Positions 1 through 64,000 are shown, counted from the first letter of the stretch. The stretch: DNA of 64,000 bases from Candidatus Micrarchaeota archaeon (GCA_021811435.1 JAJZOR010000003.1:20434-84433), one strand, 5' to 3'. Program-made: numbers and translations. Notes: a model not told the origin generated them from the letters alone.

Positions 1-556
1 GGTAGCCTTGTTGATTATATCCGATTTAAATAAGTAGCGGCCAGTAAATGCAGTTATTTTGTTACCTTTATCTAGTATATACTCAGGAATGCCGACTTGG
101 AAGCTCTGCGGATTTGTAAAAGCTTCCTTTATGAATACTGGAATCGGCATTTCTGAATTATAAGCCAACGCCTCTGCTATACCAAGGCGAGGAAGGGCAT
201 ATATGTCTATGTAACTTTTATGCGCATCTGCTATGAGCACTTCTTCATAATACTCTTTTTGTGACATGCCATTTACGCATTTGAGCATGTCGTTATAATA
301 TGCAGCTATAGCTAAACCATCAGTGTCAACTGCAGCTAAGATAGACTTAGAAAGTGCTTCTGCAGTAGTAGGTTCACCGCTTAATACATGCGCAGCATAT
401 ACACCAATTATCTGGGCCAACTAGAGTCGCAACTCCATCCCCATTTCGCAGAACCTTTTCTATCTTAACTTCTATTTCATCTCCTATTTCGACAGGAGCG
501 TTAGTAACAGGAATTCCTTGCGACATTTTATCCACAAATATATTCGACAACAGCAT
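1..556 (-). CDS. hypothetical protein with TRAM-like N-terminus; frame interrupted near 405-425; 3' end beyond the window
   Basis: ATG 556-554 overlaps the stop of the upstream gene (TGATG). Track ORF 374-559 reads PVEIGDEIEVKIEKVLRNGDGVATLVG and then stops. My hand translation of the adjacent frame stays open from ~421 to base 1 (AQIIGVYAAHVLSGEPTTAEALSKSIL...FKSDIINKAT). The distal part matches no family I recognise. Confidence 0.4.
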
Positions 557-1239
557 CAATCAATTACTCCGTCCTTCTTGAACCTTATAAGCGCGCGTAT
601 GAACTCAAGCTCGTCGAACTCGCCCATCCCGCCGAGTTCTGCCGCGACCTTTTCCGCTTCGTATGCATAAGGCTTGCCGGCTACTTCTGGCGGAGCCGCA
701 TAAGGCTGCTGCATCTCCTCCGGGCTACGCTTCCTTGTGTTTATCAGCTTGTCGCATATGTCTGAGATTTGCAGGTCCTGGAATATCTGGTCGGAGTGCT
801 TGGACACCCTCGTGTTTGCCAGCCTCCGCTTTATCTCGTCTATCGGCATCTCGGTTATTATTATCAGGTAGTAGTCATCGTGCTCCTTTGACTCCATGAA
901 CCTTTTCATCTTCCTTATGAAATCGTAATTGAAGAAGTCGCCCCCATGCGGCTCGAGTATCACGGTCTTGCCGTTGCATTTCGGGCTTTCCAGATCGAAA
1001 TCAGGCGTGTATATGCGCACGCTTCCGTCTTCCTTGCTGGTATATTCTATGTGGTGCTGAGTGATATGCCTTATCTGCAGCTTATTCAGTATCGAGTCGA
1101 CCCTTTCTTCAAAGTCTGAAAGCAGCTCGTTCCCGTTGTTTACGGCCTTCGCAGGGCTGCCCCTGATCAGACCGGTCAGATTTTGTGCAGATTCCCGGCC
1201 ATTTTCAGGGCCCGCCGTTTTTTCTTCAGCCAAAACCAC
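556..1239 (-). CDS. hypothetical protein, tandem paralog 1, putative PD-(D/E)xK-like core
   Basis: Track ORF with GTG start. Roughly half identical by eye to ORF 1938-2702. Shared blocks: FEERV.xILNK, HITQHHI, YTPDFDLESP, GKTVILEPHGG, YYLI.IT, ELGGM..F...EFIR.LIR.K.DG. Its own TATA box lies 28-39 nt upstream. Confidence 0.75.
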   Translation of the reverse strand: MVLAEEKTAGPENGRESAQNLTGLIRGSPAKAVNNGNELLSDFEERVDSILNKLQIRHITQHHIEYTSKEDGSVRIYTPDFDLESPKCNGKTVILEPHGGDFFNYDFIRKMKRFMESKEHDDYYLIIITEMPIDEIKRRLANTRVSKHSDQIFQDLQISDICDKLINTRKRSPEEMQQPYAAPPEVAGKPYAYEAEKVAAELGGMGEFDELEFIRALIRFKKDGVID

Positions 1240-1266
1240 ACCCTTTCCTAATTTTAATTATCCGCT

Positions 1267-1278
1267 GCACATATATAA
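1267..1278 (-). promoter_or_regulatory. TATA-box promoter of paralog 1 (TTATATATGTGC on the minus strand)
   Basis: This 12-mer is identical to the one at 2729-2740 and sits at the same spacing from the GTG GTT TTG GCT start. Confidence 0.6.
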
Positions 1279-1343
1279 GAGATTCCTTTTGGCAGACGAG
1301 GTGAAAGCGGCATCCTAACGCCCCAAAGAGCGCATTGGAACCG

Positions 1344-1772
1344 CTAAAGCGGCGGGAGGCCGAAGTCGCCCACGTGCACGTACATGCCGCCTATCCACAA
1401 TGTCTCCGTGGCCTTCCTGCTTTTTATATAATCATTCAATGCGCCGGTGCTTTCGAAAGAGTCTATCACGATGCTGAATTCGTGCCTGCCGCCATTGAAG
1501 TCCTTGAAGTCCTGACTTTCATAGTATATCTCTGCATTGTCCTGCTCGAATTTCTCCTTCTGGGCGAGCTCCAGCAGCTTCTTCCCGGATGGCGAGTCTA
1601 GTCTCTCGAGCAGCAGGGGCGAATCCTTGCCGCGGTGGTCGTAGCTCACCCCGCGCAAAGAATTGAATATCAAGTATGCGAGCTCTTTCGCTTCGTGCCA
1701 TTCCTTCCGTTCGCCCGTCTGGTCGGCCGCTTTTTCGGTCGCTTTGACTATGCAATATATGTTATACCACAC
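1344..1772 (-). CDS. hypothetical acidic protein (142 aa) between the two paralogs
   Basis: Track ORF with GTG start. TATA-like TTTATAAG lies ~35 nt upstream (1807-1814), and GGTGG sits just before the start. No family recognised. Confidence 0.55.
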   Translation of the reverse strand: MWYNIYCIVKATEKAADQTGERKEWHEAKELAYLIFNSLRGVSYDHRGKDSPLLLERLDSPSGKKLLELAQKEKFEQDNAEIYYESQDFKDFNGGRHEFSIVIDSFESTGALNDYIKSRKATETLWIGGMYVHVGDFGLPPL

Positions 1773-1937
1773 GCTACCACCAATTTGGATACTATCCCAT
1801 TAATCTCTTATAAACATTTGCTTGGCATGAACGCGGATCCGCATTCATATGGCAGATGCAGGCGTGGCGGATTGAGATGCGCTAAAGCGTGCCGGGAAAC
1901 CCGAAGCCGCGTAGTGCTATGGATGGTAAACGCGAAG

Positions 1938-2702
1938 TCAATCGACGATTCCGTCGTCCTTGAGCCGGATAAGCGTGCGTATGAACTCGCGGTCATCGAA
2001 TCTCTTCATCCCCCCGAGTTCGTCGCTCACTTTCTGGGCATCTGCCCAATGGGGCTTCGCAGAGTTTTTGGGGTCGCTGCCCTCTATCTTCTTCTGCACC
2101 TCCTCGTCGGTACGCATCCTTGTGGTTACCATCTTGTCGCATATGTTGGACACGTCGAGGTTCCTCTTTATGTGCTTCCGCCTAGCGTAGTCGGCCAGCA
2201 TGTCGTTTATCTCGGCCACGGGCCTATCAGTTATCATTATCAGGTAGTAGTCGCTGTTGTGCTCCTTCGAATCCATGAACCTTATCATCTTTTCGAAGAA
2301 CTTGTCATTGAAGTACCTCCCTCCGTGAGGCTCGAGTATCACGGTCTTGCCCTGGTATTTTGGGCTTTCCAGATCGAAATCGGGCGTGTAGATGTAGGGC
2401 CTCTGCTGGCCGCTCTCGTCTGTCCACATCTTGCTTCCGTTCTCGTCGCTGTAATTTATGTGGTGCTGTGTTATGTGTTTTATCTGGATCTTGTTCAGTA
2501 TGTCTTCTACCCTCTCTTCGAAGCTCGAGAGCAGCACTACATCTCCGGTGTCTTCTATCTCTCCCTCAATGGCAGATTTGAGCGCCGCATTTGGCGTATC
2601 TGTATGCAGAGTGTTATCCGTTTCCCTGAGCAGTTCAGTCAAACTTTGCGTGAGCCCTAAGTCCCTTTGCCAAGATGCTATTTTTTCTCCAGCCAAAACC
2701 AC
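1938..2702 (-). CDS. hypothetical protein, tandem paralog 2, putative PD-(D/E)xK-like core
   Basis: Paralog of 556-1239. I place the start at GTG 2702 (GTG GTT TTG GCT, as in paralog 1). The ATG at 2735 used by the track lies inside the TATA box. Confidence 0.75.
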   Translation of the reverse strand: MVLAGEKIASWQRDLGLTQSLTELLRETDNTLHTDTPNAALKSAIEGEIEDTGDVVLLSSFEERVEDILNKIQIKHITQHHINYSDENGSKMWTDESGQQRPYIYTPDFDLESPKYQGKTVILEPHGGRYFNDKFFEKMIRFMDSKEHNSDYYLIMITDRPVAEINDMLADYARRKHIKRNLDVSNICDKMVTTRMRTDEEVQKKIEGSDPKNSAKPHWADAQKVSDELGGMKRFDDREFIRTLIRLKDDGIVD

Positions 2703-2728
2703 ACCTCTACTTATTTTACTTTGACAAC

Positions 2729-2740
2729 AGCACATATATA
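2729..2740 (-). promoter_or_regulatory. TATA-box promoter of paralog 2
   Basis: Same 12-mer TTATATATGTGC (minus strand), 27-38 nt upstream of GTG 2702. Confidence 0.6.
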
Positions 2741-2775
2741 ATTGGTCCCTTTTGCGGAAATTTCCTGCTTCACTG

Positions 2776-4005
2776 TCAGGCGCCCTTACCGAGCCACTTT
2801 ATTTCCTTGTCCGAGAGACCGTACCTTGATTCGAAGAATGAGTAGGCCTCCTCCTCCATGCCATGCTCATGCGCCAGCCTTATCATAGAGTTGAATATGG
2901 GGAAATATTCGCTCGCTATGACCTTGAGGCTGGCGTGTATGGTGCGCTGCATCTTCGCGGCTATCTGCTTGTCGGTGCCCCTGCCCTCCTTCGATGCGCT
3001 CAGCTCCTTTATCACCCTTGGGAATGCGTATCTCTTGAACGTGGTAGGTGAATGCCGCTTTGCCAGCGCGACGCCGCTTGACACAAGAAGGCTTGAGTAC
3101 TTCCAGTAGTTGTAATTCTGCGACCTCATCGCGCGCGACAGGAACATCGTCGATCTTGCTATGGAATCGTAAGCCGCGGATATGTCTGAAGGATAGGAGT
3201 ACCTGTTAGGTATGTTCTCCTCCATCCAGTTAACCACCATGTCCAGCTCTATGTCCCCTGATATGGAACGCTGGGCGCTCTGCGACGCTGCAATCGTGTA
3301 TGAGGAGAATATGCGGTCCAGTGCGGTGAATATCTCTGCCTTGCGGTCGCGGAGCCCTATTATGTCTGTGGCTTCATCGCCCGCGCCGGACAGCGCGAAC
3401 GCGTCCATGAACGCGCTCCTGACGTCGCCAGCTGCGGTCTTGGCTATGGCAGCTATCATTACCCTGCTCAGTCCGAGCTTACGGCTATCCGACAGCCTTG
3501 TGAGCGCGCTTGCCATCGTGTCTTCCGGCACCTTGGTGAACCTGACGTCATCGGTGAGACCGCGCAGGAACGCTATGCTCTTGTCCCATTTGTCGTTCGC
3601 TATGAGCATTATGGGACTCTTTGACTCGCGTATCAGCCTGGGTATGGCGGTGTTGGCGCCCTTGTCGAACTTTGGCGCGAGCTCGTCTATCTCGTCCAGT
3701 ATTATTACGTTCCTTTTGCCGAACAGCGTCCTGGAGTTGGATGCCGAGATGAGCACCTTCTCTATGGTCTCCTTGTCCCTGTAGTCGCTGGCGCTTAGCT
3801 CAACCATGTTCCACTTGAACTCGGATGCCAGCGCATGGGCAGCAGCAGTCTTGCCGGTGCCCGACGGGCCGTAGATCAGGAGCGGGCGGCGCTTTATCCC
3901 ACGCTCCACGTCGCTTGCGAACTTCCTCAGCTCCGCTACGGCCGCGCCGTTGCCAATTATCTCGTCAAGCGAGGCTATTGCAATGCTGTATTGCGACGTT
4001 TCCAT
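2776..4005 (-). CDS. rfcL: replication factor C large subunit
   Basis: Walker A LLIYGPSGTGKT and the DEID box (ILDEIDEL), an AAA+ clamp-loader layout. The start is probably ATG 4005 (METSQYS, preceded by GGTGTGGGG) rather than the track start at 4053. Confidence 0.85.
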   Translation of the reverse strand: METSQYSIAIASLDEIIGNGAAVAELRKFASDVERGIKRRPLLIYGPSGTGKTAAAHALASEFKWNMVELSASDYRDKETIEKVLISASNSRTLFGKRNVIILDEIDELAPKFDKGANTAIPRLIRESKSPIMLIANDKWDKSIAFLRGLTDDVRFTKVPEDTMASALTRLSDSRKLGLSRVMIAAIAKTAAGDVRSAFMDAFALSGAGDEATDIIGLRDRKAEIFTALDRIFSSYTIAASQSAQRSISGDIELDMVVNWMEENIPNRYSYPSDISAAYDSIARSTMFLSRAMRSQNYNYWKYSSLLVSSGVALAKRHSPTTFKRYAFPRVIKELSASKEGRGTDKQIAAKMQRTIHASLKVIASEYFPIFNSMIRLAHEHGMEEEAYSFFESRYGLSDKEIKWLGKGA

Positions 4006-4169
4006 CCCCACACCGCTGAAGGAATACCAGGACCTAATATGGACTACAACCATTGTATATTCCGATTTTATTGAAACGATAAGGTATTTAAGAATTGCAC
4101 AGTGATATATAGAGGTACTGCCTTCGGGCAGGCGCCAGGCGCTCCGTTATAGAGTATGCGGGTAAGCAC

Positions 4170-4877
4170 ATGATCCACTTAGATTACGTACCGAACCACA
4201 TCGCTTTGATACCGGACGGCAACAGGCGATGGTCCAGGAGCCACAGGTCCAGGCTCTACAGCAGCTACAACCTCGGGATAGAGAAGTTCATAAACTTCAG
4301 CATATGGGCCAAGGGCTTCGGCGTAAAGACGCTTACCGTGTGGGCGCTTTCCACGGAGAACATAAAGAACAGGAGCAGGACTGAGCTTTCCATACTCTAC
4401 GGCCTTTATACGAAGATGGCCAATGACAAGCAGATATTCCAGACGCTCAAGAGGAACGGCGCGCGGATAACGGTCATGGGCGACCTTGATATACTGCCGA
4501 AGCCGGTAAGGGCTGCGCTGCACGGGTTGGAGCGCAGGACGCGCACCTTCAAGGATTTCTCGATAAACATATTGATAGGCTATGGCGGCAAGGATGACAT
4601 AATACACGCAGTCAAGAGGCTGATAGCCGAGAAGGGCGGCAGGATACGCCGCATAAACGAGGACATAATAAGGGCTTACCTAAGGACTTCGGCCCTGCCG
4701 GACGCGGACCTTATAATAAGGACTTCCGGCGAGATGAGGCTTTCAGGGTTCCTGCCGTGGCAGTCCGGGTACTCGGAGCTTTATTTCGCCAGGAAGTACT
4801 GGCCGGATTTCAACAAGAGGGATCTGGAGAGGGCGCTTAGGAACTTTTCTACAAGGCAACGCAGATTCGGTAAGTAG
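4170..4877 (+). CDS. uppS: undecaprenyl/dolichyl diphosphate synthase (cis-prenyltransferase)
   Basis: IPDGNRRWSRSH (DGNRRW motif) and RTSGEMRLSGFLPWQS; length is typical for the family. Confidence 0.9.
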   Translation: MIHLDYVPNHIALIPDGNRRWSRSHRSRLYSSYNLGIEKFINFSIWAKGFGVKTLTVWALSTENIKNRSRTELSILYGLYTKMANDKQIFQTLKRNGARITVMGDLDILPKPVRAALHGLERRTRTFKDFSINILIGYGGKDDIIHAVKRLIAEKGGRIRRINEDIIRAYLRTSALPDADLIIRTSGEMRLSGFLPWQSGYSELYFARKYWPDFNKRDLERALRNFSTRQRRFGK

Positions 4878-4883
4878 CGTGTT

Positions 4884-6734
4884 TTGATGCCGCCTACACA
4901 TGATAGGGGTAACTTATTTTCCAACACGGAGCTTTTCAGGAAGCGTCTGCCTAGCAAATCCTCGATCTTCACCGTGCTGCTCCTGCTGAGCGTTGTCATG
5001 GGCATCGCATCCGTTGGCCTTGTTAACAACGCCCAGTTCGAAAGCAACACCAACCAGATCATAGTGGACGGGCTCCTTACCGGCATGGTGGCCATAACGC
5101 TGCCAACCGTGCTGACTGCCATATTCATAAAGGTGCTTAGGTGGAGGGCGGAGATAAAGCACATACTCTTCGTGGCCTTGATGGGGGAGGCGTTATATTC
5201 CATATTCCTGGTCATCGCAAGCGCTACCACCATATTGAGGCCCCTCTACGGGATGGCAGGCGTCATAATATTGGTAGGCGACGCCAGCATAGTCGCATGG
5301 TGGCTCTTCGTCAACAAGGTGATGTTCGGCCATAGGAAAGGGGGCGTGTTAACTGCGCTGGTGCAGCCGACCCTCAACGTTCTAACCTACATACCTGCAT
5401 CCAACTTCCTTTTCATAGTATCCAGCTCGATAAAGCTGCTTTTCATAAAGCTGTACGTAGGGATATTCATTTTCATAATGATGACATACGCCATACTGTA
5501 CATATTCGACAGGCCTATGCAGAGGAGCATGGGCTTCCCTGCGATAGACGCGTTTTCCAAGATGTTCCAGAGCCTGCTATTTGACACGAACATAGCCTCG
5601 CCTTTCGGGCCAAAGTTCGGTAGCACAGTGGAGATAGACTGCGGCACACTTGTCATGAAAGGCAGTAACGGCGGCATAAAATCAGTCTTCTTCCTGCCGG
5701 TGATACACTACGGCCCTGCCGGGGCGATAGGCGGCAGCAACTTCCCATACATACTAGAAAGGAGGATAAACGATAAGTACAGGGCCAACGGATTCATAAT
5801 GCACGCCACCGTAAACGAGGATTTCAACCCGGTATCCTCGTGGCAGATTGCGCAGCTTTACTCCGCACTGGACTCATCGATATCCAAGGCGACGAAGCTT
5901 GACGGTTCTGCCAAGTACTTCGAAAGCACGTTCAACAACGCCACCGTAAAGAAGCTTGAAATAGGGAAACTCGCGATCGTGACATTCACTAGGGCGCCAA
6001 GGATAACTGAGGACGTGTCACCTGAGGCAGCGCTCATTTTCACACAGCTTTTCAAGAACACGAACAGCTACGTCATGCTCATAGACGCACATAATTCGCG
6101 CATGGAGATGGCGGACAAGAAGGAACTGGACGGGGTGGCGTTCAATTCCAAGTACATGAACGATTATATAGAGGCGATAAAGAGACTTGGGAAACCGCTC
6201 AAAAGATCTCACAGTGGCTTGGTATTCGGGTCGGGGAGCGTAGAGGCTTACTACGAGCTCGGATCCCCGGAGGATATCGCACATGGCAACATCAACGTCG
6301 CGGTATTCGATATAAACAGGTCGAAGTTCGGAATGATACAGTTCAATTCCAACAACATGCTGCCGTCACTGAGGACCCGCATTGTGGAGCACGTAAGGGA
6401 GAAATACAATATAAACGCAGAGGTTTACACGACGGATACACACGAAGTCAACTCACTGAGCAGAAATGCAAGCAATGTGCTTGGCAGGCATACTGGTTAC
6501 ACCAAGCTTATAGGCCTGGTGGACAGGGCGATAGACGCGGCGCTGACAGACATGGGTCCTGTGGATGCCTTCTACGCCAACACGAAGATAAAGAATTTCC
6601 AGGTATGGGGCAGGAACGTCAGGGAGCGAATGCTCCAGGTTGCCAACTCCGTAATAGCAATCGCAAAGATACTGGTCCCGATAACGATTGTTGGAGGGTT
6701 CATAATAGCGGCTTGGATTATCTCGGTAATATGA
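4884..6734 (+). CDS. conserved archaeal polytopic membrane protein (DUF2070-like by recollection)
   Basis: 616-aa ORF with many N-terminal hydrophobic helices, a soluble middle part and a C-terminal TM. The family name is from memory only. Confidence 0.5.
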   Translation: MMPPTHDRGNLFSNTELFRKRLPSKSSIFTVLLLLSVVMGIASVGLVNNAQFESNTNQIIVDGLLTGMVAITLPTVLTAIFIKVLRWRAEIKHILFVALMGEALYSIFLVIASATTILRPLYGMAGVIILVGDASIVAWWLFVNKVMFGHRKGGVLTALVQPTLNVLTYIPASNFLFIVSSSIKLLFIKLYVGIFIFIMMTYAILYIFDRPMQRSMGFPAIDAFSKMFQSLLFDTNIASPFGPKFGSTVEIDCGTLVMKGSNGGIKSVFFLPVIHYGPAGAIGGSNFPYILERRINDKYRANGFIMHATVNEDFNPVSSWQIAQLYSALDSSISKATKLDGSAKYFESTFNNATVKKLEIGKLAIVTFTRAPRITEDVSPEAALIFTQLFKNTNSYVMLIDAHNSRMEMADKKELDGVAFNSKYMNDYIEAIKRLGKPLKRSHSGLVFGSGSVEAYYELGSPEDIAHGNINVAVFDINRSKFGMIQFNSNNMLPSLRTRIVEHVREKYNINAEVYTTDTHEVNSLSRNASNVLGRHTGYTKLIGLVDRAIDAALTDMGPVDAFYANTKIKNFQVWGRNVRERMLQVANSVIAIAKILVPITIVGGFIIAAWIISVI

Positions 6735-6737
6735 CAG

Positions 6738-7745
6738 TTGGTTTATGTGCAGGCAGAAGCAGCTGAGTATATAGTGTTCATCTCATTCCTGTTACTTAGC
6801 CTGGCAGCGGTGCTTTTGTTCATACTGAGCTCTGCCAAAGACAGGAGGACCGGGCTCATGCTCGCAGCTACGTTCGGCCTGTCGTTCCTTGCGGCGATGG
6901 CTTGGTATATCCTTCAGGCGCCTGCGTACTTTACGCCGCTGTTGATCGGCCTGCTTTCGCTTACCCTGTTCTTCACGCTCATGACTTTCTGCTACTCGAG
7001 CCACGGTCCAGGCTTTTACGCCTTCCTTGCCGATGCACTGCTGCTGATGCTATGCCTGTCTACCGCGTTCGGAGTGCAGCAGGCAATGAACTTTATGGCG
7101 GCCATGGCGATAGGGGGCGCGTTCGGAGCCGTATCTAACGGGAAGGTGTTCCACTTCAATGGCAATAAGACGAAGTTCAAGCCCAGCGCGCATAGGAGGC
7201 ATCTCGAGATAAAGCGTGACATTTTCCAGATTGCGATTGGCGCCGCGGTCATATTGGTAATCCTAACATACGGCGTTTATGCCAGGACCATAGTATTCGC
7301 GGCGATACTTCTGGGGCTTGCATACAGCAACGTAGTCGGGCGGATTCATGGCGTGCCGTTTGCTGGGTTCCTGCACTCTATGGAGCGCAGCAGGACCACT
7401 TTCGGCCTCGGGGCGCTTTATCTCGCGGTTGGCGTTGCCATGATACTCGGCATGGTCGCAAGCACTGATCTCATCCTGCTGAGCCTTATAGCGCTGTTCT
7501 TCGGGGACTCGGCCGCGACTATCGGCGGGACGCTGTTCGGCAGCATCAAACTCCCGTACAACAGATCCAAATCGCTGCAGGGCCTGATAGGGTATTTTGT
7601 GGTTGTGGCGGCGCTCGGATATTTCGTTGTGGGGGTTTACTCGCTCATCATCGGACTGATGTTCGCGGTGGTCGAGAGCATGGATCTGCACATAGACGAC
7701 AACCTTGCGATAGCGCTTTTTACAGTCGTAATTTCTTTCGTTTGA
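6738..7745 (+). CDS. polytopic membrane protein, dolichol kinase / CDS-family-like
   Basis: The C-terminal FFGDSAATIGGTLFGSIKLPYNRSKSLQG resembles the CTP-dependent polyprenol kinase motif GD..A...G...G..K....KS.EG. It lies near uppS, separated from it only by the DUF2070-like membrane gene (4884-6734). Confidence 0.5.
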   Translation: MVYVQAEAAEYIVFISFLLLSLAAVLLFILSSAKDRRTGLMLAATFGLSFLAAMAWYILQAPAYFTPLLIGLLSLTLFFTLMTFCYSSHGPGFYAFLADALLLMLCLSTAFGVQQAMNFMAAMAIGGAFGAVSNGKVFHFNGNKTKFKPSAHRRHLEIKRDIFQIAIGAAVILVILTYGVYARTIVFAAILLGLAYSNVVGRIHGVPFAGFLHSMERSRTTFGLGALYLAVGVAMILGMVASTDLILLSLIALFFGDSAATIGGTLFGSIKLPYNRSKSLQGLIGYFVVVAALGYFVVGVYSLIIGLMFAVVESMDLHIDDNLAIALFTVVISFV

Positions 7746-7874
7746 TTCCTGATTTTTGCGCGCGAAATTTTTGCGACGTCATTTTCCCATTTTTTATGAA
7801 TACCACTATTCGGGCCTTTGCATTTCATTTAAAAACTCTTCTTTGCAAAGCTATCTTTGTTCTGGTAGGGTGCT

Positions 7875-8195
7875 TTGTTGGCCAAGCAAAGGGGTTTCAG
7901 CCTTTATGACATAGAGCAGTTCATAAGGGAGGCCGGCGCCGAGAAGATAAACGAGAAAGCCGTGGTAAGCCTTGAAAGGGAGCTGGAGGACACGGTGAAC
8001 GAGCTAATCAACGAGGCATCAATGTACGCTAATTATGCAGGGCGGAAGCGCCTGATAAAGCTATCCGACATAGAGCTCGCGAACGGCCAGGGCAAAAGGG
8101 CCAAACTCTACATCATGCGCGACAAGAACGTCAGCATTGGGGCCAAGAGAAAGCGGCGCATCTATGCCGCTGCAAGGCCGGCACTAAAGCAGTGA
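7875..8195 (+). CDS. archaeal histone-fold protein with a basic C-terminal extension
   Basis: IREAGAEKINEKAVVSLERELEDTVNELINEASMYANYAGRKRLIKLSDIELA parallels the HMf-type pattern (AGAERVS...HAGRKT.K.EDIELA). About 35 extra K/R-rich residues follow. TTG start after GGTAGGGTG. Confidence 0.75.
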   Translation: MLAKQRGFSLYDIEQFIREAGAEKINEKAVVSLERELEDTVNELINEASMYANYAGRKRLIKLSDIELANGQGKRAKLYIMRDKNVSIGAKRKRRIYAAARPALKQ

Positions 8196-9242
8196 CGCGG
8201 CCTTTAGGCCGAATGCGAGGGCCACAAAGCCGAATTCTATAAGCCACATGTACAGCGACACCTCCCATTCCCTGCACCGCTTCAAGTTCATTATCACGTG
8301 GGTCCAGCTGTATATCTTCTTGCCGTACGGAGGCTCGAAGGTACCGTCCTTCCTGAGCTTGCCCAGGTCAGTCACCTTGAACTTTTTCCTTGCATGGAGT
8401 ATGAATTCTATTATGTACGGTATGAAGACCACAAGTCCGAACGATTCCATGTTGCCAAGCACTGCGGCAACCACTATCACCGTACCGACACCGTACGTGA
8501 AGCTATCCCCTGGTGTAATCTTTGACGGATATATGTTGAACAGGAGAAACGCTATTATAGATGCGGAAAGCACGCCAGTCAGCAGCGCCCCTGCGTATGT
8601 GCCGTAGATTATGCTGTACAGGAACATGCCGAGCGTGATTACCAATCCTGTGCCGCCGGCTATGCCGTCAAATCCGCCGAGCAGGTTGAACGCGTTAGCA
8701 GCGAATATAACAGCAAGCGGTATTATCAGCAGAGGATATAGTAGGCCGAAATTTACGGGACCCAAGAATGGTATCCGTACCACTGTTACGCCGGCGTTTA
8801 TCGCTACCAGGGGTATGGCGCCTATCAGCGTCAGCAGTGGCTTCTGCCACTGCTTCAGCCCTTTCCTTGTGTCCATCATATCCGTTGTCATGACCGGTTT
8901 GCGCTTGACGTTTACGTCGTCGAGAAAACCCACGAACGCTACAAGCAGCACGGCGAGCAGCGCGGCGAACAGCGACTCGATGGGTGAGACAGGGGCGTAT
9001 AGGGCCGACGTTGGCGATGGGAAGCTGGCGCCGAATATGTACGTCAATATGCCTATTGTAAAGCCGAAGGCGACGGCCACGCCGCCGCTGCTAGGTACGG
9101 TTGGCTTGTCCCGCTTGTTATGGTCAGGCGATGTTATACCTGCCTCGAACATGTATGATTTTATGAAGAGTACGGCTATTACGGACAGGACAAAAGCCAC
9201 TATGCACGGTATTAGCACGGTCAAATACGTGTGATACGCCAT
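8184..9242 (-). CDS. UDP-HexNAc:dolichyl-phosphate HexNAc-1-phosphate transferase (AglH/GPT, MraY-WecA superfamily)
   Basis: GFLDDVN and NAFNLLGGFDGIAGG motifs; about 10 TM helices. Confidence 0.8.
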   Translation of the reverse strand: MAYHTYLTVLIPCIVAFVLSVIAVLFIKSYMFEAGITSPDHNKRDKPTVPSSGGVAVAFGFTIGILTYIFGASFPSPTSALYAPVSPIESLFAALLAVLLVAFVGFLDDVNVKRKPVMTTDMMDTRKGLKQWQKPLLTLIGAIPLVAINAGVTVVRIPFLGPVNFGLLYPLLIIPLAVIFAANAFNLLGGFDGIAGGTGLVITLGMFLYSIIYGTYAGALLTGVLSASIIAFLLFNIYPSKITPGDSFTYGVGTVIVVAAVLGNMESFGLVVFIPYIIEFILHARKKFKVTDLGKLRKDGTFEPPYGKKIYSWTHVIMNLKRCREWEVSLYMWLIEFGFVALAFGLKAASLL

Positions 9243-9319
9243 AGTATTACCGCGGATAGTAGCTTTAATTAATGTAAGCTATTATATTTATCGTAATTGT
9301 TGCCATTTCCAAGCGGTAT

Positions 9320-9393
9320 GCCCTTGTAGTATAACTTGGATAGAACGTGGGCTTGCGGAGCCTGTGATCCGGGTTCAAATCCCGGCAAGGGCG
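9320..9393 (+). tRNA. tRNA-Arg (anticodon GCG)
   Basis: Hand-folded. Acceptor GCCCTTG/CAAGGGC, T-arm CCGGG-TTCAAAT-CCCGG, anticodon loop TTGCGGA. The D-stem has one A-A mismatch. A TATA-like box lies ~35 nt upstream. Confidence 0.85.
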
Positions 9394-9444
9394 ATTATTT
9401 GCATTTGCGGCCGTTATTGCAATTATACCAGGTTGAAGCTTCAG

Positions 9445-9653
9445 TTACAGCGACATCCTGATGAACTCGGATATTTCGTCTTCTTCGAGGTCGAAAACGT
9501 AGCTATCCACGTGCTTCTTTGGTATGACTAGGGCCTGCCCCCTATGTTAGGGAAGATGTCAATTGAGGCAAGGTGCTTTTCGTCTTCATATATCTTGTAG
9601 GAGTGCATCTCGCCGTTGGCTATGTCGCAGAACGGGCAGTTGCGTGCAGCCAT
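9445..9653 (-). pseudogene. HIT-family hydrolase, frameshifted and C-terminally truncated
   Basis: Hand translation gives MAARNCPFCDIANGEMHSYKIYEDEKHLASIDIFPNIGG, then a frame break at a C5/G5 run (9538-9542), then ALVIPKKHVDSYVFDLEEDEISEFIRMSL and a stop. The HxHxH triad region is absent. Confidence 0.7.
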
Positions 9654-9682
9654 GGGCTTTATTACGGCTATGTGGTTATTAT

Positions 9683-10573
9683 TCACTGAATTTGCTGGCC
9701 TGATGGCGACCAGATATAGCCTATCGTGCTGTATATCAGCTTTGCTGCCAGGTAGTTGGGGGCCACGACTCCGGGTATAGGGCTCAACTCGGTGAAATCC
9801 AGGCCTATTATGTTCTTGGCCATAAGGGCGCCCTTGAGTATCTCCTTCAACCTCGTGTATGTGAACCCGCCCGGTTCTGGCGTGCCAACGCTCGGCATTT
9901 CGCTAGGGTCTAGCACGTCCAGGTCTATCGTTAGGTATATGTCCTTCAGCGTGTTGTTCCTTATGGTGTTTATGGCTTCGGCGGTACTCATGCCGTATAT
10001 GCTTTCCATGAAAAGTATGTCTTCGCCGTACTTGCTCGCGCTCTGGCCGTCTATGCTCCTCACGCCTACGCTGTAGCAGCTTTTCGCCAGCTCCCTGGCC
10101 CGCGCCATGACGCATGCATGGCAGTATTTAGTGCCGAAAAGCTCGTCCCTAGAGTCTGAATGCGCGTCGAAGTGCAGCACGGTGAAGTTCTTATCCCTCT
10201 TTGCGAGCGCGCTTATGGAGCCTATAGATATTGTGTGCTCCCCGCCAAGCAGCAATGGTATCTTGGAATCATCAAGAATCAGGGAAACCTCCTTTTCTAT
10301 CCTTCTTATCGTATTTTCTGGTGAGCTGAGGTCAGGGGCTAGCTCTTCGGTCGTGTATATGCCCACCTTGCTTGGATTGCCGCGCATCTCCTCGCTGTAT
10401 AGCTCCATGTTTCTGCTTGCTTCTATTATGGCCCTTGGTCCGTCCCTGCTTCCCGACTTGTATGTAACTGTTGAATCGTACGGCACCGGTATGACCACTA
10501 TCCTTGCAGATTTGTAATCCTGGTCCTCTAGTCCGAAAAGGTTGTACGGAGGCATGGCATTTAGTAGTTTCAT
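9683..10573 (-). CDS. speB: agmatinase (arginase family)
   Basis: GGEHTIS, HFDAHSD, and DLDVLDPS...GTPEPGG metal-binding motifs. Confidence 0.85.
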   Translation of the reverse strand: MKLLNAMPPYNLFGLEDQDYKSARIVVIPVPYDSTVTYKSGSRDGPRAIIEASRNMELYSEEMRGNPSKVGIYTTEELAPDLSSPENTIRRIEKEVSLILDDSKIPLLLGGEHTISIGSISALAKRDKNFTVLHFDAHSDSRDELFGTKYCHACVMARARELAKSCYSVGVRSIDGQSASKYGEDILFMESIYGMSTAEAINTIRNNTLKDIYLTIDLDVLDPSEMPSVGTPEPGGFTYTRLKEILKGALMAKNIIGLDFTELSPIPGVVAPNYLAAKLIYSTIGYIWSPSGQQIQ

Positions 10574-10767
10574 TGTAGCACTTGGTTAGTAGGTACGCAC
10601 ATTGTTTTAGCAGTTTTGCTTGGTTTTTAGGCTGAATCGCACGGTTATGCTAACATTCTGAGTATTAAAAAAATTTCCTTTTATTACTTGTATGCTTGTA
10701 AAGGCGATTGGTGCTTTATTTGGTACACTAAGAAAGTGTTTTTATTCTTGAGTGTGATACTAAGCCG

Positions 10768-11052
10768 GTGTATTTTATGTCAGGCAAGATAAGATGCGCG
10801 CACATATTGGTCAAGAACGAAGCGATTGCGCAGGCCGTACTAGAAAAAATAAAGCAGGGGGAGAGCTTCGCAAAGCTGGCGGAGCAGTATTCGATTGACG
10901 GCTCGAGGAAGCACGGCGGTGATCTTGGCCTGTTCGGCAGGGGCGAGATGGTAAGGCCATTTGAAGAAGCCGCATTCAAGCTGAACAAGGGGGATGTCTC
11001 CGGCATAGTAAAGACGGAATTCGGGTACCACATAATAAAGAGGCTGGAATGA
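10768..11052 (+). CDS. parvulin-type peptidyl-prolyl cis-trans isomerase
   Basis: HILV...A..., GGDLG.F.RG.M...FE.AAF.L..G..S..V.T.FGYHIIK pattern; 94 aa. Confidence 0.85.
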
Positions 11053-12198
11053 TCACTCAATAAGCCCTAGCTTCCTGAATACACCATCGTAGAATTCGTA
11101 CGTCCTCGCGGCGGAGAATAAGCTAAGGTTTTCTTCATGCCTAATGTACTTGCTTTTGTCATTGCCGTTTAAGATTTCTAGGACCTTATCCGGCAGTTCA
11201 ACTTCAGCCTCGACCACGCACATGTCCCTGACCTCTTTTGGTATAGGGGAGTAGTCAGGAAGCACGACTGGGGTGCCCAAAGCTATACTCTCTATGGTTA
11301 TTATGCTCAGCCCTTCGCGCTCTGACATCATCAAGAAGAGGGCTGAAGTTGCTATGTCATCGTATAGCTTTGTTTTATCCTTGTCGTTGTAGAATGGCTT
11401 AAGCTTGATATTCTTTTTTATGCCAATTTCGTTTACCATTTTACGTATGTTGGCCTTTTCCGGCCCGTTACCTATTATTACGGCCCTGACATCCGGCATC
11501 GATCTAGCCACTTTTTTAACAATATTCAGGATTTCGTCTATTTTTTTCTCCTTTATTAAGCGGCCGGAGAAGATAATCTTGTGCCTCTCGTAATTGTGAT
11601 GCTTGTCTCTTATTTTGGCAAGCTTATCAGTGTCGGTAACCGGAACGAATACGCCGCCGATCCTGTGCTCGCCAATTCCACTAGCCCTTAACCTCCGCTC
11701 CACCTCTGATGAGTTTATTATATACATGTCAGCGGAGCCGAAGAAGAAGTTGACGAACATGAAAGCGATTGAGCTTAGGCGCTTACCTAGATACGCATCC
11801 CAGTATTTTTTGTCCCATATCTCAGCGACATCCATTATCATCTTGCAACCTGTAATCTTACAGTATAACTTGATTATAGGAAGATGTAGATACGGGAATG
11901 CGTTCGCTTCTATTACGTCGAATTTGTATCCAAAAATCTTTACCATATTAATAGAGAATATTATAGCCTCTAGTATGGACCGCCGCCCATGAGAAAATAG
12001 CCTCTCCTGCGTGATCTTATGATAGGTGTGGTAGTGCACCTTATTGTACGTGAAGTGCCTGGCCATGCCTGGCCAGCGCATAGAGAAGAAGTGTACTTCA
12101 TACCTTTTTGCAAGTTCCATCGCCTCTATGTTTTCGATGGTGGCGACTCCGCCGATATTCCATGGATATGCGACGTCTGATACGAATGCTATTCTCAT
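11053..12198 (-). CDS. GT4-family glycosyltransferase
   Basis: MRIAFVSD...GG N-terminus and the EREGLSIITIE (E-x7-E) motif. Confidence 0.8.
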   Translation of the reverse strand: MRIAFVSDVAYPWNIGGVATIENIEAMELAKRYEVHFFSMRWPGMARHFTYNKVHYHTYHKITQERLFSHGRRSILEAIIFSINMVKIFGYKFDVIEANAFPYLHLPIIKLYCKITGCKMIMDVAEIWDKKYWDAYLGKRLSSIAFMFVNFFFGSADMYIINSSEVERRLRASGIGEHRIGGVFVPVTDTDKLAKIRDKHHNYERHKIIFSGRLIKEKKIDEILNIVKKVARSMPDVRAVIIGNGPEKANIRKMVNEIGIKKNIKLKPFYNDKDKTKLYDDIATSALFLMMSEREGLSIITIESIALGTPVVLPDYSPIPKEVRDMCVVEAEVELPDKVLEILNGNDKSKYIRHEENLSLFSAARTYEFYDGVFRKLGLIE

Positions 12199-12226
12199 TT
12201 TACCAGCTATGTAGAAGTAAAAGCAA

Positions 12227-13762
12227 CTAGGTGCCCGAATTAGTTTCGTTATCGTAAAATTGTATTAAATAGGTTAACCCGTCATTCAGGAATGAATAAT
12301 TTGATATTATAGGATGCGCTAAAATATATGGTACCTTGATTATATGGGTTATTGGTATTTTTTGGTAATAAGAAGCTGAGACGGACACATTTGCTTGTGC
12401 GGGCCCAGGCGTTACCAGCGCATAATATATGCAGCTTTCATTTGACATGGGTACTCTCAGTTCGATAGCGGTTTTATTCAATTCGCTGATATTACTGTTT
12501 GATAGGAATTTGCTTAGATAGTACGGATAGGTCTGGGTTATGCCCCATATCAATGAGGTAGCCTGCGATAGATTAGAAAGTCCACCTAAAACGAAAGCGC
12601 TTATTGTTTTGTTTGCAGTTATTTCGATTGTGGCGGACATGGCCACAGAAGGCGTGCAGTAAGATTCGGTTGAATAATACGGGCTTAGGGATGTATAAAA
12701 TCCATAGGTTGCGTTCTTTTCTTCATCCTTATAAGCTGTTATTGTCTTATTTATGCTCATATTGCTGAAAACGCCGCGTATTTGGCCAAAAGTTGCTTTC
12801 AAGTCGGTATACGTCTTTATATCGCTGGATTGGTTATATGGCTGATAAGCTGACGCTATAGAAGAGTCCAGCCTTGCATCGTTAGGTAAAAAGACTAACC
12901 TTATATGCTCCGTAGTGTATGGAGCTATCTTATTCAGTGACAGCGCTATGTATACCGAAGTTTGATTTGCGTATTTAGAAAATGGTATCCCAGTGCCATT
13001 CTGATAAAAAAAACGCACGTTGCTGAGATTGTTATTTGCGCCGTAATACTCGAAGTCTGAATAAACGGTATGGTTAATCGCTAAATTATAAATTAAAGTG
13101 CTAGGGGTTGAAATATTATTGGTGTTAAACAGCGTTATGTTTATGTAAGGCAGGCCGCTCAAAATTAGATGCGGACCGGCAGGCCATATCGGGGCTATTA
13201 GTAGTACAAGACCGGCTATGAGTACAAATGGCGTTATAACATTTGATTCATGGATCGATAACATTCTTACTTTCTTACTCGTTCTCATTTTGCCAGCTTT
13301 AACGATTAGGGTTATTAGCATAGATATAACTGCACTTATAAGCAGGTAATATCCGATAACTGCGACGTTAATTGCAAGGAAGCCGAACTGATTGAATTTG
13401 ATAATATAAAGTAGTAGCGGCATCACTAATGCCAAATATGAGTACGGTGTCAAAGCTTTTGGAACAAGATACGGAATTACGATTGTGGCTATAATTATAA
13501 TAATTGCATAAATAGGCAGTAGACTAGAGATGTTCACAAAATATATAATTTCGCTAGAAGAGATAAGTATTACAGCAATTATTATAGCGTTCTCTGTGTA
13601 ATTTTTATGACTTGAAAGCAAAAAACCAAGTCCGATGAATATAATGAGCGAATATAATATCATAGTGCTATTATTAAGTACAATAAAATATGCCAAGAAT
13701 ATTGAGGTTAGCATTCCGTATATAAAAATGGTAAAATTCTTGACGGCATTTTTTTTATACAT
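12227..13762 (-). CDS. polytopic membrane protein with a sequon-rich extracellular C-terminal domain
   Basis: Several N-terminal TM helices. I count 18 N-x-S/T sequons in the last ~310 residues. No family recognised. Confidence 0.6.
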   Translation of the reverse strand: MYKKNAVKNFTIFIYGMLTSIFLAYFIVLNNSTMILYSLIIFIGLGFLLSSHKNYTENAIIIAVILISSSEIIYFVNISSLLPIYAIIIIIATIVIPYLVPKALTPYSYLALVMPLLLYIIKFNQFGFLAINVAVIGYYLLISAVISMLITLIVKAGKMRTSKKVRMLSIHESNVITPFVLIAGLVLLIAPIWPAGPHLILSGLPYINITLFNTNNISTPSTLIYNLAINHTVYSDFEYYGANNNLSNVRFFYQNGTGIPFSKYANQTSVYIALSLNKIAPYTTEHIRLVFLPNDARLDSSIASAYQPYNQSSDIKTYTDLKATFGQIRGVFSNMSINKTITAYKDEEKNATYGFYTSLSPYYSTESYCTPSVAMSATIEITANKTISAFVLGGLSNLSQATSLIWGITQTYPYYLSKFLSNSNISELNKTAIELRVPMSNESCIYYALVTPGPAQANVSVSASYYQKIPITHIIKVPYILAHPIISNYSFLNDGLTYLIQFYDNETNSGT

Positions 13763-13780
13763 TCATTACACCCTTTTTAT

Positions 13781-16132
13781 TTAGGTTTTAGATATTTTGT
13801 TAGTCTTGTTAGTTTGGTATGCCTGGGTTTTATTTCTTTTGCCGTTTCCCACCGATCTTAGCCGATTAATTTTGAGCCAAGTATATAGCAGGTAAAGTGT
13901 TATTCCTAGGCCGATAAAGCTTATGCCCCAAGCTATCAATGCGATCGTTTGTGATGTGTAGTATAACGTTATTGTGTAGTTACCAAGCTTGTTGACATAC
14001 CATGCATTCGCGAAGCCATTGACCAGTATATGATTGAAATTGCTTAGTTGGGTTCCATTAGGATAAAAGGCGCCCCAGTTTGGATTGTATGTATCCCTAA
14101 AAACTAGATAGTACGGGGTTGTAGCATTTGATATATGAACTATGGTAGAGACGGGGGAGCTCTCTGTAAATGCTATCTGTGGTGGGACAAATTTACTTAT
14201 CGTTATTAAATTTGCAGGATCGGTTTGGATCCCAGAATAATTGTCATCGGATGAGTAAACAGATGAATTTTGGATATTGAACGTTTTGTTTTCTATCAGG
14301 CCAAAAATTTCACTTGTAGACGCATTTCCAAGATTTATTATATTGGATGCATAGACAAATGGCACATAATTATCATTACTGTATATTGTAGCATTGCCGA
14401 TTGTCTTTTCTAAGCTTAATCCTTTTGACGACGCTAATGTACTCTTGATAAAACTCATATTAAAAGTATAGTGGCCTATACAGTAGCAGTTGGTGTCTTG
14501 TATGGCGTCCGTCTGAAGTATTATATATTTTATGCCGAAAATCCCAAAGCCATTTGATAGATCCACATTTTTAGATAGGCTGCCACTGCTAAGTGGCAGA
14601 CCTATATATGTAGCGTATTCGTTTGACGATGGCGGATATATCAAATAATCGTAAGCTGTTTCGCCCCCGGTATAAACTGGATGTGTATATATAAAGTCAG
14701 AATAAAGGTTGACTCCGATATAGGAGGTCGTGGTCTGCCAGTTTAGGACGGACGGGAGAGTCGCAATTCCAAAATCCCCATTCTGTGAGTTTATGTATTC
14801 TGATGCATTAAATACATACGACGGAATATAGTGAAAAATTTGGATCTTGAACGATGCATTGTTAAGCAACTGGGTGTTATATGCATTTAGGTATAGGAAA
14901 CTCAATGTTATAGCTATAATTAATAGTACAGAAAACCACTTTAGATAAAGACTTTTTCTAATAACTGGTTTATTGCATATTATTGCGACGCCTACGCCGA
15001 ATAGAATTGAGAATAGCGCGGCGACAAAGTAATATAATTCAAGGGATGGGGTATTGATTACTTTGATATATGGGAATGCGGATAGAATCGTATCGAAAAC
15101 TGGATTGAACGGCTTGCCGTACATTGATCCTAGGCCGGCCAATATTATATATGCGATGAATAAACCTAAAATTAGTCGGCTATTAATGCTACGCCTTCTG
15201 AAAATCGCGATTATAGCGAATAGACTTATTGCAAATATTGGGATTAAAGTTAGAGATATATAGTTGGTAAGTAGATAGACAGGGAATGGGGCGAATAGAA
15301 ATAAATTTTCTACAATTAGGGATGCAGGCGGATCAAAGGAAGAAAAATGTTCATTGAAGTATCCGGTATACCCACTTTTAGAAAAGAAAGCTGGATTGAT
15401 AATCCACGATGCATTTATTAGTAATGCGATTAAAAATATTGCCAGAAGTGATTTGAAGTGCGACACTCTGACACCTCTTCTTGCTGTTATTATTATTGTG
15501 ACGGATAAGACTATGATAATGAAGGAGTTTTGAAGCAGGTACCCTGCCCCATCTACTGAGAAAAGACAGGCAAGGCTGAGAATCGAGAGAGGAAAGTAAA
15601 TGTTTGCCGCGTGCTTATTTGCCTCTGCCACTTTTACGTATCGGATTAGAAAAAGCAGGGTAATTGGGAATAGCAAAGCAGGGATTAGTATAGTGTATCT
15701 AATTATGGGAAGTGAAAAAAGTATCGCGCCAATAAGTCCGCCAAAATTTGATTGAAATGGCCCAATATCTTTAGTAATTTCTTTTATTAAAAGAAACGTG
15801 CCCACAGCACCTATAGTGAATATTAGCCAGAGCGATAGGATTAATCCTAAAATTATATTAGTAATACGTGATACAACATCGCCAAAAAGGTTGAAGATGA
15901 TTAATGGTATTGAATTAACTATACTTGTTACTCCGGTATATTCTATATTTGACCATGTAAATAGGGATCGATAAACGTCAACAAAATGGTAAGTAGGCGG
16001 AGGATTATCATTGTATATTAAATAGCTAAATTGTGTGAATGACAGGACGTTAATTAAAATAATTATAGAGAGTAATATGCATAAAATAGCCGTATATCTT
16101 TTAGGGATGCATTTTAGTGTTTTTTTAATCAT
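13781..16132 (-). CDS. large polytopic membrane protein, probable GT-C-type (YfhO-like) glycosyltransferase
   Basis: 783 aa, more than 10 TM helices, and a large sequon-rich external domain. It ends ...YNPNWGAFYPNG...ILVNGFANAW...TITLYY plus a terminal TM, like the YfhO/GT-C C-terminus (recollection). Confidence 0.5.
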   Translation of the reverse strand: MIKKTLKCIPKRYTAILCILLSIIILINVLSFTQFSYLIYNDNPPPTYHFVDVYRSLFTWSNIEYTGVTSIVNSIPLIIFNLFGDVVSRITNIILGLILSLWLIFTIGAVGTFLLIKEITKDIGPFQSNFGGLIGAILFSLPIIRYTILIPALLFPITLLFLIRYVKVAEANKHAANIYFPLSILSLACLFSVDGAGYLLQNSFIIIVLSVTIIITARRGVRVSHFKSLLAIFLIALLINASWIINPAFFSKSGYTGYFNEHFSSFDPPASLIVENLFLFAPFPVYLLTNYISLTLIPIFAISLFAIIAIFRRRSINSRLILGLFIAYIILAGLGSMYGKPFNPVFDTILSAFPYIKVINTPSLELYYFVAALFSILFGVGVAIICNKPVIRKSLYLKWFSVLLIIAITLSFLYLNAYNTQLLNNASFKIQIFHYIPSYVFNASEYINSQNGDFGIATLPSVLNWQTTTSYIGVNLYSDFIYTHPVYTGGETAYDYLIYPPSSNEYATYIGLPLSSGSLSKNVDLSNGFGIFGIKYIILQTDAIQDTNCYCIGHYTFNMSFIKSTLASSKGLSLEKTIGNATIYSNDNYVPFVYASNIINLGNASTSEIFGLIENKTFNIQNSSVYSSDDNYSGIQTDPANLITISKFVPPQIAFTESSPVSTIVHISNATTPYYLVFRDTYNPNWGAFYPNGTQLSNFNHILVNGFANAWYVNKLGNYTITLYYTSQTIALIAWGISFIGLGITLYLLYTWLKINRLRSVGNGKRNKTQAYQTNKTNKISKT

Positions 16133-16704
16133 GTTTTCATCTTTTAACCAATTGTAACAATTTAGTTTGGTACTAATTTATAGCTCTTATGAGATAATGG
16201 GCTAACGCCCCTTATTGACCCTATGCAGCCTGGGCGATTCTCCGCAAACCCCAAATGATGCAATTTCTGACACACTCACTCGTAATGTACTTACATCACA
16301 GGCGTTTTCTGCTTGTGGCCCTGCGCCCTTACGTATTCCCTTGTCGTTTCGATGCCGACAGCGCCTACTACTACCATTTAGAATTTTTTAGGACTCCAGA
16401 AACTTCCATTCTGATATCGTGGCCGGAATTTTTGTTAGCATCTGAATCATGGCATGGTATTGGGTCAACACAATCTTCCGCCTTCAGGTGGTTAATAGGA
16501 GACCCAATATTGCGTAATCTCTAATTCTATGCTATAGTCGATTCCTCAAACATTTACATGTTTCTTTCGATTTATTCTTAGTGGCAGCAGTGCCGCGTCA
16601 AAACCGCGGGATTATTGTTACTAAAAGTATAACAAAAAGAAGGCATTTATCTGCATTGCGCCGAAGAGTTCAAGGAAATCTGATGTAGCGGCTGTCTTTT
16701 AAGG

Positions 16705-17751
16705 TTGAAAGGAATTGAACCCTCCAGACCACCCTGTTTTGACAAAGTATTAAAGCCTTGCACAAAGATTTTATTAAGTATAAAAATGATTAAAATGAAA
16801 AATGGAAAAGATTCTATAATATTTAATATCAGCTTAATAGATTTGCCTATAGCCTTCGGTAAGCATATTGCTGCAGAAACTATCAACTTTGCTAACATAG
16901 CACCGAAGTTGTACAAATCGATCATGTACAAGTTTGGAGTCACTAAATCTGCTGTAATCCTAGTAAATGGAGGGAGTATTACTCTTAATGATAATGAGGA
17001 GAACTTCGACTTATTAAATAGTGAAATGGTACATCCGTATCTTCCGGTAAGTATATTTAAAAATAGGGTAATTTTAAACGAGAAGGCTAAGAGGCTCGAG
17101 TTCTATTTTGACTCAAAGGCAAGGCTGGGTAATGTTCTAAACGTAATAGAGGAGGTATTCGTCAGAAAGATATACGATACACTAGATGTAAATAATAGGA
17201 TTGTAGTTGATATCGGAGGAAATGTTGGCGATACAGCGATATATTTTGCAATGAACGGTGCAAAGAAAGTTTATGTTTATGAAGCCGTGCCAAAGATTTT
17301 TAAAATATTAAAGAAGAATGTTGAGACCAATGGCTTCCGGAATAAGGTAGTTGCTTACAATGAAGCAGGTGGGAAGGGAAAGAGTATAGTTATATCCGCA
17401 GAAGAAGAAAGGGCGGGTCAGCTAATGGCTTCACAGAAAGGTATAAAGATAAGGATGGCTTCACTTGATAAGATAACTAGGAGAACGGGTGTGACAAGCG
17501 GTGCCGTACTTAAGATGGATTGTGAGGGTGCAGAATATGACCTTATACTGAACGCATCGACTAGGACACTTCATTCGTACTCTCAGATAATGATAGAGTA
17601 TCACCATGGTTATAAAGACTTAGTGAAGAGGCTTAGGGAAGAGGGCTTCAATGTCCGATATAAAAGACCAATTTACATGAGGGAAGGAGGAGGCAAAAGA
17701 CCGGAACTAATGATGGGCTTGATATGGGCCAATAGGGAACAGGTAGAGTAA
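16705..17751 (+). CDS. FkbM-family methyltransferase (true start probably ATG 16786)
   Basis: VVDIGGNVGDTAIYFA...YEAVP...N and LKMDCEGAEYDLIL. Paralog of 28748-29638. Confidence 0.8.
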   Translation: MKGIEPSRPPCFDKVLKPCTKILLSIKMIKMKNGKDSIIFNISLIDLPIAFGKHIAAETINFANIAPKLYKSIMYKFGVTKSAVILVNGGSITLNDNEENFDLLNSEMVHPYLPVSIFKNRVILNEKAKRLEFYFDSKARLGNVLNVIEEVFVRKIYDTLDVNNRIVVDIGGNVGDTAIYFAMNGAKKVYVYEAVPKIFKILKKNVETNGFRNKVVAYNEAGGKGKSIVISAEEERAGQLMASQKGIKIRMASLDKITRRTGVTSGAVLKMDCEGAEYDLILNASTRTLHSYSQIMIEYHHGYKDLVKRLREEGFNVRYKRPIYMREGGGKRPELMMGLIWANREQVE

Positions 17752-17831
17752 GATGCTAAGTATGGTAGTTGCTATAACTATTCCAATTTACATTGATAGA
17801 GGAACATTAAAAAAGCTCTTATAGTAAATTA

Positions 17832-18978
17832 TAGCTTCCCTTGAAAGTCTTACAATACTTTCGGTGCAGAAAGCAACGCCTCTATAGGTATCAGAGGTGT
17901 GATACTCCTTATCGTTTCAGGAGTCATCGACTTTACGAAACGATTAATCACGAATCTTATTTGTTTGATACTCTTGAAGTTGCGGTTGTTGAGGAGTTTG
18001 TCCCTGAAAAAATTGTGCACATACTCTTCCGGATTGAGTTCTGGCGAGTATGGCGGCCCGAAAAGGGGTTTCATATTATCCCGTTCGTTGAAGAACCTGC
18101 TGACTTTTTCGCAGTGATGCACTTGGCTGTTGTCCATTATTATAAGCATTTTGTCATCAGGATATCGCAGTTCTATCTTGTGTAGGAGATGCAAGAATGA
18201 ATCCGCTTTGGCGGACTTTCTCACGGTCTCGATTATCGTTCCCTCAGTTACTTCAACCACTCCGAAGTAGTTCGCCTTTTCAACACCGTTCTGCGGTGCT
18301 TCTACAACAAGCCTCTGGTTGTACGTCCATCCATATCCATTCCGTGCAGATATCGATACGGCCATTTCGTCGAGAAACAGTATCTTTGTGAAGTAGCCTG
18401 TCTGTATTAGGAAGAGCAGGTTTTGGGCGAATTCGATCTGCCTTTTCAGATTGCCTTCCTTGTATCGGAGTTGTGCCTTTACGTAATGCGCGCCGGTGGT
18501 TATGAGGTGCACTCTGAAGGTCTCTTCATCAATGAATTCGCCCCTGAACTTCATGAAGTACTGCTGCAATTCCTTAGTAGTGTATGACGAGGCGTTTATT
18601 CCGTATTTCTTTGGGTTGTTTTCGTCGATAAGGCGGTGAATCTCTTTCTCATCATCTTTGGTGATTTTCGGCGGTCTGCCGCTTCGCTGTTTATCAGAAG
18701 CACTTCTGTCTAGGATCCACTTCTTTATCCAGTCGTAGATTGTGGATTCTTCCACATCGATTATCTCCGCAACAACATTGACGGATTTTCCTCTACTTAC
18801 TGCATATAGCGCCGCATATCGTATCTTCTCCTTCGCATCCTTGCAGTTTTTGTAAAGGTCGCCAAGAATGTTGGAGTCGCCTTCCAACATGGTCGTCCTT
18901 TGTATTTGGATAGAAAACGATAACAGCTTTGCGGAACGCTTATAGTAGTGGAAGTTGTATTACTTTTCAGGGTTGCTA
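17832..18978 (-). mobile_element. IS630-family insertion sequence with imperfect terminal inverted repeats and a TA target duplication
   Basis: Left end TAGCTTCCCTTGAAAGTCTTACAA versus reverse complement of the right end TAGCAACCCTGAAAAGTAATACAA. TA flanks both ends (17830-17831 and 18979-18980). A single DDE transposase ORF lies inside. Confidence 0.85.
17850..18890 (-). CDS. IS630-family DDE transposase
   Basis: N-terminal HTH (STIYDWIKKW) followed by FLDEM, IIMDNSQVHH and PPYSPELNPEEYVHNFF (DD..E). Confidence 0.85.
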   Translation of the reverse strand: MLEGDSNILGDLYKNCKDAKEKIRYAALYAVSRGKSVNVVAEIIDVEESTIYDWIKKWILDRSASDKQRSGRPPKITKDDEKEIHRLIDENNPKKYGINASSYTTKELQQYFMKFRGEFIDEETFRVHLITTGAHYVKAQLRYKEGNLKRQIEFAQNLLFLIQTGYFTKILFLDEMAVSISARNGYGWTYNQRLVVEAPQNGVEKANYFGVVEVTEGTIIETVRKSAKADSFLHLLHKIELRYPDDKMLIIMDNSQVHHCEKVSRFFNERDNMKPLFGPPYSPELNPEEYVHNFFRDKLLNNRNFKSIKQIRFVINRFVKSMTPETIRSITPLIPIEALLSAPKVL

Positions 18979-19043
18979 TAAAACTGCAACGTCAATAACC
19001 TCTGGAGTGGTTTTAATAGCTTGAAAAATTAGAAGGCGTTAAT

Positions 19044-20042
19044 TTGGAAGTAACAATAGCGATACCGATATACAAAACAACACAAAGCATATTCAAACTC
19101 TTGAACACAATAAAAAAACAATCTTATCAGAACTTTAACATACTAATTATATATAAAGAATGGCCAGGATGCGAAGGAACAATCTCAAAAATAAAAAAAT
19201 ACAGAGACCTGAGGATAGAGGTGCTTAAACAAGATCAGGGTTATTTTGAAGAAGCACTTAATATGATTTATAGAAAAGCGGATGGAGAGATAGTTATACA
19301 TACCGATGATGATGCCTGGATATCGAAAAACTGGGTTAAGGACCATGTCGAATTGCACAAGAAATACAAAAAAGTGGGTATGGCCACAGGCATGGTAATA
19401 GAAGATATACATCCAAATGGCACGCCGCTACCGTTTTTCAAAAAACTGATAAACGACAGTAAATGGCTTATGAACAAACACACCATAATAGATAAACTTA
19501 TAGATGACAGATTTAATGGATATGGTATGTACATAGGAAGATCCGGAATGCTAGTTGATACAGGCAAAAGATATGACATGATAAAGACCCTCAAGCAACA
19601 TGGTGTGAACATGAGCTGGAAACGCGAGGCACTGGAAGGATTCAAGCTTCCGGGATTTACTAGGTACGGTGGTGGAAACGAAGCGTGTGCAGCACTAGAG
19701 ACACTAAATAGAGGGTATATCCCGATTTGGTTTAACGGCGCACAGACATTCCACCCCATCCACGAATCGCTAAGCAGAGGCACTTCAGTTTCCACACTGC
19801 CTATCGGGTTAACTGCAGAAAGAGTATTATTCTCTTATTATACGAGCAATGTTGCCGGCTACAATGTCGATTTAGATACGTTAAGATTAAGGAACAAGTT
19901 AGATATCTTATTGGCCTCATTCATCTCAAATAGTGCCAAACGTAGCTATAGGCTGGGATATGAAATAGCAAATGAAGCTATAGAAAAGTCATGGTCGGCA
20001 AAAATGGTAAGGAAAGAATTAATTGCTAGGTTGAATGAATAG
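19044..20042 (+). CDS. GT2-family glycosyltransferase
   Basis: IAIPIYKTTQSI...QSYQNFNILII plus HTDDDAW (DxD). Confidence 0.75.
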   Translation: MEVTIAIPIYKTTQSIFKLLNTIKKQSYQNFNILIIYKEWPGCEGTISKIKKYRDLRIEVLKQDQGYFEEALNMIYRKADGEIVIHTDDDAWISKNWVKDHVELHKKYKKVGMATGMVIEDIHPNGTPLPFFKKLINDSKWLMNKHTIIDKLIDDRFNGYGMYIGRSGMLVDTGKRYDMIKTLKQHGVNMSWKREALEGFKLPGFTRYGGGNEACAALETLNRGYIPIWFNGAQTFHPIHESLSRGTSVSTLPIGLTAERVLFSYYTSNVAGYNVDLDTLRLRNKLDILLASFISNSAKRSYRLGYEIANEAIEKSWSAKMVRKELIARLNE

Positions 20043-20050
20043 GTGGCTTA

Positions 20051-21196
20051 TTGAAAGTTTATCTTATAACGCCCGTAGATCTTAAATACAGTTACAGAGC
20101 TACAGAGGAACATGTTTACAGCTACGCGAAATATCTAAAAGAGCACGGAATTGACGCAGAAATACTCATCACTAGAAAAGGCGAAAGGCAGCAAACGTTA
20201 CTACCAAATTATAAAGAAGTAATAAAACTCTACGATAATATAGCGAAGAAACACGTCAGGTGCAAGGAAATTGTCTTGCCACTCAAATGGCACATATTCA
20301 TCTATAAAGATCTGCCTAAGGGAGGCGCTATATACTTCCCATATGGCATTTATGACTATCTGTTTAACATACTTTTCAAGCCAGAAGGGCAGAAGTATGT
20401 AATTGGAAGCCACAGCATGCATCTTAAGATGGGTCACATGCTAAAGAATCACGAAAAGATTGAATGGCTTCTAAATTTCATAGTTAAAAGCATTTTATTC
20501 CTGCGCAGAAAAGAAAAGGATGACATATATTTCCACGTGATAAACAGCATGCAGGAAGCTTATCTAATAAAGAACTTTAAGATAAATAAAAAAAACATCT
20601 TCTATGTACCAAATTTTATCGATACAAGCAAGTATAGTCTAGCAAAAAACAGTTCGAAGAAGCTCAGAGTTGTGCATATCGGCGGAATGGAAAAGGATGC
20701 AAGCACAGTATTTGATATTGTAAAATTGCTGAAAGAAAAACGCGTTTTAGACAGATTCGAATTTTATTTTATTGGAAAACTAAACAAACAGATAGAAGAG
20801 CAGTATGGCTCCTTAAAAAATGTACATATACTAGGTCAGATAGACGATTGCGCTAAGCTTAAAGCATTAAGCAGCGCGGACTGCATGATAATACCTTCAT
20901 ATGAGGCATTTCCGAAAACATTATTAGAAGGATTACTGTCTGGGCTATATATACTAACTAGCAAAAGAAATTCTGTGTGGCAAGATTTCATAGATTTTGG
21001 AATACGGATGTTTGTAGCAGAAAATGGTTTTTCTGAAGAATATCTGCAAGCGATAATGAATCTTTCAGAAAAAAAGAGCAAAGGCACTAATATAAATCCA
21101 TATAGAGAGTTCAACAGAAATACAATAATCAAAAATTTTGACAAAGGAAATGTGTTAACACAAATATTTAAAATGTTCAAAACAGTGGAAAAATGA
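20051..21196 (+). CDS. GT4-family glycosyltransferase
   Basis: C-terminal SYEAFPKTLLEG (E-x7-E). Overlaps the next gene by ATGA. Confidence 0.7.
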   Translation: MKVYLITPVDLKYSYRATEEHVYSYAKYLKEHGIDAEILITRKGERQQTLLPNYKEVIKLYDNIAKKHVRCKEIVLPLKWHIFIYKDLPKGGAIYFPYGIYDYLFNILFKPEGQKYVIGSHSMHLKMGHMLKNHEKIEWLLNFIVKSILFLRRKEKDDIYFHVINSMQEAYLIKNFKINKKNIFYVPNFIDTSKYSLAKNSSKKLRVVHIGGMEKDASTVFDIVKLLKEKRVLDRFEFYFIGKLNKQIEEQYGSLKNVHILGQIDDCAKLKALSSADCMIIPSYEAFPKTLLEGLLSGLYILTSKRNSVWQDFIDFGIRMFVAENGFSEEYLQAIMNLSEKKSKGTNINPYREFNRNTIIKNFDKGNVLTQIFKMFKTVEK

Positions 21197-22239
21197 AAGT
21201 TGCTTTAGTTGGTGTTGAAGGAGATTTTACAAAGAATGCAGCAGACGGTGTAAAGAGATACATGTACGAATTGTATAATAATCTAAGGAGCTTATCCCAG
21301 AACAATATTAAAAAGGTGGAATATAAAAGATTGCCATTATTATATTCTGGTTTTTCCGCATTTCCACAGAGCCTTTTTAGTAACTTTAGGGTATCCATAA
21401 TACATAATCTTGAACCGAAACCTATACTTCCATTAAATAAAGATAAAGCGCTATTACTCACAACAATACACGATTTTCATGGATTGCTGAGGCCAGAAAA
21501 GGAGGATTACGATAGTTTAAGGCGGCGGCTTGGACTTGCGCTTGTGCTAAGATTCGGATTAAACTTAGCTTTGAAATTTTCAGATTACCTTATATGCAAT
21601 TCAACGCAAACTAAAGCCGAAGCAATAACACTTGGCTTTGACAAGCGTAAGATTTTTATTACTTCACTTGGTGTAGATGGCAGATTTATAAAAACCTATC
21701 CAAAAAGTAAAGAAAACAAGATATTTCGAGTAGGGTATATAGGTTCTTTATCTACTACCAAAAACGTGGCGTTTGCAATAAATGCATATAAAACCCTCAA
21801 AAATGACAGTATGCAATTCGAGATATGGGGTAAACAAGATAGAACTTATATAGATCTGGTGAACTTAGCAAAAAACGATAAACACATAAAATTTTTAGGA
21901 TATGCTCCAGAAAACAGGATTGTCCACATATACGATTCATTTGATGTTTTTGTACACCCTTCTCTATACGAAGGTTTTGGTTTACCAATCCTTGAAGCCC
22001 AGTCACGTGGCCTTCCAGTGATAATCTATAAATACGGAAAGATTCCAAATGAAGTAAGAAAATACTGCTTTAAGGCGGAGAGTCCTGAGCACATGGCCCA
22101 GATAATAGAAGATTTAAAGAAAAACGGTTACAATGAAAAATTGAGGAAGAGAGCAACAGCCTATGCAATGGGCTTTACATGGGAGCGCTGTGCGGAGGAG
22201 ACTTTAAGCGCATACCATAAAATACTTGAAACTTTATGA
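21193..22239 (+). CDS. GT4-family glycosyltransferase
   Basis: FVHPSLYEGFGLPILEAQSRGLPVI. Confidence 0.8.
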   Translation: MKVALVGVEGDFTKNAADGVKRYMYELYNNLRSLSQNNIKKVEYKRLPLLYSGFSAFPQSLFSNFRVSIIHNLEPKPILPLNKDKALLLTTIHDFHGLLRPEKEDYDSLRRRLGLALVLRFGLNLALKFSDYLICNSTQTKAEAITLGFDKRKIFITSLGVDGRFIKTYPKSKENKIFRVGYIGSLSTTKNVAFAINAYKTLKNDSMQFEIWGKQDRTYIDLVNLAKNDKHIKFLGYAPENRIVHIYDSFDVFVHPSLYEGFGLPILEAQSRGLPVIIYKYGKIPNEVRKYCFKAESPEHMAQIIEDLKKNGYNEKLRKRATAYAMGFTWERCAEETLSAYHKILETL

Positions 22240-22333
22240 TTGCGTAGCATATATGGGATGAATACGACAAGCAATCCTTACATCTCCATAATGATTAACA
22301 GCTTATAACAGGAAGAATTTTTGCAGGAGGCAA

Positions 22334-22630
22334 TTGAATCCGTTTGCGTTTGTTCATCCAACATTATACGAGGAGTTTGGGTTTCAAATAATTGAAGCGC
22401 AGACTAGAGAACTTCCTGTTGTAATATATGAGAGGGCAATGATACCTGATGAAGTTAGGAGGCACTGCAATGTAGCTAAAAATGAGTCACATATGGCCGG
22501 AATACTTTTAGATTTGAAGAAAAATGGTTATGACAAGAAATTGAAGCTTAAAGCAACGAACTATGCAAGGCAATTCACATTGGATAGGACAGTTAAAGGG
22601 ACTTATGAAGCATACAAGAAAATGTTTTAG
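22334..22630 (+). pseudogene. C-terminal fragment of a GT4 glycosyltransferase (diverged duplicate of the end of 21193-22239)
   Basis: FVHPTLYEEFGFQIIEAQTRELPVVIY...DLKKNGYDKKLK parallels FVHPSLYEGFGLPILEAQSRGLPVIIY...DLKKNGYNEKLR. Only 98 aa; no N-terminal Rossmann half. Confidence 0.7.
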
Positions 22631-22785
22631 GCAGGTATGCAGAGATACCAGAGCGGAGAGCAAGAAAAGTTATATAAACTAATGGACCATATTTAATTAT
22701 AGATAAATTAAATGGTGCAATTTTATTTTAAAATTATATTTTCCTTACTTCTGATTGATGATGCTATTAATTAAAAGGTAATTTT

Positions 22786-23337
22786 ATGACAATTTTAGAC
22801 CCATATAAATTCAAGCATTTGGGTTTAGGTGTCTATTTGATAGATACCCAAGCATTTGAGGATTATCGTGGGTATTTCATGGAGGGCTACAACAAGGATG
22901 TTTTTGCCAAGAACGGTATAAATGCAACTTTTGAACAATATAACGTTTCGCTTTCAAAAAAAGGCACTCTGAGAGGATTACACTACCAGAAAGAACCTTA
23001 TGGTCAGGCTAAGATGTTCAGATGCGTCCAAGGGGAGATATTCGATGCCTGTGTGGATGTAAGAAGGGGATCTAAAACATTCGGTCAATGCGTGACCGCC
23101 ACATATTCTGCAAAGGACAAAAAAATGATGTTTGTGCCAAAAGGCTTTGCCAATTCAATACTTACAACAAGTGAAGAAGATGCTATAGTAGTTTATATGG
23201 TAGAGGGTTACCACGTTTCAGAAGCAGAAACTGGGCTAAGGTGGGATGACCCGGATCTGGCCATTAACTGGCCCGTAAAACCAACGTTACTATCAAAAAA
23301 GGACCAGAGTTGGCCGTTGTTAAAAGATATTGGGTGA
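22786..23337 (+). CDS. rfbC: RmlC-like cupin sugar-nucleotide 3,5-epimerase
   Basis: F.D.RG.F.E, LRGLHYQ..PY.Q.K, and V.G.I.D..VD.R..S.TFG pattern. Confidence 0.85.
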   Translation: MTILDPYKFKHLGLGVYLIDTQAFEDYRGYFMEGYNKDVFAKNGINATFEQYNVSLSKKGTLRGLHYQKEPYGQAKMFRCVQGEIFDACVDVRRGSKTFGQCVTATYSAKDKKMMFVPKGFANSILTTSEEDAIVVYMVEGYHVSEAETGLRWDDPDLAINWPVKPTLLSKKDQSWPLLKDIG

Positions 23338-24212
23338 CTTTTGTGGATAAACTTCTCGTTATAGGTGCCAGTGGACTGCTAGGTTCAAAGGCGATGGAGA
23401 TTGGAGCTCTAAAATATGAATCATATGGTACTTATACAAAAAACAGTAGACCGGGTTTAACACAACTTGATGTTACTGATAGGAGTAGTGTTTTTGAGTT
23501 ACTTGAAAATCTAAAACCTGACCTTATTTTAGATGCACACGGTCTTAACAACGTGGATTACGGTGAATCACATAGAGAGGAAGTTTGGACAGTGAACGTA
23601 AATGGTTCAAAGAACGTTGCTGAGGCATGCCAAAAAATCGGTGCAAAATACATGTTTATATCCTCCGATTATGTTTTCAGCGGCAAGAAAAGGCTTTATA
23701 CAGAAAATGATAGGCCGGATCCCGTAAACTATCTTGGTAAAAGCAAATGGGCACTTGAATCCATTTTGAAAATACTTGATATTGATTATATAGTTGCAAG
23801 GACATCAGGGTTATATGGCAAGGGCAGTAGCACCGGCAAGAAGAGCTTTGTACAGTTTATAGTAGAGAATCTGCGGAAAGGCATCAAAACAGATGTAATA
23901 TCCGACCAGTACAGTAGCCCTACACTTGTCGACGACGTTGCCAATTCACTATTTGCGTTAAGTGAATTAAACCAAAGCGGCATATTTCATATAGTAGGCA
24001 AAGACTGCCTTACAAAGTACGATTTTGCAAGGTACATCTGCAAGGAATTTGAGCTTGACAGCAGCCTAATAAGCCCATGTAGCACAGCGAGCCTTTCGCA
24101 AGCGGCAAAGAGGCCCGAGAAAGTAAGGATGAGCACGCGCAAACTCAAGAAGATAACGCTTAATACCCCAGTAGGTGTAAAAGAGGGATTACAGATAATA
24201 AATAGGCGGTGA
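23334..24212 (+). CDS. rfbD: RmlD-like sugar-nucleotide 4-reductase
   Basis: LLVIGASGLLGS, ...SSDYVF.G, and RTSGLYG. I place the start at GTG 23334, which overlaps the rfbC stop (GTGA). Confidence 0.8.
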   Translation: MTFVDKLLVIGASGLLGSKAMEIGALKYESYGTYTKNSRPGLTQLDVTDRSSVFELLENLKPDLILDAHGLNNVDYGESHREEVWTVNVNGSKNVAEACQKIGAKYMFISSDYVFSGKKRLYTENDRPDPVNYLGKSKWALESILKILDIDYIVARTSGLYGKGSSTGKKSFVQFIVENLRKGIKTDVISDQYSSPTLVDDVANSLFALSELNQSGIFHIVGKDCLTKYDFARYICKEFELDSSLISPCSTASLSQAAKRPEKVRMSTRKLKKITLNTPVGVKEGLQIINRR

Positions 24213-24216
24213 AGCT

Positions 24217-25209
24217 ATGAAAGTATTTTTGACAGGAGGAGCAGGGTACATAGGATCGGTTTTGACAAGAGAGCTAGTAGATACCGGATATGACGTCACA
24301 GTATACGATACGTTCTACTTTGGGGAGGAAACATTGGATGATGTCAAAGATGAGATAAAGCTCATAAAAAGGGATATAAGAAAAATAGAGGCAGAAGATC
24401 TACGCGGGCAAGATGTTGTAATAGACTTGGCTGCGATGTCTAATGACCCTGCGGGCGAGCTTAATCCGAATTTGACAGAGTCAGTTAACCACCTTGGAAG
24501 AGTGCATGTTGCCAAGCTGAGCAAGGAAGTTGGTGTTAAAAAGTATATAGCACCATCTTCTGCGGGAAATTACGGGTGGAGTGAGAAGCCAGTTGATGAA
24601 ACATCGCCAGTAAGCCCTATAACAACCTATACGGTAGCAAATCACAGATGGGAGCAGGAGATACTACCTATGGCAAATAAGGATTTTTGTGTGACAGTAC
24701 TAAGACAGTCGACAGTTTACGGTGTTTCGTGGAGGATGAGATTTGATATAATAGTAAATGACTTTACATTGCAAGTATTCAAAGATAAAAAGATAAGGAT
24801 AAAAGGAAATGGGATGGAGTTCAGACCATTTGTACATATAAGAGACGATTGTCAGGCATTCAAGAGAGTCATAGAAGCGGATAGGGATTTGATAAACGGT
24901 GAGATATTCAACGTGGGCACTATAAGCCAAAGCGTGAGAATAAAAGATGTGATGAAAACAATCTTTGATACGCTCGGGGTAGAGCCAAAATATGACTTCG
25001 GAGAGTCCATAGACAAAAGGAACTACATTATGGATTGCAGCAAGATAGAACGTGTCCTTGGATTCAAGCCAAAGTATAGAATAGAGGATGGAGCTAAGGA
25101 AGTTTACAAGGCATTAGAAGATGGCTTCCTTAAAGCGGATGACCCAAAGACCATAACATTAAAGTGGTATAAGGGATTGATGGAGAAGGGATTAATGCCT
25201 CTAGCATAA
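24217..25209 (+). CDS. extended SDR (NAD-dependent epimerase/dehydratase family)
   Basis: VFLTGGAGYIGS. The expected YxxxK position reads YTVAN by eye. Confidence 0.75.
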   Translation: MKVFLTGGAGYIGSVLTRELVDTGYDVTVYDTFYFGEETLDDVKDEIKLIKRDIRKIEAEDLRGQDVVIDLAAMSNDPAGELNPNLTESVNHLGRVHVAKLSKEVGVKKYIAPSSAGNYGWSEKPVDETSPVSPITTYTVANHRWEQEILPMANKDFCVTVLRQSTVYGVSWRMRFDIIVNDFTLQVFKDKKIRIKGNGMEFRPFVHIRDDCQAFKRVIEADRDLINGEIFNVGTISQSVRIKDVMKTIFDTLGVEPKYDFGESIDKRNYIMDCSKIERVLGFKPKYRIEDGAKEVYKALEDGFLKADDPKTITLKWYKGLMEKGLMPLA

Positions 25210-25225
25210 TCCAGAGAGTTGCATT

Positions 25226-26254
25226 ATGATGCCTAAGACTTTCTATATAATGGATTCTTTCTTGCTTCCTACTGGATACAACCACATGTTTATGGTGCAG
25301 AAGATAGCAAGGGGTTTTTCCTATCTGGGTTTCAAGGTCAAGGTTATCGATAGAATAGATGATATGACAGCACCTGGCTTTGTAATGATATCAAATCATC
25401 CTGTATATTTTAGCCTGGGCTCAAGGCATAATCAAAACGGTAATTTTGCAAGGATAATACCGGGAATCATCCACAGGCTAAACAAGCGATTCCCAGTGAT
25501 AGGAAAGCTTTCGGTTATACTTCAATGTTGGACTTATCGAAAACTGGCTTTGCAGGCAAAAAACAATAATGTTACAATTATAGCATGGGGGTTATATGAC
25601 AAGCGTCGCGATTCCCTGAACAAGCTTAACGCTCCTGTTATATTTACTGGGGACTATTATGATAGAAGGCCAGATCCTCCTGAACAAAGGCGGTGGTATG
25701 ACATCTATTCTGATAAGAAAATCAGAAATACAATACCATTAAAATTTGCAGCAGATGTTGACCCAAGAAAAGTTGGCTATGGTTGCAGAAATGCAACGTA
25801 TTTGGTCACTTATGTGGGGGACAAGACTTATAATCCAGAATATAGAGCGCCGTTTGCTGGCAATCGGAGGTGTAGGATTATAACGACGCCGCCTTATATA
25901 ACAGAGAAGGAAAAGTTGCGATTGTACAAGAACTCTAAGATTATACTTGGAATAACCAGCACACAAAGCAAGAAGGATGGTCAGGTTCCTGAGAGGATAT
26001 TTGAGGCGCTTGCATTTGGAGGCGTCTGCCTGACCGACAGTCCTCCGGCGGTTAGGATAACAAACGGATGTGCACTTCTTGCACGTAATGTCAGGCAATT
26101 AAAAGAGATGGTAGACAAAATAGCAGAAAATCCATCATTAAGGCAAAGACTTAGAGAGAAAGGTTATTCTTATATCAAAAAAGATGGTACATGGACAGCA
26201 CGTGCCAAAGATTTTATAAGCTTATCAGAGCAGCTTTACGGCAAACGCTTTTAG
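25226..26254 (+). CDS. CgeB/DUF3880-like glycosyltransferase-family protein
   Basis: C-terminal PERIFEALAFGGVCLTD resembles the GT1-type acceptor half. Weak call. Confidence 0.4.
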   Translation: MMPKTFYIMDSFLLPTGYNHMFMVQKIARGFSYLGFKVKVIDRIDDMTAPGFVMISNHPVYFSLGSRHNQNGNFARIIPGIIHRLNKRFPVIGKLSVILQCWTYRKLALQAKNNNVTIIAWGLYDKRRDSLNKLNAPVIFTGDYYDRRPDPPEQRRWYDIYSDKKIRNTIPLKFAADVDPRKVGYGCRNATYLVTYVGDKTYNPEYRAPFAGNRRCRIITTPPYITEKEKLRLYKNSKIILGITSTQSKKDGQVPERIFEALAFGGVCLTDSPPAVRITNGCALLARNVRQLKEMVDKIAENPSLRQRLREKGYSYIKKDGTWTARAKDFISLSEQLYGKRF

Positions 26255-26259
26255 TTGAC

Positions 26260-27489
26260 TTATATAGCGCTGTCAAATCCGTCATCATGTGGATTCGTTA
26301 CTGCGTGTGTATACATTTTTTCGTACCTATCAACCTGTGTTTTCCAGTCCCATCTCCTGACGGTGGCTGGGCCATTCTTCCTAAATAGAGCATCGTATTC
26401 CGGATTTCTCAATACCTCAAATATTGCATCTGCAAGCATTTTGGTGTTTAGCGGATCTATGACAATGGCGTTGTATTTGTCCTTCGCATAATCTTCAACG
26501 CCATACCTGGTTGTGATTACCTTAGTCCCGCATGCCATGGCTTCCAATGGGGGAAATGGCAGGCTCTCAGCCCAGGATGCAGTTATTGCAACGTCTGCAT
26601 TTTGATATAGGAATGCGAGCTCATTTTCGCTAGGGGTTTTAACATAGGTATGCTCCACAGGACATTGATCTGCTAGATAGGGCTGGTTGCCGTACATGAT
26701 AAGATGCAGTTTTAGCTCAGGCTTTTTCTTCTTTAGGTAAATTAGCGCCTTAAAGACATTGTTCAATCCTTTCCACTCGTTTCCTTTTCCGCCTTTTCCT
26801 AGCGTAATGATGTAGTGCTTTGACTTGTCAGAGAATATGCGCTGGAGCTTTTCCGATTCCTTCTTTTTGGTATTGAATATTGAAGTGTCTAGAAAAATCA
26901 GAGGGGCGTATTGCGATTCGACGGAAAGCTCCTGCTTTAGTTTCTTTTGTAGCCAGAGAGAATTTGCAGTTATATTAAGAGGCAACCTGCATACCTCCAT
27001 GTACTGTCTGTATAGGTAATAATTGTTGTAGTATTTGCTACCTTCAAAGAGTGGTAAGTAGTGTTGGAGGTGATAGAATTTGGCAGTTCCATTTCTTGAT
27101 CTGTCTATCGCATATGCGCATAAGTCTTCTATTGCTATCGATACATCGCATTCAGGTATGTGTGAAGCAAGCACCCTTTCTAAGTCGATGGTAAGTAGTG
27201 GGTGTACCTTGTTGAGTGCAGCCCTGGCGAATGAAAGCGTTGCCCTTGCCTTCTCATGACTTAGTTTTGTTACTATTTTATTCATAAGGTAGGAATTTGA
27301 TATCTTACCTACCCTGATGAAATCAACCTTTTGATTTATAGGATACTTCATATTTGCTTTATTGTCCAACGATGTTACGCTTACATCATGTCCTCTGTTA
27401 GCTAGTTCATTTATCAGCCCTGTGTGGGTTTTCAGTGCGCCTGACCATGTCAGATCGCGCAATAAATAGTTTATTCTCATGATAACCAC
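26260..27489 (-). CDS. GT4-family glycosyltransferase
   Basis: WAESLPFPPLEAMACGTKVITT. Confidence 0.75.
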   Translation of the reverse strand: MVIMRINYLLRDLTWSGALKTHTGLINELANRGHDVSVTSLDNKANMKYPINQKVDFIRVGKISNSYLMNKIVTKLSHEKARATLSFARAALNKVHPLLTIDLERVLASHIPECDVSIAIEDLCAYAIDRSRNGTAKFYHLQHYLPLFEGSKYYNNYYLYRQYMEVCRLPLNITANSLWLQKKLKQELSVESQYAPLIFLDTSIFNTKKKESEKLQRIFSDKSKHYIITLGKGGKGNEWKGLNNVFKALIYLKKKKPELKLHLIMYGNQPYLADQCPVEHTYVKTPSENELAFLYQNADVAITASWAESLPFPPLEAMACGTKVITTRYGVEDYAKDKYNAIVIDPLNTKMLADAIFEVLRNPEYDALFRKNGPATVRRWDWKTQVDRYEKMYTHAVTNPHDDGFDSAI

Positions 27490-27537
27490 GTTGTGCGTAT
27501 TACGGGCAGCTCAGGAATGCTGGCTGCTATGTTTTTA

Positions 27538-28641
27538 CTAAGACACTTTCCTAAGCATCTCTATCCATGTAGCCAGATTGCCTCCGCACATCGAGATGAA
27601 CGGGTGTTTTTCCTTCTGCATCGCCTTTGCAATAGCTTCCACCTTTTCAAATACATCCTTGCTTGAGGTATCAGCTGCGTCTATTATCTTGAAGAGGTGC
27701 TCATTTGCCTCAAGCCCAGGCGCTTCGAATCCAAGATCCATGAATGAGCTCCTTGGAGCCTTATTATGCTGCAGGAGGGGCTTGCCGTTGATTATGTAGT
27801 AATCTAGTTCATCTATCAGTTTCTTTGCCACTAAGCCTGACCATATGTCATCAAACCTATCAACTTTCCATGGATTATCCTTCATCTTGAACTGATAGAA
27901 TCCAGGGATGACTTCTCTCCTGAAAGCGAGATTCATTGAACATACGGTAACATAGTTGCCTTTTGCCACCACAAAATTCTCTTTGTAATCACCTGCATTC
28001 ATGCGTGTCTTGGACTGCCCGTTCAAATCTCCTTCAGACAATATAGTCACTGAATCAAGATCCGGGATGTTTGTCCATAAGCCTTGGGACATGCCAATCT
28101 TTGAAACATCTATTTCCCTCTTGGATATTTTTTCGTATCTTGCGGCAAAGGGATATCCTCTAGGATATAGATGGTACTTGTTGAAACTCTGATGCAATAC
28201 ATTTGCAAACTTCTTGTCGCTGCTTAATTCCGTTATTTTCCCCTTAAAATTTAAGTTCTTGATGTGTCCACCTATAAAGTCAAATTGATCTATCGGAAGT
28301 GTATCATCATCTATTGTAAAGCCGTATTTATGTCCATGCATCCACATGTAAAGAAGCCCAAACGACTCTTCGGATCGGTGTTTCTTAGGAATCAGCTCTT
28401 CATGGTATTTTTGTAGCCCTAAAGCCTGCATTTCCTTGTCCCTATCACGCTGGTTGAGTACAGTTGCTTCTACTCCGTGTTCTTTGAATACATTGACATA
28501 CTGCGCCTTGTCTACGTGATCTTCGGTTAGCACCATGAATTCTGCCTTCGAGAGATCAACTTTGTGCATCTCTGCATTATTTAGGTAAGGCTCTACAAAA
28601 TCGGCACCACGTATGGTGGGCAACATTATTAGTGAATCCAC
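27538..28641 (-). CDS. reversibly-glycosylated-polypeptide (RGP/GT75, UDP-arabinopyranose-mutase-like) family protein
   Basis: TIDDDTLP, RGYPF..R, NLAFRREV.P, and DRFDDIWSG...KK..D pattern, as in plant RGPs. Confidence 0.6.
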   Translation of the reverse strand: MDSLIMLPTIRGADFVEPYLNNAEMHKVDLSKAEFMVLTEDHVDKAQYVNVFKEHGVEATVLNQRDRDKEMQALGLQKYHEELIPKKHRSEESFGLLYMWMHGHKYGFTIDDDTLPIDQFDFIGGHIKNLNFKGKITELSSDKKFANVLHQSFNKYHLYPRGYPFAARYEKISKREIDVSKIGMSQGLWTNIPDLDSVTILSEGDLNGQSKTRMNAGDYKENFVVAKGNYVTVCSMNLAFRREVIPGFYQFKMKDNPWKVDRFDDIWSGLVAKKLIDELDYYIINGKPLLQHNKAPRSSFMDLGFEAPGLEANEHLFKIIDAADTSSKDVFEKVEAIAKAMQKEKHPFISMCGGNLATWIEMLRKVS

Positions 28642-28747
28642 ATTATAACCGTTATAATTACTGAGATGGTTATTACAATAAAAAGTTATTAAGCTTTATC
28701 ATTGATTAATAAATGTCTTCTGGCTTATTACTAAATACTTGGTGTGA

Positions 28748-29638
28748 TTGAATATGTTCTCCTTAACTGATGAGATATCAAAGATAAGCGATCTCAGAAG
28801 GAATTTGAGGAATTGGTACGTAGTACCCCTTTTCAAATATGGAATCATTAAGAAAGCAACTCTTACTACAAAGAGAGGGGATTCGATGGAGATAAACAGT
28901 ATGCAGGACTACTACACGTTTTTCAGTGGAAGAGTATGGGGCATGCAGAAACTCGGACGCGTAAACGATAGGATTAAGATAACAGATAACATGGTAATCC
29001 TAGATGGCAAAACCAAGTTTGCATACCATAAGGAAACAGAGCTTGGAGCGTCACTTCTTATGCTGGGCGAGGTATACAAAGAAGAATATGGGTGCCTTGA
29101 TGTACAAGATAAAATCGTAATAGACATAGGCGCAAACATAGGCGATTCCACCATCTATTTTGCAACTAAAGGCGCAAAGAAAGTGATTGCGTTTGAACCG
29201 TTCCCTGCAACTTATAGGCAGGCAAAAGAAAACATAGGACTGAATGGTCTGGACAAGAGGATAGAACTGTTGAATATGGGTGTTGGGGGCAAATCAGAAA
29301 CGATATTCCTGCCGGATACGTTTATAGGAACAAGCAGTATGGACTCAATAGGGAAGAGCGCTTTAAGTGGGGATACGCACGAAGGGGTACCGATCAGGAT
29401 AATAACGCTAGATGAGATAATCAAGATGTATCCTAATGATGAAACTGTATTGAAGATGGACTGTGAAGGATGCGAATATGCATCGCTACTCGATGCAACA
29501 GACGAGACCCTCAAACATTTCTCTGAAATCATATTGGAATACCACGAGAAAAGCGGGAAATTGATGGAGAGGTTCAGAAAAGCAGGTTTCACCACTGAGT
29601 TGAAAGCAGGGAGGATAATGCTCGCAAAACGAAACTGA
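28748..29638 (+). CDS. FkbM-family methyltransferase
   Basis: VIDIGANIGDSTIYFA...FEPFP and LKMDCEGCEYASLL. Confidence 0.8.
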   Translation: MNMFSLTDEISKISDLRRNLRNWYVVPLFKYGIIKKATLTTKRGDSMEINSMQDYYTFFSGRVWGMQKLGRVNDRIKITDNMVILDGKTKFAYHKETELGASLLMLGEVYKEEYGCLDVQDKIVIDIGANIGDSTIYFATKGAKKVIAFEPFPATYRQAKENIGLNGLDKRIELLNMGVGGKSETIFLPDTFIGTSSMDSIGKSALSGDTHEGVPIRIITLDEIIKMYPNDETVLKMDCEGCEYASLLDATDETLKHFSEIILEYHEKSGKLMERFRKAGFTTELKAGRIMLAKRN

Positions 29639-29912
29639 TAATGCTGTGTTGAATTAATCGTGGCATGGTGAATTACTGTTATATCGACTGGCACAATTGA
29701 AGGGTTTTGCGCCATAGGAGTAAGCGATTCATTCAACACCGCAATCCTGAGACGCTTAAGCGGACGGGACTCTAATATCATTGTAGTTGCATTAATCTTG
29801 TAGTGGAATATCAATTCAACAACCCCACCGCAAGCGGTCGGGCATTCCTCGAAACAATAAAAAGTTTTTAGAATCAAATTAGAATCGAAACGTATTTGAT
29901 TTAAGGTGTCAT

Positions 29913-29932
29913 ATTACTTTTCAAGGTTGCTA
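29913..29932 (+). repeat. solo IS630 right-end inverted repeat (IS relic or MITE end)
   Basis: ATTACTTTTCAAGGTTGCTA matches the right end of the IS at 18959-18978 (ATTACTTTTCAGGGTTGCTA) in 19 of 20 positions. It is followed by TA and then the wzx ATG. Confidence 0.75.
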
Positions 29933-29934
29933 TA

Positions 29935-31506
29935 ATGCCCAAACATAAAGCTAATGGCACTAAGACCCTTGATTTGGGCGTCAAGCACGCCGGTATTGCA
30001 TCTTTTGTATTTATAGCGAAGGCTATCTCCCTAATTGTTGGGGGGGTTATGCTAATTGTGATAACAAGATTACTTGGACCTGCTCAATATGGAATTTATA
30101 CGCTCTCACTTGCTATTTCAGGTTTTATAGTAGGATTTGGTTCATTGAATATATCTGCATATTTCAATAAAAATATCCCTAAGCTAATTGCCAAAGGGGA
30201 GGAAAGGGAGATAGGTATCATTGTCGGGGACAGCTTGCTTTTCCTTTTGTTTTTATCTCTTATGTTAATTTTTATAGGCGCAGTCCTTGCAGGCTTCATA
30301 GCTGAAACAGTATTCGGTTCAGTATCTTACATAGAATATGTTTACTTGGCATTATCCACAGTATTGTGGTATATTATATATTCAACTTTTACGAGCGTAC
30401 TTGTAAGCTTTGGTATAGCTAGGGAGGTGGGGATTGCTTCGGTATGCGGTTTGATTTTCCAATCGGTATTGAGCATAATACTTGTATCACTTGGTTTTGG
30501 CGCTGTTGGAGCGATTTTAGGCTACACTGCAAGCCTTCTCATAGGATCCGCTATTGTATTGTATTACATAAATGCGCATGTCCCGATAAGATTTACATTG
30601 GGAGGCATAAGAAATCGATTGCATGAAATGATAATGTTTTCAATACCTCTGACGGTTACGGCTATAATAACTTCATTGACTGCTAATTTTGTGGTCATTT
30701 TTTTTGGTATTCTTCTAATTTCGACAAGTGCGATTGGAGAATATGGTATTGCAGCTAGGGTTGGGCAGGTTTTTGATGCAGTAAGTGGAGCGATAAGTGT
30801 TGTACTTATACCGATGTTTGCTACTGCCGTATATAATAAGCATAGCATATCAAAAATTAGCAAACTATACCATGATTCAGTTTACTACAACCTGTTGTTT
30901 ACAACACCACTTATAGTATATGCTTCAGTATTATCAAAGGATATTATCTTAACGTTATTTACATCCGCTTATACACTTGCAATAATATATATGCCACTGG
31001 TTAGCATTGGCATGTTAATATCATTCTTATGGAATGCTGCTTATTATATGACAATAAGTATAGGTAGAGTTGATAAGGTATTAAGATTTGCAATAATTTG
31101 CACTGCGATACAGTTAGTGTCAATGCTTATACTTGGTGAGCTTTTTGGGGTCATAGGTGTCATTATAGCATATTTTTATATAGGTAACATTGCATTTGCT
31201 TTCTTTTATTTCAGAGGGCTGCGCAATTTTGGTATGCACATAAAATTAGGCCCTATACTTAAGCTGATTATTTCTAACCTTATTTTTGGAGCTGCTTTAG
31301 TCCCCTTGGTATTCTTGCAAATTAGACCGTTGTACGTACTTATAATCGGCGTTGTGCTAGGGCTTATATTATATCCAATTGCACTTATAAAGATGGGCGC
31401 GCTTTCGAAAAACGAGCTTGATGTACTTTATCAGGTAAGTAATGGCATGCCTTTTATCGGAGGCATCTTTAGGGTATTACTACAATATAGTGAATTTTTC
31501 TTATGA
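29935..31506 (+). CDS. Wzx-like oligosaccharide flippase (MOP superfamily)
   Basis: 523 aa with about 14 hydrophobic helices, the layout typical of polysaccharide biosynthesis protein family members. Confidence 0.7.
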   Translation: MPKHKANGTKTLDLGVKHAGIASFVFIAKAISLIVGGVMLIVITRLLGPAQYGIYTLSLAISGFIVGFGSLNISAYFNKNIPKLIAKGEEREIGIIVGDSLLFLLFLSLMLIFIGAVLAGFIAETVFGSVSYIEYVYLALSTVLWYIIYSTFTSVLVSFGIAREVGIASVCGLIFQSVLSIILVSLGFGAVGAILGYTASLLIGSAIVLYYINAHVPIRFTLGGIRNRLHEMIMFSIPLTVTAIITSLTANFVVIFFGILLISTSAIGEYGIAARVGQVFDAVSGAISVVLIPMFATAVYNKHSISKISKLYHDSVYYNLLFTTPLIVYASVLSKDIILTLFTSAYTLAIIYMPLVSIGMLISFLWNAAYYMTISIGRVDKVLRFAIICTAIQLVSMLILGELFGVIGVIIAYFYIGNIAFAFFYFRGLRNFGMHIKLGPILKLIISNLIFGAALVPLVFLQIRPLYVLIIGVVLGLILYPIALIKMGALSKNELDVLYQVSNGMPFIGGIFRVLLQYSEFFL

Positions 31507-31550
31507 AAATTTACGCAAGTGCCAAATTATTTATATGTGTATTGAACTGT

Positions 31551-32453
31551 TTATTCTCCACCCATAATTTTACTTACACCTTCCTTAACTGAAGTAAATT
31601 TGAATGGGCCGATTGTGCTGAGCAGTTTTCTTGTATCCGCCTTGGTCAGGTATTGATAACTCGATAATGGATTCTTTACATATTTTTTATTATCCTTATT
31701 TATTAAATTTGCAATTTCATTGAAAGCAGTTGCGTTTCCAGTGCCAACATTGTATACCGCGTCTTTGCCTTTTTCAAGCAGCAACAGGATTATTTTTGAC
31801 GCATCATCTACGAATATGTGGTCGCGTGCTTGGCTGCCATCGCCGTATATCACCAATGGCCTGCCAGCTTTATTCTCTCTGATAAAGTTTGTCATTATGC
31901 TAGCGTAGTTTCCTTTATCGTTCTCTCCCGGGCCGAATACATTGACGAAACGCATGCCCACTATATCCATCTTGTAGATGTCCCTGTATGAATCGGCTAT
32001 CATCTCATTAATTAGCTTTGACTTTGCATAGTGATTCCTTTGCTTCTTTATATCTATAATTGAGGTCTCTGAGAAGCCGCTGTCGCTTGTGTATACCGCA
32101 GCACTTGAAGCGTAAAGAACCTTTTCGCAGCCACTTGATACAGCCGCATCTAAAACATTCAGAAATCCGCTTACATTTACCGAATAGCACTTTGCTAAAT
32201 TCTTTTCAAATTCTACGTTCGATGTTATAGCAGCTAGGTGTATCACTTTTTGTACACCTTCTATAGCTTCTTTGACCAAGGTTGAATCTAATATGTCTCC
32301 CTTAATCATTTTTAGGCCTTTGATTTTACAATCCCTGTGATCCAGACCGATAACTTCATAGCCCTCGTCTAATGCGTGGCGTGCGAGGTTTGCACCTATA
32401 AATCCAGAACATCCAGTTATAAGCAGCCTCCTTTTTTGATTTTTTTGCATCAC
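31551..32453 (-). CDS. extended SDR epimerase/dehydratase
   Basis: LLITGCSGFIGANL, YAKSK (YxxxK). Confidence 0.75.
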   Translation of the reverse strand: MMQKNQKRRLLITGCSGFIGANLARHALDEGYEVIGLDHRDCKIKGLKMIKGDILDSTLVKEAIEGVQKVIHLAAITSNVEFEKNLAKCYSVNVSGFLNVLDAAVSSGCEKVLYASSAAVYTSDSGFSETSIIDIKKQRNHYAKSKLINEMIADSYRDIYKMDIVGMRFVNVFGPGENDKGNYASIMTNFIRENKAGRPLVIYGDGSQARDHIFVDDASKIILLLLEKGKDAVYNVGTGNATAFNEIANLINKDNKKYVKNPLSSYQYLTKADTRKLLSTIGPFKFTSVKEGVSKIMGGE

Positions 32454-32474
32454 TTACTTACCCTTATTATACTT

Positions 32475-33467
32475 TTATTCTCCGACATAAACAATCCTGC
32501 TCCCTAGAGCCTCGAACTCGAAAGGCTCCTCCCTTAGTTCCGGCAATGCGGCTTTTATCGCACCTCGTTTTGACGGATTTACGAACAGCAGCAAGAACCC
32601 TCCGCCACCGGCGCCTATCAGCTTGCCGCCCTCAGCCCCTGCGGCCAAAGCCTTATCATATATTCTATCGATTTTCGGGTCGCTTATACCATCGCTCAAA
32701 GTTCTCTTAAGTTTCCAATTTAAGTCTAATAGTCTGCCAGTTTCTGCCCATTTGCCATTACATATTGAATCGAAGAGCTCGTATGAAAGGTCACGCATTG
32801 CTTTATATTCATTCAGATGCTCCGATATCGTTGCAGTCTGCTTTGTATGTATGCTCGTTGAACTCCTCTGCACGCCGGTGTAAAGCAGCATTAGATGCTT
32901 CTTTAGCATCATATGGTCGCTCTCCTTAGTTATGACTGGTTTTAGCACCACGCTCTCATCATCGTTGAATTCCATGAGTTTTATACCCCCATAAGCAGCG
33001 ATGTACTGATCCTGCTTGCCGCCAGGTTCCTTCAATATGCCCCTTTCTATGTGGACCGCTTCATTGGCCAGTTCCTTCATGCTAACGAATTCGCCCTTCC
33101 ATGCGTGCAGCGCATTTAACAATCCGACAAGGAACGTGCTACTGGAGCCCAATCCCGTACCGCCAGATGGTATATCTGAGATGCTCACGATCTCGATGCC
33201 GCCGTCTATTTCGAGCAGCCTTAACGCCTCCCGCACTGTAGGATGCTGTATCTTGTCTACGCTATCTACTATCTCGGTCTTTGAATAGCTAATCCTTATG
33301 TGATTGTCGAATTTTTTGTTAACGACTATGTGTATGTACTTGTTTATTGCTGCGGAAACCACAGCTCCTGGACCATTATGCAGGTAATAACCAGGAAGGT
33401 CGGTCCCGCCTCCTACGAATGTTATCCTGAGTGGCGTTTTTGTCATTATCATGCGTTCGCCGTACAT
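32475..33467 (-). CDS. hddA: GHMP sugar kinase, D-glycero-D-manno-heptose-7-phosphate kinase-like
   Basis: PLRITFVGGGTDL, GLGSSST, GGKQDQY, GAGGGGF. Confidence 0.7.
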   Translation of the reverse strand: MYGERMIMTKTPLRITFVGGGTDLPGYYLHNGPGAVVSAAINKYIHIVVNKKFDNHIRISYSKTEIVDSVDKIQHPTVREALRLLEIDGGIEIVSISDIPSGGTGLGSSSTFLVGLLNALHAWKGEFVSMKELANEAVHIERGILKEPGGKQDQYIAAYGGIKLMEFNDDESVVLKPVITKESDHMMLKKHLMLLYTGVQRSSTSIHTKQTATISEHLNEYKAMRDLSYELFDSICNGKWAETGRLLDLNWKLKRTLSDGISDPKIDRIYDKALAAGAEGGKLIGAGGGGFLLLFVNPSKRGAIKAALPELREEPFEFEALGSRIVYVGE

Positions 33468-33481
33468 GATGTGCCACTTTG

Positions 33482-34402
33482 CTATTGCCCGTTCAAGAGC
33501 TTCGAAATGCCTTCGTCAAGGCTTATCTTGGCTTTAAATTTGATTAGTTTTTCCGCTTTGGACGTGTCAGCCAGGTTCTCCATCACGTAGTTCTTAGTGG
33601 GCATCTTGACGTATTCAGCCTTTACATCTGTGCCTAGGCTCTTGTTTATCTTGTCTACCAACTCGTTAAGGCTATAGTTCCTTCCGGTACCAACATTGAA
33701 TATGTCGAACCCCTTTATATCTGCTACTTTTATCAGTGCATCAACTACATCGTCTACGAATACAAAGTCGCGCCTTTGCAGCCCATCGCCGTATATCACC
33801 GGCCGCTCGCCCTTTTTAATAGCCCATATGAACTGCGTAACTAGATTGGCGTATTCTTTCTTGGCCTCCTCGTGCCTGCCATAAACCGAGAAGAAGCGCA
33901 TGGCGGCAGCGTTCACCCCGAAAAGCTTCGCATAAAGTTCAGATAGCCTCTCGGCGAGTATCCTGCCTTCCGTATAATAATCGGTCACAGGCGGCACGAT
34001 ACTCTCTTTGTGTGGTGGGGTAATACCGCTGTATATTGATGATGTAGATGCAAAAACCAGGGTGGCTTTGTTTTTCTTCGCGTATTCTAATATGTTTATA
34101 ACGCCCTCTATGACTTCATTCAGGAGGTTAGGGTTTTTCTTGTACATCGGGGATGACGAATACATCCCTAGATGAATTATAAGATCTGCATTAATATTGT
34201 GCTTGGATATGTTCTTTGAATCGTCTTGTATAAATTTGACATTTCCGGTCTTCTGGGCGGCTTCCAGGTTCTTCAAAGAGCCCGTATTTAAGTTGTCTAT
34301 TACGTAAACGTTGTTTTCCGGAGCAAGCCTTTCGACAAGATTGCTGCCTATGAAACCAGCGCCGCCAGTCACTATTATGTTCCTGCCTTTTAAGTTTTCC
34401 AT
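33482..34402 (-). CDS. extended SDR epimerase/dehydratase (HldD-like N-terminus)
   Basis: IIVTGGAGFIGSNLV....VIDNL. The expected YxxxK position reads YTEGR by eye. Confidence 0.7.
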   Translation of the reverse strand: MENLKGRNIIVTGGAGFIGSNLVERLAPENNVYVIDNLNTGSLKNLEAAQKTGNVKFIQDDSKNISKHNINADLIIHLGMYSSSPMYKKNPNLLNEVIEGVINILEYAKKNKATLVFASTSSIYSGITPPHKESIVPPVTDYYTEGRILAERLSELYAKLFGVNAAAMRFFSVYGRHEEAKKEYANLVTQFIWAIKKGERPVIYGDGLQRRDFVFVDDVVDALIKVADIKGFDIFNVGTGRNYSLNELVDKINKSLGTDVKAEYVKMPTKNYVMENLADTSKAEKLIKFKAKISLDEGISKLLNGQ

Positions 34403-34444
34403 ATTTACACCACTAAAAATCCTATATTTTATATGCCATTAGCG

Positions 34445-35002
34445 TCATAGCCTGTCCTCCACTATCTTCGAGAGCATGTGGCCCACAGCTATGTGCACCT
34501 CCTGTATTATGGATGTCCTCGTGCTATCAACTTTAAGTATATATTGCGCTTTATTGGCAAGCTTGCCGCCGCTTTTGCCCGTAAAAACTATAGTCAGGCA
34601 TCCGAGTTCCCTGGCCTTATCAATCGCCCTTATAACGTTTTCCGAATTTCCGCTCGTAGAGATGCCTATCACTATGTCGCCTTCGTGTGCGAACGCCTCA
34701 ATCTGCCTGGAATAGACATGGTCATATCCGTAATCGTTGCTGATTGCCGTCAAAACAGATGTATTTGCGTGCAAGGCCAGGGCAGGCATAGGCCTGCGCT
34801 CCTTTTCGAAACGGCACACGAATTCTGCCGCTATATGCTGCGCATCGGCCGCGCTTCCTCCGTTGCCCATCAATATCAGCTTATTTCCCTTCAGCATCCT
34901 TTTTGCTATCTCTTCACCGAGTGTATAAACGAACTCAGGATCAACTGACAGCCTGGCGTCTGCTCCATCCTTTAGATAATCCTTGATGCTTTTTATATCC
35001 AT
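34445..35002 (-). CDS. gmhA: phosphoheptose (sedoheptulose-7-phosphate) isomerase
   Basis: GNGGSAADAQHIAAEF, NDYGYD.V..RQ, ISTSGNS.N. Confidence 0.85.
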   Translation of the reverse strand: MDIKSIKDYLKDGADARLSVDPEFVYTLGEEIAKRMLKGNKLILMGNGGSAADAQHIAAEFVCRFEKERRPMPALALHANTSVLTAISNDYGYDHVYSRQIEAFAHEGDIVIGISTSGNSENVIRAIDKARELGCLTIVFTGKSGGKLANKAQYILKVDSTRTSIIQEVHIAVGHMLSKIVEDRL

Positions 35003-35052
35003 CGCAAGACCGCTTTTTAAGCCGTTAGAACCGTTATGAATTAAGCAGATTA

Positions 35053-36030
35053 TTATAAATATTTTGTCGCATTTGAATCGCGCACCAGCGTATCTACCGC
35101 ATGCGTCACAACTTCAATCGAATCTGCATACTTTAGCCTTATACCTAACCCTAGCATTTTGGAATTGTCCATGTAGGTATCTGGAACATCGCCAGGCCAT
35201 CCCTCCACCGATCCTGTGTACTTGATTTTTGCGTCTGGCGCAACTCTGCCTGTAACCAACTTCGCTATATCCTTCACGCTGGTCTGGCCATAGGTAGCCA
35301 AGTTCAGTATCATGTCGGGCTCGGCCTTTTCATAAGCCATCAGCATGGCGTTCACGCAGTCAACCACATCTATGTAGGCTTTCCTTTGTTTTCCATTGCC
35401 CAGCACTTCTAATTCCGACATGTTACGCTTCAATTTCCTTATGAAATCGACCATTACGCCGTGCGTCTGGTTATTACCGACAACATTGGCAAACCTGTAT
35501 ATGTAGTATTTAACCCCGTATAGGTTGCCGTAGGCCGTAAGCAGCCCCTCGCACGCTAGCTTTGACGCAGCATACAACGATATAGGCTTCAGCGGCCCGT
35601 AGTTCTCAGGCGTGGGTTTGACTTCAGCCCTGCCATAAACCGCGCTAGAAGAGGAATACATTATTCTGTCAACATCATTAAGCCTTGCGGCTTCGAGGAG
35701 GTTGTGCGTAGCTATTGGACCCTGCTCCATGTCTAAACCTGTGTTTTTTGTGCCTAACTGTATATCTGGGTTGGCAGCAAAATGCACTATGATCCCTGGC
35801 TTTTCCTCTTTTATGGTTTTATTTAGAAGTTTGACATCAAGCAGATCGCCCTTTACAAACCTGAATTTTTTATAGGTTCCAAAGCGCCGTATGAGTTCGA
35901 ATTTTCCTGAGCTTAAATTGTCGTATACGACAAGCCTTGAGGCCCTCCCTATCAGTTGCTCTACCATATTGCTGCCTATGAATCCTGCGCCGCCGGTAAC
36001 AAGGATGCGTTTACCTTCTATCTTGGGCAT
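35053..36030 (-). CDS. extended SDR epimerase/dehydratase
   Basis: ILVTGGAGFIGSNMV, YAASK. Confidence 0.75.
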   Translation of the reverse strand: MPKIEGKRILVTGGAGFIGSNMVEQLIGRASRLVVYDNLSSGKFELIRRFGTYKKFRFVKGDLLDVKLLNKTIKEEKPGIIVHFAANPDIQLGTKNTGLDMEQGPIATHNLLEAARLNDVDRIMYSSSSAVYGRAEVKPTPENYGPLKPISLYAASKLACEGLLTAYGNLYGVKYYIYRFANVVGNNQTHGVMVDFIRKLKRNMSELEVLGNGKQRKAYIDVVDCVNAMLMAYEKAEPDMILNLATYGQTSVKDIAKLVTGRVAPDAKIKYTGSVEGWPGDVPDTYMDNSKMLGLGIRLKYADSIEVVTHAVDTLVRDSNATKYL

Positions 36031-36042
36031 ACCACATACACC

Positions 36043-36576
36043 TTAATTACTTCCAAATCGCTTTGCTTCCTCCCGCTTTATTATGCTGAGAACATCTGAA
36101 AAGTTATCTGCATAAAAATCTGCTTTTCCGCTGCCTGTTTTATTCCTTACTTTTATGCATTTTATTCCTGCATTTCTTGCCATTTCGATGTCTATTTCAG
36201 CATCACCAATGACAAAAGACCTATTTATATCTATGTCAAAATCGCCCTTAGCGTCCTCCAGCAGCCCCAATGCGGGTTTCCTGCACCTGCAGCCGGCAGC
36301 CGGCAGGTGTGGGCAGTAGTATATGGCATCAATCCTGCCGCCTCTTGCGGCTATATCGTGCTTTATTTTTTCATGCATCGATTTTAAGTCATTCTCAGTA
36401 AAATAGCCGCGCCCAACACCGGATTGATTTGTAATTATTATTATGTAATATGTCTTGCTGAGCTCGCTCAAAGGTTTGTATATGTCGTCGTACAGCTTGA
36501 TCTCTGATGCGTTCTTGCAGTAGGGGCAGTCCTTGCTTATAGTGCCATCCCTATCGATGAATAATGCAGGTTTCAT
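36043..36576 (-). CDS. gmhB: D,D-heptose 1,7-bisphosphate phosphatase (HAD, HisB-N-like)
   Basis: FIDRDGT, TNQSGVGRG, CPH...C.CRKP, GD...D. Confidence 0.8.
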   Translation of the reverse strand: MKPALFIDRDGTISKDCPYCKNASEIKLYDDIYKPLSELSKTYYIIIITNQSGVGRGYFTENDLKSMHEKIKHDIAARGGRIDAIYYCPHLPAAGCRCRKPALGLLEDAKGDFDIDINRSFVIGDAEIDIEMARNAGIKCIKVRNKTGSGKADFYADNFSDVLSIIKREEAKRFGSN

Positions 36577-36602
36577 ATTAAATCATCGGTTAGCGTCCTG
36601 GG

Positions 36603-38975
36603 TCATTGCCTTGTTATTGTTATGTTTTGCACCAAGACTAGCTGCTGGCTGCCATTGAAGCTGCGACTTACATTCTGGACGAAGAACAGCGAATTGCCAA
36701 TCGGGCCAGAAAGCAGCGTTACATTAACCACGTACGATTCCATCCCTTGGGCTACGGGTATTTTAGCTATTCTAGTCGGTACGCCTTCTGGGCTGAACGA
36801 GTCGATCGAGAGGCCGGCGTTTCCAAAATTTGTAGTGGCTTCCAGCCTTATGCGCGCGCTTACAGGAGACGGAATCTGCTGGGCATTGTAATTTCCGCCG
36901 GACTGGTTTGCGTACGGCGCCACTACGAATATCTCGCCGTATAAGGCGCTCGCATTTATGGCAGGCGTCCATGGGTACTGGACGGTGTTGTTAACCCGCA
37001 GCTGCATCTGGTGCCACTGGGTCAACATGGGATACGCGACAAAACTCCTATAAGGCCGATATAGGCCACTGGCCGGATTAAGTGTTGCATTTACCGTGGA
37101 AAACACGATTGTCTGGTTATCTGAATAAACGGGATTCCCAAACAGCCCCTGGAGGTAGCTTACTAATGCATATGCAGAAGACTGGCTGTACGCCTTAAGG
37201 TTGACTATGACGAAGGCCGTGTTGTATTCCCTTAAAGACAGTATAGACTCGTTTCCAGGATTTTGGTTAACCGGGGAGGGCAAGAATGCGATTGTGCTAT
37301 TTTGCTCGAGATAAGTTGCGAGTGGTACGATAGGTATGCGGTACAGCGATAATTCCTGTGTCACATTGAACCGCGTCGTATCGCCACCTATTATAGGCTT
37401 ATGGGAAGCAGTAGTATAGTATGTGGCTTGGGCTCCGAATAACCCTGGCTGGCTGGAATAGGGATCGGGCAATATCGGCAACTCCAGCACTGAGAAATTC
37501 CCTGCTATGCTGCTTAGTTGGTTATAAAAGCTCGGAATCGGGGCCGGGGTGGCGACTTGCCGGAGCAGTGAGCCGCTCAGCGCTATGCCGTTGTTCTCGA
37601 TTAGGAAAATCAGCGTGAATACTGCGGCAAGCATGATCACATTGCGCTTACCTTCTCCGCTTGCTTGGAACCTTGAAGCGAGATCATTAAACCCGAACGC
37701 CGCCAGCATCGCTATTGAAACGCTGAATATGAGTTGGAACCTTCCCGGCTCCCTTATGACGCTCAACGGACCTAGCGAATGATAAAGCACGTAAAGGATG
37801 GCTGCGGGCCCCATCGAAAGCAGACCGAATATCACAGCCAGGCCCAGCCACAGCGTGCCCCTAGTGTAGTCCCTGCGCTTGTAATCCGTGTATAGGCCGT
37901 ATAGGATCAATGCTATAGCGCTATAGCCTATGTAAGCCACTGTCTCGGTCGGGTCTGGGCCGAAAACCGAGGTGAAATAAGAGCTTGGGTTGGCATCGAA
38001 TAGGCCATTGTAGTAGCTTGGTATGAGGAAGGAGCCTATGTTCGCACTCCAGATGGAGCTGTAGGTAAGGTTATTCAGCTGATTAGCTTCCGAAAGCCCA
38101 TTTGGCTGCGTTATCACCCCTATAATAGGCAGGAAGCCCCATGAGCCCAGTATGAACGCCACGATTATGGAGAATACCAAGGCAGCCAAGAATCGCCTAT
38201 CCGAAACCTGCTTCCGCGTCTCCCTCATTATGGCGTATGCCACGAGTATGAGCGTTAGAGCAAGTACCAGTTCTATGCCCTGTTCGACATCGCCCATGAA
38301 TATGGCGAGGACGAAAGATGCTGACAGCCCTATAGCGCTGTAAAGCTTGCCGTTTTCGCGTACCATGCGCAAGAAAAAGTATATGGCCAGCGGGATCCAC
38401 TCTATGTTTATCCAGTCTATGTGGGCGTACGCCTGGGCTATGTGGAATGAACTGAAGGCAAAGACGAGGCCGGCCACGAACGCGGCCGTTTTGTTCTTTA
38501 CGATGTAGTCGCTGAGCATGAACATCGTAAGGCCGGACAGAGCGAAGCCTATGAGCAGCATGACGTTATAGGCAAATTGCAAGCTAACCGCCTGGAACGG
38601 CACAGAGATTAGCGATGCTATTGGCGCCATGGTCTGGTAGACCAGGCTTGAGCCTATTGGCCAATAAAGCAGATTAGTGTAGTAGAAACTCGTATGCAGC
38701 GTGAACGTCGCGTATCCGACCCACCATATGTCCCACAGGTTCTGGAACGTGTCCCCGCCGGAGCCCGGTGCTAGCGCCGTTATATTGCTCGTCACCGGGG
38801 CCAGCACCACTGCTGCGATTAGCGCATAAATGGCGAAAAGCGCTATGCCGAGCCTGAGATTGTGGTTCCAGAGCAGGCTTTGTAATCTATTTTTTGTTTT
38901 AGCTCCTTTATTTTGGGACGCATCATCGATCTTATCTGGTGCGCTTGATTGCCCTACTTGATCGAAAACCATCAA
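36603..38975 (-). CDS. large polytopic membrane protein, probable GT-C-type glycosyltransferase
   Basis: 790 aa with more than 10 TM helices and a large external C-terminal domain. The first loop carries GGDTFQNLWDIWWVGY. It has no WWDYG-type OST motif. Confidence 0.5.
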   Translation of the reverse strand: MMVFDQVGQSSAPDKIDDASQNKGAKTKNRLQSLLWNHNLRLGIALFAIYALIAAVVLAPVTSNITALAPGSGGDTFQNLWDIWWVGYATFTLHTSFYYTNLLYWPIGSSLVYQTMAPIASLISVPFQAVSLQFAYNVMLLIGFALSGLTMFMLSDYIVKNKTAAFVAGLVFAFSSFHIAQAYAHIDWINIEWIPLAIYFFLRMVRENGKLYSAIGLSASFVLAIFMGDVEQGIELVLALTLILVAYAIMRETRKQVSDRRFLAALVFSIIVAFILGSWGFLPIIGVITQPNGLSEANQLNNLTYSSIWSANIGSFLIPSYYNGLFDANPSSYFTSVFGPDPTETVAYIGYSAIALILYGLYTDYKRRDYTRGTLWLGLAVIFGLLSMGPAAILYVLYHSLGPLSVIREPGRFQLIFSVSIAMLAAFGFNDLASRFQASGEGKRNVIMLAAVFTLIFLIENNGIALSGSLLRQVATPAPIPSFYNQLSSIAGNFSVLELPILPDPYSSQPGLFGAQATYYTTASHKPIIGGDTTRFNVTQELSLYRIPIVPLATYLEQNSTIAFLPSPVNQNPGNESILSLREYNTAFVIVNLKAYSQSSAYALVSYLQGLFGNPVYSDNQTIVFSTVNATLNPASGLYRPYRSFVAYPMLTQWHQMQLRVNNTVQYPWTPAINASALYGEIFVVAPYANQSGGNYNAQQIPSPVSARIRLEATTNFGNAGLSIDSFSPEGVPTRIAKIPVAQGMESYVVNVTLLSGPIGNSLFFVQNVSRSFNGSQQLVLVQNITITRQ

Positions 38976-39147
38976 TAACGCACCGGCAAAAAGTGAATCG
39001 GGATTTCAATTACTATTTGGGACAAAGGATAAATAACAGTTACGCTTAGATTCAACTTGGTATCTATACCTATAAGCAGTAGACTGCATTTCTGCATAAC
39101 AGTTTTAAACTCTTACTGGCATATTATGTCCTGATGCCGGTGTATCA

Positions 39148-40128
39148 ATGATTATAGTACGAAGCCCATTGCGCATTTCTCTTGGAGGGGGCGGCACAGA
39201 CCTGCCATCTTACTACTCAAACTACGAGGGCTTTTTGGTCGCGGCTGCTATAGACAAATACGTGTATATAACTGTGCATAAGGCATTCGAGAAAGAGATC
39301 ATACTCAAATACTCAAACATGGAGCATGTGCAATCAATCGAAGAAGTGCAGCACCCAATAATCAGGGAGGCGCTAAGACTGGTAAACATAGAGAATCCGC
39401 ACCTTGAGATAACAAGCTTGGCCGATGTACCGTCAGGCACAGGACTGGGCTCCTCTGGCAGCTTCACATGCGCGCTGTTAAAGGCGCTGCATACTTACAA
39501 GAAGGAAATCGTGCTCAACAAGGATATAGCGGAGGAGGCATGTCACATAGAGATTGATGTCCTAAAGGAACCGATAGGCAAGCAGGATCAATATATATCC
39601 GCATTCGGCGGCATAAATGCCTTAAAATTCCACAAAAACGGCAGGGTTGAGGCAGCGCCGCTAAAGCTATCAGACGAGACTCTGTACAGCCTTGAGGATA
39701 ACCTGCTACTGTTCTTTACGGGCTTCTCCAGATCCGCATCTGAGGTCCTTAAGGAGCAGGATACCAAAAGCCGGGAGAATGACAAATCGATGATCGAGAA
39801 CCTACATTTCATCAAGGATCTGGGTCTAAAGAGCAAGAACGCCCTTGAAACGGGTGACCTTGATAAGTTTGCAGAGCTGATGAACATACATTGGGAGTAC
39901 AAGAAGCAGCGCTCTAGCCTGATGAGCAATGTCAGGATAAACGCGCTGTACGACATAGCTATGAAAAACGGCGCTCTGGGGGGTAAGCTGATAGGTGCCG
40001 GCGGGGGAGGATTCCTTATGTTCTACACGAACGAGAATGTGAGGCTGCGGCGCGCCATGGGGCGCGAAGGGCTAAGGGAGATACCGTTCAACTTCGACTT
40101 TGAGGGCACAAAGGTGATGGCGCAGTGA
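39148..40128 (+). CDS. hddA: GHMP sugar kinase, D-glycero-D-manno-heptose-7-phosphate kinase-like
   Basis: PLRISLGGGGTDL, GLGSSGS, GKQDQY, GAGGGGF. Confidence 0.75.
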   Translation: MIIVRSPLRISLGGGGTDLPSYYSNYEGFLVAAAIDKYVYITVHKAFEKEIILKYSNMEHVQSIEEVQHPIIREALRLVNIENPHLEITSLADVPSGTGLGSSGSFTCALLKALHTYKKEIVLNKDIAEEACHIEIDVLKEPIGKQDQYISAFGGINALKFHKNGRVEAAPLKLSDETLYSLEDNLLLFFTGFSRSASEVLKEQDTKSRENDKSMIENLHFIKDLGLKSKNALETGDLDKFAELMNIHWEYKKQRSSLMSNVRINALYDIAMKNGALGGKLIGAGGGGFLMFYTNENVRLRRAMGREGLREIPFNFDFEGTKVMAQ

Positions 40129-40835
40129 ATATGCCACCAGTCGCAATAGTTGCGGGTGGCCTGGCGACCAGATTGCACCCGACTACGCTCAAGATTCCTA
40201 AGTCCATGATTGAGGTGGCAGGCAAACCTTTTATATACCACCAGCTGTCCCTACTTAAACGCAGGGGCGCATCAGATGTGCTTCTCTGCATCGGTAACCT
40301 AGGATCCGAGATACAGGATTATGTAGGGGATGGCAAAGCATGGGGGCTAAGGGTCCGGTACTCCTACGACGGCGAAAAGCTGCTTGGAACCGGAGGCGCG
40401 ATAAAGAAGGCCCTGGATAAGCTTCCGGATGCGTTTTTCGTGCTGTATGGCGATTCCTATTTGGACGTAGATATGGAGCCCATATTGGAGCGGTTTATCG
40501 GCTCAGGAAAACAGGCAATCATGACCATTTACCACAACAGGAACAAGCTGGATAAGAGCAACGTTGTATTCAAGGATGGCAAGATACTTAGATACGGCAA
40601 GGTTCAGATCCCTGAGATGGAATACATTGACTACGGCCTTAGCATCTTGAGCAAGCGCGTATTCGACGCATGGCCGGCGGACACCGCGTTTGACTTGGCC
40701 GACGTGTATGGGAGGCTGGTAAACACAGGGGAGATGGCAGCGTTTGAAGTGAGCCGGCGATTCTACGAGATTGGCTCAAAGAGCGGCATAAACGAGCTGG
40801 AGAGGCATATGGCCTCGGTCGGTATGGAATGCTGA
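40125..40835 (+). CDS. hddC: sugar-1-phosphate nucleotidyltransferase, heptose-1-phosphate guanylyltransferase-like
   Basis: VAGGLATRL....PK.M, GTGGA, YGDSY. Overlaps hddA by 4 nt. Confidence 0.7.
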   Translation: MNMPPVAIVAGGLATRLHPTTLKIPKSMIEVAGKPFIYHQLSLLKRRGASDVLLCIGNLGSEIQDYVGDGKAWGLRVRYSYDGEKLLGTGGAIKKALDKLPDAFFVLYGDSYLDVDMEPILERFIGSGKQAIMTIYHNRNKLDKSNVVFKDGKILRYGKVQIPEMEYIDYGLSILSKRVFDAWPADTAFDLADVYGRLVNTGEMAAFEVSRRFYEIGSKSGINELERHMASVGMEC

Positions 40836-40949
40836 CTAACTCCTGCGCCCAAACCTGCATTTTGATGTTATCGTGCTCCTTTCTACGCCTAAGTTAAGAT
40901 TTTAAACCCTCACTGAGAAGGTTTATGCAAGCGCAAATGCAGTGATGAT

Positions 40950-41555
40950 ATGGGGGACGAGGCGTATATACAGGGTTATCTTGAGGACTGTGCCGAGATC
41001 GCTAATAAGCTCGATAGGGCACAGATATTGAAGATGTCAAAGATGCTGATAGACATAAGGTCAAGGCAGGGGAGGCTCTTCATATTGGGAGTCGGGGGCG
41101 GAGCGGGCCATGCCTCGCATGCAGTGAACGACTTCAGGAAGATAGCAGGCATCGAGGCGTATACACCTACAGATAACGTCTCCGAGCTAACCGCCAGGGT
41201 AAACGATGACGGGTGGGAGACAGTGTTTGTGAATTGGCTCAGAGGCAGCAGGCTTAACAGGAAGGACGGTGTGCTAGTATTCTCCGTAGGGGGGGGCAAC
41301 GAGGAGAAGAAGATCAGCGTTAATCTTGTTATGGCGCTAAGATACGCTAAGGATGTGGGTGCAAGCATAATGGGCGTTGTTGGAAGGGATGGCGGCTACA
41401 CTGCAAAAGTTGCGGATGCATGCGTTATAGTGCCTACGGTTAACGCAGAAACCGTTACGCCACACACAGAAGGCTTCCAGGCCGTGATCTGGCATCTGTT
41501 GGTCTCCAGCCCAGAAATGAAAAAATTCGAGATGAAATGGGAGAGCACGAAGTGA
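40950..41555 (+). CDS. gmhA: SIS-domain sugar-phosphate isomerase (GmhA-like)
   Basis: LFILGVGGGAGHASHAVNDF and VFSVGGGN. It is diverged from the 34445-35002 copy. Confidence 0.65.
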   Translation: MGDEAYIQGYLEDCAEIANKLDRAQILKMSKMLIDIRSRQGRLFILGVGGGAGHASHAVNDFRKIAGIEAYTPTDNVSELTARVNDDGWETVFVNWLRGSRLNRKDGVLVFSVGGGNEEKKISVNLVMALRYAKDVGASIMGVVGRDGGYTAKVADACVIVPTVNAETVTPHTEGFQAVIWHLLVSSPEMKKFEMKWESTK

Positions 41556-42154
41556 GCGCGAAGCAGGCAAGAAAAGCCGTTTTCCTAGACAGGGACGGCG
41601 TGCTTGACGCTTTAGTGCTAAATAAGGCCACAAACGAGTATGAGGCGCCGCATAGCGTTGGAGAACTGAAACTACTGCCCATGGTTATACCAGGGCTTAA
41701 AAGACTGCAGGCAGCAGGATACGAACTCTTCCTTGTCTCTAACCAGCCGGATTACGCCAAAGGAAAATCAACGCTAGCGGAACTGAAGCTGGTGCACAGC
41801 AGATTTGACAGGCTAATGAAGGACCATGGGGTGCATTTTAGGCAGTATTATTATTGCTTCCACCATCCGCAGGGCGTGGTACCGCGTTATTCCTATGAGT
41901 GCGAATGCAGGAAACCTAAGCCGTTCTTCCTGATTAAGGCAGGGGAAGCATACGGATTGAACCTGGCGGCTTCGTGGATGGTTGGCGACACAGACAAGGA
42001 CGTGGGATGCGGCAAGGATGCTGGAGTAAATACCATACTTGTGGGGTATAAGCTGTCAGTGAAACAGAGGGTGGACAGCGTACCGGATTACAGGGCAAAG
42101 AACTTAAATGAAGCAGTTGATATAATAATAAAGCATTCGAAAACTGGTGGATAG
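41537..42154 (+). CDS. gmhB: D,D-heptose 1,7-bisphosphate phosphatase-like HAD hydrolase
   Basis: FLDRDGV, SNQPDYAKG, C.HHP...C.CRKP, GDTDKD. Confidence 0.75.
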   Translation: MGEHEVSAKQARKAVFLDRDGVLDALVLNKATNEYEAPHSVGELKLLPMVIPGLKRLQAAGYELFLVSNQPDYAKGKSTLAELKLVHSRFDRLMKDHGVHFRQYYYCFHHPQGVVPRYSYECECRKPKPFFLIKAGEAYGLNLAASWMVGDTDKDVGCGKDAGVNTILVGYKLSVKQRVDSVPDYRAKNLNEAVDIIIKHSKTGG

Positions 42155-42871
42155 ATGGATGGGAACAGGAAATTCAGGATAAAGCTTTTCGCAGACGGCG
42201 CCGACATCAACGACATGATGGCGGTCTATAAGCAAGGCCTAGTTAGCGGGTTCACTACAAACCCAAGCCTCATGAGGAAAGCTGGGGTCAGGGACTACGA
42301 GCGCTTCGCTAAGGAGGTGCTTAAAGACATACGGGATATGCCGATATCGTTTGAGGTATTCGCTGACGATTTTGCGGACATGGAGAGGGAGGCCAGGAAG
42401 ATAGCGAGCTGGGGCAACAATGTATACGTTAAGATACCGGTGACCAATACGAGGGGCGAGAGCGCAGTGGAACTGATAAAAAAGCTGTCATGGGACGGGC
42501 TAAAATTGAATGTCACTGCCATATTGAATGCGGAACAGGTACAAGCAGTATCAGAGGCCCTGGCGCCTTCAGTCCCCAGCATAGTGTCTGTGTTCGCGGG
42601 GCGCATAGCGGATACTGGCAGGGATCCCATACCCATAATGAAGGAATCGCTAGGTATATTGAAGCATAATCCTAAAGCAGAACTGCTCTGGGCGAGTTCA
42701 AGGGAACTCTTCAATGTAGTACAGGCAGAAATGTCTGGTTGCCATATAATAACTGTAACCAATGAGATACTCAAAAAAATACCTATGGTGGGCAAGGACC
42801 TGAAGGAACTGTCGCTTGACACTGTGAAGATGTTCCATTCCGATGCTGCGGCAGCCGGATATAGTATCTGA
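42155..42871 (+). CDS. tal: transaldolase / fructose-6-phosphate aldolase family (short type)
   Basis: LFADGAD...GFTTNPSL and VKIP.T. Starts on the base after the gmhB stop. Confidence 0.8.
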   Translation: MDGNRKFRIKLFADGADINDMMAVYKQGLVSGFTTNPSLMRKAGVRDYERFAKEVLKDIRDMPISFEVFADDFADMEREARKIASWGNNVYVKIPVTNTRGESAVELIKKLSWDGLKLNVTAILNAEQVQAVSEALAPSVPSIVSVFAGRIADTGRDPIPIMKESLGILKHNPKAELLWASSRELFNVVQAEMSGCHIITVTNEILKKIPMVGKDLKELSLDTVKMFHSDAAAAGYSI

Positions 42872-42967
42872 ACCTTCAGAGCGGCTGCGCTCGCAGGATA
42901 ACCCCTATGCGGATGTAATTTTATTGACCCTGATAGTTGGAGGGGGCTTTTAATCTTAGCGCATCGA

Positions 42968-43813
42968 TTACGCGATACGGTAATTCAGGCCTATTAGCAA
43001 TGATACTATGCCTGCCGCTTCAACGAACATGACGTTGTTTGACATGCCGCCGCCAAATACGGCTATGGCCAAGCCCGTTATCACAAGTGCTATGCCAAGC
43101 AGCCCGAAAGTCATGAAAGAGACGTAGTAGTTGGAGCATACCAAAAGGCGCCTGGCCATCTTGAAGCCAAAAAGGAATTTTGACTTGGCCACTTTGGACT
43201 TTCCATAGCTCCTCTTGTAGTAGTTTATGGGCACCTCTGCGACCCTGTATCCCCTCTTGGCAAGTTCGATCTGGAAGAACATATGCTGCATCTTGAAAGG
43301 CGGATGGACATCCTTTACTGCATCGTATGCCTTCCTGTCCACTACGAATAATCCAGTAAGCACATCATGCACATGCTGTTTAAAAAATATGTTGTACATG
43401 GCGGTAAGCATCCAATTGCCTATGAACAGGTGGGAATCCATGGATCCCTCTTGCAGGCTAGCCATCCTATTACCTAGCACCAAATCCGCCTTACCGCCCT
43501 TTATGGCGTTTAGGCCAAGAGCTAACCCTTCCGGGTCGTGGGTACCGTCCGCGTCTATCGTGGATAGGGTGACGCCATTTGCCTGAGAGAACGCTTCAAG
43601 TATGCCGTTCTCAATCCCGTGGGATTTCTGCCTTATCGCCCGGACTCCGGTCGCCTTAAGTTTATTGTAGTATTCGTCGCCGCTTTCGTCTATCACGATT
43701 ATCTCGGCCCTAGAGCCGAATTTTCCCTTGAGCTTCTCTATAAGCGAGAACGCCCCCTCTTCCTCCTTTGTAGGCAGGACTATGCTTATTTCGGGCTTTT
43801 TTGTGTTTTTCAT
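42968..43813 (-). CDS. GT2 dolichyl-phosphate hexose synthase-like (Dpm1-like) with C-terminal TM helices
   Basis: ISIVLPTKEE, IVIDESGD, DADGTHDP. Confidence 0.75.
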   Translation of the reverse strand: MKNTKKPEISIVLPTKEEEGAFSLIEKLKGKFGSRAEIIVIDESGDEYYNKLKATGVRAIRQKSHGIENGILEAFSQANGVTLSTIDADGTHDPEGLALGLNAIKGGKADLVLGNRMASLQEGSMDSHLFIGNWMLTAMYNIFFKQHVHDVLTGLFVVDRKAYDAVKDVHPPFKMQHMFFQIELAKRGYRVAEVPINYYKRSYGKSKVAKSKFLFGFKMARRLLVCSNYYVSFMTFGLLGIALVITGLAIAVFGGGMSNNVMFVEAAGIVSLLIGLNYRIA

Positions 43814-44757
43814 AGCTTCATCAGTCTCTTTGCCTTATCTAATATGCTGGCCTCTGAGATACCGTACTTTACCATCAGCTCAGCATCCTGACCGGATTCG
43901 CCAAATACGTCGTTGACTGCCACCATGTCCATTATGGTTGGACGGCGCGTTGAAAGCACTTCGGCGACAGCGGAACCAAGACCGCCCATGATGTTGTGAT
44001 CCTCAGCGGTTATTATCCTGCCCGTGTCTTTGGCCGCGCTTATTATGGTACCAGCATCAATTGGCTTTATTGTGTGGCAGTCTATCACCCTTGCGCTTAT
44101 GCCGTCTTTCTGCAACCTTTCGGCGGCTTTTAATGACTCTTGAACCATTATGCCGCAAGCTATTATGGCCAAATCATTGCCGTCCCTGAGCACGTTTGCC
44201 TTGCCCACCTTAATGCCCTCATTCGCGTATATGTTAGTCAGGTTGGGCCTTGGAAGCCTTATGTAAAATGGACCCTTGGTATTTACCGCTTCCCTGACGA
44301 TTGCCCTTGTTGCGTACGCATCGGACGGCACAACAACCCTCATGTTGGGCAATGCGCGCATGATCGCTATGTCCTCAATGTCCTGATGGCTTCCACCATC
44401 AGGGCCGACGGATATTCCCGTATGCGTGCCTACTATCTTAACGTCGAGATTGCAGTAAGCTATGGTATTGCGTATCTGGTCTATTGCTCGCTCTATGAAT
44501 ACCATGTAAGTTCCGCATACGACGGTCTTGCCGTACAATGCCAGCCCGGCAGAGATGCCTATCATGTTCTGCTCAGCTATCCCTACGTTGAAGAACCTGT
44601 CGGGAAACTTGTCGCCGAAAAGGCTGGTGCGTATAGACTCTGTGGTATCGGCGCCGACAACTACTAGGTTAGGCACATTTGAGCCAAGCTCCTCGAGTGC
44701 CTGGCCGAACGCTTCCCTTAGTGATTCTGATTTCTGTTCCATTTTAAGCACCGCCAT
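43810..44757 (-). CDS. transketolase, C-terminal (pyrimidine-binding) subunit
   Basis: FNVGIAEQNM, GPDGGSHQ..EDIA. Split-gene arrangement. Confidence 0.9.
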   Translation of the reverse strand: MAVLKMEQKSESLREAFGQALEELGSNVPNLVVVGADTTESIRTSLFGDKFPDRFFNVGIAEQNMIGISAGLALYGKTVVCGTYMVFIERAIDQIRNTIAYCNLDVKIVGTHTGISVGPDGGSHQDIEDIAIMRALPNMRVVVPSDAYATRAIVREAVNTKGPFYIRLPRPNLTNIYANEGIKVGKANVLRDGNDLAIIACGIMVQESLKAAERLQKDGISARVIDCHTIKPIDAGTIISAAKDTGRIITAEDHNIMGGLGSAVAEVLSTRRPTIMDMVAVNDVFGESGQDAELMVKYGISEASILDKAKRLMKL

Positions 44758-45619
44758 TTGCGCTGCCTTTTACCGAAGCTATCGCTTTTTCAAGCAGCTC
44801 TTTGGTGAGGACTTTGCTGTGGTATTCGACTTTCTCCTCCATGAAATCCACGCCCTTGCCCTTTTTCGTTTTTGCTACTATGACGGTAGGCAGCCCTTTG
44901 GCCTTCTCGGCCTCCCCCAACGCCCTTAGCATGTCGGATATGTCGTTGCCATCAGCCTCCATCACGTTCCAATTGAACGCCCTGAACTTGGCAGCCACAG
45001 GATCCGTAGGCATTATCTGTGACGTGGTGCCTTCCTGCTGCAGCCCATTTTTGTCAACTATCGCTACGAGGTTATCTAGCCTGAACTTCACTGCAGCCAT
45101 CGCAGCCTCCCACACCTCGCCTTCGTCTAGTTCGCCGTCCCCAGTAATGACGTATACCTTAATAGGCTTATTGTCAATCCTCGCGGCAAGGGCCATGCCT
45201 ATGCCTTCAGAAAGGCCTATGCCTTCAGGGCCGCCAGGTATCTCAACGCCAGGTACTTTGTTAGGATCTGGATGTCCCTGCAGCCGGCTGTTTATTTTTC
45301 TAAGCGTCAACAACTCCTCTTTAGGGAAGTAACCGCATTGGGAGAGGACAGAATAAAGGGCCGGAGCCGCATGTCCTTTTGAAAGCAGCAATCTGTCCCT
45401 TTCAGGCCACTTTGGACTCTTCGGATCATGGCGCATCTTGCCAAAATAAATCGACACGAGTATGTCCGTGCAGCTAAGCGAACCTCCCGGATGGCCCGAT
45501 TTTGCTTCGCTGAGCATAGTTAGTATGTTTTCCCTTATGTCTGCAGCTATGGTCTTTAGTTCTTCTACGTTCACATGCCTATTTGGATCCCTGAAATCTA
45601 TTTCCACCACTTGAATCAC
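44744..45619 (-). CDS. transketolase, N-terminal (TPP-binding) subunit
   Basis: GHPGGSLS, LSKGHA, GDGELDEGEVWEA. Confidence 0.9.
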   Translation of the reverse strand: MIQVVEIDFRDPNRHVNVEELKTIAADIRENILTMLSEAKSGHPGGSLSCTDILVSIYFGKMRHDPKSPKWPERDRLLLSKGHAAPALYSVLSQCGYFPKEELLTLRKINSRLQGHPDPNKVPGVEIPGGPEGIGLSEGIGMALAARIDNKPIKVYVITGDGELDEGEVWEAAMAAVKFRLDNLVAIVDKNGLQQEGTTSQIMPTDPVAAKFRAFNWNVMEADGNDISDMLRALGEAEKAKGLPTVIVAKTKKGKGVDFMEEKVEYHSKVLTKELLEKAIASVKGSANGGA

Positions 45620-45620
45620 C

Positions 45621-46310
45621 TTATTTTGCGCCCGTTATGCGCATCTTTAATGTGTAAAATGCTATTTTAATACCTAGCAGCGGCTTTGACTTAGTTACCT
45701 GAGGCTTTGAGCCTTGCCGCTCAGTATAAGTTATTGGGATTTCCTTTATTCTCTGGCCGTGCAGCGCCAGCGCAGCTTCGAAGAATAGCGTGCCGGCCCT
45801 GTTGCTGCCAGGCTTTACGCTTCTGATCGAATCGAAAGCGGACCTTCGCATCACGAACGAACCGCTCAGCGCATCGTGCATCCTCTGCTTATAGAGCGTG
45901 TTAAAAAGAAACGTCAGGAATTTGTTACCGAACCTCAGATACGAGCCGATTGCATCCTTGTTGCTGGATCTGTCACCACTGATGAAGTCAGCATCCCCGA
46001 TTTCTAGGGTTTCGACTACCTTTTTGAAATCATCAACGCTATAAGTGCCATCAGGGTCTATTGTGGATATTATATCGCCGTGGGCAGCAAGGAAGCCCTC
46101 CATCAAGGCTGCGGTATACCCTTTGGATTTCTGCTCTATTATTTTCGCTCCCGTGGCATATAGAGGTTCGCGCAGTTTTGGCTCGCTCTTGTCTACAATT
46201 ATTATTTCGATGTCTTTCCCGAGTTTGGAATAAAGCTCGTTTATCACGCGTGGAGCGGTCGCTTCATTTTTAGTCGGAACTATTATACTCAGTCCTGGCA
46301 TACAGCTCAC
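45621..46310 (-). CDS. GT2 dolichyl-phosphate hexose synthase-like glycosyltransferase
   Basis: LSIIVPTKNE, IIIVDKS, DPDGTYS. Confidence 0.75.
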   Translation of the reverse strand: MSCMPGLSIIVPTKNEATAPRVINELYSKLGKDIEIIIVDKSEPKLREPLYATGAKIIEQKSKGYTAALMEGFLAAHGDIISTIDPDGTYSVDDFKKVVETLEIGDADFISGDRSSNKDAIGSYLRFGNKFLTFLFNTLYKQRMHDALSGSFVMRRSAFDSIRSVKPGSNRAGTLFFEAALALHGQRIKEIPITYTERQGSKPQVTKSKPLLGIKIAFYTLKMRITGAK

Positions 46311-46426
46311 GACAATATTTAGGGTAAAGGGTATTATAGATTACCATAGAAGCGGCAGTTATATTTTAAAGCAGATGGAGTACTCCAATTTAAATCGCTG
46401 TGCTTAATATAGGATAGGTAAATCTA

Positions 46427-47161
46427 TTGGCTGGCCATACGTTTTTCTATCAGATGCTGGCAGTCATGCTTGTCGTTGTTCTATTCACTGCCATTTTAAT
46501 AGTGTCTTTAATGACAGGGAGATGGTCTACTACAACCACAACAATCACTCAAATACACAAATCTATACCTGCGATAAGCAACATTACCGTATTGTATGGA
46601 CAGTCAGTCTTGCCAATGCCTCAAGGCGCAGAAATTTACATATATGATTATGCTACAGGTGGCGCAGGTCCATCAACTGCGTGGAGATACGGGGATTATG
46701 AAACTGCTATAGATGGCAATGGTAATACCGCCTCTGCCATAGCCGTCACAGGTTCAAACCGTGATAGCTACGGCACACAAACCGCATATAATACGGCCGC
46801 TGGAATCGCAATTTCTGGTTTCTCGTCATATTCCTCCTATTACGCAGAGAATACGACGCCTGGCGCAGCATCAGAATCGGATACCTTTTCCGTAACGACT
46901 CCTGAAAGCTTGGTCTTAGTAATCGCTATGGGAAGCAGCCAACACTGCATCCGGATGAACGGTATGCCAGGATTCATCGTTGATAACACAACAAGTGGAA
47001 TTTATGATACAGAAGCTTTGATTATCGGGCATGCGTACCTAAATCCTGGTTCATATAATGCAACAATGAATACGCAGGCATGCTTAGGCGGGCAGGATTC
47101 GGATAATATGGTCGATACGGTTGCCGTGTTCGTGTTCGCCCCATCTAATTATACAGGATGA
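46427..47161 (+). CDS. membrane-anchored secreted protein, unknown family
   Basis: N-terminal hydrophobic anchor (LAVMLVVVLFTAILIVSL), a T-rich linker, and a G/S/T/Y/N-rich body with sequons. Confidence 0.55.
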   Translation: MAGHTFFYQMLAVMLVVVLFTAILIVSLMTGRWSTTTTTITQIHKSIPAISNITVLYGQSVLPMPQGAEIYIYDYATGGAGPSTAWRYGDYETAIDGNGNTASAIAVTGSNRDSYGTQTAYNTAAGIAISGFSSYSSYYAENTTPGAASESDTFSVTTPESLVLVIAMGSSQHCIRMNGMPGFIVDNTTSGIYDTEALIIGHAYLNPGSYNATMNTQACLGGQDSDNMVDTVAVFVFAPSNYTG

Positions 47162-47303
47162 ATTTTTGAAATAGATGTGGTACATTTACTTTTTAGGCAG
47201 CAAACCAGTTGGTTAAGTATTTATAATTTTGAGTCATCCTTATTCGGAATCCTATCTGGATAAAACTATTAATGCCTTTCCACTCAATTATACGCGGGAT
47301 TCC

Positions 47304-47828
47304 ATGAGTTTAGAGGAATCGATGAAGCGGAAGATACGCGACATACCTGACTATCCCAAGAAGGGCATAATATTCCGTGACATAACGCCGCTCCTCAAGG
47401 ACAGCGTGCTGTTTTCCGCATGCGTTGACGAGATAGCCAAGGAGATAAGCGGCCTGCGCCCCGATTATATAGTGGGCATCGAGGCGCGCGGCTTCATAAT
47501 AGGCTCTGTGATAGCTTACAAGCTGGGGGTCGGCTTCGTGCCCGCGAGGAAGAAGGGCAAGCTGCCCCACGAGAAGATATCGGTGAGCTACGAGCTTGAA
47601 TATGGCCAGGAGACCATAGAGCTGCACAAGGACGCGGTGGAGAAGGACTCGAAGGTGGTGATAGTCGATGACCTGCTGGCCACCGGGGGCACCACCCTCG
47701 CAGCCATAAAGCTCGTGAGGCAGATAGGCGCCGAAGTCGTGGGCCTTGCCTACCTGGTGGAGTTGACCAAGCTCAAAGGCAGGGAACATCTGCCCGTCGA
47801 AAACGTGATATCGCTTGCGAAGTACTAA
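47304..47828 (+). CDS. apt: adenine phosphoribosyltransferase
   Basis: IRDIPDYPKKGIIFRDITPLL and VVIVDDLLATGGT. I prefer ATG 47304 to the TTG at 47229 used by the track. Confidence 0.9.
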   Translation: MSLEESMKRKIRDIPDYPKKGIIFRDITPLLKDSVLFSACVDEIAKEISGLRPDYIVGIEARGFIIGSVIAYKLGVGFVPARKKGKLPHEKISVSYELEYGQETIELHKDAVEKDSKVVIVDDLLATGGTTLAAIKLVRQIGAEVVGLAYLVELTKLKGREHLPVENVISLAKY

Positions 47829-47845
47829 AAGATGATAGAATGATT

Positions 47846-47885
47846 CGCCCCGCAAACCCACCATTTCAATGGCGGGTTAGGGGCG
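47846..47885 (+). repeat. long imperfect hairpin immediately 5' of the tnpB relic (candidate IS200/IS605 left-end structure or apt terminator)
   Basis: CGCCCCGCAAACCCACC - ATTTCAAT - GGCGGGTTAGGGGCG gives about 14 pairs with an internal loop. The TATA-like AAAATATATAAGG follows. Confidence 0.5.
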
Positions 47886-47904
47886 TGCGAGAAAATATAT
47901 AAGG

Positions 47905-48621
47905 ATGGAAAACAAAGGAGAAAACATGGAAACTACGCGTGCCTACAAATTCAGGATATATCCTGATATAAATAGACAGACAGCCATAGAAGATTCAATT
48001 TCAACGTCTCAAAGGCTATACAACATGCTTCTTGAGAAGACCATAGAAGCGCATAAATCGAATCCGTCATCAAAAATATCGCAGAGGACCATAAATCAGT
48101 TCCTCAATGAAATAATAAAAGAGGACAAGACCTATCTGCAACTCTATGCCAACGTCAGAGTGGACATCCGCAACAGACTCTTGAAGACCTACCGAAACTT
48201 CTTCAGGAGATGCCAGCAAAAGAAATATAGGCTTGCCCAGTCAATCCAGAACGCTTCATTGAACAGGTCCATCAATATGCTCTCATACAAGGCTGAAAGC
48301 GCCGGTATTGAGGTGATAAAGGTGGACGCAGGGGACACGACGCTGGAATGCAGCAACTGCCATTACATAAAGAATTGGGGGGAGAGGCTGAACCTGGAAG
48401 ACAGGATTTACCACTGCAACAGATGCGGCATGCAGTTGGACATGGACATAAACGCATCCATAAACATACTCAACAGGGCTACCCTCGAACGGAGGGGAAG
48501 TCACGCTCATGGAGAGGACGCAAGACCTCAAAGGAAGGCAGTCCTCGTTGAACTGAGAACATACCCTGCAAACACAGGGGAAGCCAACGAACTTTATCCG
48601 TTGGAGGATGTCATACGATGA
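47905..48621 (+). CDS. tnpB: TnpB-like protein with an in-frame internal deletion (lacks the RuvC-I/RuvC-II region)
   Basis: The N-terminus TRAYKFRIYPD...TYRNFFRR joins directly to LAQSIQNASLNRSINMLSYKAESAGIEVIKVD, then CSNC...CNRCG zinc ribbon and DMDINASINILN (RuvC-III). It is 238 aa, against about 350-450 aa for typical TnpB. Confidence 0.75.
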   Translation: MENKGENMETTRAYKFRIYPDINRQTAIEDSISTSQRLYNMLLEKTIEAHKSNPSSKISQRTINQFLNEIIKEDKTYLQLYANVRVDIRNRLLKTYRNFFRRCQQKKYRLAQSIQNASLNRSINMLSYKAESAGIEVIKVDAGDTTLECSNCHYIKNWGERLNLEDRIYHCNRCGMQLDMDINASINILNRATLERRGSHAHGEDARPQRKAVLVELRTYPANTGEANELYPLEDVIR

Positions 48622-49799
48622 GCGCACTGATGAGCGAGATAGAGTCCAACGGCTGGCGGCGGCCCGATTTTGGGAACAGCAACTTGGCCATTTCCAAGCA
48701 GCTCGCAGGCTCTGACAAGGGCAGCCTTATAGGCTGCGGCGCTAAAAAGCTTTTCATAATAATAGACGGGATGGGCTATAAACTAGCCAGACGCGTTGTG
48801 GGCGAAGGGGGCAGCGCCTCTGAGCATGCGCGGTGGCTCAATATGCGGCAGATAACCTCGATATTCCCGTCTACAACAGGCAACGTGCTTTCAAGCTTCT
48901 ACAGCGGCATGACGACCGCAAGGCACGGCATAGTGGGCACCAAAGTGCCGTTCAAGGAGGCGGGGATGCTCATCAACGTACTTGGTTTCTCCGCCGCACT
49001 GGGCAGGGACCTGAAGCTGTGGCGCATAGACCCTAAAACGTTTTACCCGAAGCCTGAGATGATCGACAGCCTGAAGGCCAGGGGCGGCTTCAAATCGCTC
49101 CTCAAAGAGGACATAATAGGCACCGGGCTGTCCACCGCGGTATTCGAGTACGGCGACGTGGTGCCGTTCGTTACGTTCGAAGACATGCTAATAAGGGTGA
49201 AGGGGCTGATCAAGGGTGGTACAAGGTACATATTCGCGTATTATGATGTACTCGACCATGTGCAGCATGCATATGGACCGGATACCGAAGAGGCTGAGTC
49301 GCTTCTGCATGGGATATTCTCTGCAATGGACAGGATCCTGAGACCGGTGGCCGAAAACAGCGGATACGACCTCATAATAACGTCAGATCACGGCCAGACC
49401 AGCGTACCAGAGAAGAACGCCATCGAGATAGAGAGCGACAGCGGGATGCTGGAATTCCTCCAGGTGCCGCCATGGGGCGAAGGCAGGTCGCTGTTCCTGC
49501 ACGTGTCAGATGGCAAGGAAAGGGCATTTGAGGACTACTTCCACAGGCACCTTGCGAAGCACGCCATGCTGGTCGACTCGGATGAGGCCATACGATGCGG
49601 GCTTTTTGGCGACAGTGAGGTCGGCGATCTGGTACGGTATAGGTTCGGGACCCACATCATAATGCCGTACGACAATTTCGCCATGCCTTACAAGTACCCA
49701 AACACATCAAGACATATTAGGGAGAAGCCGCCCATGCTTGGCATGCACGGCGGGCTTACGGAGGACGAGATGCTGATCCCTCTTTTCACCAACTTCTAG
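48618..49799 (+). CDS. alkaline-phosphatase-superfamily protein (type I phosphodiesterase/nucleotide pyrophosphatase-like)
   Basis: IIIDGMGY, FPSTTG...SGM....HG, D.V.H..G, ITSDHGQ. Confidence 0.7.
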   Translation: MSALMSEIESNGWRRPDFGNSNLAISKQLAGSDKGSLIGCGAKKLFIIIDGMGYKLARRVVGEGGSASEHARWLNMRQITSIFPSTTGNVLSSFYSGMTTARHGIVGTKVPFKEAGMLINVLGFSAALGRDLKLWRIDPKTFYPKPEMIDSLKARGGFKSLLKEDIIGTGLSTAVFEYGDVVPFVTFEDMLIRVKGLIKGGTRYIFAYYDVLDHVQHAYGPDTEEAESLLHGIFSAMDRILRPVAENSGYDLIITSDHGQTSVPEKNAIEIESDSGMLEFLQVPPWGEGRSLFLHVSDGKERAFEDYFHRHLAKHAMLVDSDEAIRCGLFGDSEVGDLVRYRFGTHIIMPYDNFAMPYKYPNTSRHIREKPPMLGMHGGLTEDEMLIPLFTNF

Positions 49800-49960
49800 G
49801 ACGCGGGATGGACGTATTGAACCCATTTTGCCGGGAAGCAAACCCCATGTAATCCATATAAATATTTTTGTATTGCAATTAGCATACAGGCGATAGAAGG
49901 CGTTGGTTCAAGCGACCCAACAATCCTTAGCATGCATAGTGCTTGCCTAAGGTAAATCGA

Positions 49961-50695
49961 ATGGCGACCACGGTAAACGAAGTTGTGCACACAGGGCATT
50001 CCCTGGACCTTGAGGAGCTTGTCAAAAAGGCCACTTGGCGCGAGTTCCTGATGGGGCTAGTCGAAAGCAGCCAGCTAGACCCATGGGACATAGACATATC
50101 TAAGATAGTTGACGGCTACATGACAGCCATAAAGGCCATGCAGATAATGGACCTCTCAATACCGGCCAACATAATCCTGGCTGCATCGATACTCCTCAAG
50201 ATGAAGAGCGACATGGTAGGCCTTGCAAGCATAGAAGAGCCAGCGCAGGTTACGGACGAAGCGCAGGCTGAGCGGATAATACCTTCGGTCCAACCGCTCA
50301 GTCTGAGGAGCAGGGTGCAGCCCAGCAGGAAGGTGACCCTGGACGAGTTGCTGGACGCGCTAGACGAAGCTATGAAGGTGCAGCAGCACAGGGAATACAG
50401 GATGGAACTGGAGAATACGCCTGTGCCTATGCTCATAAAAGTGGACGACATAGACCAGAAGCTAGACAGGACGCTATCGATGGTGAGGGACAACGCAGAC
50501 GCTACCGGCATGGTGACATTCGCTGCGCTAGCCAACAAGTTCAACTATGCAGAAAGCATGCTGCTCGACCTTTTCGTGCCGCTGCTCTTCCTGGCACACA
50601 AAGGCAACGTACTGCTCTTCCAAGAAGAGTTCTTCAACGAGATATTTATCAAGCTAGGCAGTGGTGATGCGGATGCAGGAAGCCGGACAGCTTGA
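49961..50695 (+). CDS. scpA: segregation and condensation protein A (kleisin)
   Basis: LV.....DPWDIDI..I...Y pattern, followed by scpB. I prefer ATG 49961. Confidence 0.75.
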   Translation: MATTVNEVVHTGHSLDLEELVKKATWREFLMGLVESSQLDPWDIDISKIVDGYMTAIKAMQIMDLSIPANIILAASILLKMKSDMVGLASIEEPAQVTDEAQAERIIPSVQPLSLRSRVQPSRKVTLDELLDALDEAMKVQQHREYRMELENTPVPMLIKVDDIDQKLDRTLSMVRDNADATGMVTFAALANKFNYAESMLLDLFVPLLFLAHKGNVLLFQEEFFNEIFIKLGSGDADAGSRTA

Positions 50696-51152
50696 CTACA
50701 AGAAGATAGCCGAGGCCGCGCTGTTCGCCTCCGGCAGGGCCATGAGCGTGGAGGAGCTCGCTGCTGCGATAGGCGTAGGCTCCGTAGGATCCCTGGAAGG
50801 CATAATGGAAGCGCTGATAAACGACTACAAAGCCAGGGACAGCGCGCTGGAGGTGCAGAAGCTCGGGAGCAAGTACGTGATGGGGATACGGGAACCGTAC
50901 GCCACAAAGGTGAACGGGCTTGCCGGATCGCCGGACATATCAAAGGGTGCGCTCAGGATACTGTCTTACATAAGCAAGAACGAGCCGGTGATGCAGAACG
51001 CGGTAGTCAAGGCGTTCGGAACCACGACGTACGACTACATGAAAGAGCTGGCTGAGAAGGAGTTCGTGAGCGCAAAGAAGATCGGACGCACTAAAAGGAT
51101 AGAGACGACGGAGAAGTTCAGGGAATACTTCAACGTGCAGGGCACTCAGTAG
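50661..51152 (+). CDS. scpB: segregation and condensation protein B
   Basis: IAEAALFASGRAMSVEELA, ...AL..L.YI....PV....V...G pattern. Overlaps scpA. Confidence 0.75.
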   Translation: MVMRMQEAGQLDYKKIAEAALFASGRAMSVEELAAAIGVGSVGSLEGIMEALINDYKARDSALEVQKLGSKYVMGIREPYATKVNGLAGSPDISKGALRILSYISKNEPVMQNAVVKAFGTTTYDYMKELAEKEFVSAKKIGRTKRIETTEKFREYFNVQGTQ

Positions 51153-51691
51153 GTAGGGTTGTATTCCTCTACGCCCTCGTGCATGTTTATGTAGAGCGCA
51201 GATACGAAGAGCAGCGACGAGACCCTGTTCATGAAGCCAAGCATCTCTGCACTGGCGCACCTGCGCCCTTTTAGCGCGACAACTGCGCGTTCCGCGCGGC
51301 GGGCAATGGCCCTTGCCATATGGAGATGCGCTGCCCCCTCGCAGCCGCCGGGCAGCACGAATTTGGTAAGCTTGGGCAGGGTGGCGCTTAACTCGCCTAT
51401 GCCGTCTTCCAGTTCCTTGATGTCGGCCGCCCTTATAACATTATTGCGGGACGGCTTTGGGCTTCCGCAGGACGCCAGTTCGGCTCCGGCTATGAAGAGC
51501 TTGTTCTGCAGGACCTTCAGCATCTCCGAAAGGTGGTCATCTGTCAGCTCTGCGATGGCCACGCCTACCGCAGAATTGAGCTCGTCTATCGAGCCGATTG
51601 CCTCCATGAGCACGTCATCTTTCTTAACGTTCTTGCTGCTTATCGTGCCAGTGTATCCAGAGTCGCCGGATCCGGTGTAGAATCTTGGCAT
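51146..51691 (-). CDS. ATP:cob(I)alamin adenosyltransferase, PduO type
   Basis: FYTGSGDSGYTG....V.KDD...EAIGSIDELNSAVG. Confidence 0.85.
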   Translation of the reverse strand: MPRFYTGSGDSGYTGTISSKNVKKDDVLMEAIGSIDELNSAVGVAIAELTDDHLSEMLKVLQNKLFIAGAELASCGSPKPSRNNVIRAADIKELEDGIGELSATLPKLTKFVLPGGCEGAAHLHMARAIARRAERAVVALKGRRCASAEMLGFMNRVSSLLFVSALYINMHEGVEEYNPTY

Positions 51692-51760
51692 GCAACCACT
51701 TATATGGATTGGTGGTTAAAGCATTATTAAAGTTACCGTACCAAATTTTAAAGCGAGGCA

Positions 51761-51832
51761 GGGGCTCGTAGTCGAGTGGTAAGACGTTACCTTCACAAGG
51801 TAAAGACCGGGAGTTCGATTCTCCCCGGGCCC
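51761..51832 (+). tRNA. tRNA-Val (anticodon CAC)
   Basis: Hand-folded. Acceptor GGGCTCG/CGGGCCC (one G-U pair), anticodon arm TTACC-TTCACAA-GGTAA, T-arm GGGAG-TTCGATT-CTCCC. Confidence 0.85.
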
Positions 51833-51866
51833 ATCAAAAAGCCAGTGGGATCCTTTAGGTGTTAAC

Positions 51867-51971
51867 ATGAACCTCGATAAAAAGAAGTGCGTTCCATGCG
51901 AAGGCGGGACTAAGCCAATGGGAAAATCCGAAGCGTCGAGATACATGAAGGGAGTAGGTTCTTATCGATAA
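51867..51971 (+). pseudogene. N-terminal fragment of pterin-4a-carbinolamine dehydratase (PCD/DCoH)
   Basis: Hand translation gives MNLDKKKCVPCEGGTKPMGKSEASRYMKGV then GSYR and a stop. The family usually runs about 90-110 aa. Confidence 0.55.
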
Positions 51972-52149
51972 AACAAGGAGTATGCCGAATACAATTATGA
52001 CTATCCCCCATGGTGCTTAAGACGGCCATGTATGCATGCGAGGTGTGCGCCAGTATCGTCTGGAACAGGACGCCGAGTATTGAAAATACGAATGTAAATC
52101 CAATTACGAAGAATACGGAATTCAGGAATACCATATCTTGCCTTCGCAT
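51910..52149 (-). pseudogene. fragment of a CcdA/DsbD-type membrane protein
   Basis: RRQDMVFLNSVFFVIGFTFVFSILGVL resembles the CcdA TM2 segment (R..LL.SL.FVLGFS.VF..LG). There is no Cys-bearing TM1, and the tail overlaps the PCD fragment. Confidence 0.45.
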
Positions 52150-52167
52150 TTCAACGCCATTGCCGCA

Positions 52168-52488
52168 TTAGCTCTTTTTCCCGATAATCCTTTTCAGCTT
52201 GTATTCGGCGTTTTCGGCCTTGTCCAGCCTGTGATCTATCCTCAATATTATGTACACGCGTTTTGCGCCCATTTTTGCAATGGCGTCGTGAGCTTTGCGC
52301 GCAGCGGTCAGCACACCTTCCAAATCATCCGCCTCTATTAATGTTGACATCGCATTAGGCATCAATTTGAGACACTTAATCGTCTTCATAGATTTGAACG
52401 CTTCGCGAACATAATCGCCAACGCTCGGCCCCACGCCTACGGGGAATATCGTTATGTCAGCTATTACCTTCGGCTTCCTCCCGGCCAT
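52168..52488 (-). CDS. MTH1187/YkoF-family (DUF77) protein
   Basis: I....P.G.G.SV..YV...... M.T.IE pattern; 106 aa. Confidence 0.7.
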   Translation of the reverse strand: MAGRKPKVIADITIFPVGVGPSVGDYVREAFKSMKTIKCLKLMPNAMSTLIEADDLEGVLTAARKAHDAIAKMGAKRVYIILRIDHRLDKAENAEYKLKRIIGKKS

Positions 52489-52672
52489 GGTAGTAGATTG
52501 GCAACAGCAATATTAAAATATACCCAGATGGTGCGTGACATGGCTTCTGTACCATAAATCTGCATTCTACGGCTTCGTTATATCTTTCTGACATTATGTA
52601 TATGGACGTAACGCCAAGGTTCGGTGCAATCTTAAATAGTGCTTACATACATAATTTAGCGCCGAATGGCGT

Positions 52673-52915
52673 TTGGATGCGTTTATGGTCTACAATTGCA
52701 AGATATGCGGCCAAGAACTTGATGTCGAGACATACCGTTATATAGCATGGGGAGGGATGGCGCAGGGCCCGCTTTCAGACAAGGGCAATTATACTGAAGA
52801 GACGTTTTGCATCAACTGCTTCACCACGCTTAAAGCCAACCTACTGGTAATGATAAGCAGGGCGATTTCAGAGCATAATAGGCTTCAGGCAGACCCTAAA
52901 CATAATGCACTATGA
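52673..52915 (+). CDS. small Cys-rich (zinc-ribbon-like) protein
   Basis: CKICGQ ... CINCF. Its stop overlaps the next start (ATGA). The likely start is ATG 52685. Confidence 0.5.
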   Translation: MDAFMVYNCKICGQELDVETYRYIAWGGMAQGPLSDKGNYTEETFCINCFTTLKANLLVMISRAISEHNRLQADPKHNAL

Positions 52916-53631
52916 TAAACCGCGTGCGTATCATGCCATATACGAAACCTAAGATAACCGTAATGGAAACGAGCAAAGAAAAAATCCTGACATTTGACGG
53001 TGCTATTTTTTCTATAATAAACAAGGGATCCGTCTATACCGGCCTTTACTGGGACTATTTCACACCTTTGCCGCTGCTGTACAAAAGGTCGCGTGTTCTC
53101 ATGATAGGCTTAGGGGGCGGCACGATACCGTACCAGCTAAAAAAACTTTATGATGGCAGGGTAGACATAGACATAGTCGAGATAAGCAGGGTGATGGTAA
53201 GGAAGGCAAAAACCTTCAACCCGAATTTAGAAAAAATCGCAAATGTGATAGTCGGTGACGGGGACAAGTACCTGGATGGCTGCATCTCCAAATATGACAT
53301 ATTGATATTGGACGCTTATGGCACTGGATTCCGCATACCAGAAAAATTCTTATCAGAATCATTCATCACGAAGGCCAATAAGGCATTGAAGCCCAATGGC
53401 GTTTTCGGCATCAATTACATATTCACTTTCAGGCAGTTGCTCAAGTTCCATAGCTATATGAAGCTCTTGGAAAGGAATTTCAGCGTGTATAAGATAAGCG
53501 AAGGCATGTATTTTTTGAGCAATCTCCTTATATTCTGCCTTAAGGGCACGGATGTACAAAGCATGCGCAAGACGATACGCTCCGGGTTGAAGCCCGATCC
53601 CGCTGCCAGGCATATAATGGATAGGTTTTGA
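52912..53631 (+). CDS. spermidine-synthase-like class I methyltransferase-fold protein
   Basis: VLMIGLGGGT, VEIS, VGDGDKYL, and ILILDAY. Confidence 0.65.
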   Translation: MINRVRIMPYTKPKITVMETSKEKILTFDGAIFSIINKGSVYTGLYWDYFTPLPLLYKRSRVLMIGLGGGTIPYQLKKLYDGRVDIDIVEISRVMVRKAKTFNPNLEKIANVIVGDGDKYLDGCISKYDILILDAYGTGFRIPEKFLSESFITKANKALKPNGVFGINYIFTFRQLLKFHSYMKLLERNFSVYKISEGMYFLSNLLIFCLKGTDVQSMRKTIRSGLKPDPAARHIMDRF

Positions 53632-53826
53632 TGCGTATCTAATGGCTTAAATCGGCCTCCTGCTTCAGGAAGGCAAGGGAGTCTAGCCACGGACCCTGGT
53701 TTTTAGACTCTGCTGCTCTGCGCCGGAACGCTGTGGAAATGCATCCCTGAACCCGCGTTCCAGCGCGTTCCTAAGCCGTGTCCGAATTTCGGATTCGAAC
53801 CTGAAATCTTAGATAGCAAAAAGAAA

Positions 53827-53897
53827 TGGGCCCGCGGAGAGTCGAACTCCGATCTCAAGCGTGTAAGGCTAGCATCATACCGTTGGACCACGAGCCC
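53827..53897 (-). tRNA. tRNA-Val (anticodon TAC)
   Basis: Hand-folded on the minus strand. Acceptor GGGCTCG/CGGGCCC, anticodon loop CTTACAC (the stem has one U-U mismatch), T-arm CGGAG-TTCGACT-CTCCG, followed by a T-rich tract. Confidence 0.8.
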
Positions 53898-53898
53898 G

Positions 53899-55131
53899 CT
53901 ACTTTGAATGGTTCTTGCAGAACCTGTTAATCCTTCTTACTGCTTCCCCTAATATCTCTTTCGGTGGCAGGCTCACTATCCTTATATGGGACGGTTCCCC
54001 AAAGCCAGAGCCCCTGGTAAGCTGTACATGCTCCTCCTGCAGCAGACTGCGGACAAATTCCCTATCGTCTTTTATCGCTAGCCTCGACAGATCTATTTTC
54101 GGGAATATGTAAAAGGCGCCATTCGGCTTGACATAGCTTAGGCAGGGGTTTTCATCAAGCATGCTAGATGCGTAGTTTATCCTTTCCTGTATGGCGCTCA
54201 CCATATTCTTAATTTCGATGTCATGCTGCTTTACGTTGTTCAACGCTTCAACGCACGCGTATTCCGCAGGGGTATTTACAGAGAGCCTTATGCGGGCGTA
54301 GTCGGAGAATTTCTGCTTCAGCGCCTTGGATACGTAGTCCTCCTCTGGTACTATTATGAAGCCCACCCTGAAGCCGGTGGCATCGAAGTTCTTTGATACG
54401 CCATTCATCACGATATACGGCATACCCTTCGCAATCTGGCACAGGCTGGTAAATTTGGCACCATTGAATACGATTTCGTCGTATATCTCGTCGCTTATTA
54501 GCAAGAGGTCGTGCTCATTTGCTATATCTACCAGCTCCTTCAGGACGCTTGCGCTCAGGATGGTGCCAGTTGGGTTGTTAGGATTCGTAATCATCATATA
54601 CTTTATTTTCTTTCCCGCGGCCTCTTTCAGCGCGCGTTTTACGTCATCTACGTCAGTCCCCCAATTCTTATCCTCGTAATATCTTCCAAAAATTGCGTCG
54701 CCTCCGGCCAGCCGTATGTTAGTCATATAGGCCGGGTAATAGGGCCTGAAAATGAATGCGTAGTCGGAATCGTTTATCAAAGCGCTGTTTATTATGCCGA
54801 GCGCTTCGGAAAGTCCCTGCGTCGTAATCACGCTCTTGGCATCGAAATCCGCATTGTAGATCCTCTTGTACCTTTTTGAAACGGCCTCCAGAAGCTCTGG
54901 CACGCCCTCCGCCCTTGAGTAGGATGTCTTCTTTTGTTTAAGCGCGTTTATGTAGGCGTCGGTTATGTAATCTGGGGTTGGCATGTACGCGGCGGGGTCG
55001 CCGGTATTTAGCTTTATCACATCAATGCCGCGCTTTTTCATCTCTTCGGCTGCGGTGTCCTCCTCCCTTATCGGATTGATTGCGAACGCACTGCGTTTTG
55101 AGAATAAATCTTCCATTTCACTTGACCTCAA
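53899..55131 (-). CDS. class I/II pyridoxal-phosphate aminotransferase (alanine/aspartate type)
   Basis: NPNNPTG, SDEIY, SKNF..TGFR.G. Confidence 0.85.
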   Translation of the reverse strand: MRSSEMEDLFSKRSAFAINPIREEDTAAEEMKKRGIDVIKLNTGDPAAYMPTPDYITDAYINALKQKKTSYSRAEGVPELLEAVSKRYKRIYNADFDAKSVITTQGLSEALGIINSALINDSDYAFIFRPYYPAYMTNIRLAGGDAIFGRYYEDKNWGTDVDDVKRALKEAAGKKIKYMMITNPNNPTGTILSASVLKELVDIANEHDLLLISDEIYDEIVFNGAKFTSLCQIAKGMPYIVMNGVSKNFDATGFRVGFIIVPEEDYVSKALKQKFSDYARIRLSVNTPAEYACVEALNNVKQHDIEIKNMVSAIQERINYASSMLDENPCLSYVKPNGAFYIFPKIDLSRLAIKDDREFVRSLLQEEHVQLTRGSGFGEPSHIRIVSLPPKEILGEAVRRINRFCKNHSK

Positions 55132-55783
55132 GCTCGGCGTCGTCTATTACGTAAGTTCCGACCTGACCGTCCCAGACCGTGTGCGCTTTCCTTATTTTTA
55201 TCCTTTTGGTGAACAAAGGCGCATCTAGGACGAAGGACTCGGCTTCTCCACCTTCGAACGACATGTTTATTTTATACTTGCTCTGCAATTTAATAAGTCT
55301 TTCTATCATATCGCCATCGATTCTTTTGCCCAAGAAGCTTTGGTCGAATCCCTCTGCAGCCACGTGGGTTACGATGGCATTGAAACTAGACGCTATCTCT
55401 CTAAGTTCATCTAACGGATTTATGCCCCAGAGAGGCGATATGACCTTTATTTCATGTCTTGCGCAGATTGTTTCTATGCGATCTTTCTGGTATCTGCTAG
55501 CTACCGCCCCTGTGATAAGCTCGCTGACACCGCTTTTGACTATTATATCTTCAAGATCGCTTAGCTCCGCCTCCTTCTCGCCCTTTGTTTTACTAACCAT
55601 GTGCCTTAGGCCAAGCGCTTCGGCCTGCATATGCGTGAACTCGACCGCAGGCTTGTGGAACATGTAGCTGTACTCGTTTTCGGTCACCATAGTTATTAGA
55701 AGATCTACGCGTTTGCCGGCATCCACGACTTTGTGCAGCGCCAGCGTGGAATCCTTGCCACCGCTGAAAAGGCAGCCTATCAT
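55118..55783 (-). CDS. dph6: diphthine-ammonia ligase-like PP-loop ATPase (MJ0570/Dph6 family)
   Basis: SGGKDS PP-loop, GA..S.YQ..R....C, EGGE.E. Confidence 0.75.
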   Translation of the reverse strand: MIGCLFSGGKDSTLALHKVVDAGKRVDLLITMVTENEYSYMFHKPAVEFTHMQAEALGLRHMVSKTKGEKEAELSDLEDIIVKSGVSELITGAVASRYQKDRIETICARHEIKVISPLWGINPLDELREIASSFNAIVTHVAAEGFDQSFLGKRIDGDMIERLIKLQSKYKINMSFEGGEAESFVLDAPLFTKRIKIRKAHTVWDGQVGTYVIDDAELEVK

Positions 55784-56448
55784 TTAACCAACCCTTTTCT
55801 GCCCGCGTCGCTGGAAGGGCAGATATCATTGAGCACGCACCTTGCACAATATTTTACTCTTGCAGTGCAGACATCCCTGCCCAACGCTATGAAGAGCAGC
55901 GATATGTTGCCCCATTCGGCCGTTGGCGTGATCTTCATTACGGCGCTTTCGATTTTTCTTGGGTCCCTGGAGTTCACAATTCCCAGCCTGTTGGAAACCG
56001 TAGTGCAGTGGGTGTCTATAGCTATGCCTTCGTTGATGCCGAAGGCGTTGGAGAGCACCACGTTCGCGGTCTTGCGGCCTACGCCGGGCATTTCGGTCAG
56101 CTCTTCTATTGTATGCGGCACAGAAGAATCAAACCTGCTCGCTAGAACCTTGGCTGCCTCTACTACGTGTTTGGCCTTGCTGCGATACAAGCCGAGCGTC
56201 TTTATATAAGGATAAAGCTCTTTAGGCTTGGCTTCCGCAAATGACGCCACGCTCTTGAACTCCTTGAAGAGTTTGCCGGTAACCTTGTTCACCTGCATGT
56301 CTTGGGATTGCGCGGAAAGTATCGTTGCAACCAAAAGCTGCCACGGATCCCCGTGATCAAGCGATGTCCGCATTTGGGCATGGTATCTGGCCTTGAGCCT
56401 CTTTAAAACGAGCTTTATTAGTTCCTCTTTTGATGGCACGGTTACCAC
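55780..56448 (-). CDS. nth: endonuclease III
   Basis: HhH motif LTEMPGVGRKTANVVL and the 4Fe-4S cluster C-x6-C-x2-C-x5-C (CTARVKYCARCVLNDIC). Confidence 0.9.
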   Translation of the reverse strand: MVTVPSKEELIKLVLKRLKARYHAQMRTSLDHGDPWQLLVATILSAQSQDMQVNKVTGKLFKEFKSVASFAEAKPKELYPYIKTLGLYRSKAKHVVEAAKVLASRFDSSVPHTIEELTEMPGVGRKTANVVLSNAFGINEGIAIDTHCTTVSNRLGIVNSRDPRKIESAVMKITPTAEWGNISLLFIALGRDVCTARVKYCARCVLNDICPSSDAGRKGLVK

Positions 56449-56454
56449 AGGCGG

Positions 56455-56919
56455 TTAAACGTCTAAGACTACGCTGGCCTTCAAAAGGCCGCTTGAAGCG
56501 TTTATGTGCATATCGTATTTTGATATGCCTTTTACATCAAGCTGCGCCGATTCCGCGGATCCGGACTTGCAAAGTATCACTGCGCCTGCTTTGTACCATC
56601 TGCCGCCCCTTTTCACGTTCATTGCCTTGACCCTGTACGCCAAGAGCCCATCGGCGCTGGACAGAGAAAGCGACCGCTGAAGAATCCTCCAGAGGAGATC
56701 CTCGGCTGAGTATGATGAAGTATTAATTCTTAAACTTCTGACGCCAGTTGTTTGCTTGGAAACCGCTTTGGTATCGGCCATCGCATTGAATAGCGCCAGA
56801 GCGGCGTTCCTGAATAGTTCGCTCATCGTCTTACCGTATGCGAAGAATTCGATGTCTGCAGTATGCTTCACGTATTCGTATTTTGGCTTTTTTTTAGACG
56901 ACGCGGACATCAGGTTCAC
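56455..56919 (-). CDS. archease
   Basis: Y....HTADIEF.A.G.T..ELF.NAA.A pattern; 154 aa. Confidence 0.8.
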   Translation of the reverse strand: MNLMSASSKKKPKYEYVKHTADIEFFAYGKTMSELFRNAALALFNAMADTKAVSKQTTGVRSLRINTSSYSAEDLLWRILQRSLSLSSADGLLAYRVKAMNVKRGGRWYKAGAVILCKSGSAESAQLDVKGISKYDMHINASSGLLKASVVLDV

Positions 56920-57026
56920 GCAATAGTTATTAATCCTTAGGTATAAATTATCTCTGTCCTGTGAGGAAAAGAGTAACTACTGAAAAGTGATGAAGCCCAT
57001 TTCGGCTGAGGACTAAAGGTGTTCGG

Positions 57027-58631
57027 TTGGTCATTAAAAAAGCGGTCGCCGATTATAGGGCCAAGCTTTTTGGAATGGCAGCCCTTCTGGTCGCATTTTT
57101 GATCGGTTTTGCGCCTTCGCTTGGCATAACAAGCCTTACAATAAGTGACAGCGATCCAAACACGTACATAGCCGTAGTAATGTTGATGCTGCCCCTGTTC
57201 CTTATTTTCTCGCTCAAGGAGGAACTTCATTTCAGTTTCGAAATTAGGAGGGTAATGTACGGAATTGCAGTTTTCGTTGTCTTCATAGCGGCACTGTCTT
57301 ATATACGCGTAGCATCCTCATATCTTTTCGGGCTTTATAGGATAGATGCGCTTATGTCGGCCTTGTTTCTGGCCGCACTGATACTGGTAATTTTCGGAGT
57401 AGACGGTTTGAGGAAACTTAAGTTTACCGTCGTGTATGCCCTGTTTACATCGCCCCTGCTTCTTACGCCAGTCATTGCGCTGAATGACAGCTTCACCGCA
57501 GGAAGCGCTGCAGGGGTTTATTGGTTGCTCCAGCTTTTCGGGCTGCATGTATCGGGCAATGGCATACTATCCGCGGGTACCTTGTCGGTACCGATAACTA
57601 TAGCGAGTACGTGCGCCGACCTGGGCCTATTCATAGCGCTGGTCATGCTATTAGTACCTATAGCCTATCTTTTCAGGGGCAAGATCCAGAGGAAAGCTTT
57701 GTGGATTGCATCAGCGGTAGCCCTGATGCTAATCCTTAACATCGCCAGGATGTTCTATATAGCGTACACTTGGATAACATCAGGACCGAGCGCCGGCCTG
57801 AACGTCTTTCATGCATTCGCAGGCGAATTACTTTTCTATGCTACGCTGGTTATCGTTATATTATCCGCTACGAAGTACGGGCTGACCATCGCAAAGCTCA
57901 AAAGAGCGAATAAACGCGCTACTAAAAATGCCGCTTATGACAGGACTTTGCTCATACCAATAGGCATAGCTTTGCTTATGGGACTAGTAGTGCTTTTCTT
58001 GTCTTTGCCCTATGGCGTATCGCTTAACTTGGCCCCCTTGGCGCCCGTGAATGCAACAAGCAGCGCAAGTGTGTCTATCGAGTACTTGCAAATAGCTAAC
58101 TCCCTAGCGTACGCGAGGATGAACATAGCCCAGTTAGGGCAGGCGCAGCTCAACATCACTACAGACCAAGGCGCGGAAAGCTACCTCTTTTCGCTTTCTA
58201 ATTCGACTTACACTGGCAATAATTCGGTTTTCGCAATAGTGACGCCTGACAGCTTTCCTGCCCCCGGATTCGTCCTGCCGAGCGGCGGCAAAACGATTAA
58301 GTCAGGCGCCGTGCTCCTGAACAACGGCATTTCACTGCACGAATCCTTGGTATCGAACGGCACGTATCTTGATGTGGCTTATTTCTCAATACCTTATGCG
58401 GTGACGAAGCCAGGAACGGGCGCGAATCCATCGAACGATTACATAAATTACCAGTTTATCGCCACTGCTTCGAACCGAGAGGGAAACGGTGTCCCATATT
58501 GCAGCTTCAATGTAAGCCCGGCCAACTATTTCGAAAGCGCAGTCTATAATTTCCTCAGCGGCGGCACGCAACTCCAGGGAATGCCTAGCGCGATGTGCCC
58601 GGGATATAGAGTGGCCAGCCAACTAGGCTGA
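57027..58631 (+). CDS. archaeosortase/exosortase-family protein with a long C-terminal extracytoplasmic domain
   Basis: Candidate Cys/Arg/His triad in the typical order: IASTCADLG, LNIARM, FHAFAGELLF. About 8 TM helices, then one more TM and about 220 soluble residues. Confidence 0.65.
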   Translation: MVIKKAVADYRAKLFGMAALLVAFLIGFAPSLGITSLTISDSDPNTYIAVVMLMLPLFLIFSLKEELHFSFEIRRVMYGIAVFVVFIAALSYIRVASSYLFGLYRIDALMSALFLAALILVIFGVDGLRKLKFTVVYALFTSPLLLTPVIALNDSFTAGSAAGVYWLLQLFGLHVSGNGILSAGTLSVPITIASTCADLGLFIALVMLLVPIAYLFRGKIQRKALWIASAVALMLILNIARMFYIAYTWITSGPSAGLNVFHAFAGELLFYATLVIVILSATKYGLTIAKLKRANKRATKNAAYDRTLLIPIGIALLMGLVVLFLSLPYGVSLNLAPLAPVNATSSASVSIEYLQIANSLAYARMNIAQLGQAQLNITTDQGAESYLFSLSNSTYTGNNSVFAIVTPDSFPAPGFVLPSGGKTIKSGAVLLNNGISLHESLVSNGTYLDVAYFSIPYAVTKPGTGANPSNDYINYQFIATASNREGNGVPYCSFNVSPANYFESAVYNFLSGGTQLQGMPSAMCPGYRVASQLG

Positions 58632-58638
58632 AGGCGTT

Positions 58639-59607
58639 TTGATGGAATTTGAATTCTCAGCGGGCATTTTGGTTTACAGGTACAGGGCTTCGAAGCGTGA
58701 GTTCCTTTTCCTTGAGAACCCGGAAGGGTGGCTTGACCTTCCTAAAGGCCATATAGAGAAAGGGGAAAGCGCAATTGAGGCGGCGGTCAGGGAGACGGCA
58801 GAAGAGTCCGGACTTTCAATAGAACCGGACCGCTTCTTCCGTGAGGGGATGGCGTACTGGTTCATCAGGGACAGGGTCAAGGTGAAAAAAACCCTTATAG
58901 TTTTCATTGGGATGGCGAGCGCGGATTCCAAAGTCAAGATATCGGATGAACATACGGGCTACAGGTGGCTGGAACTCGAAACGGCGATGCATAGGCTCAA
59001 GTTCAAAAACCAGATTGAATTGGTTAAAAATGGCGCCATTTATCTAGACAAGGCTGAACGACTGAAGAAACTTAACACAATGTATTCGGATCTGTGCGCG
59101 AAACAGGGCGATTGGCAGCTAAGCAGGAATTTCGTGCCTGGGGAAGGGCGCGCTGACGCAAACGTGATGCTGGTCGGGCAGGCACCCGGAGCGGAGGAGG
59201 ACGCCAAGGGGAGGCCCTTCGTAGGCAGGAGCGGCAGCCTTTTGGATAAGCTCATAAAGAAAGCCGGGCTGAGCAGGGATGGGCTTTATATAACCAGCGT
59301 TGTGCAGTTCTTCCCGCCTAAGAACAGGGTCCCGTCCGACCCGGAGATAGCGCTGTGTGTGCCTTTCCTAATGCGGCAAATAGAAATAGTTGACCCTAAG
59401 CTGGTAGTGCTGCTCGGCGCAGTGGCGGCCAAAGCAGTAGCAGGGGTGGAATCTGTTTCTAAGGCGCATGGCACGCTCGTTGAGCGCAGGGGGCGCAAGT
59501 TCTTCATCACGCTCCATCCAGCGGCTGCGGTAAGGATAAGTACGAATATGCCGTTGATTGAATCGGATTTCATTAAGCTCAAGAGCGTAATCAAAAGGAT
59601 TGAGTAA
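58639..59607 (+). CDS. Nudix hydrolase fused to a family 4/5 uracil-DNA glycosylase
   Basis: Nudix box GHIEKGESAIEAAVRETAEESGL. C-terminal half: GEGRADANVMLVGQAPGAEEDAKGRPFVGRSG ... LHPAA. Confidence 0.8.
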   Translation: MMEFEFSAGILVYRYRASKREFLFLENPEGWLDLPKGHIEKGESAIEAAVRETAEESGLSIEPDRFFREGMAYWFIRDRVKVKKTLIVFIGMASADSKVKISDEHTGYRWLELETAMHRLKFKNQIELVKNGAIYLDKAERLKKLNTMYSDLCAKQGDWQLSRNFVPGEGRADANVMLVGQAPGAEEDAKGRPFVGRSGSLLDKLIKKAGLSRDGLYITSVVQFFPPKNRVPSDPEIALCVPFLMRQIEIVDPKLVVLLGAVAAKAVAGVESVSKAHGTLVERRGRKFFITLHPAAAVRISTNMPLIESDFIKLKSVIKRIE

Positions 59608-59610
59608 ACG

Positions 59611-61029
59611 CTACTTCTGCCTTTTCTCCATAGGGAAAGGTATTACCTCTTTTATGGACTGCTTGTTGGTAAGCAGCATCACCAATCTGTCCACGCCCAA
59701 GCCTAGGCCCCCGGTAGGCGGCATCCCGTATTCCATGGCATCCACGAAATCCTTGTCTAGCGGCTCTGCCTCCTTGTCGCCGGAAAGCGCCCTTTCCTCC
59801 TGCAGCTCGAAATTTTTCTTTTGTATGAATGGATTGTTAAGTTCTGAGTAGGCATTGACCAGCTCCATGCCTGCGGCGTATAGCTCGAAACGCTCCACAA
59901 GTTCAGGGTTGCCGCGCTTCGGCCTGGTAAGGGGGGAAGTTTCCCTCGGGAAGTCTATGACGAAAGTAGGGTTGGTAAGCTCGGGCTGGACTAGCGTCTC
60001 TAATAGTTTCTCATATGCGTGTGCCCTGTTACGCTTCCCCTTTTCGAACCTTATGCCATGCGACTCAGCGGCCTTGAACAGCTCTTCGTCGCCTAGCCTT
60101 AGTATGTCGACGCCAAGTTTCTGGTTTATGCTCCCGACGAAGCTCAATCGCTTGAAAGGCGGCTCGAAATCCACTTCCAGGTCGCCGTACTTAAGTCTGC
60201 TCGACTGGCACACTCCTTTCGCTATATTGTAGAGCATGCTTTCGGTGAGTTCCATCATCTCGTTATAATCAGTATACGCTTGGTATAATTCCACCATTGT
60301 GAACTCCGGACTGTGCGTCGTGTCTATATCTTCGTTCCTGAAAGCCTTGTAAATCTCGTACACCTTGTTAAATCCGCCGATGACCAGCCTCTTCAGGTAG
60401 AGCTCGTTCGCTATCCTTAGGTAGTCCTCCTCGCCCAGCGTATTCACGAAGGTCTTGAACGGCTCGGCGTCAGCCCCACCATAGAGCGGCTGTATCACTG
60501 GCGTCTCGATCTCTATGAACCCCAGATTATCCAGAAACGTTCTTATCGACTTTATAGCATTGCTTCTTTTCCTGAATATCCCCCTCACTTCGGGATTCAC
60601 TATAAGGTCAAGGAAACGCTTTCTGTACCTTAGTTCCACGTCCTGCAGCCCGTGCCACTTGTCTGGTAGCTGCTTCAGCGCCTTGGCCAAAAGCGCAACG
60701 TCGCCAACCTTGACGGTTATCTCGCCCGCCTTTGTCTTGAATACGCTGCCCAGAACGCCTATTATATCTCCGGAATTGTACGATTTTATCTGGGAGAACT
60801 TAGCCTCGCCCATCGAAGCGAAATCTACGTAGCACTGTATCTTGCCCGTTTCATCCAGTAGGTCCAAAAAAATCAGCTTGCCTGAAGCCCTCACTGCAAC
60901 TATGCGGCCGGCCAAAGAGACCTCTTTACCCTCGTATCTTTCGTAGTCCCCTCTTATCGCGGCTGCGTTGTCCTTGACATCGTAAGAGTAAGGCAAGCTT
61001 GATATCAGCTCGCTGAAAGGCTCTTCCAT
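59611..61029 (-). CDS. lysS: lysyl-tRNA synthetase, class II
   Basis: OB-fold N-terminus (VSLAGRIVAVRASGKLIFLDL), motif 2 FRNEDIDTTHSPEFTMVELYQAY, motif 3 GGLGLGVDRLVMLL. Confidence 0.9.
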   Translation of the reverse strand: MEEPFSELISSLPYSYDVKDNAAAIRGDYERYEGKEVSLAGRIVAVRASGKLIFLDLLDETGKIQCYVDFASMGEAKFSQIKSYNSGDIIGVLGSVFKTKAGEITVKVGDVALLAKALKQLPDKWHGLQDVELRYRKRFLDLIVNPEVRGIFRKRSNAIKSIRTFLDNLGFIEIETPVIQPLYGGADAEPFKTFVNTLGEEDYLRIANELYLKRLVIGGFNKVYEIYKAFRNEDIDTTHSPEFTMVELYQAYTDYNEMMELTESMLYNIAKGVCQSSRLKYGDLEVDFEPPFKRLSFVGSINQKLGVDILRLGDEELFKAAESHGIRFEKGKRNRAHAYEKLLETLVQPELTNPTFVIDFPRETSPLTRPKRGNPELVERFELYAAGMELVNAYSELNNPFIQKKNFELQEERALSGDKEAEPLDKDFVDAMEYGMPPTGGLGLGVDRLVMLLTNKQSIKEVIPFPMEKRQK

Positions 61030-61058
61030 CGAATCCCGTTAGAGCAATAAACTGGCAG

Positions 61059-62390
61059 CTACTTCTTGAACAGCTTGGAGTTTGCATTATGGACCGCCTG
61101 CTCAAATATGTCCATGCCGCTGGCAAGCACCTTGTCGTCTATTGTTAATGTCGGTATTATCCTTATGCACGACTGGCCTGCCGGAAGCACTATCAAGCCG
61201 TTGGCGAAGCATTCGTCCGCTATGTCGTCCTTCTCCTTCACCGCGGGATCCTTCGTCTTCCTGTCCCTTACGAATTCCACGCCTATCATAAGGCCTATGC
61301 CCCTCACATCCCCTATTATCTCGTACTTGTCCTTCATCTCCTCCAGCCTTTTCATCACGTAGGCGCCCTTCCTTATTATGCCCGTCTGGAGGGCGGGCAT
61401 GTTCTTGTTAATGTAATCCAGCGACGCTTCGGCTCCGGCTATGGCCAGCAGATTGCCGCCGAAGGTGGTAGAATGCGATCCGGCCGGTATGTCTCCGAGT
61501 GAACCCCTGACCAGCGTGGCACCCATCGGCACGCCTCCGCCGATTGACTTGGCCATTGTGTATATGTCGGCCTCTACACCGAAATTATCCATAGCGAAGA
61601 ACTTGCCTGTCCTCATGTAGCCCGCCTGCACTTCATCTGACACCAGCAGCGCGCCTGCATCGTCAGCTATTTTCCTGACCTCCTTTACGAATTCCTTGGG
61701 CGGCACTACATAACCCCCTTCGCCCTGTATAGGCTCCATTACTATGGCGGCAAGCTCTTTCTTCGAAACCTCTTTTGCTAGAGGGTATTTTCTTATGTAG
61801 TCGGCGCACTCTATGCCGCACGATGGGTATTCTAGATGCAGCGGGCACCTGTAGCAGTAAGCGTACGGGGCATGCACGGAAGCGTTGAATGGCCCGAACA
61901 TCTCCTTTTGGACTATTTTGGATGCGGTAAGGGAGAGCGAACCCAAGGTCCTACCATGGAAGCCGCCGTAAAAAGCCATGAGATATGGCCTCTTCGTGAA
62001 TATCTTCGAGAACTTTATCGCAGCTTCTACCGCCTCTGTACCGGAATTGGAAAAGAAGACCTTGCCGTTGAAGCCTGGAGGGGCCATTTTCAGCAGTTTC
62101 TCTGCAAATCTCACAGGCATTTCATTGTAGAAGTCAGCGAATGCAGGATGCATTAACTTATCGACCTGCTTCTTAATCGCATTCCTTATCTCTTTGTTGC
62201 CATTCAAGCCGAGGTTGTAGACGCTTATGAAGCTCGAAAAGTCTATGAACTTGTTGCCTTCAACATCGTACACGAATTCTCCGTCGGCATGATCCGGCAT
62301 GAATGGATATGTTTCGCGCGTGACAGTAAGTATGACTTTCGAATCCCTCTTTATTATGTCGCCTGTTTTCTTCCCAATCTTTACCTTCAT
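61059..62390 (-). CDS. class III pyridoxal-phosphate aminotransferase (GABA/acetylornithine type)
   Basis: SNSGTEAVEAA, DEVQAG..RTG, MAKSIGGG. Confidence 0.85.
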   Translation of the reverse strand: MKVKIGKKTGDIIKRDSKVILTVTRETYPFMPDHADGEFVYDVEGNKFIDFSSFISVYNLGLNGNKEIRNAIKKQVDKLMHPAFADFYNEMPVRFAEKLLKMAPPGFNGKVFFSNSGTEAVEAAIKFSKIFTKRPYLMAFYGGFHGRTLGSLSLTASKIVQKEMFGPFNASVHAPYAYCYRCPLHLEYPSCGIECADYIRKYPLAKEVSKKELAAIVMEPIQGEGGYVVPPKEFVKEVRKIADDAGALLVSDEVQAGYMRTGKFFAMDNFGVEADIYTMAKSIGGGVPMGATLVRGSLGDIPAGSHSTTFGGNLLAIAGAEASLDYINKNMPALQTGIIRKGAYVMKRLEEMKDKYEIIGDVRGIGLMIGVEFVRDRKTKDPAVKEKDDIADECFANGLIVLPAGQSCIRIIPTLTIDDKVLASGMDIFEQAVHNANSKLFKK

Positions 62391-62522
62391 GAAATCAACC
62401 GCTTTTATTGCGGGAATAAAATATATATTGGTTGTTATATTTCAGGGCGTTGCCGCCCTTCTGGTTTTAGCCGCCTTGCCAGTATGTTTGCCCGCAACGG
62501 GCAAAATTCCACTCCTAAATTT

Positions 62523-62560
62523 AAAAAAGAGCCTGCAGGTTCTCGATGCAGGCTCCTTTT
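62523..62560 (-). terminator. intrinsic-terminator-like hairpin flanked by A and T runs
   Basis: AAAAAA GAGCCTGCA ggttctcga TGCAGGCTC CTTTT. Perfect 9-bp stem directly after the stop of 62560-63123. On the minus strand it is followed by U6. Confidence 0.5.
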
Positions 62561-63123
62561 CACTGTGGGGGTGAAAGAATAAGCAGTTTAGTCGCCTTGC
62601 CAGCATCAAATTTGTAATAAACTCTGTGACCTAGCTGATATCTTTCAAGCAAGCCTGCCTTGTGCAACTTGTTTAGCCGAGTGCATGCCGCATTGCGTCC
62701 TTTGTAGTGGAGTTTGCTCTTGACATCGTCTGCGCATACCATATTGTTTGGCGAGCGCTGGATCAGTTCTATTATATCGGCGTCTATCCTTGATAGGGGA
62801 AGTTCGCGGCGCGGCTCTGCGGCCTGCATTTTCGGAATCGTTTCCTGTGGGGCTATTTCCTCCTCCACCTCTGCGCCGTTCAGCTCATCCTCTATCTTAT
62901 TTATAGATTTGGACATCTGCTCAAGCAGCATGGTGGTCTTCTTATTCTCACCCATCAGGTACTTAAGCAGCACCAGCAGGTTAGAGCCGACCTTTTCTGC
63001 CTGGACGGACTTAAGCGTGCTCCTGTTTACGGTTGTCTTGCGCTTCAAGTGCTTTACTTGCCTCTTTAGATTACTTATTGAGGCAACATCCTTCTCAACT
63101 TGGCGTCTTGAGGGCATGGACAC
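62560..63123 (-). CDS. winged-helix transcriptional regulator with an N-terminal coiled-coil region
   Basis: C-terminal DADIIELIQRSPNNMVCADDV...ACTRLNKLHKAGLLERY..G.RVYY is wHTH-like (TrmB/MarR style). Confidence 0.6.
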   Translation of the reverse strand: MSMPSRRQVEKDVASISNLKRQVKHLKRKTTVNRSTLKSVQAEKVGSNLLVLLKYLMGENKKTTMLLEQMSKSINKIEDELNGAEVEEEIAPQETIPKMQAAEPRRELPLSRIDADIIELIQRSPNNMVCADDVKSKLHYKGRNAACTRLNKLHKAGLLERYQLGHRVYYKFDAGKATKLLILSPPQ

Positions 63124-63181
63124 ACCATTCGTTCGCGAATGAACTATGATTGATTGATTATTCGTTTGCTAATCTTTCACG

Positions 63182-63210
63182 ATTCATTCATGATTCTATT
63201 GTGAATGAAT
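63182..63210. promoter_or_regulatory. perfect 9-bp inverted repeat (ATTCATTCA-N11-TGAATGAAT) upstream of the regulator gene
   Basis: Read directly from the sequence. A third GAATGAA copy is at 63137-63143, and the palindrome TTCGCGAA is at 63132-63139. Confidence 0.5.
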
Positions 63211-63364
63211 AGGTATTTAAACCCTTTGTTTAGTATGGTCGGGCGGTTAAGTAGTATGTGGCGGCCCTATGCGTGCCTCTTGATACACTGATGAAATTTA
63301 TCGTGCGCGCCCAGAATAAGAAAATATAAAAGCTTAAGCGGGAAATTATTAGTTAAGTGTATTT

Positions 63365-63520
63365 ATGGCAAGTTTATATTCGCCGCAGAATCAGGCAGGC
63401 ATAATGAGTTTCTATGATGCGCCGACAAAAGGCCCAAAATTCAATCCGAAGGTAGTCCTGGCGCTCGTATTTATTTTTGCATTAATAATATTGGTCGCAA
63501 ACCATTTCATACTTGGATGA
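63365..63520 (+). CDS. preprotein translocase subunit Sec61-beta (archaeal SecG)
   Basis: Not in the ORF track (51 aa). Hand translation: MASLYSPQNQAGIMSFYDAPTKGPKFNPKVVLALVFIFALIILVANHFILG, which fits the AGL.RY.....GIKI.PK.VL plus C-terminal TM pattern. TATA AAAATATAAAAG lies ~35 nt upstream. Confidence 0.75.
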   Translation: MASLYSPQNQAGIMSFYDAPTKGPKFNPKVVLALVFIFALIILVANHFILG

Positions 63521-63531
63521 AACGGCAGGGA

Positions 63532-63990
63532 TTACTCTATCATCCTGAATACGTCCTTCCTGACCTCAGTTATGTCGCCGCTTTCCAATAGTATGTAGAG
63601 GACTGACCTTATGCCGTCTTCAGGAACGCCGGTTATTTTTGAGAGATCGGAGACGCTCATGCTCTTGTGACCTATCGCTTTTATTATCTTCGACGCGCTC
63701 TTTTCTATAAATCCCTTGAGAGCGACATAGAATTTCTTGTTGAATGCCCGAGTGCCTATTACGAGCCCACGGCGTATGCTGTCCTCGAGCGCTATAGATA
63801 GGGCAGACGCTTCCGCCTCGGTCTGGAGCACTATGAAGCCGTTGGTCTCGAGCAGGCCCATGTTTGTATCTACGCCGCCGATTTTCTTTTCCCACTCCTT
63901 GGGCCCGCTCTCCTTAAGCGGCTGGCGTACAGGCTCCTCCTTCTGCCACTTCAGCATTTCAAGCTCCTTGTCTGGAGCGAGCCCCCTCAT
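63532..63990 (-). CDS. hypothetical protein with a C-terminal winged-helix-like segment
   Basis: Track ORF. MSVSDLSKITGVPEDGIRSVLYILLESGDITE is wHTH-like. The frame stays open to the window edge, so the start is uncertain. Confidence 0.5.
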   Translation of the reverse strand: MRGLAPDKELEMLKWQKEEPVRQPLKESGPKEWEKKIGGVDTNMGLLETNGFIVLQTEAEASALSIALEDSIRRGLVIGTRAFNKKFYVALKGFIEKSASKIIKAIGHKSMSVSDLSKITGVPEDGIRSVLYILLESGDITEVRKDVFRMIE

Positions 63991-64000
63991 CCTGAATAGG

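Follow-up and report, generated by a model that had tools for sequence, protein, structure and literature searches.

Two paralogous genes of a Candidatus Micrarchaeota archaeon, here called A1 and A2, are, as far as sequence comparison can tell, divergent and previously unannotated archaeal relatives of endonuclease I of phage T7, an enzyme that cuts branched DNA. Between them lies a third gene, B, an orphan that the same kind of comparison shows to be a true and conserved companion of this subfamily of nucleases. Because the genomes of DPANN archaea are reduced to about 1 Mb, the genes that purifying selection maintains in them give hints of what these cells cannot spare, and A1, A2 and B are all under such selection (dN/dS 0.07-0.21). 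On balance, and with modest confidence, we favor the view that A1 and A2 encode a chromosomal nuclease for branched DNA, perhaps active as a heterodimer of the two proteins, and that B is its partner or regulator. An order-specific, conserved family that had been left without annotation can now take its place in the lineage of T7 endonuclease I.

The A2-B-A1 cassette

The window, that is, the whole stretch of Candidatus Micrarchaeota DNA analyzed here, has a length of 64 kb. The ORFs and signals that concern us are the following:

2776..4053, minus strand: replication factor C large subunit (NF003229, 283 bits, above cut-off), directly upstream of A2; context only
2691..2741, minus strand: A2 promoter and start block, with the TATA-like TTATATATGTGC at 2730-2741, a 27-nt spacer and then GGTGTGGTTTTGGCT at 2691-2705
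1938..2702, minus strand: A2, the derived paralog of the putative endonuclease-I-like nuclease; 254 aa from the GTG at 2702, 252 aa from the TTG at 2696
1867..1917, minus strand: copy of about 50 nt of the B 3' end and its downstream flank (source 1330-1377), just past the A2 stop
1807..1819, minus strand: TATA-like box of B, AAATGTTTATAAG, kept in three species
1344..1772, minus strand: B, a 142-aa orphan protein with a pI of 5.2
1228..1278, minus strand: A1 promoter and start block, with TTATATATGTGC at 1267-1278 and GGTGTGGTTTTGGCT at 1228-1242
556..1239, minus strand: A1, the paralog nearer the ancestral form, 227 aa
374..559, minus strand: TRAM gene remnant, the first 44 codons of a gene for an 82-aa TRAM protein, fused out of frame to the gene below
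1..420, minus strand: C-terminal remnant of a 352-aa ORF, function unassigned, found behind the intact TRAM gene of sister strains

An earlier note on this DNA had described A1 and A2 as paralogous ORFs, about half identical and preceded at equal spacing by the same 12-mer. The coordinates of both ORFs, which are on the minus strand, hold, the proteins share 49% identity across their full length (BLASTP E 5e-76), and TTATATATGTGC occurs exactly twice in the 64 kb, each copy being placed 27 nt ahead of the GTGGTTTTGGCT common to A1 and A2. The homology between the two promoter blocks starts some 25 nt ahead of the TATA box, and TTATATATGT is kept in all six promoters across three species. The GTG start proposed for both genes fared less well: the block is indeed common, but gene callers begin both paralogs two codons further on, at a TTG (252 aa for A2 and 225 aa for A1), so that the shared GGTG looks like a Shine-Dalgarno sequence and not a start. 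The GGTGTGGTTTTGGCT of both blocks is therefore likely to comprise a Shine-Dalgarno sequence plus the start.

The A1 protein can be divided into a disordered N-terminus (residues 1-37), an endonuclease-I-like PD-(D/E)xK core (about 38-175) and a C-terminal extension (176-227) of 50 aa and two helices, for which Pfam and PDB searches gave no match, leaving it without known relatives. Compared with A1, A2 has a longer N-terminal region and an insertion of about 13 aa ahead of the YTPDF strand. An inspection by eye for PCNA-binding (PIP) motifs revealed no convincing example.

A divergent branch of the endonuclease I lineage

Direct scans of A1, A2 and B against Pfam, NCBIfam and PADLOC gave nothing significant, and A1 and A2 do not match the endonuclease I profile PF05367 even at E<=1. 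The link to endonuclease I was exposed only by a profile built from 50 homologs. Compared with the PDB, this profile retrieves the T7 endonuclease I chains 1fzr, 1m0d and 2pfj with E-values of 2.5e-7 to 3.4e-7. An hhalign comparison with T7 gp3 reaches a probability of 96% (E 4.8e-9) over 55 columns only, which cover all four catalytic positions: the SxxE, YTPDF and ExKG of T7 are paired with SxFE, YTPDF and LEPHG of the family, and the acidic residues E20, D55 and E65 of T7 align with E44, D80 and E96 of A1. Nine of the 50 members match Pfam Phage_endo_I at E<0.01, all below threshold; the best relative scores 24.5 bits and others 12.8-18.8 bits, so that no member reaches the PF05367 gathering score of 29.1 bits. 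The PHROG families "endonuclease" and "Holliday junction resolvase" were matched as well. A literature search found no paper that ties endonuclease I or any junction resolvase to Micrarchaeota, and the public copies of the family are all named "hypothetical protein".

The suggestion that these proteins are PD-(D/E)xK-type nucleases with His in place of Lys is upheld by these profile matches and by the alignment of 70 homologs, where the proposed catalytic residues E, PD and E prove near-invariant (E 63/65, P 69/70, D 70/70, E 68/70). The position of the catalytic Lys, Lys67 in T7, is occupied by His in 67 homologs and by Lys in the remaining 3, and the order E ... PD ... ExH is maintained throughout. 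The corresponding residues are E44, D80, E96 and H98 in A1, and E62, D108, E124 and H126 in A2. In this family nature has supplied a version of a textbook junction-resolving active site in which His stands for Lys.

Structure prediction agrees with this assignment. The AF2 model of A1, obtained with a 50-sequence alignment (pLDDT 87.6), is predicted to contain the elements H42-53, E64-67, E74-77, E81-83, E91-98, H105-116/118-122 and E123-129, which reproduce the restriction-endonuclease-like alpha-beta-beta-beta-alpha-beta core and the signature of the PD-(D/E)xK superfamily, H replacing K. The model of A2, based on 7 sequences, was poor (pLDDT 59.5) and was left unused. Among predicted viral structures in BFVD, the A1 model matches phage endonuclease I, DUF2726, TnsA-N and DUF559 proteins (probability 1.0, E 3e-5 to 1e-3), with AF2-predicted endonuclease I proteins of phages among the best structural matches. 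In the PDB, the best Foldseek matches are all PD-(D/E)xK nucleases, namely Cas4, Can2, NucS/EndoMS, RecE, PspGI and TnsA, at weak scores (E 6.5e-3 to 0.2, TM about 0.25-0.3). No T7 endonuclease I chain is found within the top 50 of these matches, which is to be expected if the crystal form is domain-swapped.

The T7 enzyme (gene 3 product) and the A family have in common the core order, the S-x-x-E helix, the beta-hairpin that ends in YTPDF and the E-x-[K/H]-G strand. They differ in size, since the T7 protein has 149 aa whereas the A proteins have 180-250 aa with a C-terminal half of their own, characterized by the motifs YYLIxITD and ICDE; the disordered N-terminus and the 50-aa extension are further features of the A1/A2 subfamily. 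Moreover, the T7 gene belongs to a phage, whereas the A genes are cellular, chromosomal and archaeal, and in this genus occur as two co-conserved paralogs with an orphan partner. A difference that counts against our preferred explanation is that of charge: A1 and A2 have a pI of 5.2, in contrast to a median of 8.4 in their own family and 9.5 in T7 endonuclease I, an acidity that is odd for a DNA-binding enzyme. The His in place of the catalytic Lys, the short span of the hhalign match, the sub-threshold Pfam scores, the weak PDB Foldseek scores, the patchy occurrence of the family and a repair-gene neighborhood limited to the genus weigh against this explanation as well.

Other members of the superfamily are less close. 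The N-terminal domain of TnsA (PF08722), DUF2726 and DUF559/Vsr-like proteins have a similar minimal fold with PD...E-x-(K/H/D), but their fold and profile matches are weaker, scoring under endonuclease I in all comparisons, and the A locus shows neither a transposon (TnsB/C) nor a mismatch-repair context. The archaeal resolvases Hjc/Hje (PF01870) belong to the same superfamily and presumably share the substrate class of the A family, branched DNA, but there is no sequence match between the two, and A1 and A2 do not match the Hjc profile. The A family was also considered as a replacement of Hjc and rejected as such: the genome of the window has its own Hjc elsewhere on the same contig (E 6.7e-18), as do 290 of the 301 genomes of the phylum, so the A family adds to Hjc and does not replace it. 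By analogy, it would be a second candidate branched-DNA nuclease beside Hjc in Micrarchaeota.

Distribution, neighborhood and history

The A family is confined to one order of Ca. Micrarchaeota, where it follows a patchy distribution: it occurs in 76 of the 301 genomes of the phylum, about 58% of those of the order and none outside, and 15 of the 76 carry two copies. A comparison of 64 loci revealed no universal neighbor of the wider family. NreA, PolX and an XPF-type ERCC4 nuclease (Pfam-confirmed) recur near A genes in sub-lineages only, and the same is true of RIO-kinase-like and aIF1A-like genes, named from sequence only; in another taxonomic family, the A gene is flanked at 8 loci in 5 genera by a RIO-kinase-like gene on one side and by aIF1A-like/aIF2beta-like genes on the other.

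Three species of the genus keep the order A2-B-A1, and in all of them the cassette is followed by convergent genes for EndoQ (PDB 5zb8, E 1e-51) and Nth. The EndoQ gene of the present strain is located left of the window, beyond an insert that separates it from A1. On the other side, the RFC large subunit gene adjoins the cassette in two of the three species, and enolase and FtsZ are further neighbors. This repair-gene neighborhood is conserved within the genus only. The GC content of the cassette is native, and dS between the species exceeds 1.2, that is, synonymous sites are saturated.

In genome G101, from a different family of the order, a B gene followed by an A gene is found. The gene tree places this A, which likewise has the C-terminal extension, as sister of the A1+A2 clade (support 95/77), which indicates that B+A is the old unit and that A2 is a genus-level duplicate that arose together with its promoter. 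An independent tandem duplication of A has taken place in a separate genus, and the tree intermixes genera from two taxonomic families.

Defense-island surroundings, which the note had entertained, do not emerge: PADLOC matched 0 of 5 proteins, and the cassette has no defense-island or mobile-element context and no adjacent defense genes. Virus or plasmid genes do not flank it in the window, in L001 or in G101. One species has an integrase at 8 kb and a TnpB-like gene at 2 kb from the cassette.

Could A be a domesticated or selfish viral gene, acquired as an endonuclease I from an archaeal virus or plasmid and persisting as a mobile or provirus-derived nuclease, for instance to resolve or package the DNA of the element, and not as part of host repair? 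Phage proteins are its nearest kin by sequence and fold, and the patchy range, the recurrent duplications, the 15 genomes with two copies, and the integrase and TnpB-like gene of that one species would all suit such an origin. However, the genes have native composition and stable chromosomal positions, such as the 8 loci in 5 genera beside the RIO-kinase-like gene, the flanks of the cassette in the window, L001 and G101 are free of virus and plasmid genes, and A1, A2 and B are under purifying selection, all of which makes a viral element quite improbable and agrees less with it than with a chromosomal nuclease of the cell.

The orphan partner and a possible mechanism

Searches of 5.8 billion proteins with a single sequence and with a profile retrieved B in only 5 clusters worldwide, and PDB profile, Pfam and PHROG scans gave no known relative. 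All copies of B seen in context adjoin an A gene of the subfamily with the C-terminal extension, and about 90% of A-family members are without B. The acidic 142-aa ORF with a TATA box of its own stands as the note had it, but it is not distinctively acidic, since its pI (net charge -6) equals that of A1 and A2. The AAATGTTTATAAG box is kept in three species despite the saturated synonymous sites, and the TATA boxes of B and A are separate and individually kept, both in this genus and in G101.

In the explanation that we favor, A1 and A2 would be metal-dependent DNA endonucleases of the PD-(D/E)xK superfamily, distantly homologous to T7 endonuclease I. This latter enzyme dimerizes by domain swapping and has composite active sites (PMC3424549). 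By analogy, the A proteins may also exchange an N-terminal helix and strand on dimerizing, so that two chains would build each active site, and may act besides Hjc in repair or recombination, where they would cut DNA that is branched or distorted, such as four-way junctions, forks and flaps. Because A1 and A2 co-exist in three species with full catalytic residues and the same promoter block, they might act as a heterodimer, or as two dimers differing in specificity. B, in turn, probably binds the 50-aa extension, which is carried by B-linked A proteins only, and would act as a regulatory or inhibitory subunit. It is purely by reasoning from such observations that we infer the heterodimer and the binding of B. 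The A1/A2 pair could be used to examine the evolutionary path that leads domain-swapped resolvases from homodimeric to heterodimeric forms, and B may represent a new regulator or inhibitor of nucleases. Endonuclease-I-like enzymes that are thermostable or tolerate acid could also find use as reagents for cleaving mismatches or junctions.

A more detailed version, which taken as a whole we hold to be rather unlikely, is that the Micrarchaeales possess a second, lineage-specific branched-DNA system beside Hjc: a cellular Glu-x-His enzyme of endonuclease I type, which in this genus would have come to work only as an A1/A2 heterodimer whose two composite sites are not equivalent, and which would be gated by the orphan B through docking on the novel C-terminal domain. 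If true, the B-gated A1/A2 nuclease would be a new nuclease-plus-inhibitor or nuclease-plus-regulator architecture in DPANN archaea.

The same data have to be weighed against a toxin/immunity or defense pair, in which A is a toxic nuclease and B its upstream inhibitor, and in which the duplication has yielded another, identically controlled toxin. The T7 enzyme is notorious for its toxicity upon expression in cells, and in type II toxin-antitoxin and colicin DNase-immunity pairs, cited as analogies only, a small lineage-specific gene likewise accompanies, in close linkage, the gene of a nuclease that can be toxic. B is an orphan of small size, immediately upstream of A, of a single A subfamily in each copy seen in context, and the extra domain exclusive to that subfamily could dock an inhibitor; but B has no homology to known antitoxin or immunity families and is missing from most of the nuclease family, and the separate conserved promoters do not resemble one autoregulated operon. 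The patchy presence of the family within one order and its absence elsewhere would suit such a pair, and the intermixed genera of its tree are what horizontal transfer predicts, whereas the synteny across three species with saturated synonymous sites, the native GC, the lack of PADLOC matches and the housekeeping surroundings (RFC-L, EndoQ, Nth, enolase, FtsZ), with no adjacent defense genes, speak against it. We therefore regard a toxin/immunity role as unlikely, and as less likely than a role of the A nucleases in chromosomal DNA repair or recombination.

The TRAM gene is a decayed insert

The stop of A1 overlaps the start of the next ORF in the TGATG at 556-560, an arrangement pointed out in the note and present as described. 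The ORF itself is TRAM-derived, as had been proposed, but only a truncated remnant of the gene is left here: it scores 15.6 bits (E 0.015) with TRAM (PF01938), below the Pfam cut-off of 21 bits, and only its first 44 residues align with the allele of sister strains, which is intact, has 82 aa and reaches 42 bits. A deletion of about 0.7 kb has shortened the gene in the strain of the window, where A1, A2 and B are intact. Together with the remnant at 1..420, it makes up an insert that is AT-rich (39.5% GC), specific to the species and placed between A1 and EndoQ, and the TRAM gene is missing from the cassette of the other two species and from G101. A and B co-occur as a conserved unit; the TRAM ORF stands outside it, as part of a decayed insert with no relation to it.

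These observations bear on an RNA-processing module, also put forward in the note, where the nucleases would act on RNA with a translationally coupled RNA-binding protein. The overlap of stop and start and the bona fide TRAM domain of the intact allele are what such a module would show. However, the gene is not conserved with the cassette, sits in an insert of 39.5% GC and was broken with A1, A2 and B left intact, and the catalytic core is of the DNA junction nuclease type. The module was thus rejected, and we assign it a very small probability.

A recent copy of the B 3' end

The resemblance noticed between the DNA just 3' of A2 and the 3' end of B is real: the segments of about 50 nt at 1867-1917 and 1330-1377 give a local score of 21, above the maximum of 17 found in 500 shuffles. 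Its proposed origin, the duplication of an ancestral unit of A plus B followed by decay of one B, is contradicted by the tree and the outgroup locus, which show that only A and its promoter were duplicated in the ancestor of the genus. The between-species dS points the same way, since a neutral remnant of B of that age could no longer be recognizable, and the idea of a decayed second B was rejected. The copy is instead a recent, species-specific event: it is absent from the two sister species, and the spacer between A2 and B is 165 nt here versus 109-115 nt in those species.

Gene layout and promoters

Every gene within positions 1-4053 lies on the minus strand, in the following order of transcription:

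2776-4053, minus strand: replication factor C large subunit (RFC-L; NF003229, 283 bits)
1938-2702, minus strand: A2, endonuclease-I-like paralog
1344-1772, minus strand: B, ORF between the paralogs
556-1239, minus strand: A1, endonuclease-I-like paralog
374-559, minus strand: TRAM-like ORF of 61 aa
1-420, minus strand: ORF continuing past the window edge

A1 and A2 share 49% identity from end to end (E 5e-76), in line with the "about half" read from the sequence in the earlier note, and the homology of their upstream regions begins ~25 nt before the TATA box. The 12-mer TTATATATGTGC, already described as an identical element at equal spacing, has just two copies in the window, one ahead of each paralog and each 27 nt upstream of a common GGTGTGGTTTTGGCT. 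The block shared by both gene starts is real, but public gene calls begin both paralogs at a TTG two codons past the GTG once taken as the start (252 aa and 225 aa), so the common GGTG probably represents a Shine-Dalgarno sequence. B does have the TATA-like box of its own that had been proposed (1807-1819), while its description as an acidic ORF does not set it apart, since it is mildly acidic (pI 5.2), not more so than A1 or A2. The 10-mer TTATATATGT is retained in all six A promoters of the three species of the genus and AAATGTTTATAAG ahead of B in 3/3; with dS >1.2 across species, these promoter sequences are thus maintained by selection.

Paralogs of the endonuclease I lineage

Single-sequence scans of A1 and A2 found nothing. 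A family profile built from 50 members matched the T7 endonuclease I chains in PDB (E 2.5e-7), and its hhalign comparison with T7 gp3 (from NC_001604; probability 96%, E 4.8e-9) paired S-x-F-E44, YTP-D80-F and L-E96-P-H98-G of A1 with S-x-x-E20, YTP-D55-F and V-E65-T-K67-G of the phage enzyme. Pfam Phage_endo_I was matched by 9 of the 50 members, none of which reached the gathering score of 29.1 bits (the highest was 24.5), and A1 and a relative matched PHROG's "endonuclease" and "Holliday junction resolvase" families. The AF2 model of A1, built from the 50-sequence alignment, is confident (pLDDT 87.6): the N-terminus is disordered, the core has the order alpha-beta-beta-beta-alpha-beta, and the C-terminal part is helical. 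The Foldseek search that the earlier note had suggested returned, against BFVD, phage endonuclease I, DUF2726, TnsA-N and DUF559 proteins (E 3e-5 to 1e-3), and against PDB weak matches, the leading ones all PD-(D/E)xK nucleases. In crystals, the chains of T7 endonuclease I are domain-swapped (PMC3424549), a plausible reason for their failure to superpose on a folded-back monomer model. The original assignment to PD-(D/E)xK-type nucleases was right, and profile, hhalign and AF2/Foldseek results now specify it as the endonuclease I lineage.

Conservation of the proposed catalytic residues, another point that had been singled out for checking, holds across 70 genome-derived homologs: E in 63/65, P in 69/70, D in 70/70, E in 68/70, and at the last position H in 67 and K in 3. 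The "H in place of K" noticed at the outset is thus a family trait, and the Lys-retaining members support the equivalence of the His and Lys positions. Unlike T7 endonuclease I, A1 carries His98, a putative catalytic residue, at the position of Lys67. A1 and A2 are acidic, in contrast to most of their own family (median pI 8.4). A short 143-aa member of the family's second major clade (L076:7003-7434) has a weak Pfam DUF5750 match in its C-terminal half (E 3.3e-4), which may link the C-terminal region of the family to an existing archaeal DUF.

Host and distribution

The contigs related to the window belong to MAGs of the DPANN archaea Ca. Micrarchaeota/Micrarchaeaceae; the window's own genome measures 1.1 Mb and is 93% complete. 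Close A homologs are extremely rare: a search of 5.8 billion proteins gave 7 clusters, comprising both paralogs of three species and one short fragment. HMMER, run exhaustively against 1.84 billion representatives, gave 47 relatives, mostly of 180-220 aa, and those bearing any name are all "hypothetical protein". The family occurs in 76/301 phylum genomes sampled, all in the window's own order (two GTDB families, ~58% of whose genomes carry it), and in 0 of roughly 170 genomes from the remaining families of the class; 15 of the 76 have two copies. Several family-bearing MAGs (records behind P0058, P0086 and P0093) are labelled "Candidatus Marsarchaeota archaeon" at NCBI, perhaps wrongly, as they may belong to the window's own Micrarchaeales family.

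History of the cassette

The order A2-B-A1 is kept in the three species of the genus, and purifying selection acts on A1, A2 and B alike (dN/dS 0.07-0.21). The protein database contains no more than five clusters of B, the fifth in G101, a genome of another GTDB family, where it lies directly upstream of an A homolog. In a maximum-likelihood tree of the A family, the six A proteins of the genus form a single clade (support 100/99), inside which A2 is monophyletic (100/99), and the G101 protein is their sister (95/77). Given this position and the B-first order in G101, B followed by A is the ancestral two-gene unit, and A2 originated by copying of A plus its promoter in the genus ancestor. A C-terminal extension of ~50 aa (LGGxxxFDxxEFIRxLI) is found only in B-linked A proteins, and searches returned no known relatives of it.

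An independent tandem duplication occurred in another genus, with catalytic residues kept in both copies (L085:6972-8229 and L088:6997-8260); there the copies are ~52 nt apart, have no B between them and retain intact YREE, PDF and LEPH motifs.

The resemblance between 1867-1917 and 1330-1377, the latter at the 3' end of B, is also real (score 21, reached by 0/500 shuffles). Its earlier explanation as the relic of a second B, decayed after duplication of an ancestral [A+B] unit, is ruled out: synonymous sites are saturated, the repeat is not found in the two sister species, and their A2-B spacer is ~50 nt shorter. Because of this saturation, the repeat must represent a recent local duplication of ~50 nt in the window's species.

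Genomic neighbourhood

Inspection of the sequence left of the window, as had been advised, revealed an Endonuclease Q homolog (PDB 5zb8, P. furiosus; E 1e-51) and endonuclease III (Nth; TIGR01083), converging on the cassette (contig positions about 18336-20301; L037:10336-12302). Both follow the cassette in 3/3 species; upstream lies RFC-L in 2/3 and enolase in the third (L004), which points to a local rearrangement there. The result is a small replication/repair neighbourhood, confined to the genus. This sister species also has a TnpB-like gene (Cas12f1-like_TNB domain) inserted beyond Nth, and a phage-type integrase 8 kb upstream of the cassette (L004:12175-13421 and L004:43-804).

The TRAM gene, initially counted as a module member, is a piece of a species-specific insert outside the conserved unit, since in both other species A1 abuts EndoQ directly and the insert is absent, the GC content of 1-560 is 39.5% (49-58% in the surroundings), and the gene is broken in the window's strain. 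Contigs L007 and L009 are 99.9-100% identical to this strain; L008 and L010, from sister strains, part from it 41 nt past the A1 stop; there the 82-aa TRAM protein is complete (Pfam, 42 bits), and its gene precedes a 352-aa ORF with no Pfam or PHROG match. In the window, TRAM codon ~44 is fused out of frame to the C-terminal half of that ORF, a divergent allele with a deletion of ~0.7 kb (window 1-560; L008:10141-11460; L007:10141-10830). Of the suggested co-occurrence, the linkage of A and B stands, in three species and G101; that of TRAM fails in the other two species. An RNA-processing module built around TRAM is accordingly rejected.

The wider family has no universal neighbour, and its repair-gene neighbours recur yet are lineage-specific. 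Some members adjoin NreA, a repair gene with Nre_N and Nre_C domains (L014:8390-9679 and L043:7613-8881), or a PolX-PHP polymerase (L013:4020-5750). Throughout eight loci and five genera of the second GTDB family (L067, L068, L079, L080, L086, L094, L095, L097), a single-copy member lies directly downstream of a ~255-aa RIO-kinase-like gene, with an XPF-type ERCC4 nuclease (Pfam-confirmed) 2-3 genes upstream; at four of the eight (L068, L080, L095, L097) it faces convergent aIF1A-like genes, with aIF2beta-like behind in three. The names RIO kinase, aIF1A and aIF2beta rest on inspection of the sequences rather than on a family scan.

Proposed function

A1 and A2 belong to the endonuclease I lineage; both are chromosomal, conserved and under selection, keep a complete E/D/E/H site and are linked to the orphan partner B and, in the genus, to repair genes. 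The feature first noted is real and was largely correctly described; endonucleases of this kind were known already, and what is new is a family whose site reads ExH, together with its paralog pair and its orphan partner. The A proteins would act as metal-dependent endonucleases on branched or distorted DNA, working as swapped dimers. An A1/A2 heterodimer is the most economical reading, because both are co-retained, catalytically intact and preceded by the same conserved promoter block. The most likely role of B is that of a regulator or inhibitor bound to the C-terminal extension peculiar to this A subfamily. A toxin/immunity pair with B as the inhibitor is less likely; neither PADLOC nor the operon structure nor the genomic context speaks for it. 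A viral or mobile origin in the distant past is likely, although the present genes behave as resident chromosomal ones. Replacement of Hjc is ruled out, as the window's genome encodes Hjc, and so do 290/301 phylum genomes.

A ~910-aa protein is encoded directly upstream of a single-copy family member, on the same strand, at L046:4253-6982, with homologs in L048, L052, L056 and L060; it combines a long coiled-coil-like region with a C-terminal calcineurin-like (Mre11-type) phosphoesterase domain, and occurs in the congener G150 and in another genus.

Follow-up and report, generated by a model that had tools for sequence, protein, structure and literature searches.

A probable heptose operon with three epimerase-type SDRs in a Micrarchaeota surface-glycan island

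Heptoses are, to our knowledge, rare in archaeal glycans, the N-glycan of Thermoplasma being the one established case known to us, and we know of no glycan structure from Micrarchaeota. The described pathway closest to the genes reported here is the GDP-heptose route of GmhA, HddA, GmhB and HddC, in which a SIS isomerase, a GHMP kinase and a HAD-IIIA phosphatase precede the transferase. Heptose tailoring in Campylobacter jejuni involves a C4-dehydrogenase, a 4,6-dehydratase, cupin epimerases and GFS-like reductases (PMC10680097). [quoted passage not shown] The N-glycan of Thermoplasma acidophilum contains D-glycero-D-galacto-heptose (Vinogradov et al. 2012, as cited in PMC12448462 and PMC11407970), and we found no paper on the biosynthesis of this sugar in the literature searched.

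Here we describe six genes that probably constitute the heptose operon of a surface-glycan island in a member of the Micrarchaeota, located in a 64,000-nucleotide stretch of its genome (hereafter the window; GCA_021811435.1, JAJZOR010000003.1:20434-84433). The host genome is reduced and symbiont-type, with a size of about 1.1 Mb. The first-pass annotation of the window had placed six ORFs on the minus strand at 31551-36576, and we found all six at exactly these coordinates, intact, tightly spaced, of the same length as their homologues and with matches to the families proposed. In order of transcription, they encode GmhB2 (36043-36576, 177 aa), a HAD-IIIA heptose-1,7-bisphosphate 7-phosphatase-like protein; SDR3 (35053-36030, 325 aa), an extended SDR and probable GDP-sugar C4-epimerase; GmhA2 (34445-35002, 185 aa), a sedoheptulose-7-phosphate isomerase of the canonical GmhA type; SDR2 (33482-34402, 306 aa), an HldD-like extended SDR with Y-T-E-G-R instead of YxxxK; HddA2 (32475-33467, 330 aa), an HddA-like GHMP sugar-phosphate kinase; and SDR1 (31551-32453, 300 aa), a further HldD-like extended SDR. 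Based on the short gaps between them (12, 50, 42, 14 and 21 nt) and on the gene for a 790-aa membrane protein situated 26 nt upstream of GmhB2 on the same strand (36603-38975), the genes look like one operon and are probably co-transcribed with the latter. This polytopic protein, a candidate GT-C-type glycosyltransferase, had no match in Pfam or PDB and belongs to a Micrarchaeota-wide family that includes homologues with DUF6311 and, more remotely related, proteins with PMT_2 or YfhO; its gene keeps the equivalent position in two other species of the genus (G002 and G003). Upstream of it, a 172-bp divergent intergenic region (38976-39147), common to the operon and a neighbouring cassette at 39-42 kb, presumably holds the promoters of both units and contains A-T-rich TATA-like elements (TTTTAAA about 40 nt before the ATG at 39148, and TTATTTAT on the minus strand). 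Three further species of the genus (G001-G003) carry the six genes in identical order and with 58-84% identity, an arrangement that is not due to chance. Beyond the genus, the module is conserved in many Micrarchaeota and Thermoplasmata, across which HddA2 orthologues share 49-82% identity.

The presence of a canonical GmhA, an HddA-like kinase and a GmhB-like phosphatase agrees with the original reading of a heptose-type module, although none of the three reaches its equivalog cut-off. GmhA2 matches TIGR00441 over the full model length (186 bits, cut-off 209) and carries SIS_2 and SIS domains, HddA2 contains GHMP_kinases_N and GHMP_kinases_C domains with HddA as its top family (NF049969, 169 bits, equivalog cut-off 600), and GmhB2 scores 154 bits against PRK08942 (cut-off 178), 119 bits against the alpha-specific model NF050049 (cut-off 250) and 120 bits, over the cut-off, against the HAD-IIIA domain model. 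Adjacency to GmhA and GmhB is the basis on which we assign HddA2 as a putative heptose-7-phosphate 1-kinase. All three are diverged paralogues of the 39-42 kb set, as had been noted: HddA2 shares 40% identity with the kinase at 39148-40128, GmhA2 23% with the SIS protein at 40950-41555 and GmhB2 25% with the HAD protein at 41537-42154. The six-gene module had been taken for the second, diverged one of the pair. We regard it instead as the primary module since it has the canonical GmhA (the isomerase of the 39-42 kb set reaches only 49 bits against GmhA) and is widely conserved, whereas the 39-42 kb transaldolase cassette is missing from the sister species that keep the six genes. The side-by-side occurrence of two heptose routes holds for this genome and does not extend to the other genomes of the genus searched, where G001-G003 conserve the six-gene module and lack the cassette.

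Sedoheptulose-7-phosphate is likely supplied by a split transketolase encoded on the minus strand at 43810-45619 (TktN, 44744-45619; TktC, 43810-44757; NF004559, 322 and 319 bits), which in G002 is separated by 2 kb from the six genes and followed by a TalC-type transaldolase. We propose that GmhA2 would turn this sugar into heptose-7-phosphate, that HddA2 would phosphorylate it at C1 and that GmhB2 would take off the 7-phosphate, yielding heptose-1-phosphate for conversion, most likely to GDP-heptose, by a transferase whose gene lies elsewhere in the genome. Our analysis establishes the identities of the genes, their conservation and co-occurrence, the patterns of catalytic residues and the families in which the transferases fall, while each enzymatic step of this scheme, the nucleotide and the configuration of the final sugar are predicted. 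The operon is a variant of the known pathway and not a new kind of system; it differs from the GDP-heptose route in its archaeal host, in early enzymes that score under the equivalog cut-offs and, in this genus, in having no transferase in the operon.

Domain and family model searches detected no NTP-transferase domain in any of the six genes, as the first-pass annotation had also concluded. Relatives of the module have a dedicated PF00483 transferase with HddC or ManC as its best model, fused to the GmhB2 orthologue in G024, a genome from the same family, and adjacent to the module in G037 and L039, so nucleotide activation is part of the pathway. Only two PF00483 genes occur in the whole genome, both outside the operon. 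One is NTP1 of the neighbouring cassette (40125-40835, plus strand); the other (G000:C20:84694-85473, hereafter the C20 enzyme) adjoins an archaeal GlmM-type mutase and is not linked to the operon. Neither protein reaches the HddC cut-off of 300, with the C20 enzyme scoring 144 bits against HddC and 162 bits against mannose-1-phosphate guanylyltransferase, its top NCBIfam matches, and NTP1 scoring 83 bits against HddC and having MurU as its top family. The C20 enzyme forms one clade with the module-linked transferases of relatives (SH-aLRT 95), at just 38-39% identity, whereas NTP1 shares 26-30% identity with these and falls into a separate clade with the transferases of transaldolase cassettes (SH-aLRT 98). 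We consider the C20 enzyme, a putative general sugar-1-phosphate nucleotidyltransferase, to be most likely the activator, with NTP1 as the alternative; a single general nucleotidyltransferase would then probably serve several sugar pathways in this organism.

Activation by NTP1, with the two divergent units acting as one system in this genome, is possible but doubtful. The gene is merely 4 kb away across the common divergent region, is one of the only two transferases available and has the recorded similarity to HddC. However, its top family and clade point elsewhere, and in G001-G003, which keep the module, we found neither a Kin1-type kinase nor a transferase clustering with NTP1. It had been suggested that the module shares the HddC of its neighbour; since the sister species lack the 39-42 kb cassette, such sharing is not a conserved solution, and the module-linked transferases cluster with the C20 enzyme.

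The other suggestion had been a modified heptose, either 6-deoxy or epimerised, with HldD and Campylobacter DdahA/B/C and MlghB/C cited as known examples of SDR-type remodelling enzymes. The tailoring enzymes of the operon differ from those of C. jejuni in being epimerase-class SDRs. None of them resembles a GMD-type 4,6-dehydratase (TIGR01472; 37, 21 and 52 bits for SDR1, SDR2 and SDR3) or a GFS-type reductase (GDP-fucose synthase NF047922; 62, 63 and 60 bits), and the SDR tree places none of them with E. coli Gmd or Fcl, used here as stand-ins for the Campylobacter enzymes. A scheme of the Campylobacter DdahA/B/C or MlghB/C type is thus unlikely, as is a 6-deoxy product, and of the two modifications suggested an epimerised heptose appears the likelier product. 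In this prediction, three NAD-retaining epimerase-type SDRs would alter the stereochemistry of the sugar after activation.

The SDR phylogeny that had been called for placed SDR1 and SDR2 with E. coli HldD (SH-aLRT 96), itself a long branch of uncertain placement. HldD (E. coli RfaD; TIGR02197) is the top NCBIfam model for both SDR1 (159 bits) and SDR2 (151 bits), under the cut-off of 274.6, and each is 28% identical to the E. coli protein. The kinase of the operon is of the GHMP type associated with the alpha-anomer, GDP route, unlike HldE of the beta-anomer, ADP route. Compared with E. coli reference enzymes, SDR1 scores best against HldD (96 bits), and it conserves all residues aligned with HldD S116, Y140, K144 and K178. 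In SDR2, the triad Ser116/Tyr140/Lys144 reads T, Y, R instead of the S, Y, K of SDR1, with Arg at the K144 position in 151 of 154 family members. HldD Lys178 (E. coli numbering), which we take to be the second catalytic base, a role reportedly described by Morrison and Tanner in 2007 and by Kowatz and colleagues in 2010, has an aligned Lys in all nine SDR1 orthologues, all eight members of a Thermoplasmata SDR1-like group and all 154 members of the SDR2 family; the residue is missing in E. coli GalE, RfbB, Fcl and Gmd and in SDR3. SDR1 and SDR2 may therefore act as HldD-like two-base epimerases.

Co-occurrence ties these enzymes to the kinase to different degrees. Across 121 genomes, SDR1 and the kinase are strongly associated (odds ratio 27, p = 1.5e-9), the kinase being present in 18 of the 22 genomes with SDR1 and mostly nearby on the same contig, and SDR1 is the operon SDR with the tightest coupling to the pathway. 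The HddA-type kinase has SDR2 as its most frequent neighbour, the two adjoining each other in 32 of 50 surveyed loci; the odds ratio of SDR2 with the kinase is only 2.2-3.3, and its presence in 23 of 37 genomes without a kinase indicates a role independent of heptose too. The association of SDR1 with the kinase and the likeness of SDR1 and SDR2 to HldD make the earlier suggestion that the SDRs remodel a nucleotide-heptose plausible. It is unlikely, by comparison, that the three SDRs make other donors, such as UDP-GalNAc or GDP-hexose epimers, and owe their place among the heptose genes solely to tight operon packing. Such a role would suit the closest solved structures of SDR1, namely PelX (6WJB, the best at 135 bits), WbgU and WbpP, which are UDP-HexNAc (UDP-GlcNAc) 4-epimerases, as well as the promiscuity of the SDR3 subgroup and the occurrence of SDR2 alone among housekeeping genes and in kinase-free genomes. 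The near restriction of SDR1 to kinase-bearing genomes, the adjacency of SDR2 to the kinase and the Lys aligned with K178 in both argue against it.

Returning to the proposed remodelling of a nucleotide-heptose, SDR3 would contribute as a GDP-sugar C4-epimerase. It falls within the archaeal GDP-sugar 4-epimerase subgroup, to which its four best solved structures all belong (3EHE, 246 bits; PhGal4E_1 8RDG/8RDH, 227; 3ICP, 195; 3AW9, 179), and these closest relatives are well separated from UDP-specific GalE, with 117 bits for the next GalE, from T. maritima, and about 58 bits for the E. coli GalE structures. SDR3 has the S/Y/K triad and a GW.GDV motif in common with the subgroup; from this motif and the family placement we infer a preference for GDP-sugars. 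SDR3 differs from the described members of the subgroup in residing in a heptose operon. A different role, in which SDR3 is an LmbM-like epimerase of the 39-42 kb cassette that serves an octose-type or unusual heptose route and makes the module a two-pathway mosaic, seems improbable to us. The cassette in the window has no SDR of its own, 21 of 24 Kin1-type loci, mostly bacterial, contain an SDR3-like gene no more than 6 kb from the kinase, and SDR3 clusters with the SDRs of these bacterial transaldolase cassettes (SH-aLRT 98). However, SDR3 retains its place between GmhB2 and GmhA2 in G001-G003 (63-72% identity) and is found beside heptose genes in G024, and no transaldolase cassette was found in these four genomes. 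Decay of the module into a remnant that has lost its transferase and no longer makes a nucleotide sugar would accord with the lack of a transferase in the operon in all four species of the genus that have it, but is very hard to reconcile with the intact ORFs, conserved order and identity and retained catalytic residues, which point to purifying selection.

We therefore favour, with better than even confidence, an operon that would build a nucleotide-activated heptose with an activating enzyme encoded elsewhere and invert some of its hydroxyls for use in a cell-surface glycan. The predicted product is a stereochemically remodelled, non-deoxy GDP-heptose available to the glycosyltransferases of the island. 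Further tailoring of this sugar is possibly carried out by an RmlC-like protein (TIGR01221, 187 bits, over the cut-off), an RmlD-like protein (202 bits, cut-off 224) and SDR_24217, encoded on the plus strand at 22786-25209. RmlA and RmlB were not found in the genome, and in G036 counterparts of the three genes directly follow GmhA-GmhB-SDR2-HddA-SDR1 on the same strand.

Thermoplasma sp., Thermogymnomonas and numerous further Thermoplasmata encode orthologues of HddA2, SDR2 and GmhA2, with 57-64% identity for the first two. In one Cuniculiplasma genome, GmhA, HddA and GmhB occur and SDR2 is missing. The operon genes are speculative candidates for a route to the Thermoplasma-type D-glycero-D-galacto-heptose, for which epimerase-type SDRs would be suited since galacto is reached from manno by inversions. 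A bolder and quite tentative form of this proposal is that the D-glycero-D-galacto-heptose of archaeal N-glycans, or an epimer related to it, is made by the operon and the corresponding genes of Thermoplasmata (GmhA-SDR2-HddA, in some cases accompanied by SDR1-like genes and a transferase), and that the Arg-for-Lys HldD-like SDR2 family might represent a new class of nucleotide-heptose epimerases acting within the ring, at C2 and/or C4 for example, and not on C6.

The operon and its many relatives provide a concrete candidate gene set for heptose synthesis and epimerisation in Archaea, including a large conserved SDR family, that of SDR2, with an Arg-for-Lys active site. The reduced genome also shows how a symbiont-type organism can get by on a small set of enzymes. 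Since Micrarchaeota live attached to hosts of the Thermoplasmatales, the heptose genes common to both may, speculatively, be relevant to surface mimicry or to the recognition of hosts.

The six genes on the minus strand between 31551 and 36576 were found exactly where the first-pass annotation had placed them, with every open reading frame intact and intergenic gaps of 12-50 nt. In order of transcription, Pfam and NCBIfam models identify a HAD-IIIA/GmhB-like phosphatase (GmhB2, 36043-36576), an extended SDR (SDR3, 35053-36030), a GmhA isomerase (GmhA2, 34445-35002; TIGR00441, 186 bits, cut-off 209), a second extended SDR (SDR2, 33482-34402), a GHMP kinase with HddA as its best family (HddA2, 32475-33467; 169 bits, cut-off 600) and a third extended SDR (SDR1, 31551-32453). 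None of the six carries an NTP-transferase domain by either model set, as had been noted. The kinase, isomerase and phosphatase share 40%, 23% and 25% identity with their counterparts in the divergent cassette at 39-42 kb, and are therefore indeed diverged paralogues rather than recent copies.

The module had also been described as the second, diverged heptose set of this region, a status that genome comparison reverses. The canonical GmhA is encoded in the six-gene module; its counterpart at 39-42 kb scores no more than 49 bits against GmhA and is not recognised by Pfam SIS models. All six genes are kept in the three other module-bearing species of the genus (G001, G002 and G003), two of which (G002 and G003) retain the exact gene order, and the cassette with its kinase Kin1 was not found in any of the three. 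The six-gene module is thus the resident heptose operon, conserved in the genus, and this genome alone has the 39-42 kb cassette in addition. The cassette is a separate, self-contained unit; of 24 surveyed loci with a Kin1-type kinase, mostly bacterial, all have a transferase like that of the cassette (NTP1), 21 have an SDR3-like gene and 20 have a transaldolase.

SDR1 and SDR2 resemble HldD, the ADP-L-glycero-D-manno-heptose 6-epimerase. The HldD model TIGR02197 is the top NCBIfam match for both (159 bits for SDR1, 151 bits for SDR2), neither reaching the cut-off of 275, and among E. coli K-12 reference enzymes HldD is the best match for SDR1 and ties with GalE for SDR2. In a tree of 69 SDR sequences, one group (SH-aLRT 96) unites HldD, the SDR1 clade, an SDR1-like clade of Thermoplasmata and the SDR2 clade, leaving GalE, RfbB, Gmd, Fcl and the SDR3 clade outside; HldD forms a long branch, so its placement is uncertain. 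The lysine aligned with HldD K178 is present in 9/9 SDR1 orthologues, 8/8 members of the SDR1-like group and 154/154 members of the SDR2 family, and absent from GalE, RfbB, Fcl, Gmd and SDR3. Work by Morrison and Tanner in 2007 reportedly identified K178 as the second catalytic base of HldD. The lysine of the YxxxK motif is replaced by arginine in 151 of the 154 SDR2-family members, and a literature search for a YxxxR motif in SDRs returned nothing. Of the modified heptoses first proposed, 6-deoxy or epimerised, the former appears unlikely, since no SDR resembles a 4,6-dehydratase of the GMD type or a C4 reductase of the GFS type, and by sequence the three belong to the epimerase class. The Campylobacter-type dehydratase-reductase scheme was rejected on two grounds: no GMD or GFS model scores above 63 bits, and none of the SDRs groups with E. 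coli Gmd or Fcl, which together with RfbB, RfbD, GalE and HldD serve in the tree as class proxies for enzymes such as Campylobacter DdahA, MlghC and Cj1427.

The two HldD-like enzymes differ in how closely they are tied to heptose genes. Across 121 genomes of the order, 18 of the 22 that encode SDR1 also encode an HddA- or Kin-type kinase (odds ratio 27, p = 1.5e-9), usually within a few kb, whereas just 14 of the 37 genomes with SDR2 have the kinase (odds ratio 2.2-3.3), and SDR2 also stands alone among ribosomal-protein genes (locus L001). Around HddA2-type kinases, however, SDR2 is the most frequent neighbour: of 50 such loci, the majority from Thermoplasmata, it is present at 32, compared with 28 for GmhA, 14 for a transferase and 8 for GmhB. 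By these counts SDR1 is a predicted heptose-specific enzyme in Micrarchaeota, and SDR2, apparently often recruited to the heptose pathway, must have a wider role besides. Two SDR2 orthologues (G032:C1:722113-723018 and G084:C11:295679-296572) each contain one in-frame TGA; these genes may be pseudogenes or recoded, or the stop codon may be a sequencing error.

SDR3 is of a different kind. Its best solved structures are 3EHE from A. fulgidus (246 bits) and PhGal4E_1 from P. horikoshii (8RDG/8RDH, 227 bits), followed by 3ICP (195 bits) and 3AW9 (179 bits), both from P. calidifontis, with the following GalE at 117 bits. Since all four top enzymes belong to the archaeal subgroup of promiscuous GDP-sugar 4-epimerases (PMC12171764), SDR3 is most likely a GDP-sugar C4-epimerase, and GDP is therefore the likely nucleotide of the pathway. 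Within heptose operons SDR3 is restricted to this family. SDRs clustering with it lie within 6 kb of the kinase at 21 of the 24 Kin1-type loci (L073-L103, mostly bacterial), an arrangement that recalls LmbM, the epimerase in lincosamide octose biosynthesis.

Nucleotide activation is part of the pathway, because the heptose genes of other genera carry a transferase. G024, a member of the same family, encodes a GmhB with a fused NTP-transferase domain (483-aa open frame; L016 7639-9090, G024:C3). G037 and a named Micrarchaeota MAG (L039) have a gene for a 240-aa transferase ahead of GmhA-HddA, and I-plasma and other Thermoplasmata have a transferase gene next to SDR2. Our genome has only two PF00483 genes, NTP1 and an unlinked gene for a 259-aa enzyme (C20:84694-85473) whose start overlaps the 3′ end of an archaeal GlmM-type mutase gene (TIGR03990, 443 bits). 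In a tree of 47 transferases, this C20 enzyme falls into one clade (SH-aLRT 95) with its G001-G004 orthologues, the domain fused to GmhB in G024 and the module-linked enzymes of G037 and L039. The top models of the C20 enzyme are mannose-1-phosphate guanylyltransferase (162 bits) and HddC (144 bits). Based on this placement and these models, we favour the C20 enzyme over NTP1 as the candidate for the activating step, in which it would act on heptose-1-phosphate. No other strong PF00483 match occurs in the 0.8-Mb G024 genome, so the fusion probably activates all sugars there; together with the top models of the C20 enzyme, this suggests that one generalist of the C20-type clade serves several pathways. 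NTP1 groups elsewhere, with the transferases of transaldolase cassettes (SH-aLRT 98), and is retained as an alternative in this genome alone. As a general solution, the originally proposed sharing of the neighbour's HddC was rejected for the genus, as the sister species lack the cassette. Pfam and NCBIfam models revealed no transferase hidden within the operon.

The N-glycan of Thermoplasma acidophilum contains D-glycero-D-galacto-heptose, and a model of this glycan also fitted the density of the Cuniculiplasma pilin (PMC12448462, PMC11407970). Our literature search found no paper on the biosynthesis of this sugar. Conversion from the manno to the galacto configuration requires inversions at C2 and C4, which epimerase-type SDRs could supply and Campylobacter-type enzymes could not. 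Orthologues of HddA2, SDR2 and GmhA occur in Thermoplasma sp., Thermogymnomonas and many other Thermoplasmata; however, one Cuniculiplasma genome has GmhA, HddA and GmhB and lacks SDR2, which weakens a simple one-to-one link between SDR2 and galacto-heptose. We consider galacto-heptose a rather doubtful candidate product. In Thermogymnomonas acidicola (L042 6717-8285), GmhA is the C-terminal part of a 522-555-aa open frame; it may be fused to an N-terminal domain, or the extra length may result from the choice of start codon.

The operon lies inside a surface-glycan island (10-47 kb) on a 132-kb contig of a 1.1-Mb Micrarchaeota (DPANN) genome (25 contigs, estimated 93% complete; comparison genomes of the family and order, 0.6-1.3 Mb). 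The island encodes many glycosyltransferases, a Wzx flippase, FkbM methyltransferases, an IS630 element, an RmlC/RmlD-like pair, two Dpm1-like GT2 proteins and a split transketolase, and its G+C is below the genome average. Its left part (12000-32000), which holds the IS630 element, has a G+C of 0.34-0.42 against about 0.52 for the genome, as would fit a variable glycan region subject to horizontal exchange. Lying 26 nt upstream of the operon, and separated from the divergent cassette by a 172-bp A-T-rich stretch, is a minus-strand gene (36603-38975) for a 790-aa polytopic membrane protein, kept directly upstream in G002 and G003. This protein has no Pfam match even at E = 5, no PDB match and no similarity to the island's 783-aa protein. 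Nearly all of its homologues are Micrarchaeota 'hypothetical proteins', some with DUF6311 and distant ones with PMT_2 or YfhO, a faint lead from homologue search that suggests a GT-C-type glycosyltransferase.

The split transketolase (43810-45619), genuine by score, could yield sedoheptulose-7-phosphate directly. In G002 it stands beside the six-gene module, directly followed by a TalC-type transaldolase. This TalC/FSA type, found in G002 and G003 (L013 2457-3134; L014 19068-19745) and 35% identical to the cassette transaldolase, is missing from our genome, whose only transaldolase is the TIGR02134-type enzyme of the cassette (42155-42871, plus strand). The plus-strand RmlC (above cut-off) and RmlD-like genes (22786-24212) have no RmlA or RmlB partner homologue anywhere in the assembly. 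The SDR that follows (24217-25209, plus strand) matches RmlB weakly (87 bits, cut-off 365) and also lacks the catalytic lysine, with asparagine aligned to HldD K144 in the motif Y-T-V-A-N. In G036, RmlC, RmlD and a homologue of this SDR directly follow GmhA-GmhB-SDR2-HddA-SDR1 on the same strand (L019 11468-13833), and the RmlC/RmlD-like genes may act on the same sugar as the six-gene module.

Taken as a whole, the sequence comparisons confirm the gene content first noted and partly support its original interpretation. The module is probably an archaeal GDP-heptose-type operon with epimerase-only tailoring and a transferase supplied by an unlinked gene. It would represent a variant of a known pathway, one that includes an HldD-like SDR family with arginine in place of the catalytic lysine.

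Follow-up and report, generated by a model that had tools for sequence, protein, structure and literature searches.

A five-gene sugar-activation cassette with a hard-wired transaldolase has been identified in the genome of a Candidatus Micrarchaeota archaeon, in a stretch of 64,000 nucleotides referred to here as the window. The five genes constitute one conserved module that is encountered from archaea to Rhizobium. The product of the module is probably a nucleotide-activated sugar of eight carbons (or an unusual one of seven) and not ordinary GDP-manno-heptose. On the best explanation of the data, the transaldolase catalyses the first committed step of the route and is no housekeeping neighbour, and the product serves the surrounding glycan island. 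We give an even chance to the more specific proposal, modelled on lincosamide biosynthesis, that the transaldolase makes a committed ketose phosphate, probably octulose-8-phosphate, which would then be activated as NDP-octose.

Gene organisation of the cassette

The cassette comprises the following features.

39103-39110, plus strand: TATA-like box TTTTAAAC, putative promoter of the kinase-nucleotidyltransferase unit, 38 nt 5' of the kinase ATG (assigned by position only)
39148-40128, plus strand: GHMP sugar-phosphate 1-kinase (HddA/WcbL/LmbP-like), 326 aa; Pfam PF00288 (GHMP_kinases_N) and PF08544 (GHMP_kinases_C)
40125-40835, plus strand: sugar-1-phosphate nucleotidyltransferase (MurU/HddC/LmbO-like), 236 aa, GTG start; PF00483 NTP_transferase
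40900-40907, plus strand: TATA-like box TTTTAAAC, putative promoter of the SIS-HAD-Tal unit, 42 nt 5' of the SIS ATG, inside the 114-nt gap
40950-41555, plus strand: SIS-A, divergent GmhA-fold ketose/aldose phosphate isomerase, 201 aa; SIS_2, weak match (E 2.5e-4)
41537-42154, plus strand: HAD-IIIA sugar-bisphosphate terminal phosphatase (GmhB/LmbK-like), 205 aa; HAD-IIIA models, FLDRDG and C.H...C.C zinc loop
42155-42871, plus strand: transaldolase (Tal), TIGR02134 family, 238 aa; TAL_FSA (E 1.5e-44)

The five ORFs are real genes and not chance ORFs, since identical overlaps recur in orthologous loci: the kinase and nucleotidyltransferase genes overlap by 4 nt both in the window and in locus L001, and the SIS and HAD genes by 19 nt both in the window and in L003. 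The ATG of the transaldolase directly abuts the TAG of the phosphatase at the window junction 42154/42155. A first-pass annotation of this DNA had given the exact positions of the five ORFs, of the overlaps between them and of the TAG-ATG junction, and had noticed the TATA-like box in the 114-nt gap; its superfamily assignments for the five genes have been confirmed by Pfam and NCBIfam profile searches. The octamer TTTTAAAC occurs four times in the 64 kb, an overall count no higher than chance, and two of the four copies are at the promoter position of the two cassette units. Two Thermoplasmatota loci (L092 and L093) carry the two units in the opposite relative order, which fits two separable units, kinase-nucleotidyltransferase and SIS-HAD-Tal.

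Genomic neighbourhood

The cassette sits in an archaeal glycan island, in agreement with the surface-glycan setting proposed earlier. Two other operons of the island are relevant.

31551-38975, minus strand: set B, a second, canonical heptose-type operon encoding a 790-aa membrane protein, GmhB, an SDR, GmhA, an HldD-like SDR, an HddA-like kinase and an SDR (profile matches)
42968-46310, minus strand: convergent operon with an AglJ/Dol-P-hexose-transferase-like GT2, a split transketolase and a second GT2; possibly linked, no general cassette member
43810-44757, minus strand: TktC of the split transketolase
44744-45619, minus strand: TktN of the split transketolase

Set B, overlooked in the first-pass annotation, is a more canonical GmhA/GmhB/HddA-like/HldD-like set than the cassette, and its GmhA scores 186 bits in NCBIfam. 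It is divergent from the cassette kinase gene across a 172-nt spacer, lies 3-7 kb from the cassette genes on the other strand and includes three SDR epimerase/reductase genes, one of them HldD-like. Set B has no nucleotidyltransferase of its own, and no second one was detected by tblastn within the 64-kb window.

The single nucleotidyltransferase, the divergent arrangement and the three SDR genes would suit a scheme in which the two sets are halves of one heptose system. Set B would borrow the nucleotidyltransferase of the cassette, the transaldolase and transketolase would feed both, and the duplicated enzymes would give two differently configured heptoses. We consider this scheme unlikely. 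L092, L093, a Lawsonia plasmid (L084) and a Rhizobium chromid (L085) have the five-gene module and no set B, so that the module is self-sufficient; the universal coupling of SIS-A with the transaldolase would also be left unexplained.

No homologs of GFO, UDPG-dehydrogenase or adh_short have been found within the 64-kb window, which thus holds the five-gene core only, as do L092 and L093.

Conservation of the module

All three transaldolase-homolog loci that were looked up first have these five genes in identical order, and across orthologous loci each of the five proteins shares 56-79% identity with its window counterpart. The wider sample comprises 80 metagenome loci found with SIS-A, of which 16 "long" loci extend 3 kb or more in each direction. 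Gene order varies, with at least four arrangements among the 80. The kinase is present in all 16 long loci, and the transaldolase and the HAD phosphatase in 15 each. Two transaldolase subfamilies adjoin SIS-A, one TIGR02134-like (45 loci) and one FSA/TalC-like of about 228 aa (8 loci). A Tal::SIS-A fusion protein (P0184, with Pfam TAL_FSA and SIS_2) occurs once and has been verified on contig L086, and fusions of the NTase-SIS, HAD-SIS and SIS-HAD types are numerous in the SIS-A family. A Tal::SIS protein would be no less expected with a transaldolase that supplies sedoheptulose-7-phosphate to the isomerase.

Archaeal carriers include Methanoperedens, Thermoplasmatota and Pacearchaeota. Bacterial carriers with the transaldolase include the Rhizobium jaguaris chromid and Lawsonia intracellularis plasmid 3, and a Gram-negative capsule locus (L064, with Wzi and Bac_transf) also carries the module with the transaldolase. 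In many relatives the module is directly preceded by accessory genes for an epimerase, a dehydrogenase of the UDPG/GDP-Man type and a Gfo/Idh/MocA protein, often also an SDR; among the long loci the epimerase is found in 14 and GFO in 10 of the 16, and accessory genes are present in L001, L003, L084 and L085 as well.

Rhizobium is expected to make sedoheptulose-7-phosphate via its own pentose phosphate pathway. Plain precursor supply, the role earlier ascribed to the transaldolase, is a weak explanation because the SIS-A/transaldolase linkage holds even in such bacteria.

A distinct subfamily of SIS isomerases

SIS-A represents a distinct, highly conserved subfamily that is not GmhA and has the transaldolase linkage as its hallmark. 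The family comprises 387 representative clusters at E≤1e-30. The window protein shares 73-79% identity with SIS-A orthologs and 23% with the GmhA encoded elsewhere in the window, the range for SIS-A against GmhA being 23-27%. The GmhA hallmarks considered are the Glu/His catalytic pair, the His-Glu-Gln-His metal site and the S-T-S-G-x-S phosphate loop. In the alignment to GmhA, SIS-A keeps His57 and His182, Glu is replaced by Asp61 and Gln by Glu174, and the phosphate loop reads SVGGGN with an insertion of about 5-6 residues. SIS-A thus departs from GmhA in equivalog score, metal site and phosphate loop. The AF2 model of SIS-A (pLDDT 72.6) has its best structural matches in GmhA, with a TM-score of about 0.65. 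Besides the window, L029, L038, L051, L056, L065 and L079 also contain both SIS-A and a canonical GmhA.

Relationship to the heptose pathway

NCBIfam equivalog cutoffs, expressed in bits, served as reference thresholds. The best NCBIfam match of the kinase is NF049969 HddA (190 bits against a cutoff of 600), and its PDB matches are 3k85, 4usk and 4n3o (E about 1e-48; HddA/WcbL). The kinase shares 69-73% identity with its orthologs in other cassettes and 40% with its set-B counterpart. Because LmbP has this family type too, the HddA score does not separate C7 from C8 substrates. The nucleotidyltransferase scores 83 bits with NF049965 HddC (cutoff 300), and matches to MurU (109 bits, below its cutoff) and archaeal GlmU (84 bits) are as high or higher; its PDB matches are MurU (4y7t/8hhd) and HddC (6jq8/5xhw). 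The phosphatase exceeds the cutoffs of the HAD-IIIA domain models TIGR01656 (113 bits, cutoff 84) and TIGR01662 (81 bits, cutoff 45) and falls below those of the GmhB models PRK08942 (113 against 178) and TIGR00213 (98 against 150). Its translation contains the DRDG motif and C.H...C.C loop, and it is 25% identical to the set-B GmhB. SIS-A scores 49 bits with TIGR00441 GmhA (cutoff 209).

No equivalog-level match to GmhA, HddA, GmhB or HddC has therefore been obtained in NCBIfam for the four window enzymes. The profile searches suggested by the first-pass annotation uphold its superfamilies, with scores for the specific enzymes below the cutoffs (190/600, 83/300, 49/209 and 113/178 for HddA, HddC, GmhA and GmhB), and its claim of a complete GDP-D-glycero-alpha-D-manno-heptose pathway finds no support in that form, with none of four enzymes at the cutoff and HddC outscored by MurU.

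The GDP-D-glycero-alpha-D-manno-heptose pathway of Aneurinibacillus thermoaerophilus, Campylobacter jejuni, Yersinia and Burkholderia has the same four superfamilies as the cassette and follows the same logic of isomerisation, 1-phosphorylation, removal of the terminal phosphate and nucleotidylation. Its enzymes are the best structural relatives of the cassette kinase and isomerase. Unlike this pathway, the cassette has an obligatory transaldolase and an isomerase with Asp/Glu in place of the Glu/Gln ligands and a rebuilt phosphate loop, and a more canonical copy of the pathway, set B, lies beside it in the same island.

A heptose pathway with built-in precursor supply, in essence the view of the first-pass annotation, is nevertheless the main alternative to the octose reading, though a less likely one. 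The transaldolase, with transketolase, would provide sedoheptulose-7-phosphate, SIS-A would convert it to heptose-7-phosphate, and the kinase, phosphatase and nucleotidyltransferase would yield an NDP-D-glycero-heptose. The divergence of SIS-A would then reflect a different outcome at C2, gluco and not manno, and a 4-epimerase could give the D-glycero-D-galacto-heptose of Thermoplasma. The best family and structure matches (GmhA, HddA/WcbL, GmhB, HddC) agree with this scheme, as do the generic nature of the transaldolase with its full set of catalytic residues, the presence in L064 of a gene of the heptosyltransferase family GT9 close to the cassette, and the split transketolase that adjoins the cassette in the window, L003, L006 and L038; a Micrarchaeota-type DPANN host may have no pentose phosphate pathway of its own. 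The closest named relatives of the cassette are from Thermoplasmatota, and heptose is documented in Thermoplasmatales N-glycans: that of Thermoplasma acidophilum contains D-glycero-D-galacto-heptose (PMC12448462), so that heptose is less of a novelty in archaeal surface glycans than had been assumed.

Several observations weigh against such a pathway. All four enzymes are far under the equivalog cutoffs, and the cassette would be redundant with the separate canonical GmhA/GmhB/kinase/HldD-like set that this island and several related loci also contain. The transaldolase is kept in 15 of the 16 long loci and in Rhizobium, where sedoheptulose-7-phosphate should exist, but the split transketolase is found in only one of the 16. 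To our knowledge, the characterised heptose clusters of Aneurinibacillus, Campylobacter, Yersinia and Burkholderia contain no transaldolase, and we know of no role on heptoses for the LmbL/LmbZ-type pair encoded in relatives of the module.

The transaldolase

The window transaldolase scores 363 bits with TIGR02134, above the cutoff of 282. In an alignment with the transaldolases of Thermoplasma and Thermotoga (3s0c, 1vpx), its Asp14, Glu67, Lys93, Thr121, Phe147 and Arg183 fall at the catalytic positions; it has the Schiff-base Lys, the Asp and Glu, and Phe rather than the Tyr of F6P-aldolase. It resembles in these respects the pentose-phosphate transaldolases of the Staphylococcus/Coxiella type and shares 55% identity with that of S. 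aureus. The cassette-linked transaldolases do not form a clade apart from the housekeeping transaldolases of S. aureus, Lactobacillus and Treponema. The latter type stands alone or beside sugar-uptake genes, whereas the window enzyme and many of its relatives are tied to sugar-activation enzymes by translational coupling and, in one case, by fusion.

In S. aureus, Lactobacillus and Treponema, TIGR02134 members serve outside glycan contexts; this, together with the adjacent transketolase genes, could suggest an ordinary pentose-phosphate enzyme located near sugar-activation genes by chance. This is highly improbable and is contradicted by the conservation data, namely a SIS-A linkage that spans archaea and bacteria, several gene orders, two transaldolase subfamilies and a fusion, and by the start that abuts the phosphatase stop. 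The transaldolase is hence a functional part of the unit, as the first-pass annotation had supposed.

Similarity to the lincosamide octose pathway

The module contains the same set of gene families as the lincosamide octose pathway (LmbR/N/P/K/O), and the product may therefore be an octose. By analogy to LmbR, the transaldolase would transfer the C3 dihydroxyacetone unit of fructose-6-phosphate (or sedoheptulose-7-phosphate) to ribose-5-phosphate, giving octulose-8-phosphate. SIS-A would isomerise this to octose-8-phosphate (cf. LmbN), the GHMP kinase would phosphorylate C1 (cf. LmbP), the HAD-IIIA phosphatase would take off the terminal phosphate (cf. LmbK) and the nucleotidyltransferase would form NDP-octose (cf. 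LmbO), which glycosyltransferases of the island would then consume. We infer the acceptor to be R5P rather than E4P, hence C8 and not C7; any choice of C2 configuration, nucleotide and recipient glycan would likewise be an extrapolation.

The analysis establishes the enzyme families, intact catalytic residues, close cross-domain co-conservation, fusions and a lincosamide-like gene content. In favour of the octose route are the conservation of the module, the transaldolase linkage in different gene orders and with two subfamilies, the fusions, the occurrence in bacteria, the distinctness of SIS-A from GmhA, the accessory genes of relatives and the protein lengths. Against it count the best matches of the kinase, phosphatase and isomerase, which are heptose-pathway enzymes (as are those of the nucleotidyltransferase after MurU), the absence of a separate cassette-transaldolase clade, a window transaldolase that is not of the short LmbR/CcbR type, and a window without LmbL/LmbZ-like genes. 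The adjoining split transketolase, suited to sedoheptulose-7-phosphate supply in a probably reduced DPANN-like host, also speaks against an octose. The literature searched contained no report of a prokaryotic surface glycan with a linear aldo-octose; heptoses are well documented in such glycans, Thermoplasma included.

The comparison of the two systems is one of gene families and protein lengths. In both, the transaldolase is an integral member: in the module it is co-inherited in 15 of the 16 long loci, in several orders, as two subfamilies, as a fusion and with an abutting start. All five families have lengths similar to those of CcbR/N/P/K/O, the Ccb proteins being of 202 (N), 185 (K), 323 (P), 232 (O), 325 (M), 436 (L) and 222 (R) aa (PMC4351081, Table DS1-1). 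LmbM, LmbL and LmbZ, which process GDP-octose, belong to the same families as the epimerase, nucleotide-sugar dehydrogenase and Gfo/Idh/MocA genes of module relatives; these partners are absent from the window and present in many relatives (L001, L003, L084, L085).

The lincosamide genes form an antibiotic cluster, whereas the cassette is part of an archaeal surface-glycan island. The window transaldolase is of the 238-aa TIGR02134 type in contrast to the short CcbR/LmbR type (CcbR, 222 aa). Unlike the lincosamide pathway, the module has no aminotransferase, its relatives carrying a short-chain reductase instead, it has no carrier-protein fusion, and the window is without an L/Z-like pair. Primer-derived Lmb/Ccb patterns gave no match in the genome contigs scanned.

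CcbR is closest to a Cellulomonas transaldolase (PMC4351081), and its length is close to that of the FSA/TalC-like cassette transaldolases of about 228 aa. As of 2015, the closest non-lincosamide relatives of the Ccb proteins were from Acidobacteria, Sorangium and Methanosarcina, and the best outside match of CcbN was a Sorangium "sugar phosphatase" and not a GmhA (PMC4351081). "Sugar phosphatase" is how SIS-HAD fusions get annotated.

The five-gene cassette

The cassette belongs to a widespread sugar-activation module that is led by a transaldolase and is as yet uncharacterised; a conventional heptose set is encoded beside it. The five open reading frames have the coordinates given in the first-pass annotation, and profile searches have confirmed the superfamilies proposed there:

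39148-40128 (+), GHMP kinase, assigned by family profile search
40125-40835 (+), nucleotidyltransferase (NTP_transferase), assigned by family profile search
40950-41555 (+), SIS isomerase, a weak match (SIS_2, E-value 2.5e-4)
41537-42154 (+), HAD-IIIA phosphatase, assigned by family profile, with a DRDG motif and a cysteine/histidine zinc loop
42155-42871 (+), transaldolase (PF00923, E-value 1.5e-44; TIGR02134, 363 bits against a cutoff of 282)

A 4-nt overlap joins the kinase gene to the nucleotidyltransferase gene and one of 19 nt joins the SIS gene to the HAD gene, and the TAG of the phosphatase gene is followed by the ATG of the transaldolase gene with no base between them. The TATA-like octamer TTTTAAAC is located 38 nt upstream of the kinase start and 42 nt upstream of the SIS start. 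With 4 copies only it is not enriched over the whole window and is suggestive by position alone, from which two archaeal promoters are plausible.

Family membership of the cassette enzymes

The evidence does not establish these genes as a complete GDP-D-glycero-alpha-D-manno-heptose pathway, and this earlier description is probably incorrect in its details: none of the four enzymes concerned reaches its NCBIfam equivalog cutoff. The kinase scores 190 bits (HddA cutoff 600), the nucleotidyltransferase 83 bits (HddC cutoff 300; the MurU model scores higher), the isomerase 49 bits (GmhA cutoff 209) and the phosphatase 113 bits (GmhB cutoff 178). Their nearest solved structures are those of heptose enzymes, next to MurU in the case of the nucleotidyltransferase. 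A heptose route, in which the transaldolase would supply sedoheptulose-7-phosphate to the cassette isomerase, is regarded as possible though less likely than not, and the top matches of the cassette enzymes, which are heptose enzymes, speak for it.

The cassette isomerase, labelled 'D-sedoheptulose 7-phosphate isomerase' in databases at present, belongs to a subfamily referred to here as SIS-A. Both histidines of the GmhA metal/catalytic site are retained, a glutamate is replaced by aspartate (Asp61) and a glutamine by glutamate (Glu174), and the phosphate-binding loop is rebuilt as SVGGGN with an insertion of about 5-6 residues. The AlphaFold model is of moderate confidence (pLDDT 72.6) and is best matched by GmhA structures (TM about 0.65).

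In the transaldolase the catalytic residues, among them the Schiff-base lysine, are present, with a Phe and not a Tyr; Phe is typical of transaldolases and Tyr of fructose-6-phosphate aldolases. The enzyme is 55% identical to the TIGR02134 enzyme of S. aureus. A separate clade of cassette-linked transaldolases was considered and rejected, as these are not separated from housekeeping copies. Since they form no clade of their own, no sequence signature for acceptor specificity is available, and such a generic TIGR02134 member, phylogenetically not apart from housekeeping copies, counts in favour of the heptose route.

Conservation and gene order

Homologs of the transaldolase number in the thousands at about 70% identity. 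The order kinase-nucleotidyltransferase-SIS-HAD-transaldolase was identical in all three of the first homologs looked up (Methanoperedens and two other contigs), where the five genes are preceded by an epimerase, (a nucleotide-sugar dehydrogenase,) a short-chain reductase and a Gfo/Idh/MocA protein. In these loci the five proteins are 56-79% identical to those of the window, SIS-A being the most conserved. An exhaustive HMMER search places 387 representative clusters in SIS-A at E<=1e-30. A metagenome scan with the SIS-A alignment gave 272 relatives, and the 80 loci retained for synteny show at least 4 gene orders. Co-occurrence was counted in the 16 loci that have flanks of 3 kb or more on each side:

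Co-occurrence of gene families with SIS-A in the 16 long loci
Kinase, 16/16
Transaldolase, 15/16
HAD phosphatase, 15/16
Epimerase, 14/16
Nucleotidyltransferase, 11/16
Gfo, 10/16
Reductase, 7/16
Dehydrogenase, 6/16
Canonical GmhA, 3/16
Transketolase, 1/16

In 8 loci the transaldolase beside SIS-A is of an FSA/TalC-like type of about 228 residues, only about 30% identical to that of the window. Two Thermoplasmatota loci have the five genes only, in the order SIS-HAD-transaldolase-kinase-nucleotidyltransferase; the two sub-units are exchanged compared with the window, in line with two transcription units that can be separated.

Fusions of SIS-A are many (nucleotidyltransferase-SIS, HAD-SIS and SIS-HAD), and a fusion to transaldolase was found once. 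This natural transaldolase-SIS-A protein of 449 residues (L086, 8001-9350), confirmed on its contig, is encoded in a bacterial polysaccharide locus along with an epimerase, nucleotidyltransferase, GHMP kinase, SDR, Gfo, HAD and Bac_transf initiating transferase. Another candidate, P0174, was rejected as a SIS-transaldolase fusion, being a probable frameshift artefact, and the extra length of two SIS-A representatives of 285-287 residues was put down to N-terminal artefacts or nucleotidyltransferase remnants.

The link of the transaldolase to the cassette, proposed earlier from the window, is real and much stronger than could then be known, given the conservation, the shuffled orders and the fusion. 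Chance adjacency of the transaldolase to pentose-phosphate genes is rejected on the conservation data. Fusion and synteny show that the transaldolase feeds the isomerase, without specifying the substrate.

Three low-GC loci (L056, 3164-5033; L065, 1850-3710; L079, 813-2065) encode SIS-A followed directly by a short FSA/TalC-type transaldolase and then by a GmhA-like second isomerase, so that a single gene run holds two different isomerases and a transaldolase. The same transaldolase family also occurs on Lactobacillus plasmids (L090, 2998-6329; L091, 2986-6298) behind a LacI regulator and ahead of a mannose-type PTS, a catabolic context that is unrelated to the cassette.

Carriers of the module and the host

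Named carriers include Methanoperedens, Thermoplasmatota, Pacearchaeota, 'Euryarchaeota', Gaiella (Actinomycetota) and Berkelbacteria. The full nine-gene set is encoded in two cultured bacteria, Rhizobium jaguaris, on a chromid and in the Methanoperedens order, and Lawsonia intracellularis, on plasmid 3. The Lawsonia genes are annotated as SIS protein, HAD-IIIA hydrolase, transaldolase, nucleotide sugar dehydrogenase, SDR, Gfo/Idh/MocA, 'galactokinase' and nucleotidyltransferase. In L064 the module is found in a Gram-negative capsule locus that also encodes Wzi, Bac_transf and a GT9.

The host of the window is an archaeon. Its class II LysRS (59611-61029, -) has its closest named relatives in Micrarchaeota and Marsarchaeota MAGs (65-69%), whereas the nearest named relatives of the cassette are Thermoplasmatota and Methanoperedens, which hints at a DPANN host with gene exchange with Thermoplasmatota.

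Comparison with the lincosamide octose route

To our knowledge, the octose route of the lincosamide antibiotics is the only characterised sugar-nucleotide pathway with an integral transaldolase. GDP-octose is formed in it by the transaldolase LmbR, the C8 isomerase LmbN, the kinase LmbP, the phosphatase LmbK and the guanylyltransferase LmbO, and is then processed by LmbM (epimerase), LmbL (dehydrogenase), LmbZ (oxidoreductase) and LmbS (aminotransferase) (PMC4351081, PMC12945683). The five enzyme families are the same as those of the window module and the M, L and Z families are also found in its relatives, which differ in having a reductase in place of the aminotransferase. Lengths of the Ccb proteins agree with those of the module proteins, the likeness being one of family and length. 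According to Wang et al. 2020, the LmbL/LmbZ pair reportedly carries out a 6,8-dehydration for which a three-carbon side chain is needed, and we know of no role of such a pair on heptoses.

The module is best filed as a variant of either a lincosamide-type octose route or a heptose route. We give the octose reading an even chance. It is argued for by the recruitment of the transaldolase from two subfamilies and by the LmbL/LmbZ-type pair with no known heptose role. Two further points favour it and also count against the heptose route, namely that the transaldolase is almost always present, even in bacteria that should already have sedoheptulose-7-phosphate, and that the isomerase forms a subfamily distinct from the canonical GmhA beside which it often occurs. 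For the heptose route it can be said that D-glycero-D-galacto-heptose is known in the Thermoplasma N-glycan, which a gluco-forming isomerase acting on sedoheptulose-7-phosphate, followed by a 4-epimerase, would neatly yield, and that no aldo-octose in a surface glycan was found in the literature searched, which held nothing relevant on octose in glycans or on the gene combination of the cassette.

In the octose reading the pathway would start with the formation of octulose-8-phosphate by the transaldolase. Its broader form, to which we give somewhat less than an even chance, is a widespread and so far unrecognised pathway to NDP-octoses for archaeal and bacterial surface glycans, with 8-deoxy-octoses where dehydrogenase, Gfo and SDR genes are present and with the lincosamide octose genes as a specialised offshoot of what would be a cassette of primary metabolism.

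In 2015 the nearest non-lincosamide relatives were from Acidobacteria for CcbK, CcbO and CcbZ, from Sorangium for CcbN and CcbP, the CcbN match being named 'sugar phosphatase', and from Methanosarcina mazei for CcbM (PMC4351081). SIS-HAD fusions carry the same name. These relatives are as would be expected, indirectly, if the antibiotic genes derive from the widespread cassette. Patterns derived from lmb primers (PMC4351081 Table S1) gave no match in the genome contigs, LmbN was not seen among the 150 best SIS-A representatives by primer-deduced peptide fragments and a carrier-protein motif, and the cluster members looked up included the names Gaiella and Berkelbacteria only, with no Sorangium, Solibacter or Acidobacterium accessions.

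If the octose reading is true, eight-carbon aldoses, which we know today essentially only from lincosamide antibiotics, would join the prokaryotic surface-glycan repertoire, thousands of genes now called sedoheptulose-7-phosphate isomerase, galactokinase or pentose-phosphate transaldolase would have to be re-annotated, and the evolutionary origin of the sugar genes of lincomycin would be clarified. If the heptose route is true, it would be a second, transaldolase-coupled one with a new isomerase subfamily, and might account for the D-glycero-D-galacto-heptose in glycans of Thermoplasmatales, which is so far unexplained.

The second heptose-type operon and the glycan island

The cassette is part of a glycan island, overlooked in the first-pass annotation, that extends from about 12 to 46 kb of the window and encodes GT1, GT2, GT4, RmlC, RmlD, FkbM methyltransferases, a Wzx-type flippase and an AglH-like GT4, with a cis-prenyltransferase further upstream. 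The features nearest to the cassette are:

31551-38975 (-), second canonical heptose-type operon (set B), divergent from the kinase gene
36603-38975 (-), membrane protein of 790 residues heading set B, rich in hydrophobic stretches
set B (-), GmhB (PRK08942, 154 bits)
set B (-), canonical GmhA (TIGR00441, 186 bits) with complete catalytic residues
set B (-), HldD-like SDR (TIGR02197, 151 bits)
set B (-), HddA-like kinase, assigned by family profile
set B (-), further SDRs, one listed between GmhB and GmhA and one listed last
44744-45619 and 43810-44757 (-), split transketolase, downstream of the transaldolase gene and convergent with it

Set B has no nucleotidyltransferase, the sole one of the 64-kb window being that of the cassette (40125-40835). 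Identity between the two sets is 40% for the kinases, 23% for the isomerases and 25% for the phosphatases.

That a transketolase adjoins the cassette in the window, in a host that may lack a pentose phosphate pathway of its own, is a further point for the heptose route. Two GT2 genes similar to AglJ/Dol-P-hexose transferases flank the split transketolase, and the region 42968-46310 (-) looks like a single operon from its abutting or overlapping gene ends. Co-transcription of central-metabolism genes with lipid-carrier glycosyltransferases would be unusual.

Three large predicted proteins have no Pfam or NCBIfam match (36603-38975, 790 residues; 13781-16132, 783 residues; 12227-13762, 511 residues; all -), the first of which is possibly a transferase or polymerase of GT-C type. 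GC is low (34-42%; 46-53% elsewhere) in the stretch 12000-32000, which matches the part of the island rich in glycosyltransferases and includes a DDE_3 transposase (17850-18890), suggesting its horizontal acquisition. A member of the 'reversibly glycosylated polypeptide' family is encoded at 27538-28641 (-) (PF03214, E-value 5e-22). Archaeal glycan islands are an unusual place for this family, which is mostly known from plant UDP-arabinopyranose mutases. The reading frame at 47905-48621 (+), with CxxC zinc-finger-like motifs read from the translation alone, might be a TnpB/IS605-OrfB-like fragment. An exosortase/archaeosortase-family protein (PF09721) is encoded near the island at 57027-58631 (+), consistent with surface-protein processing.
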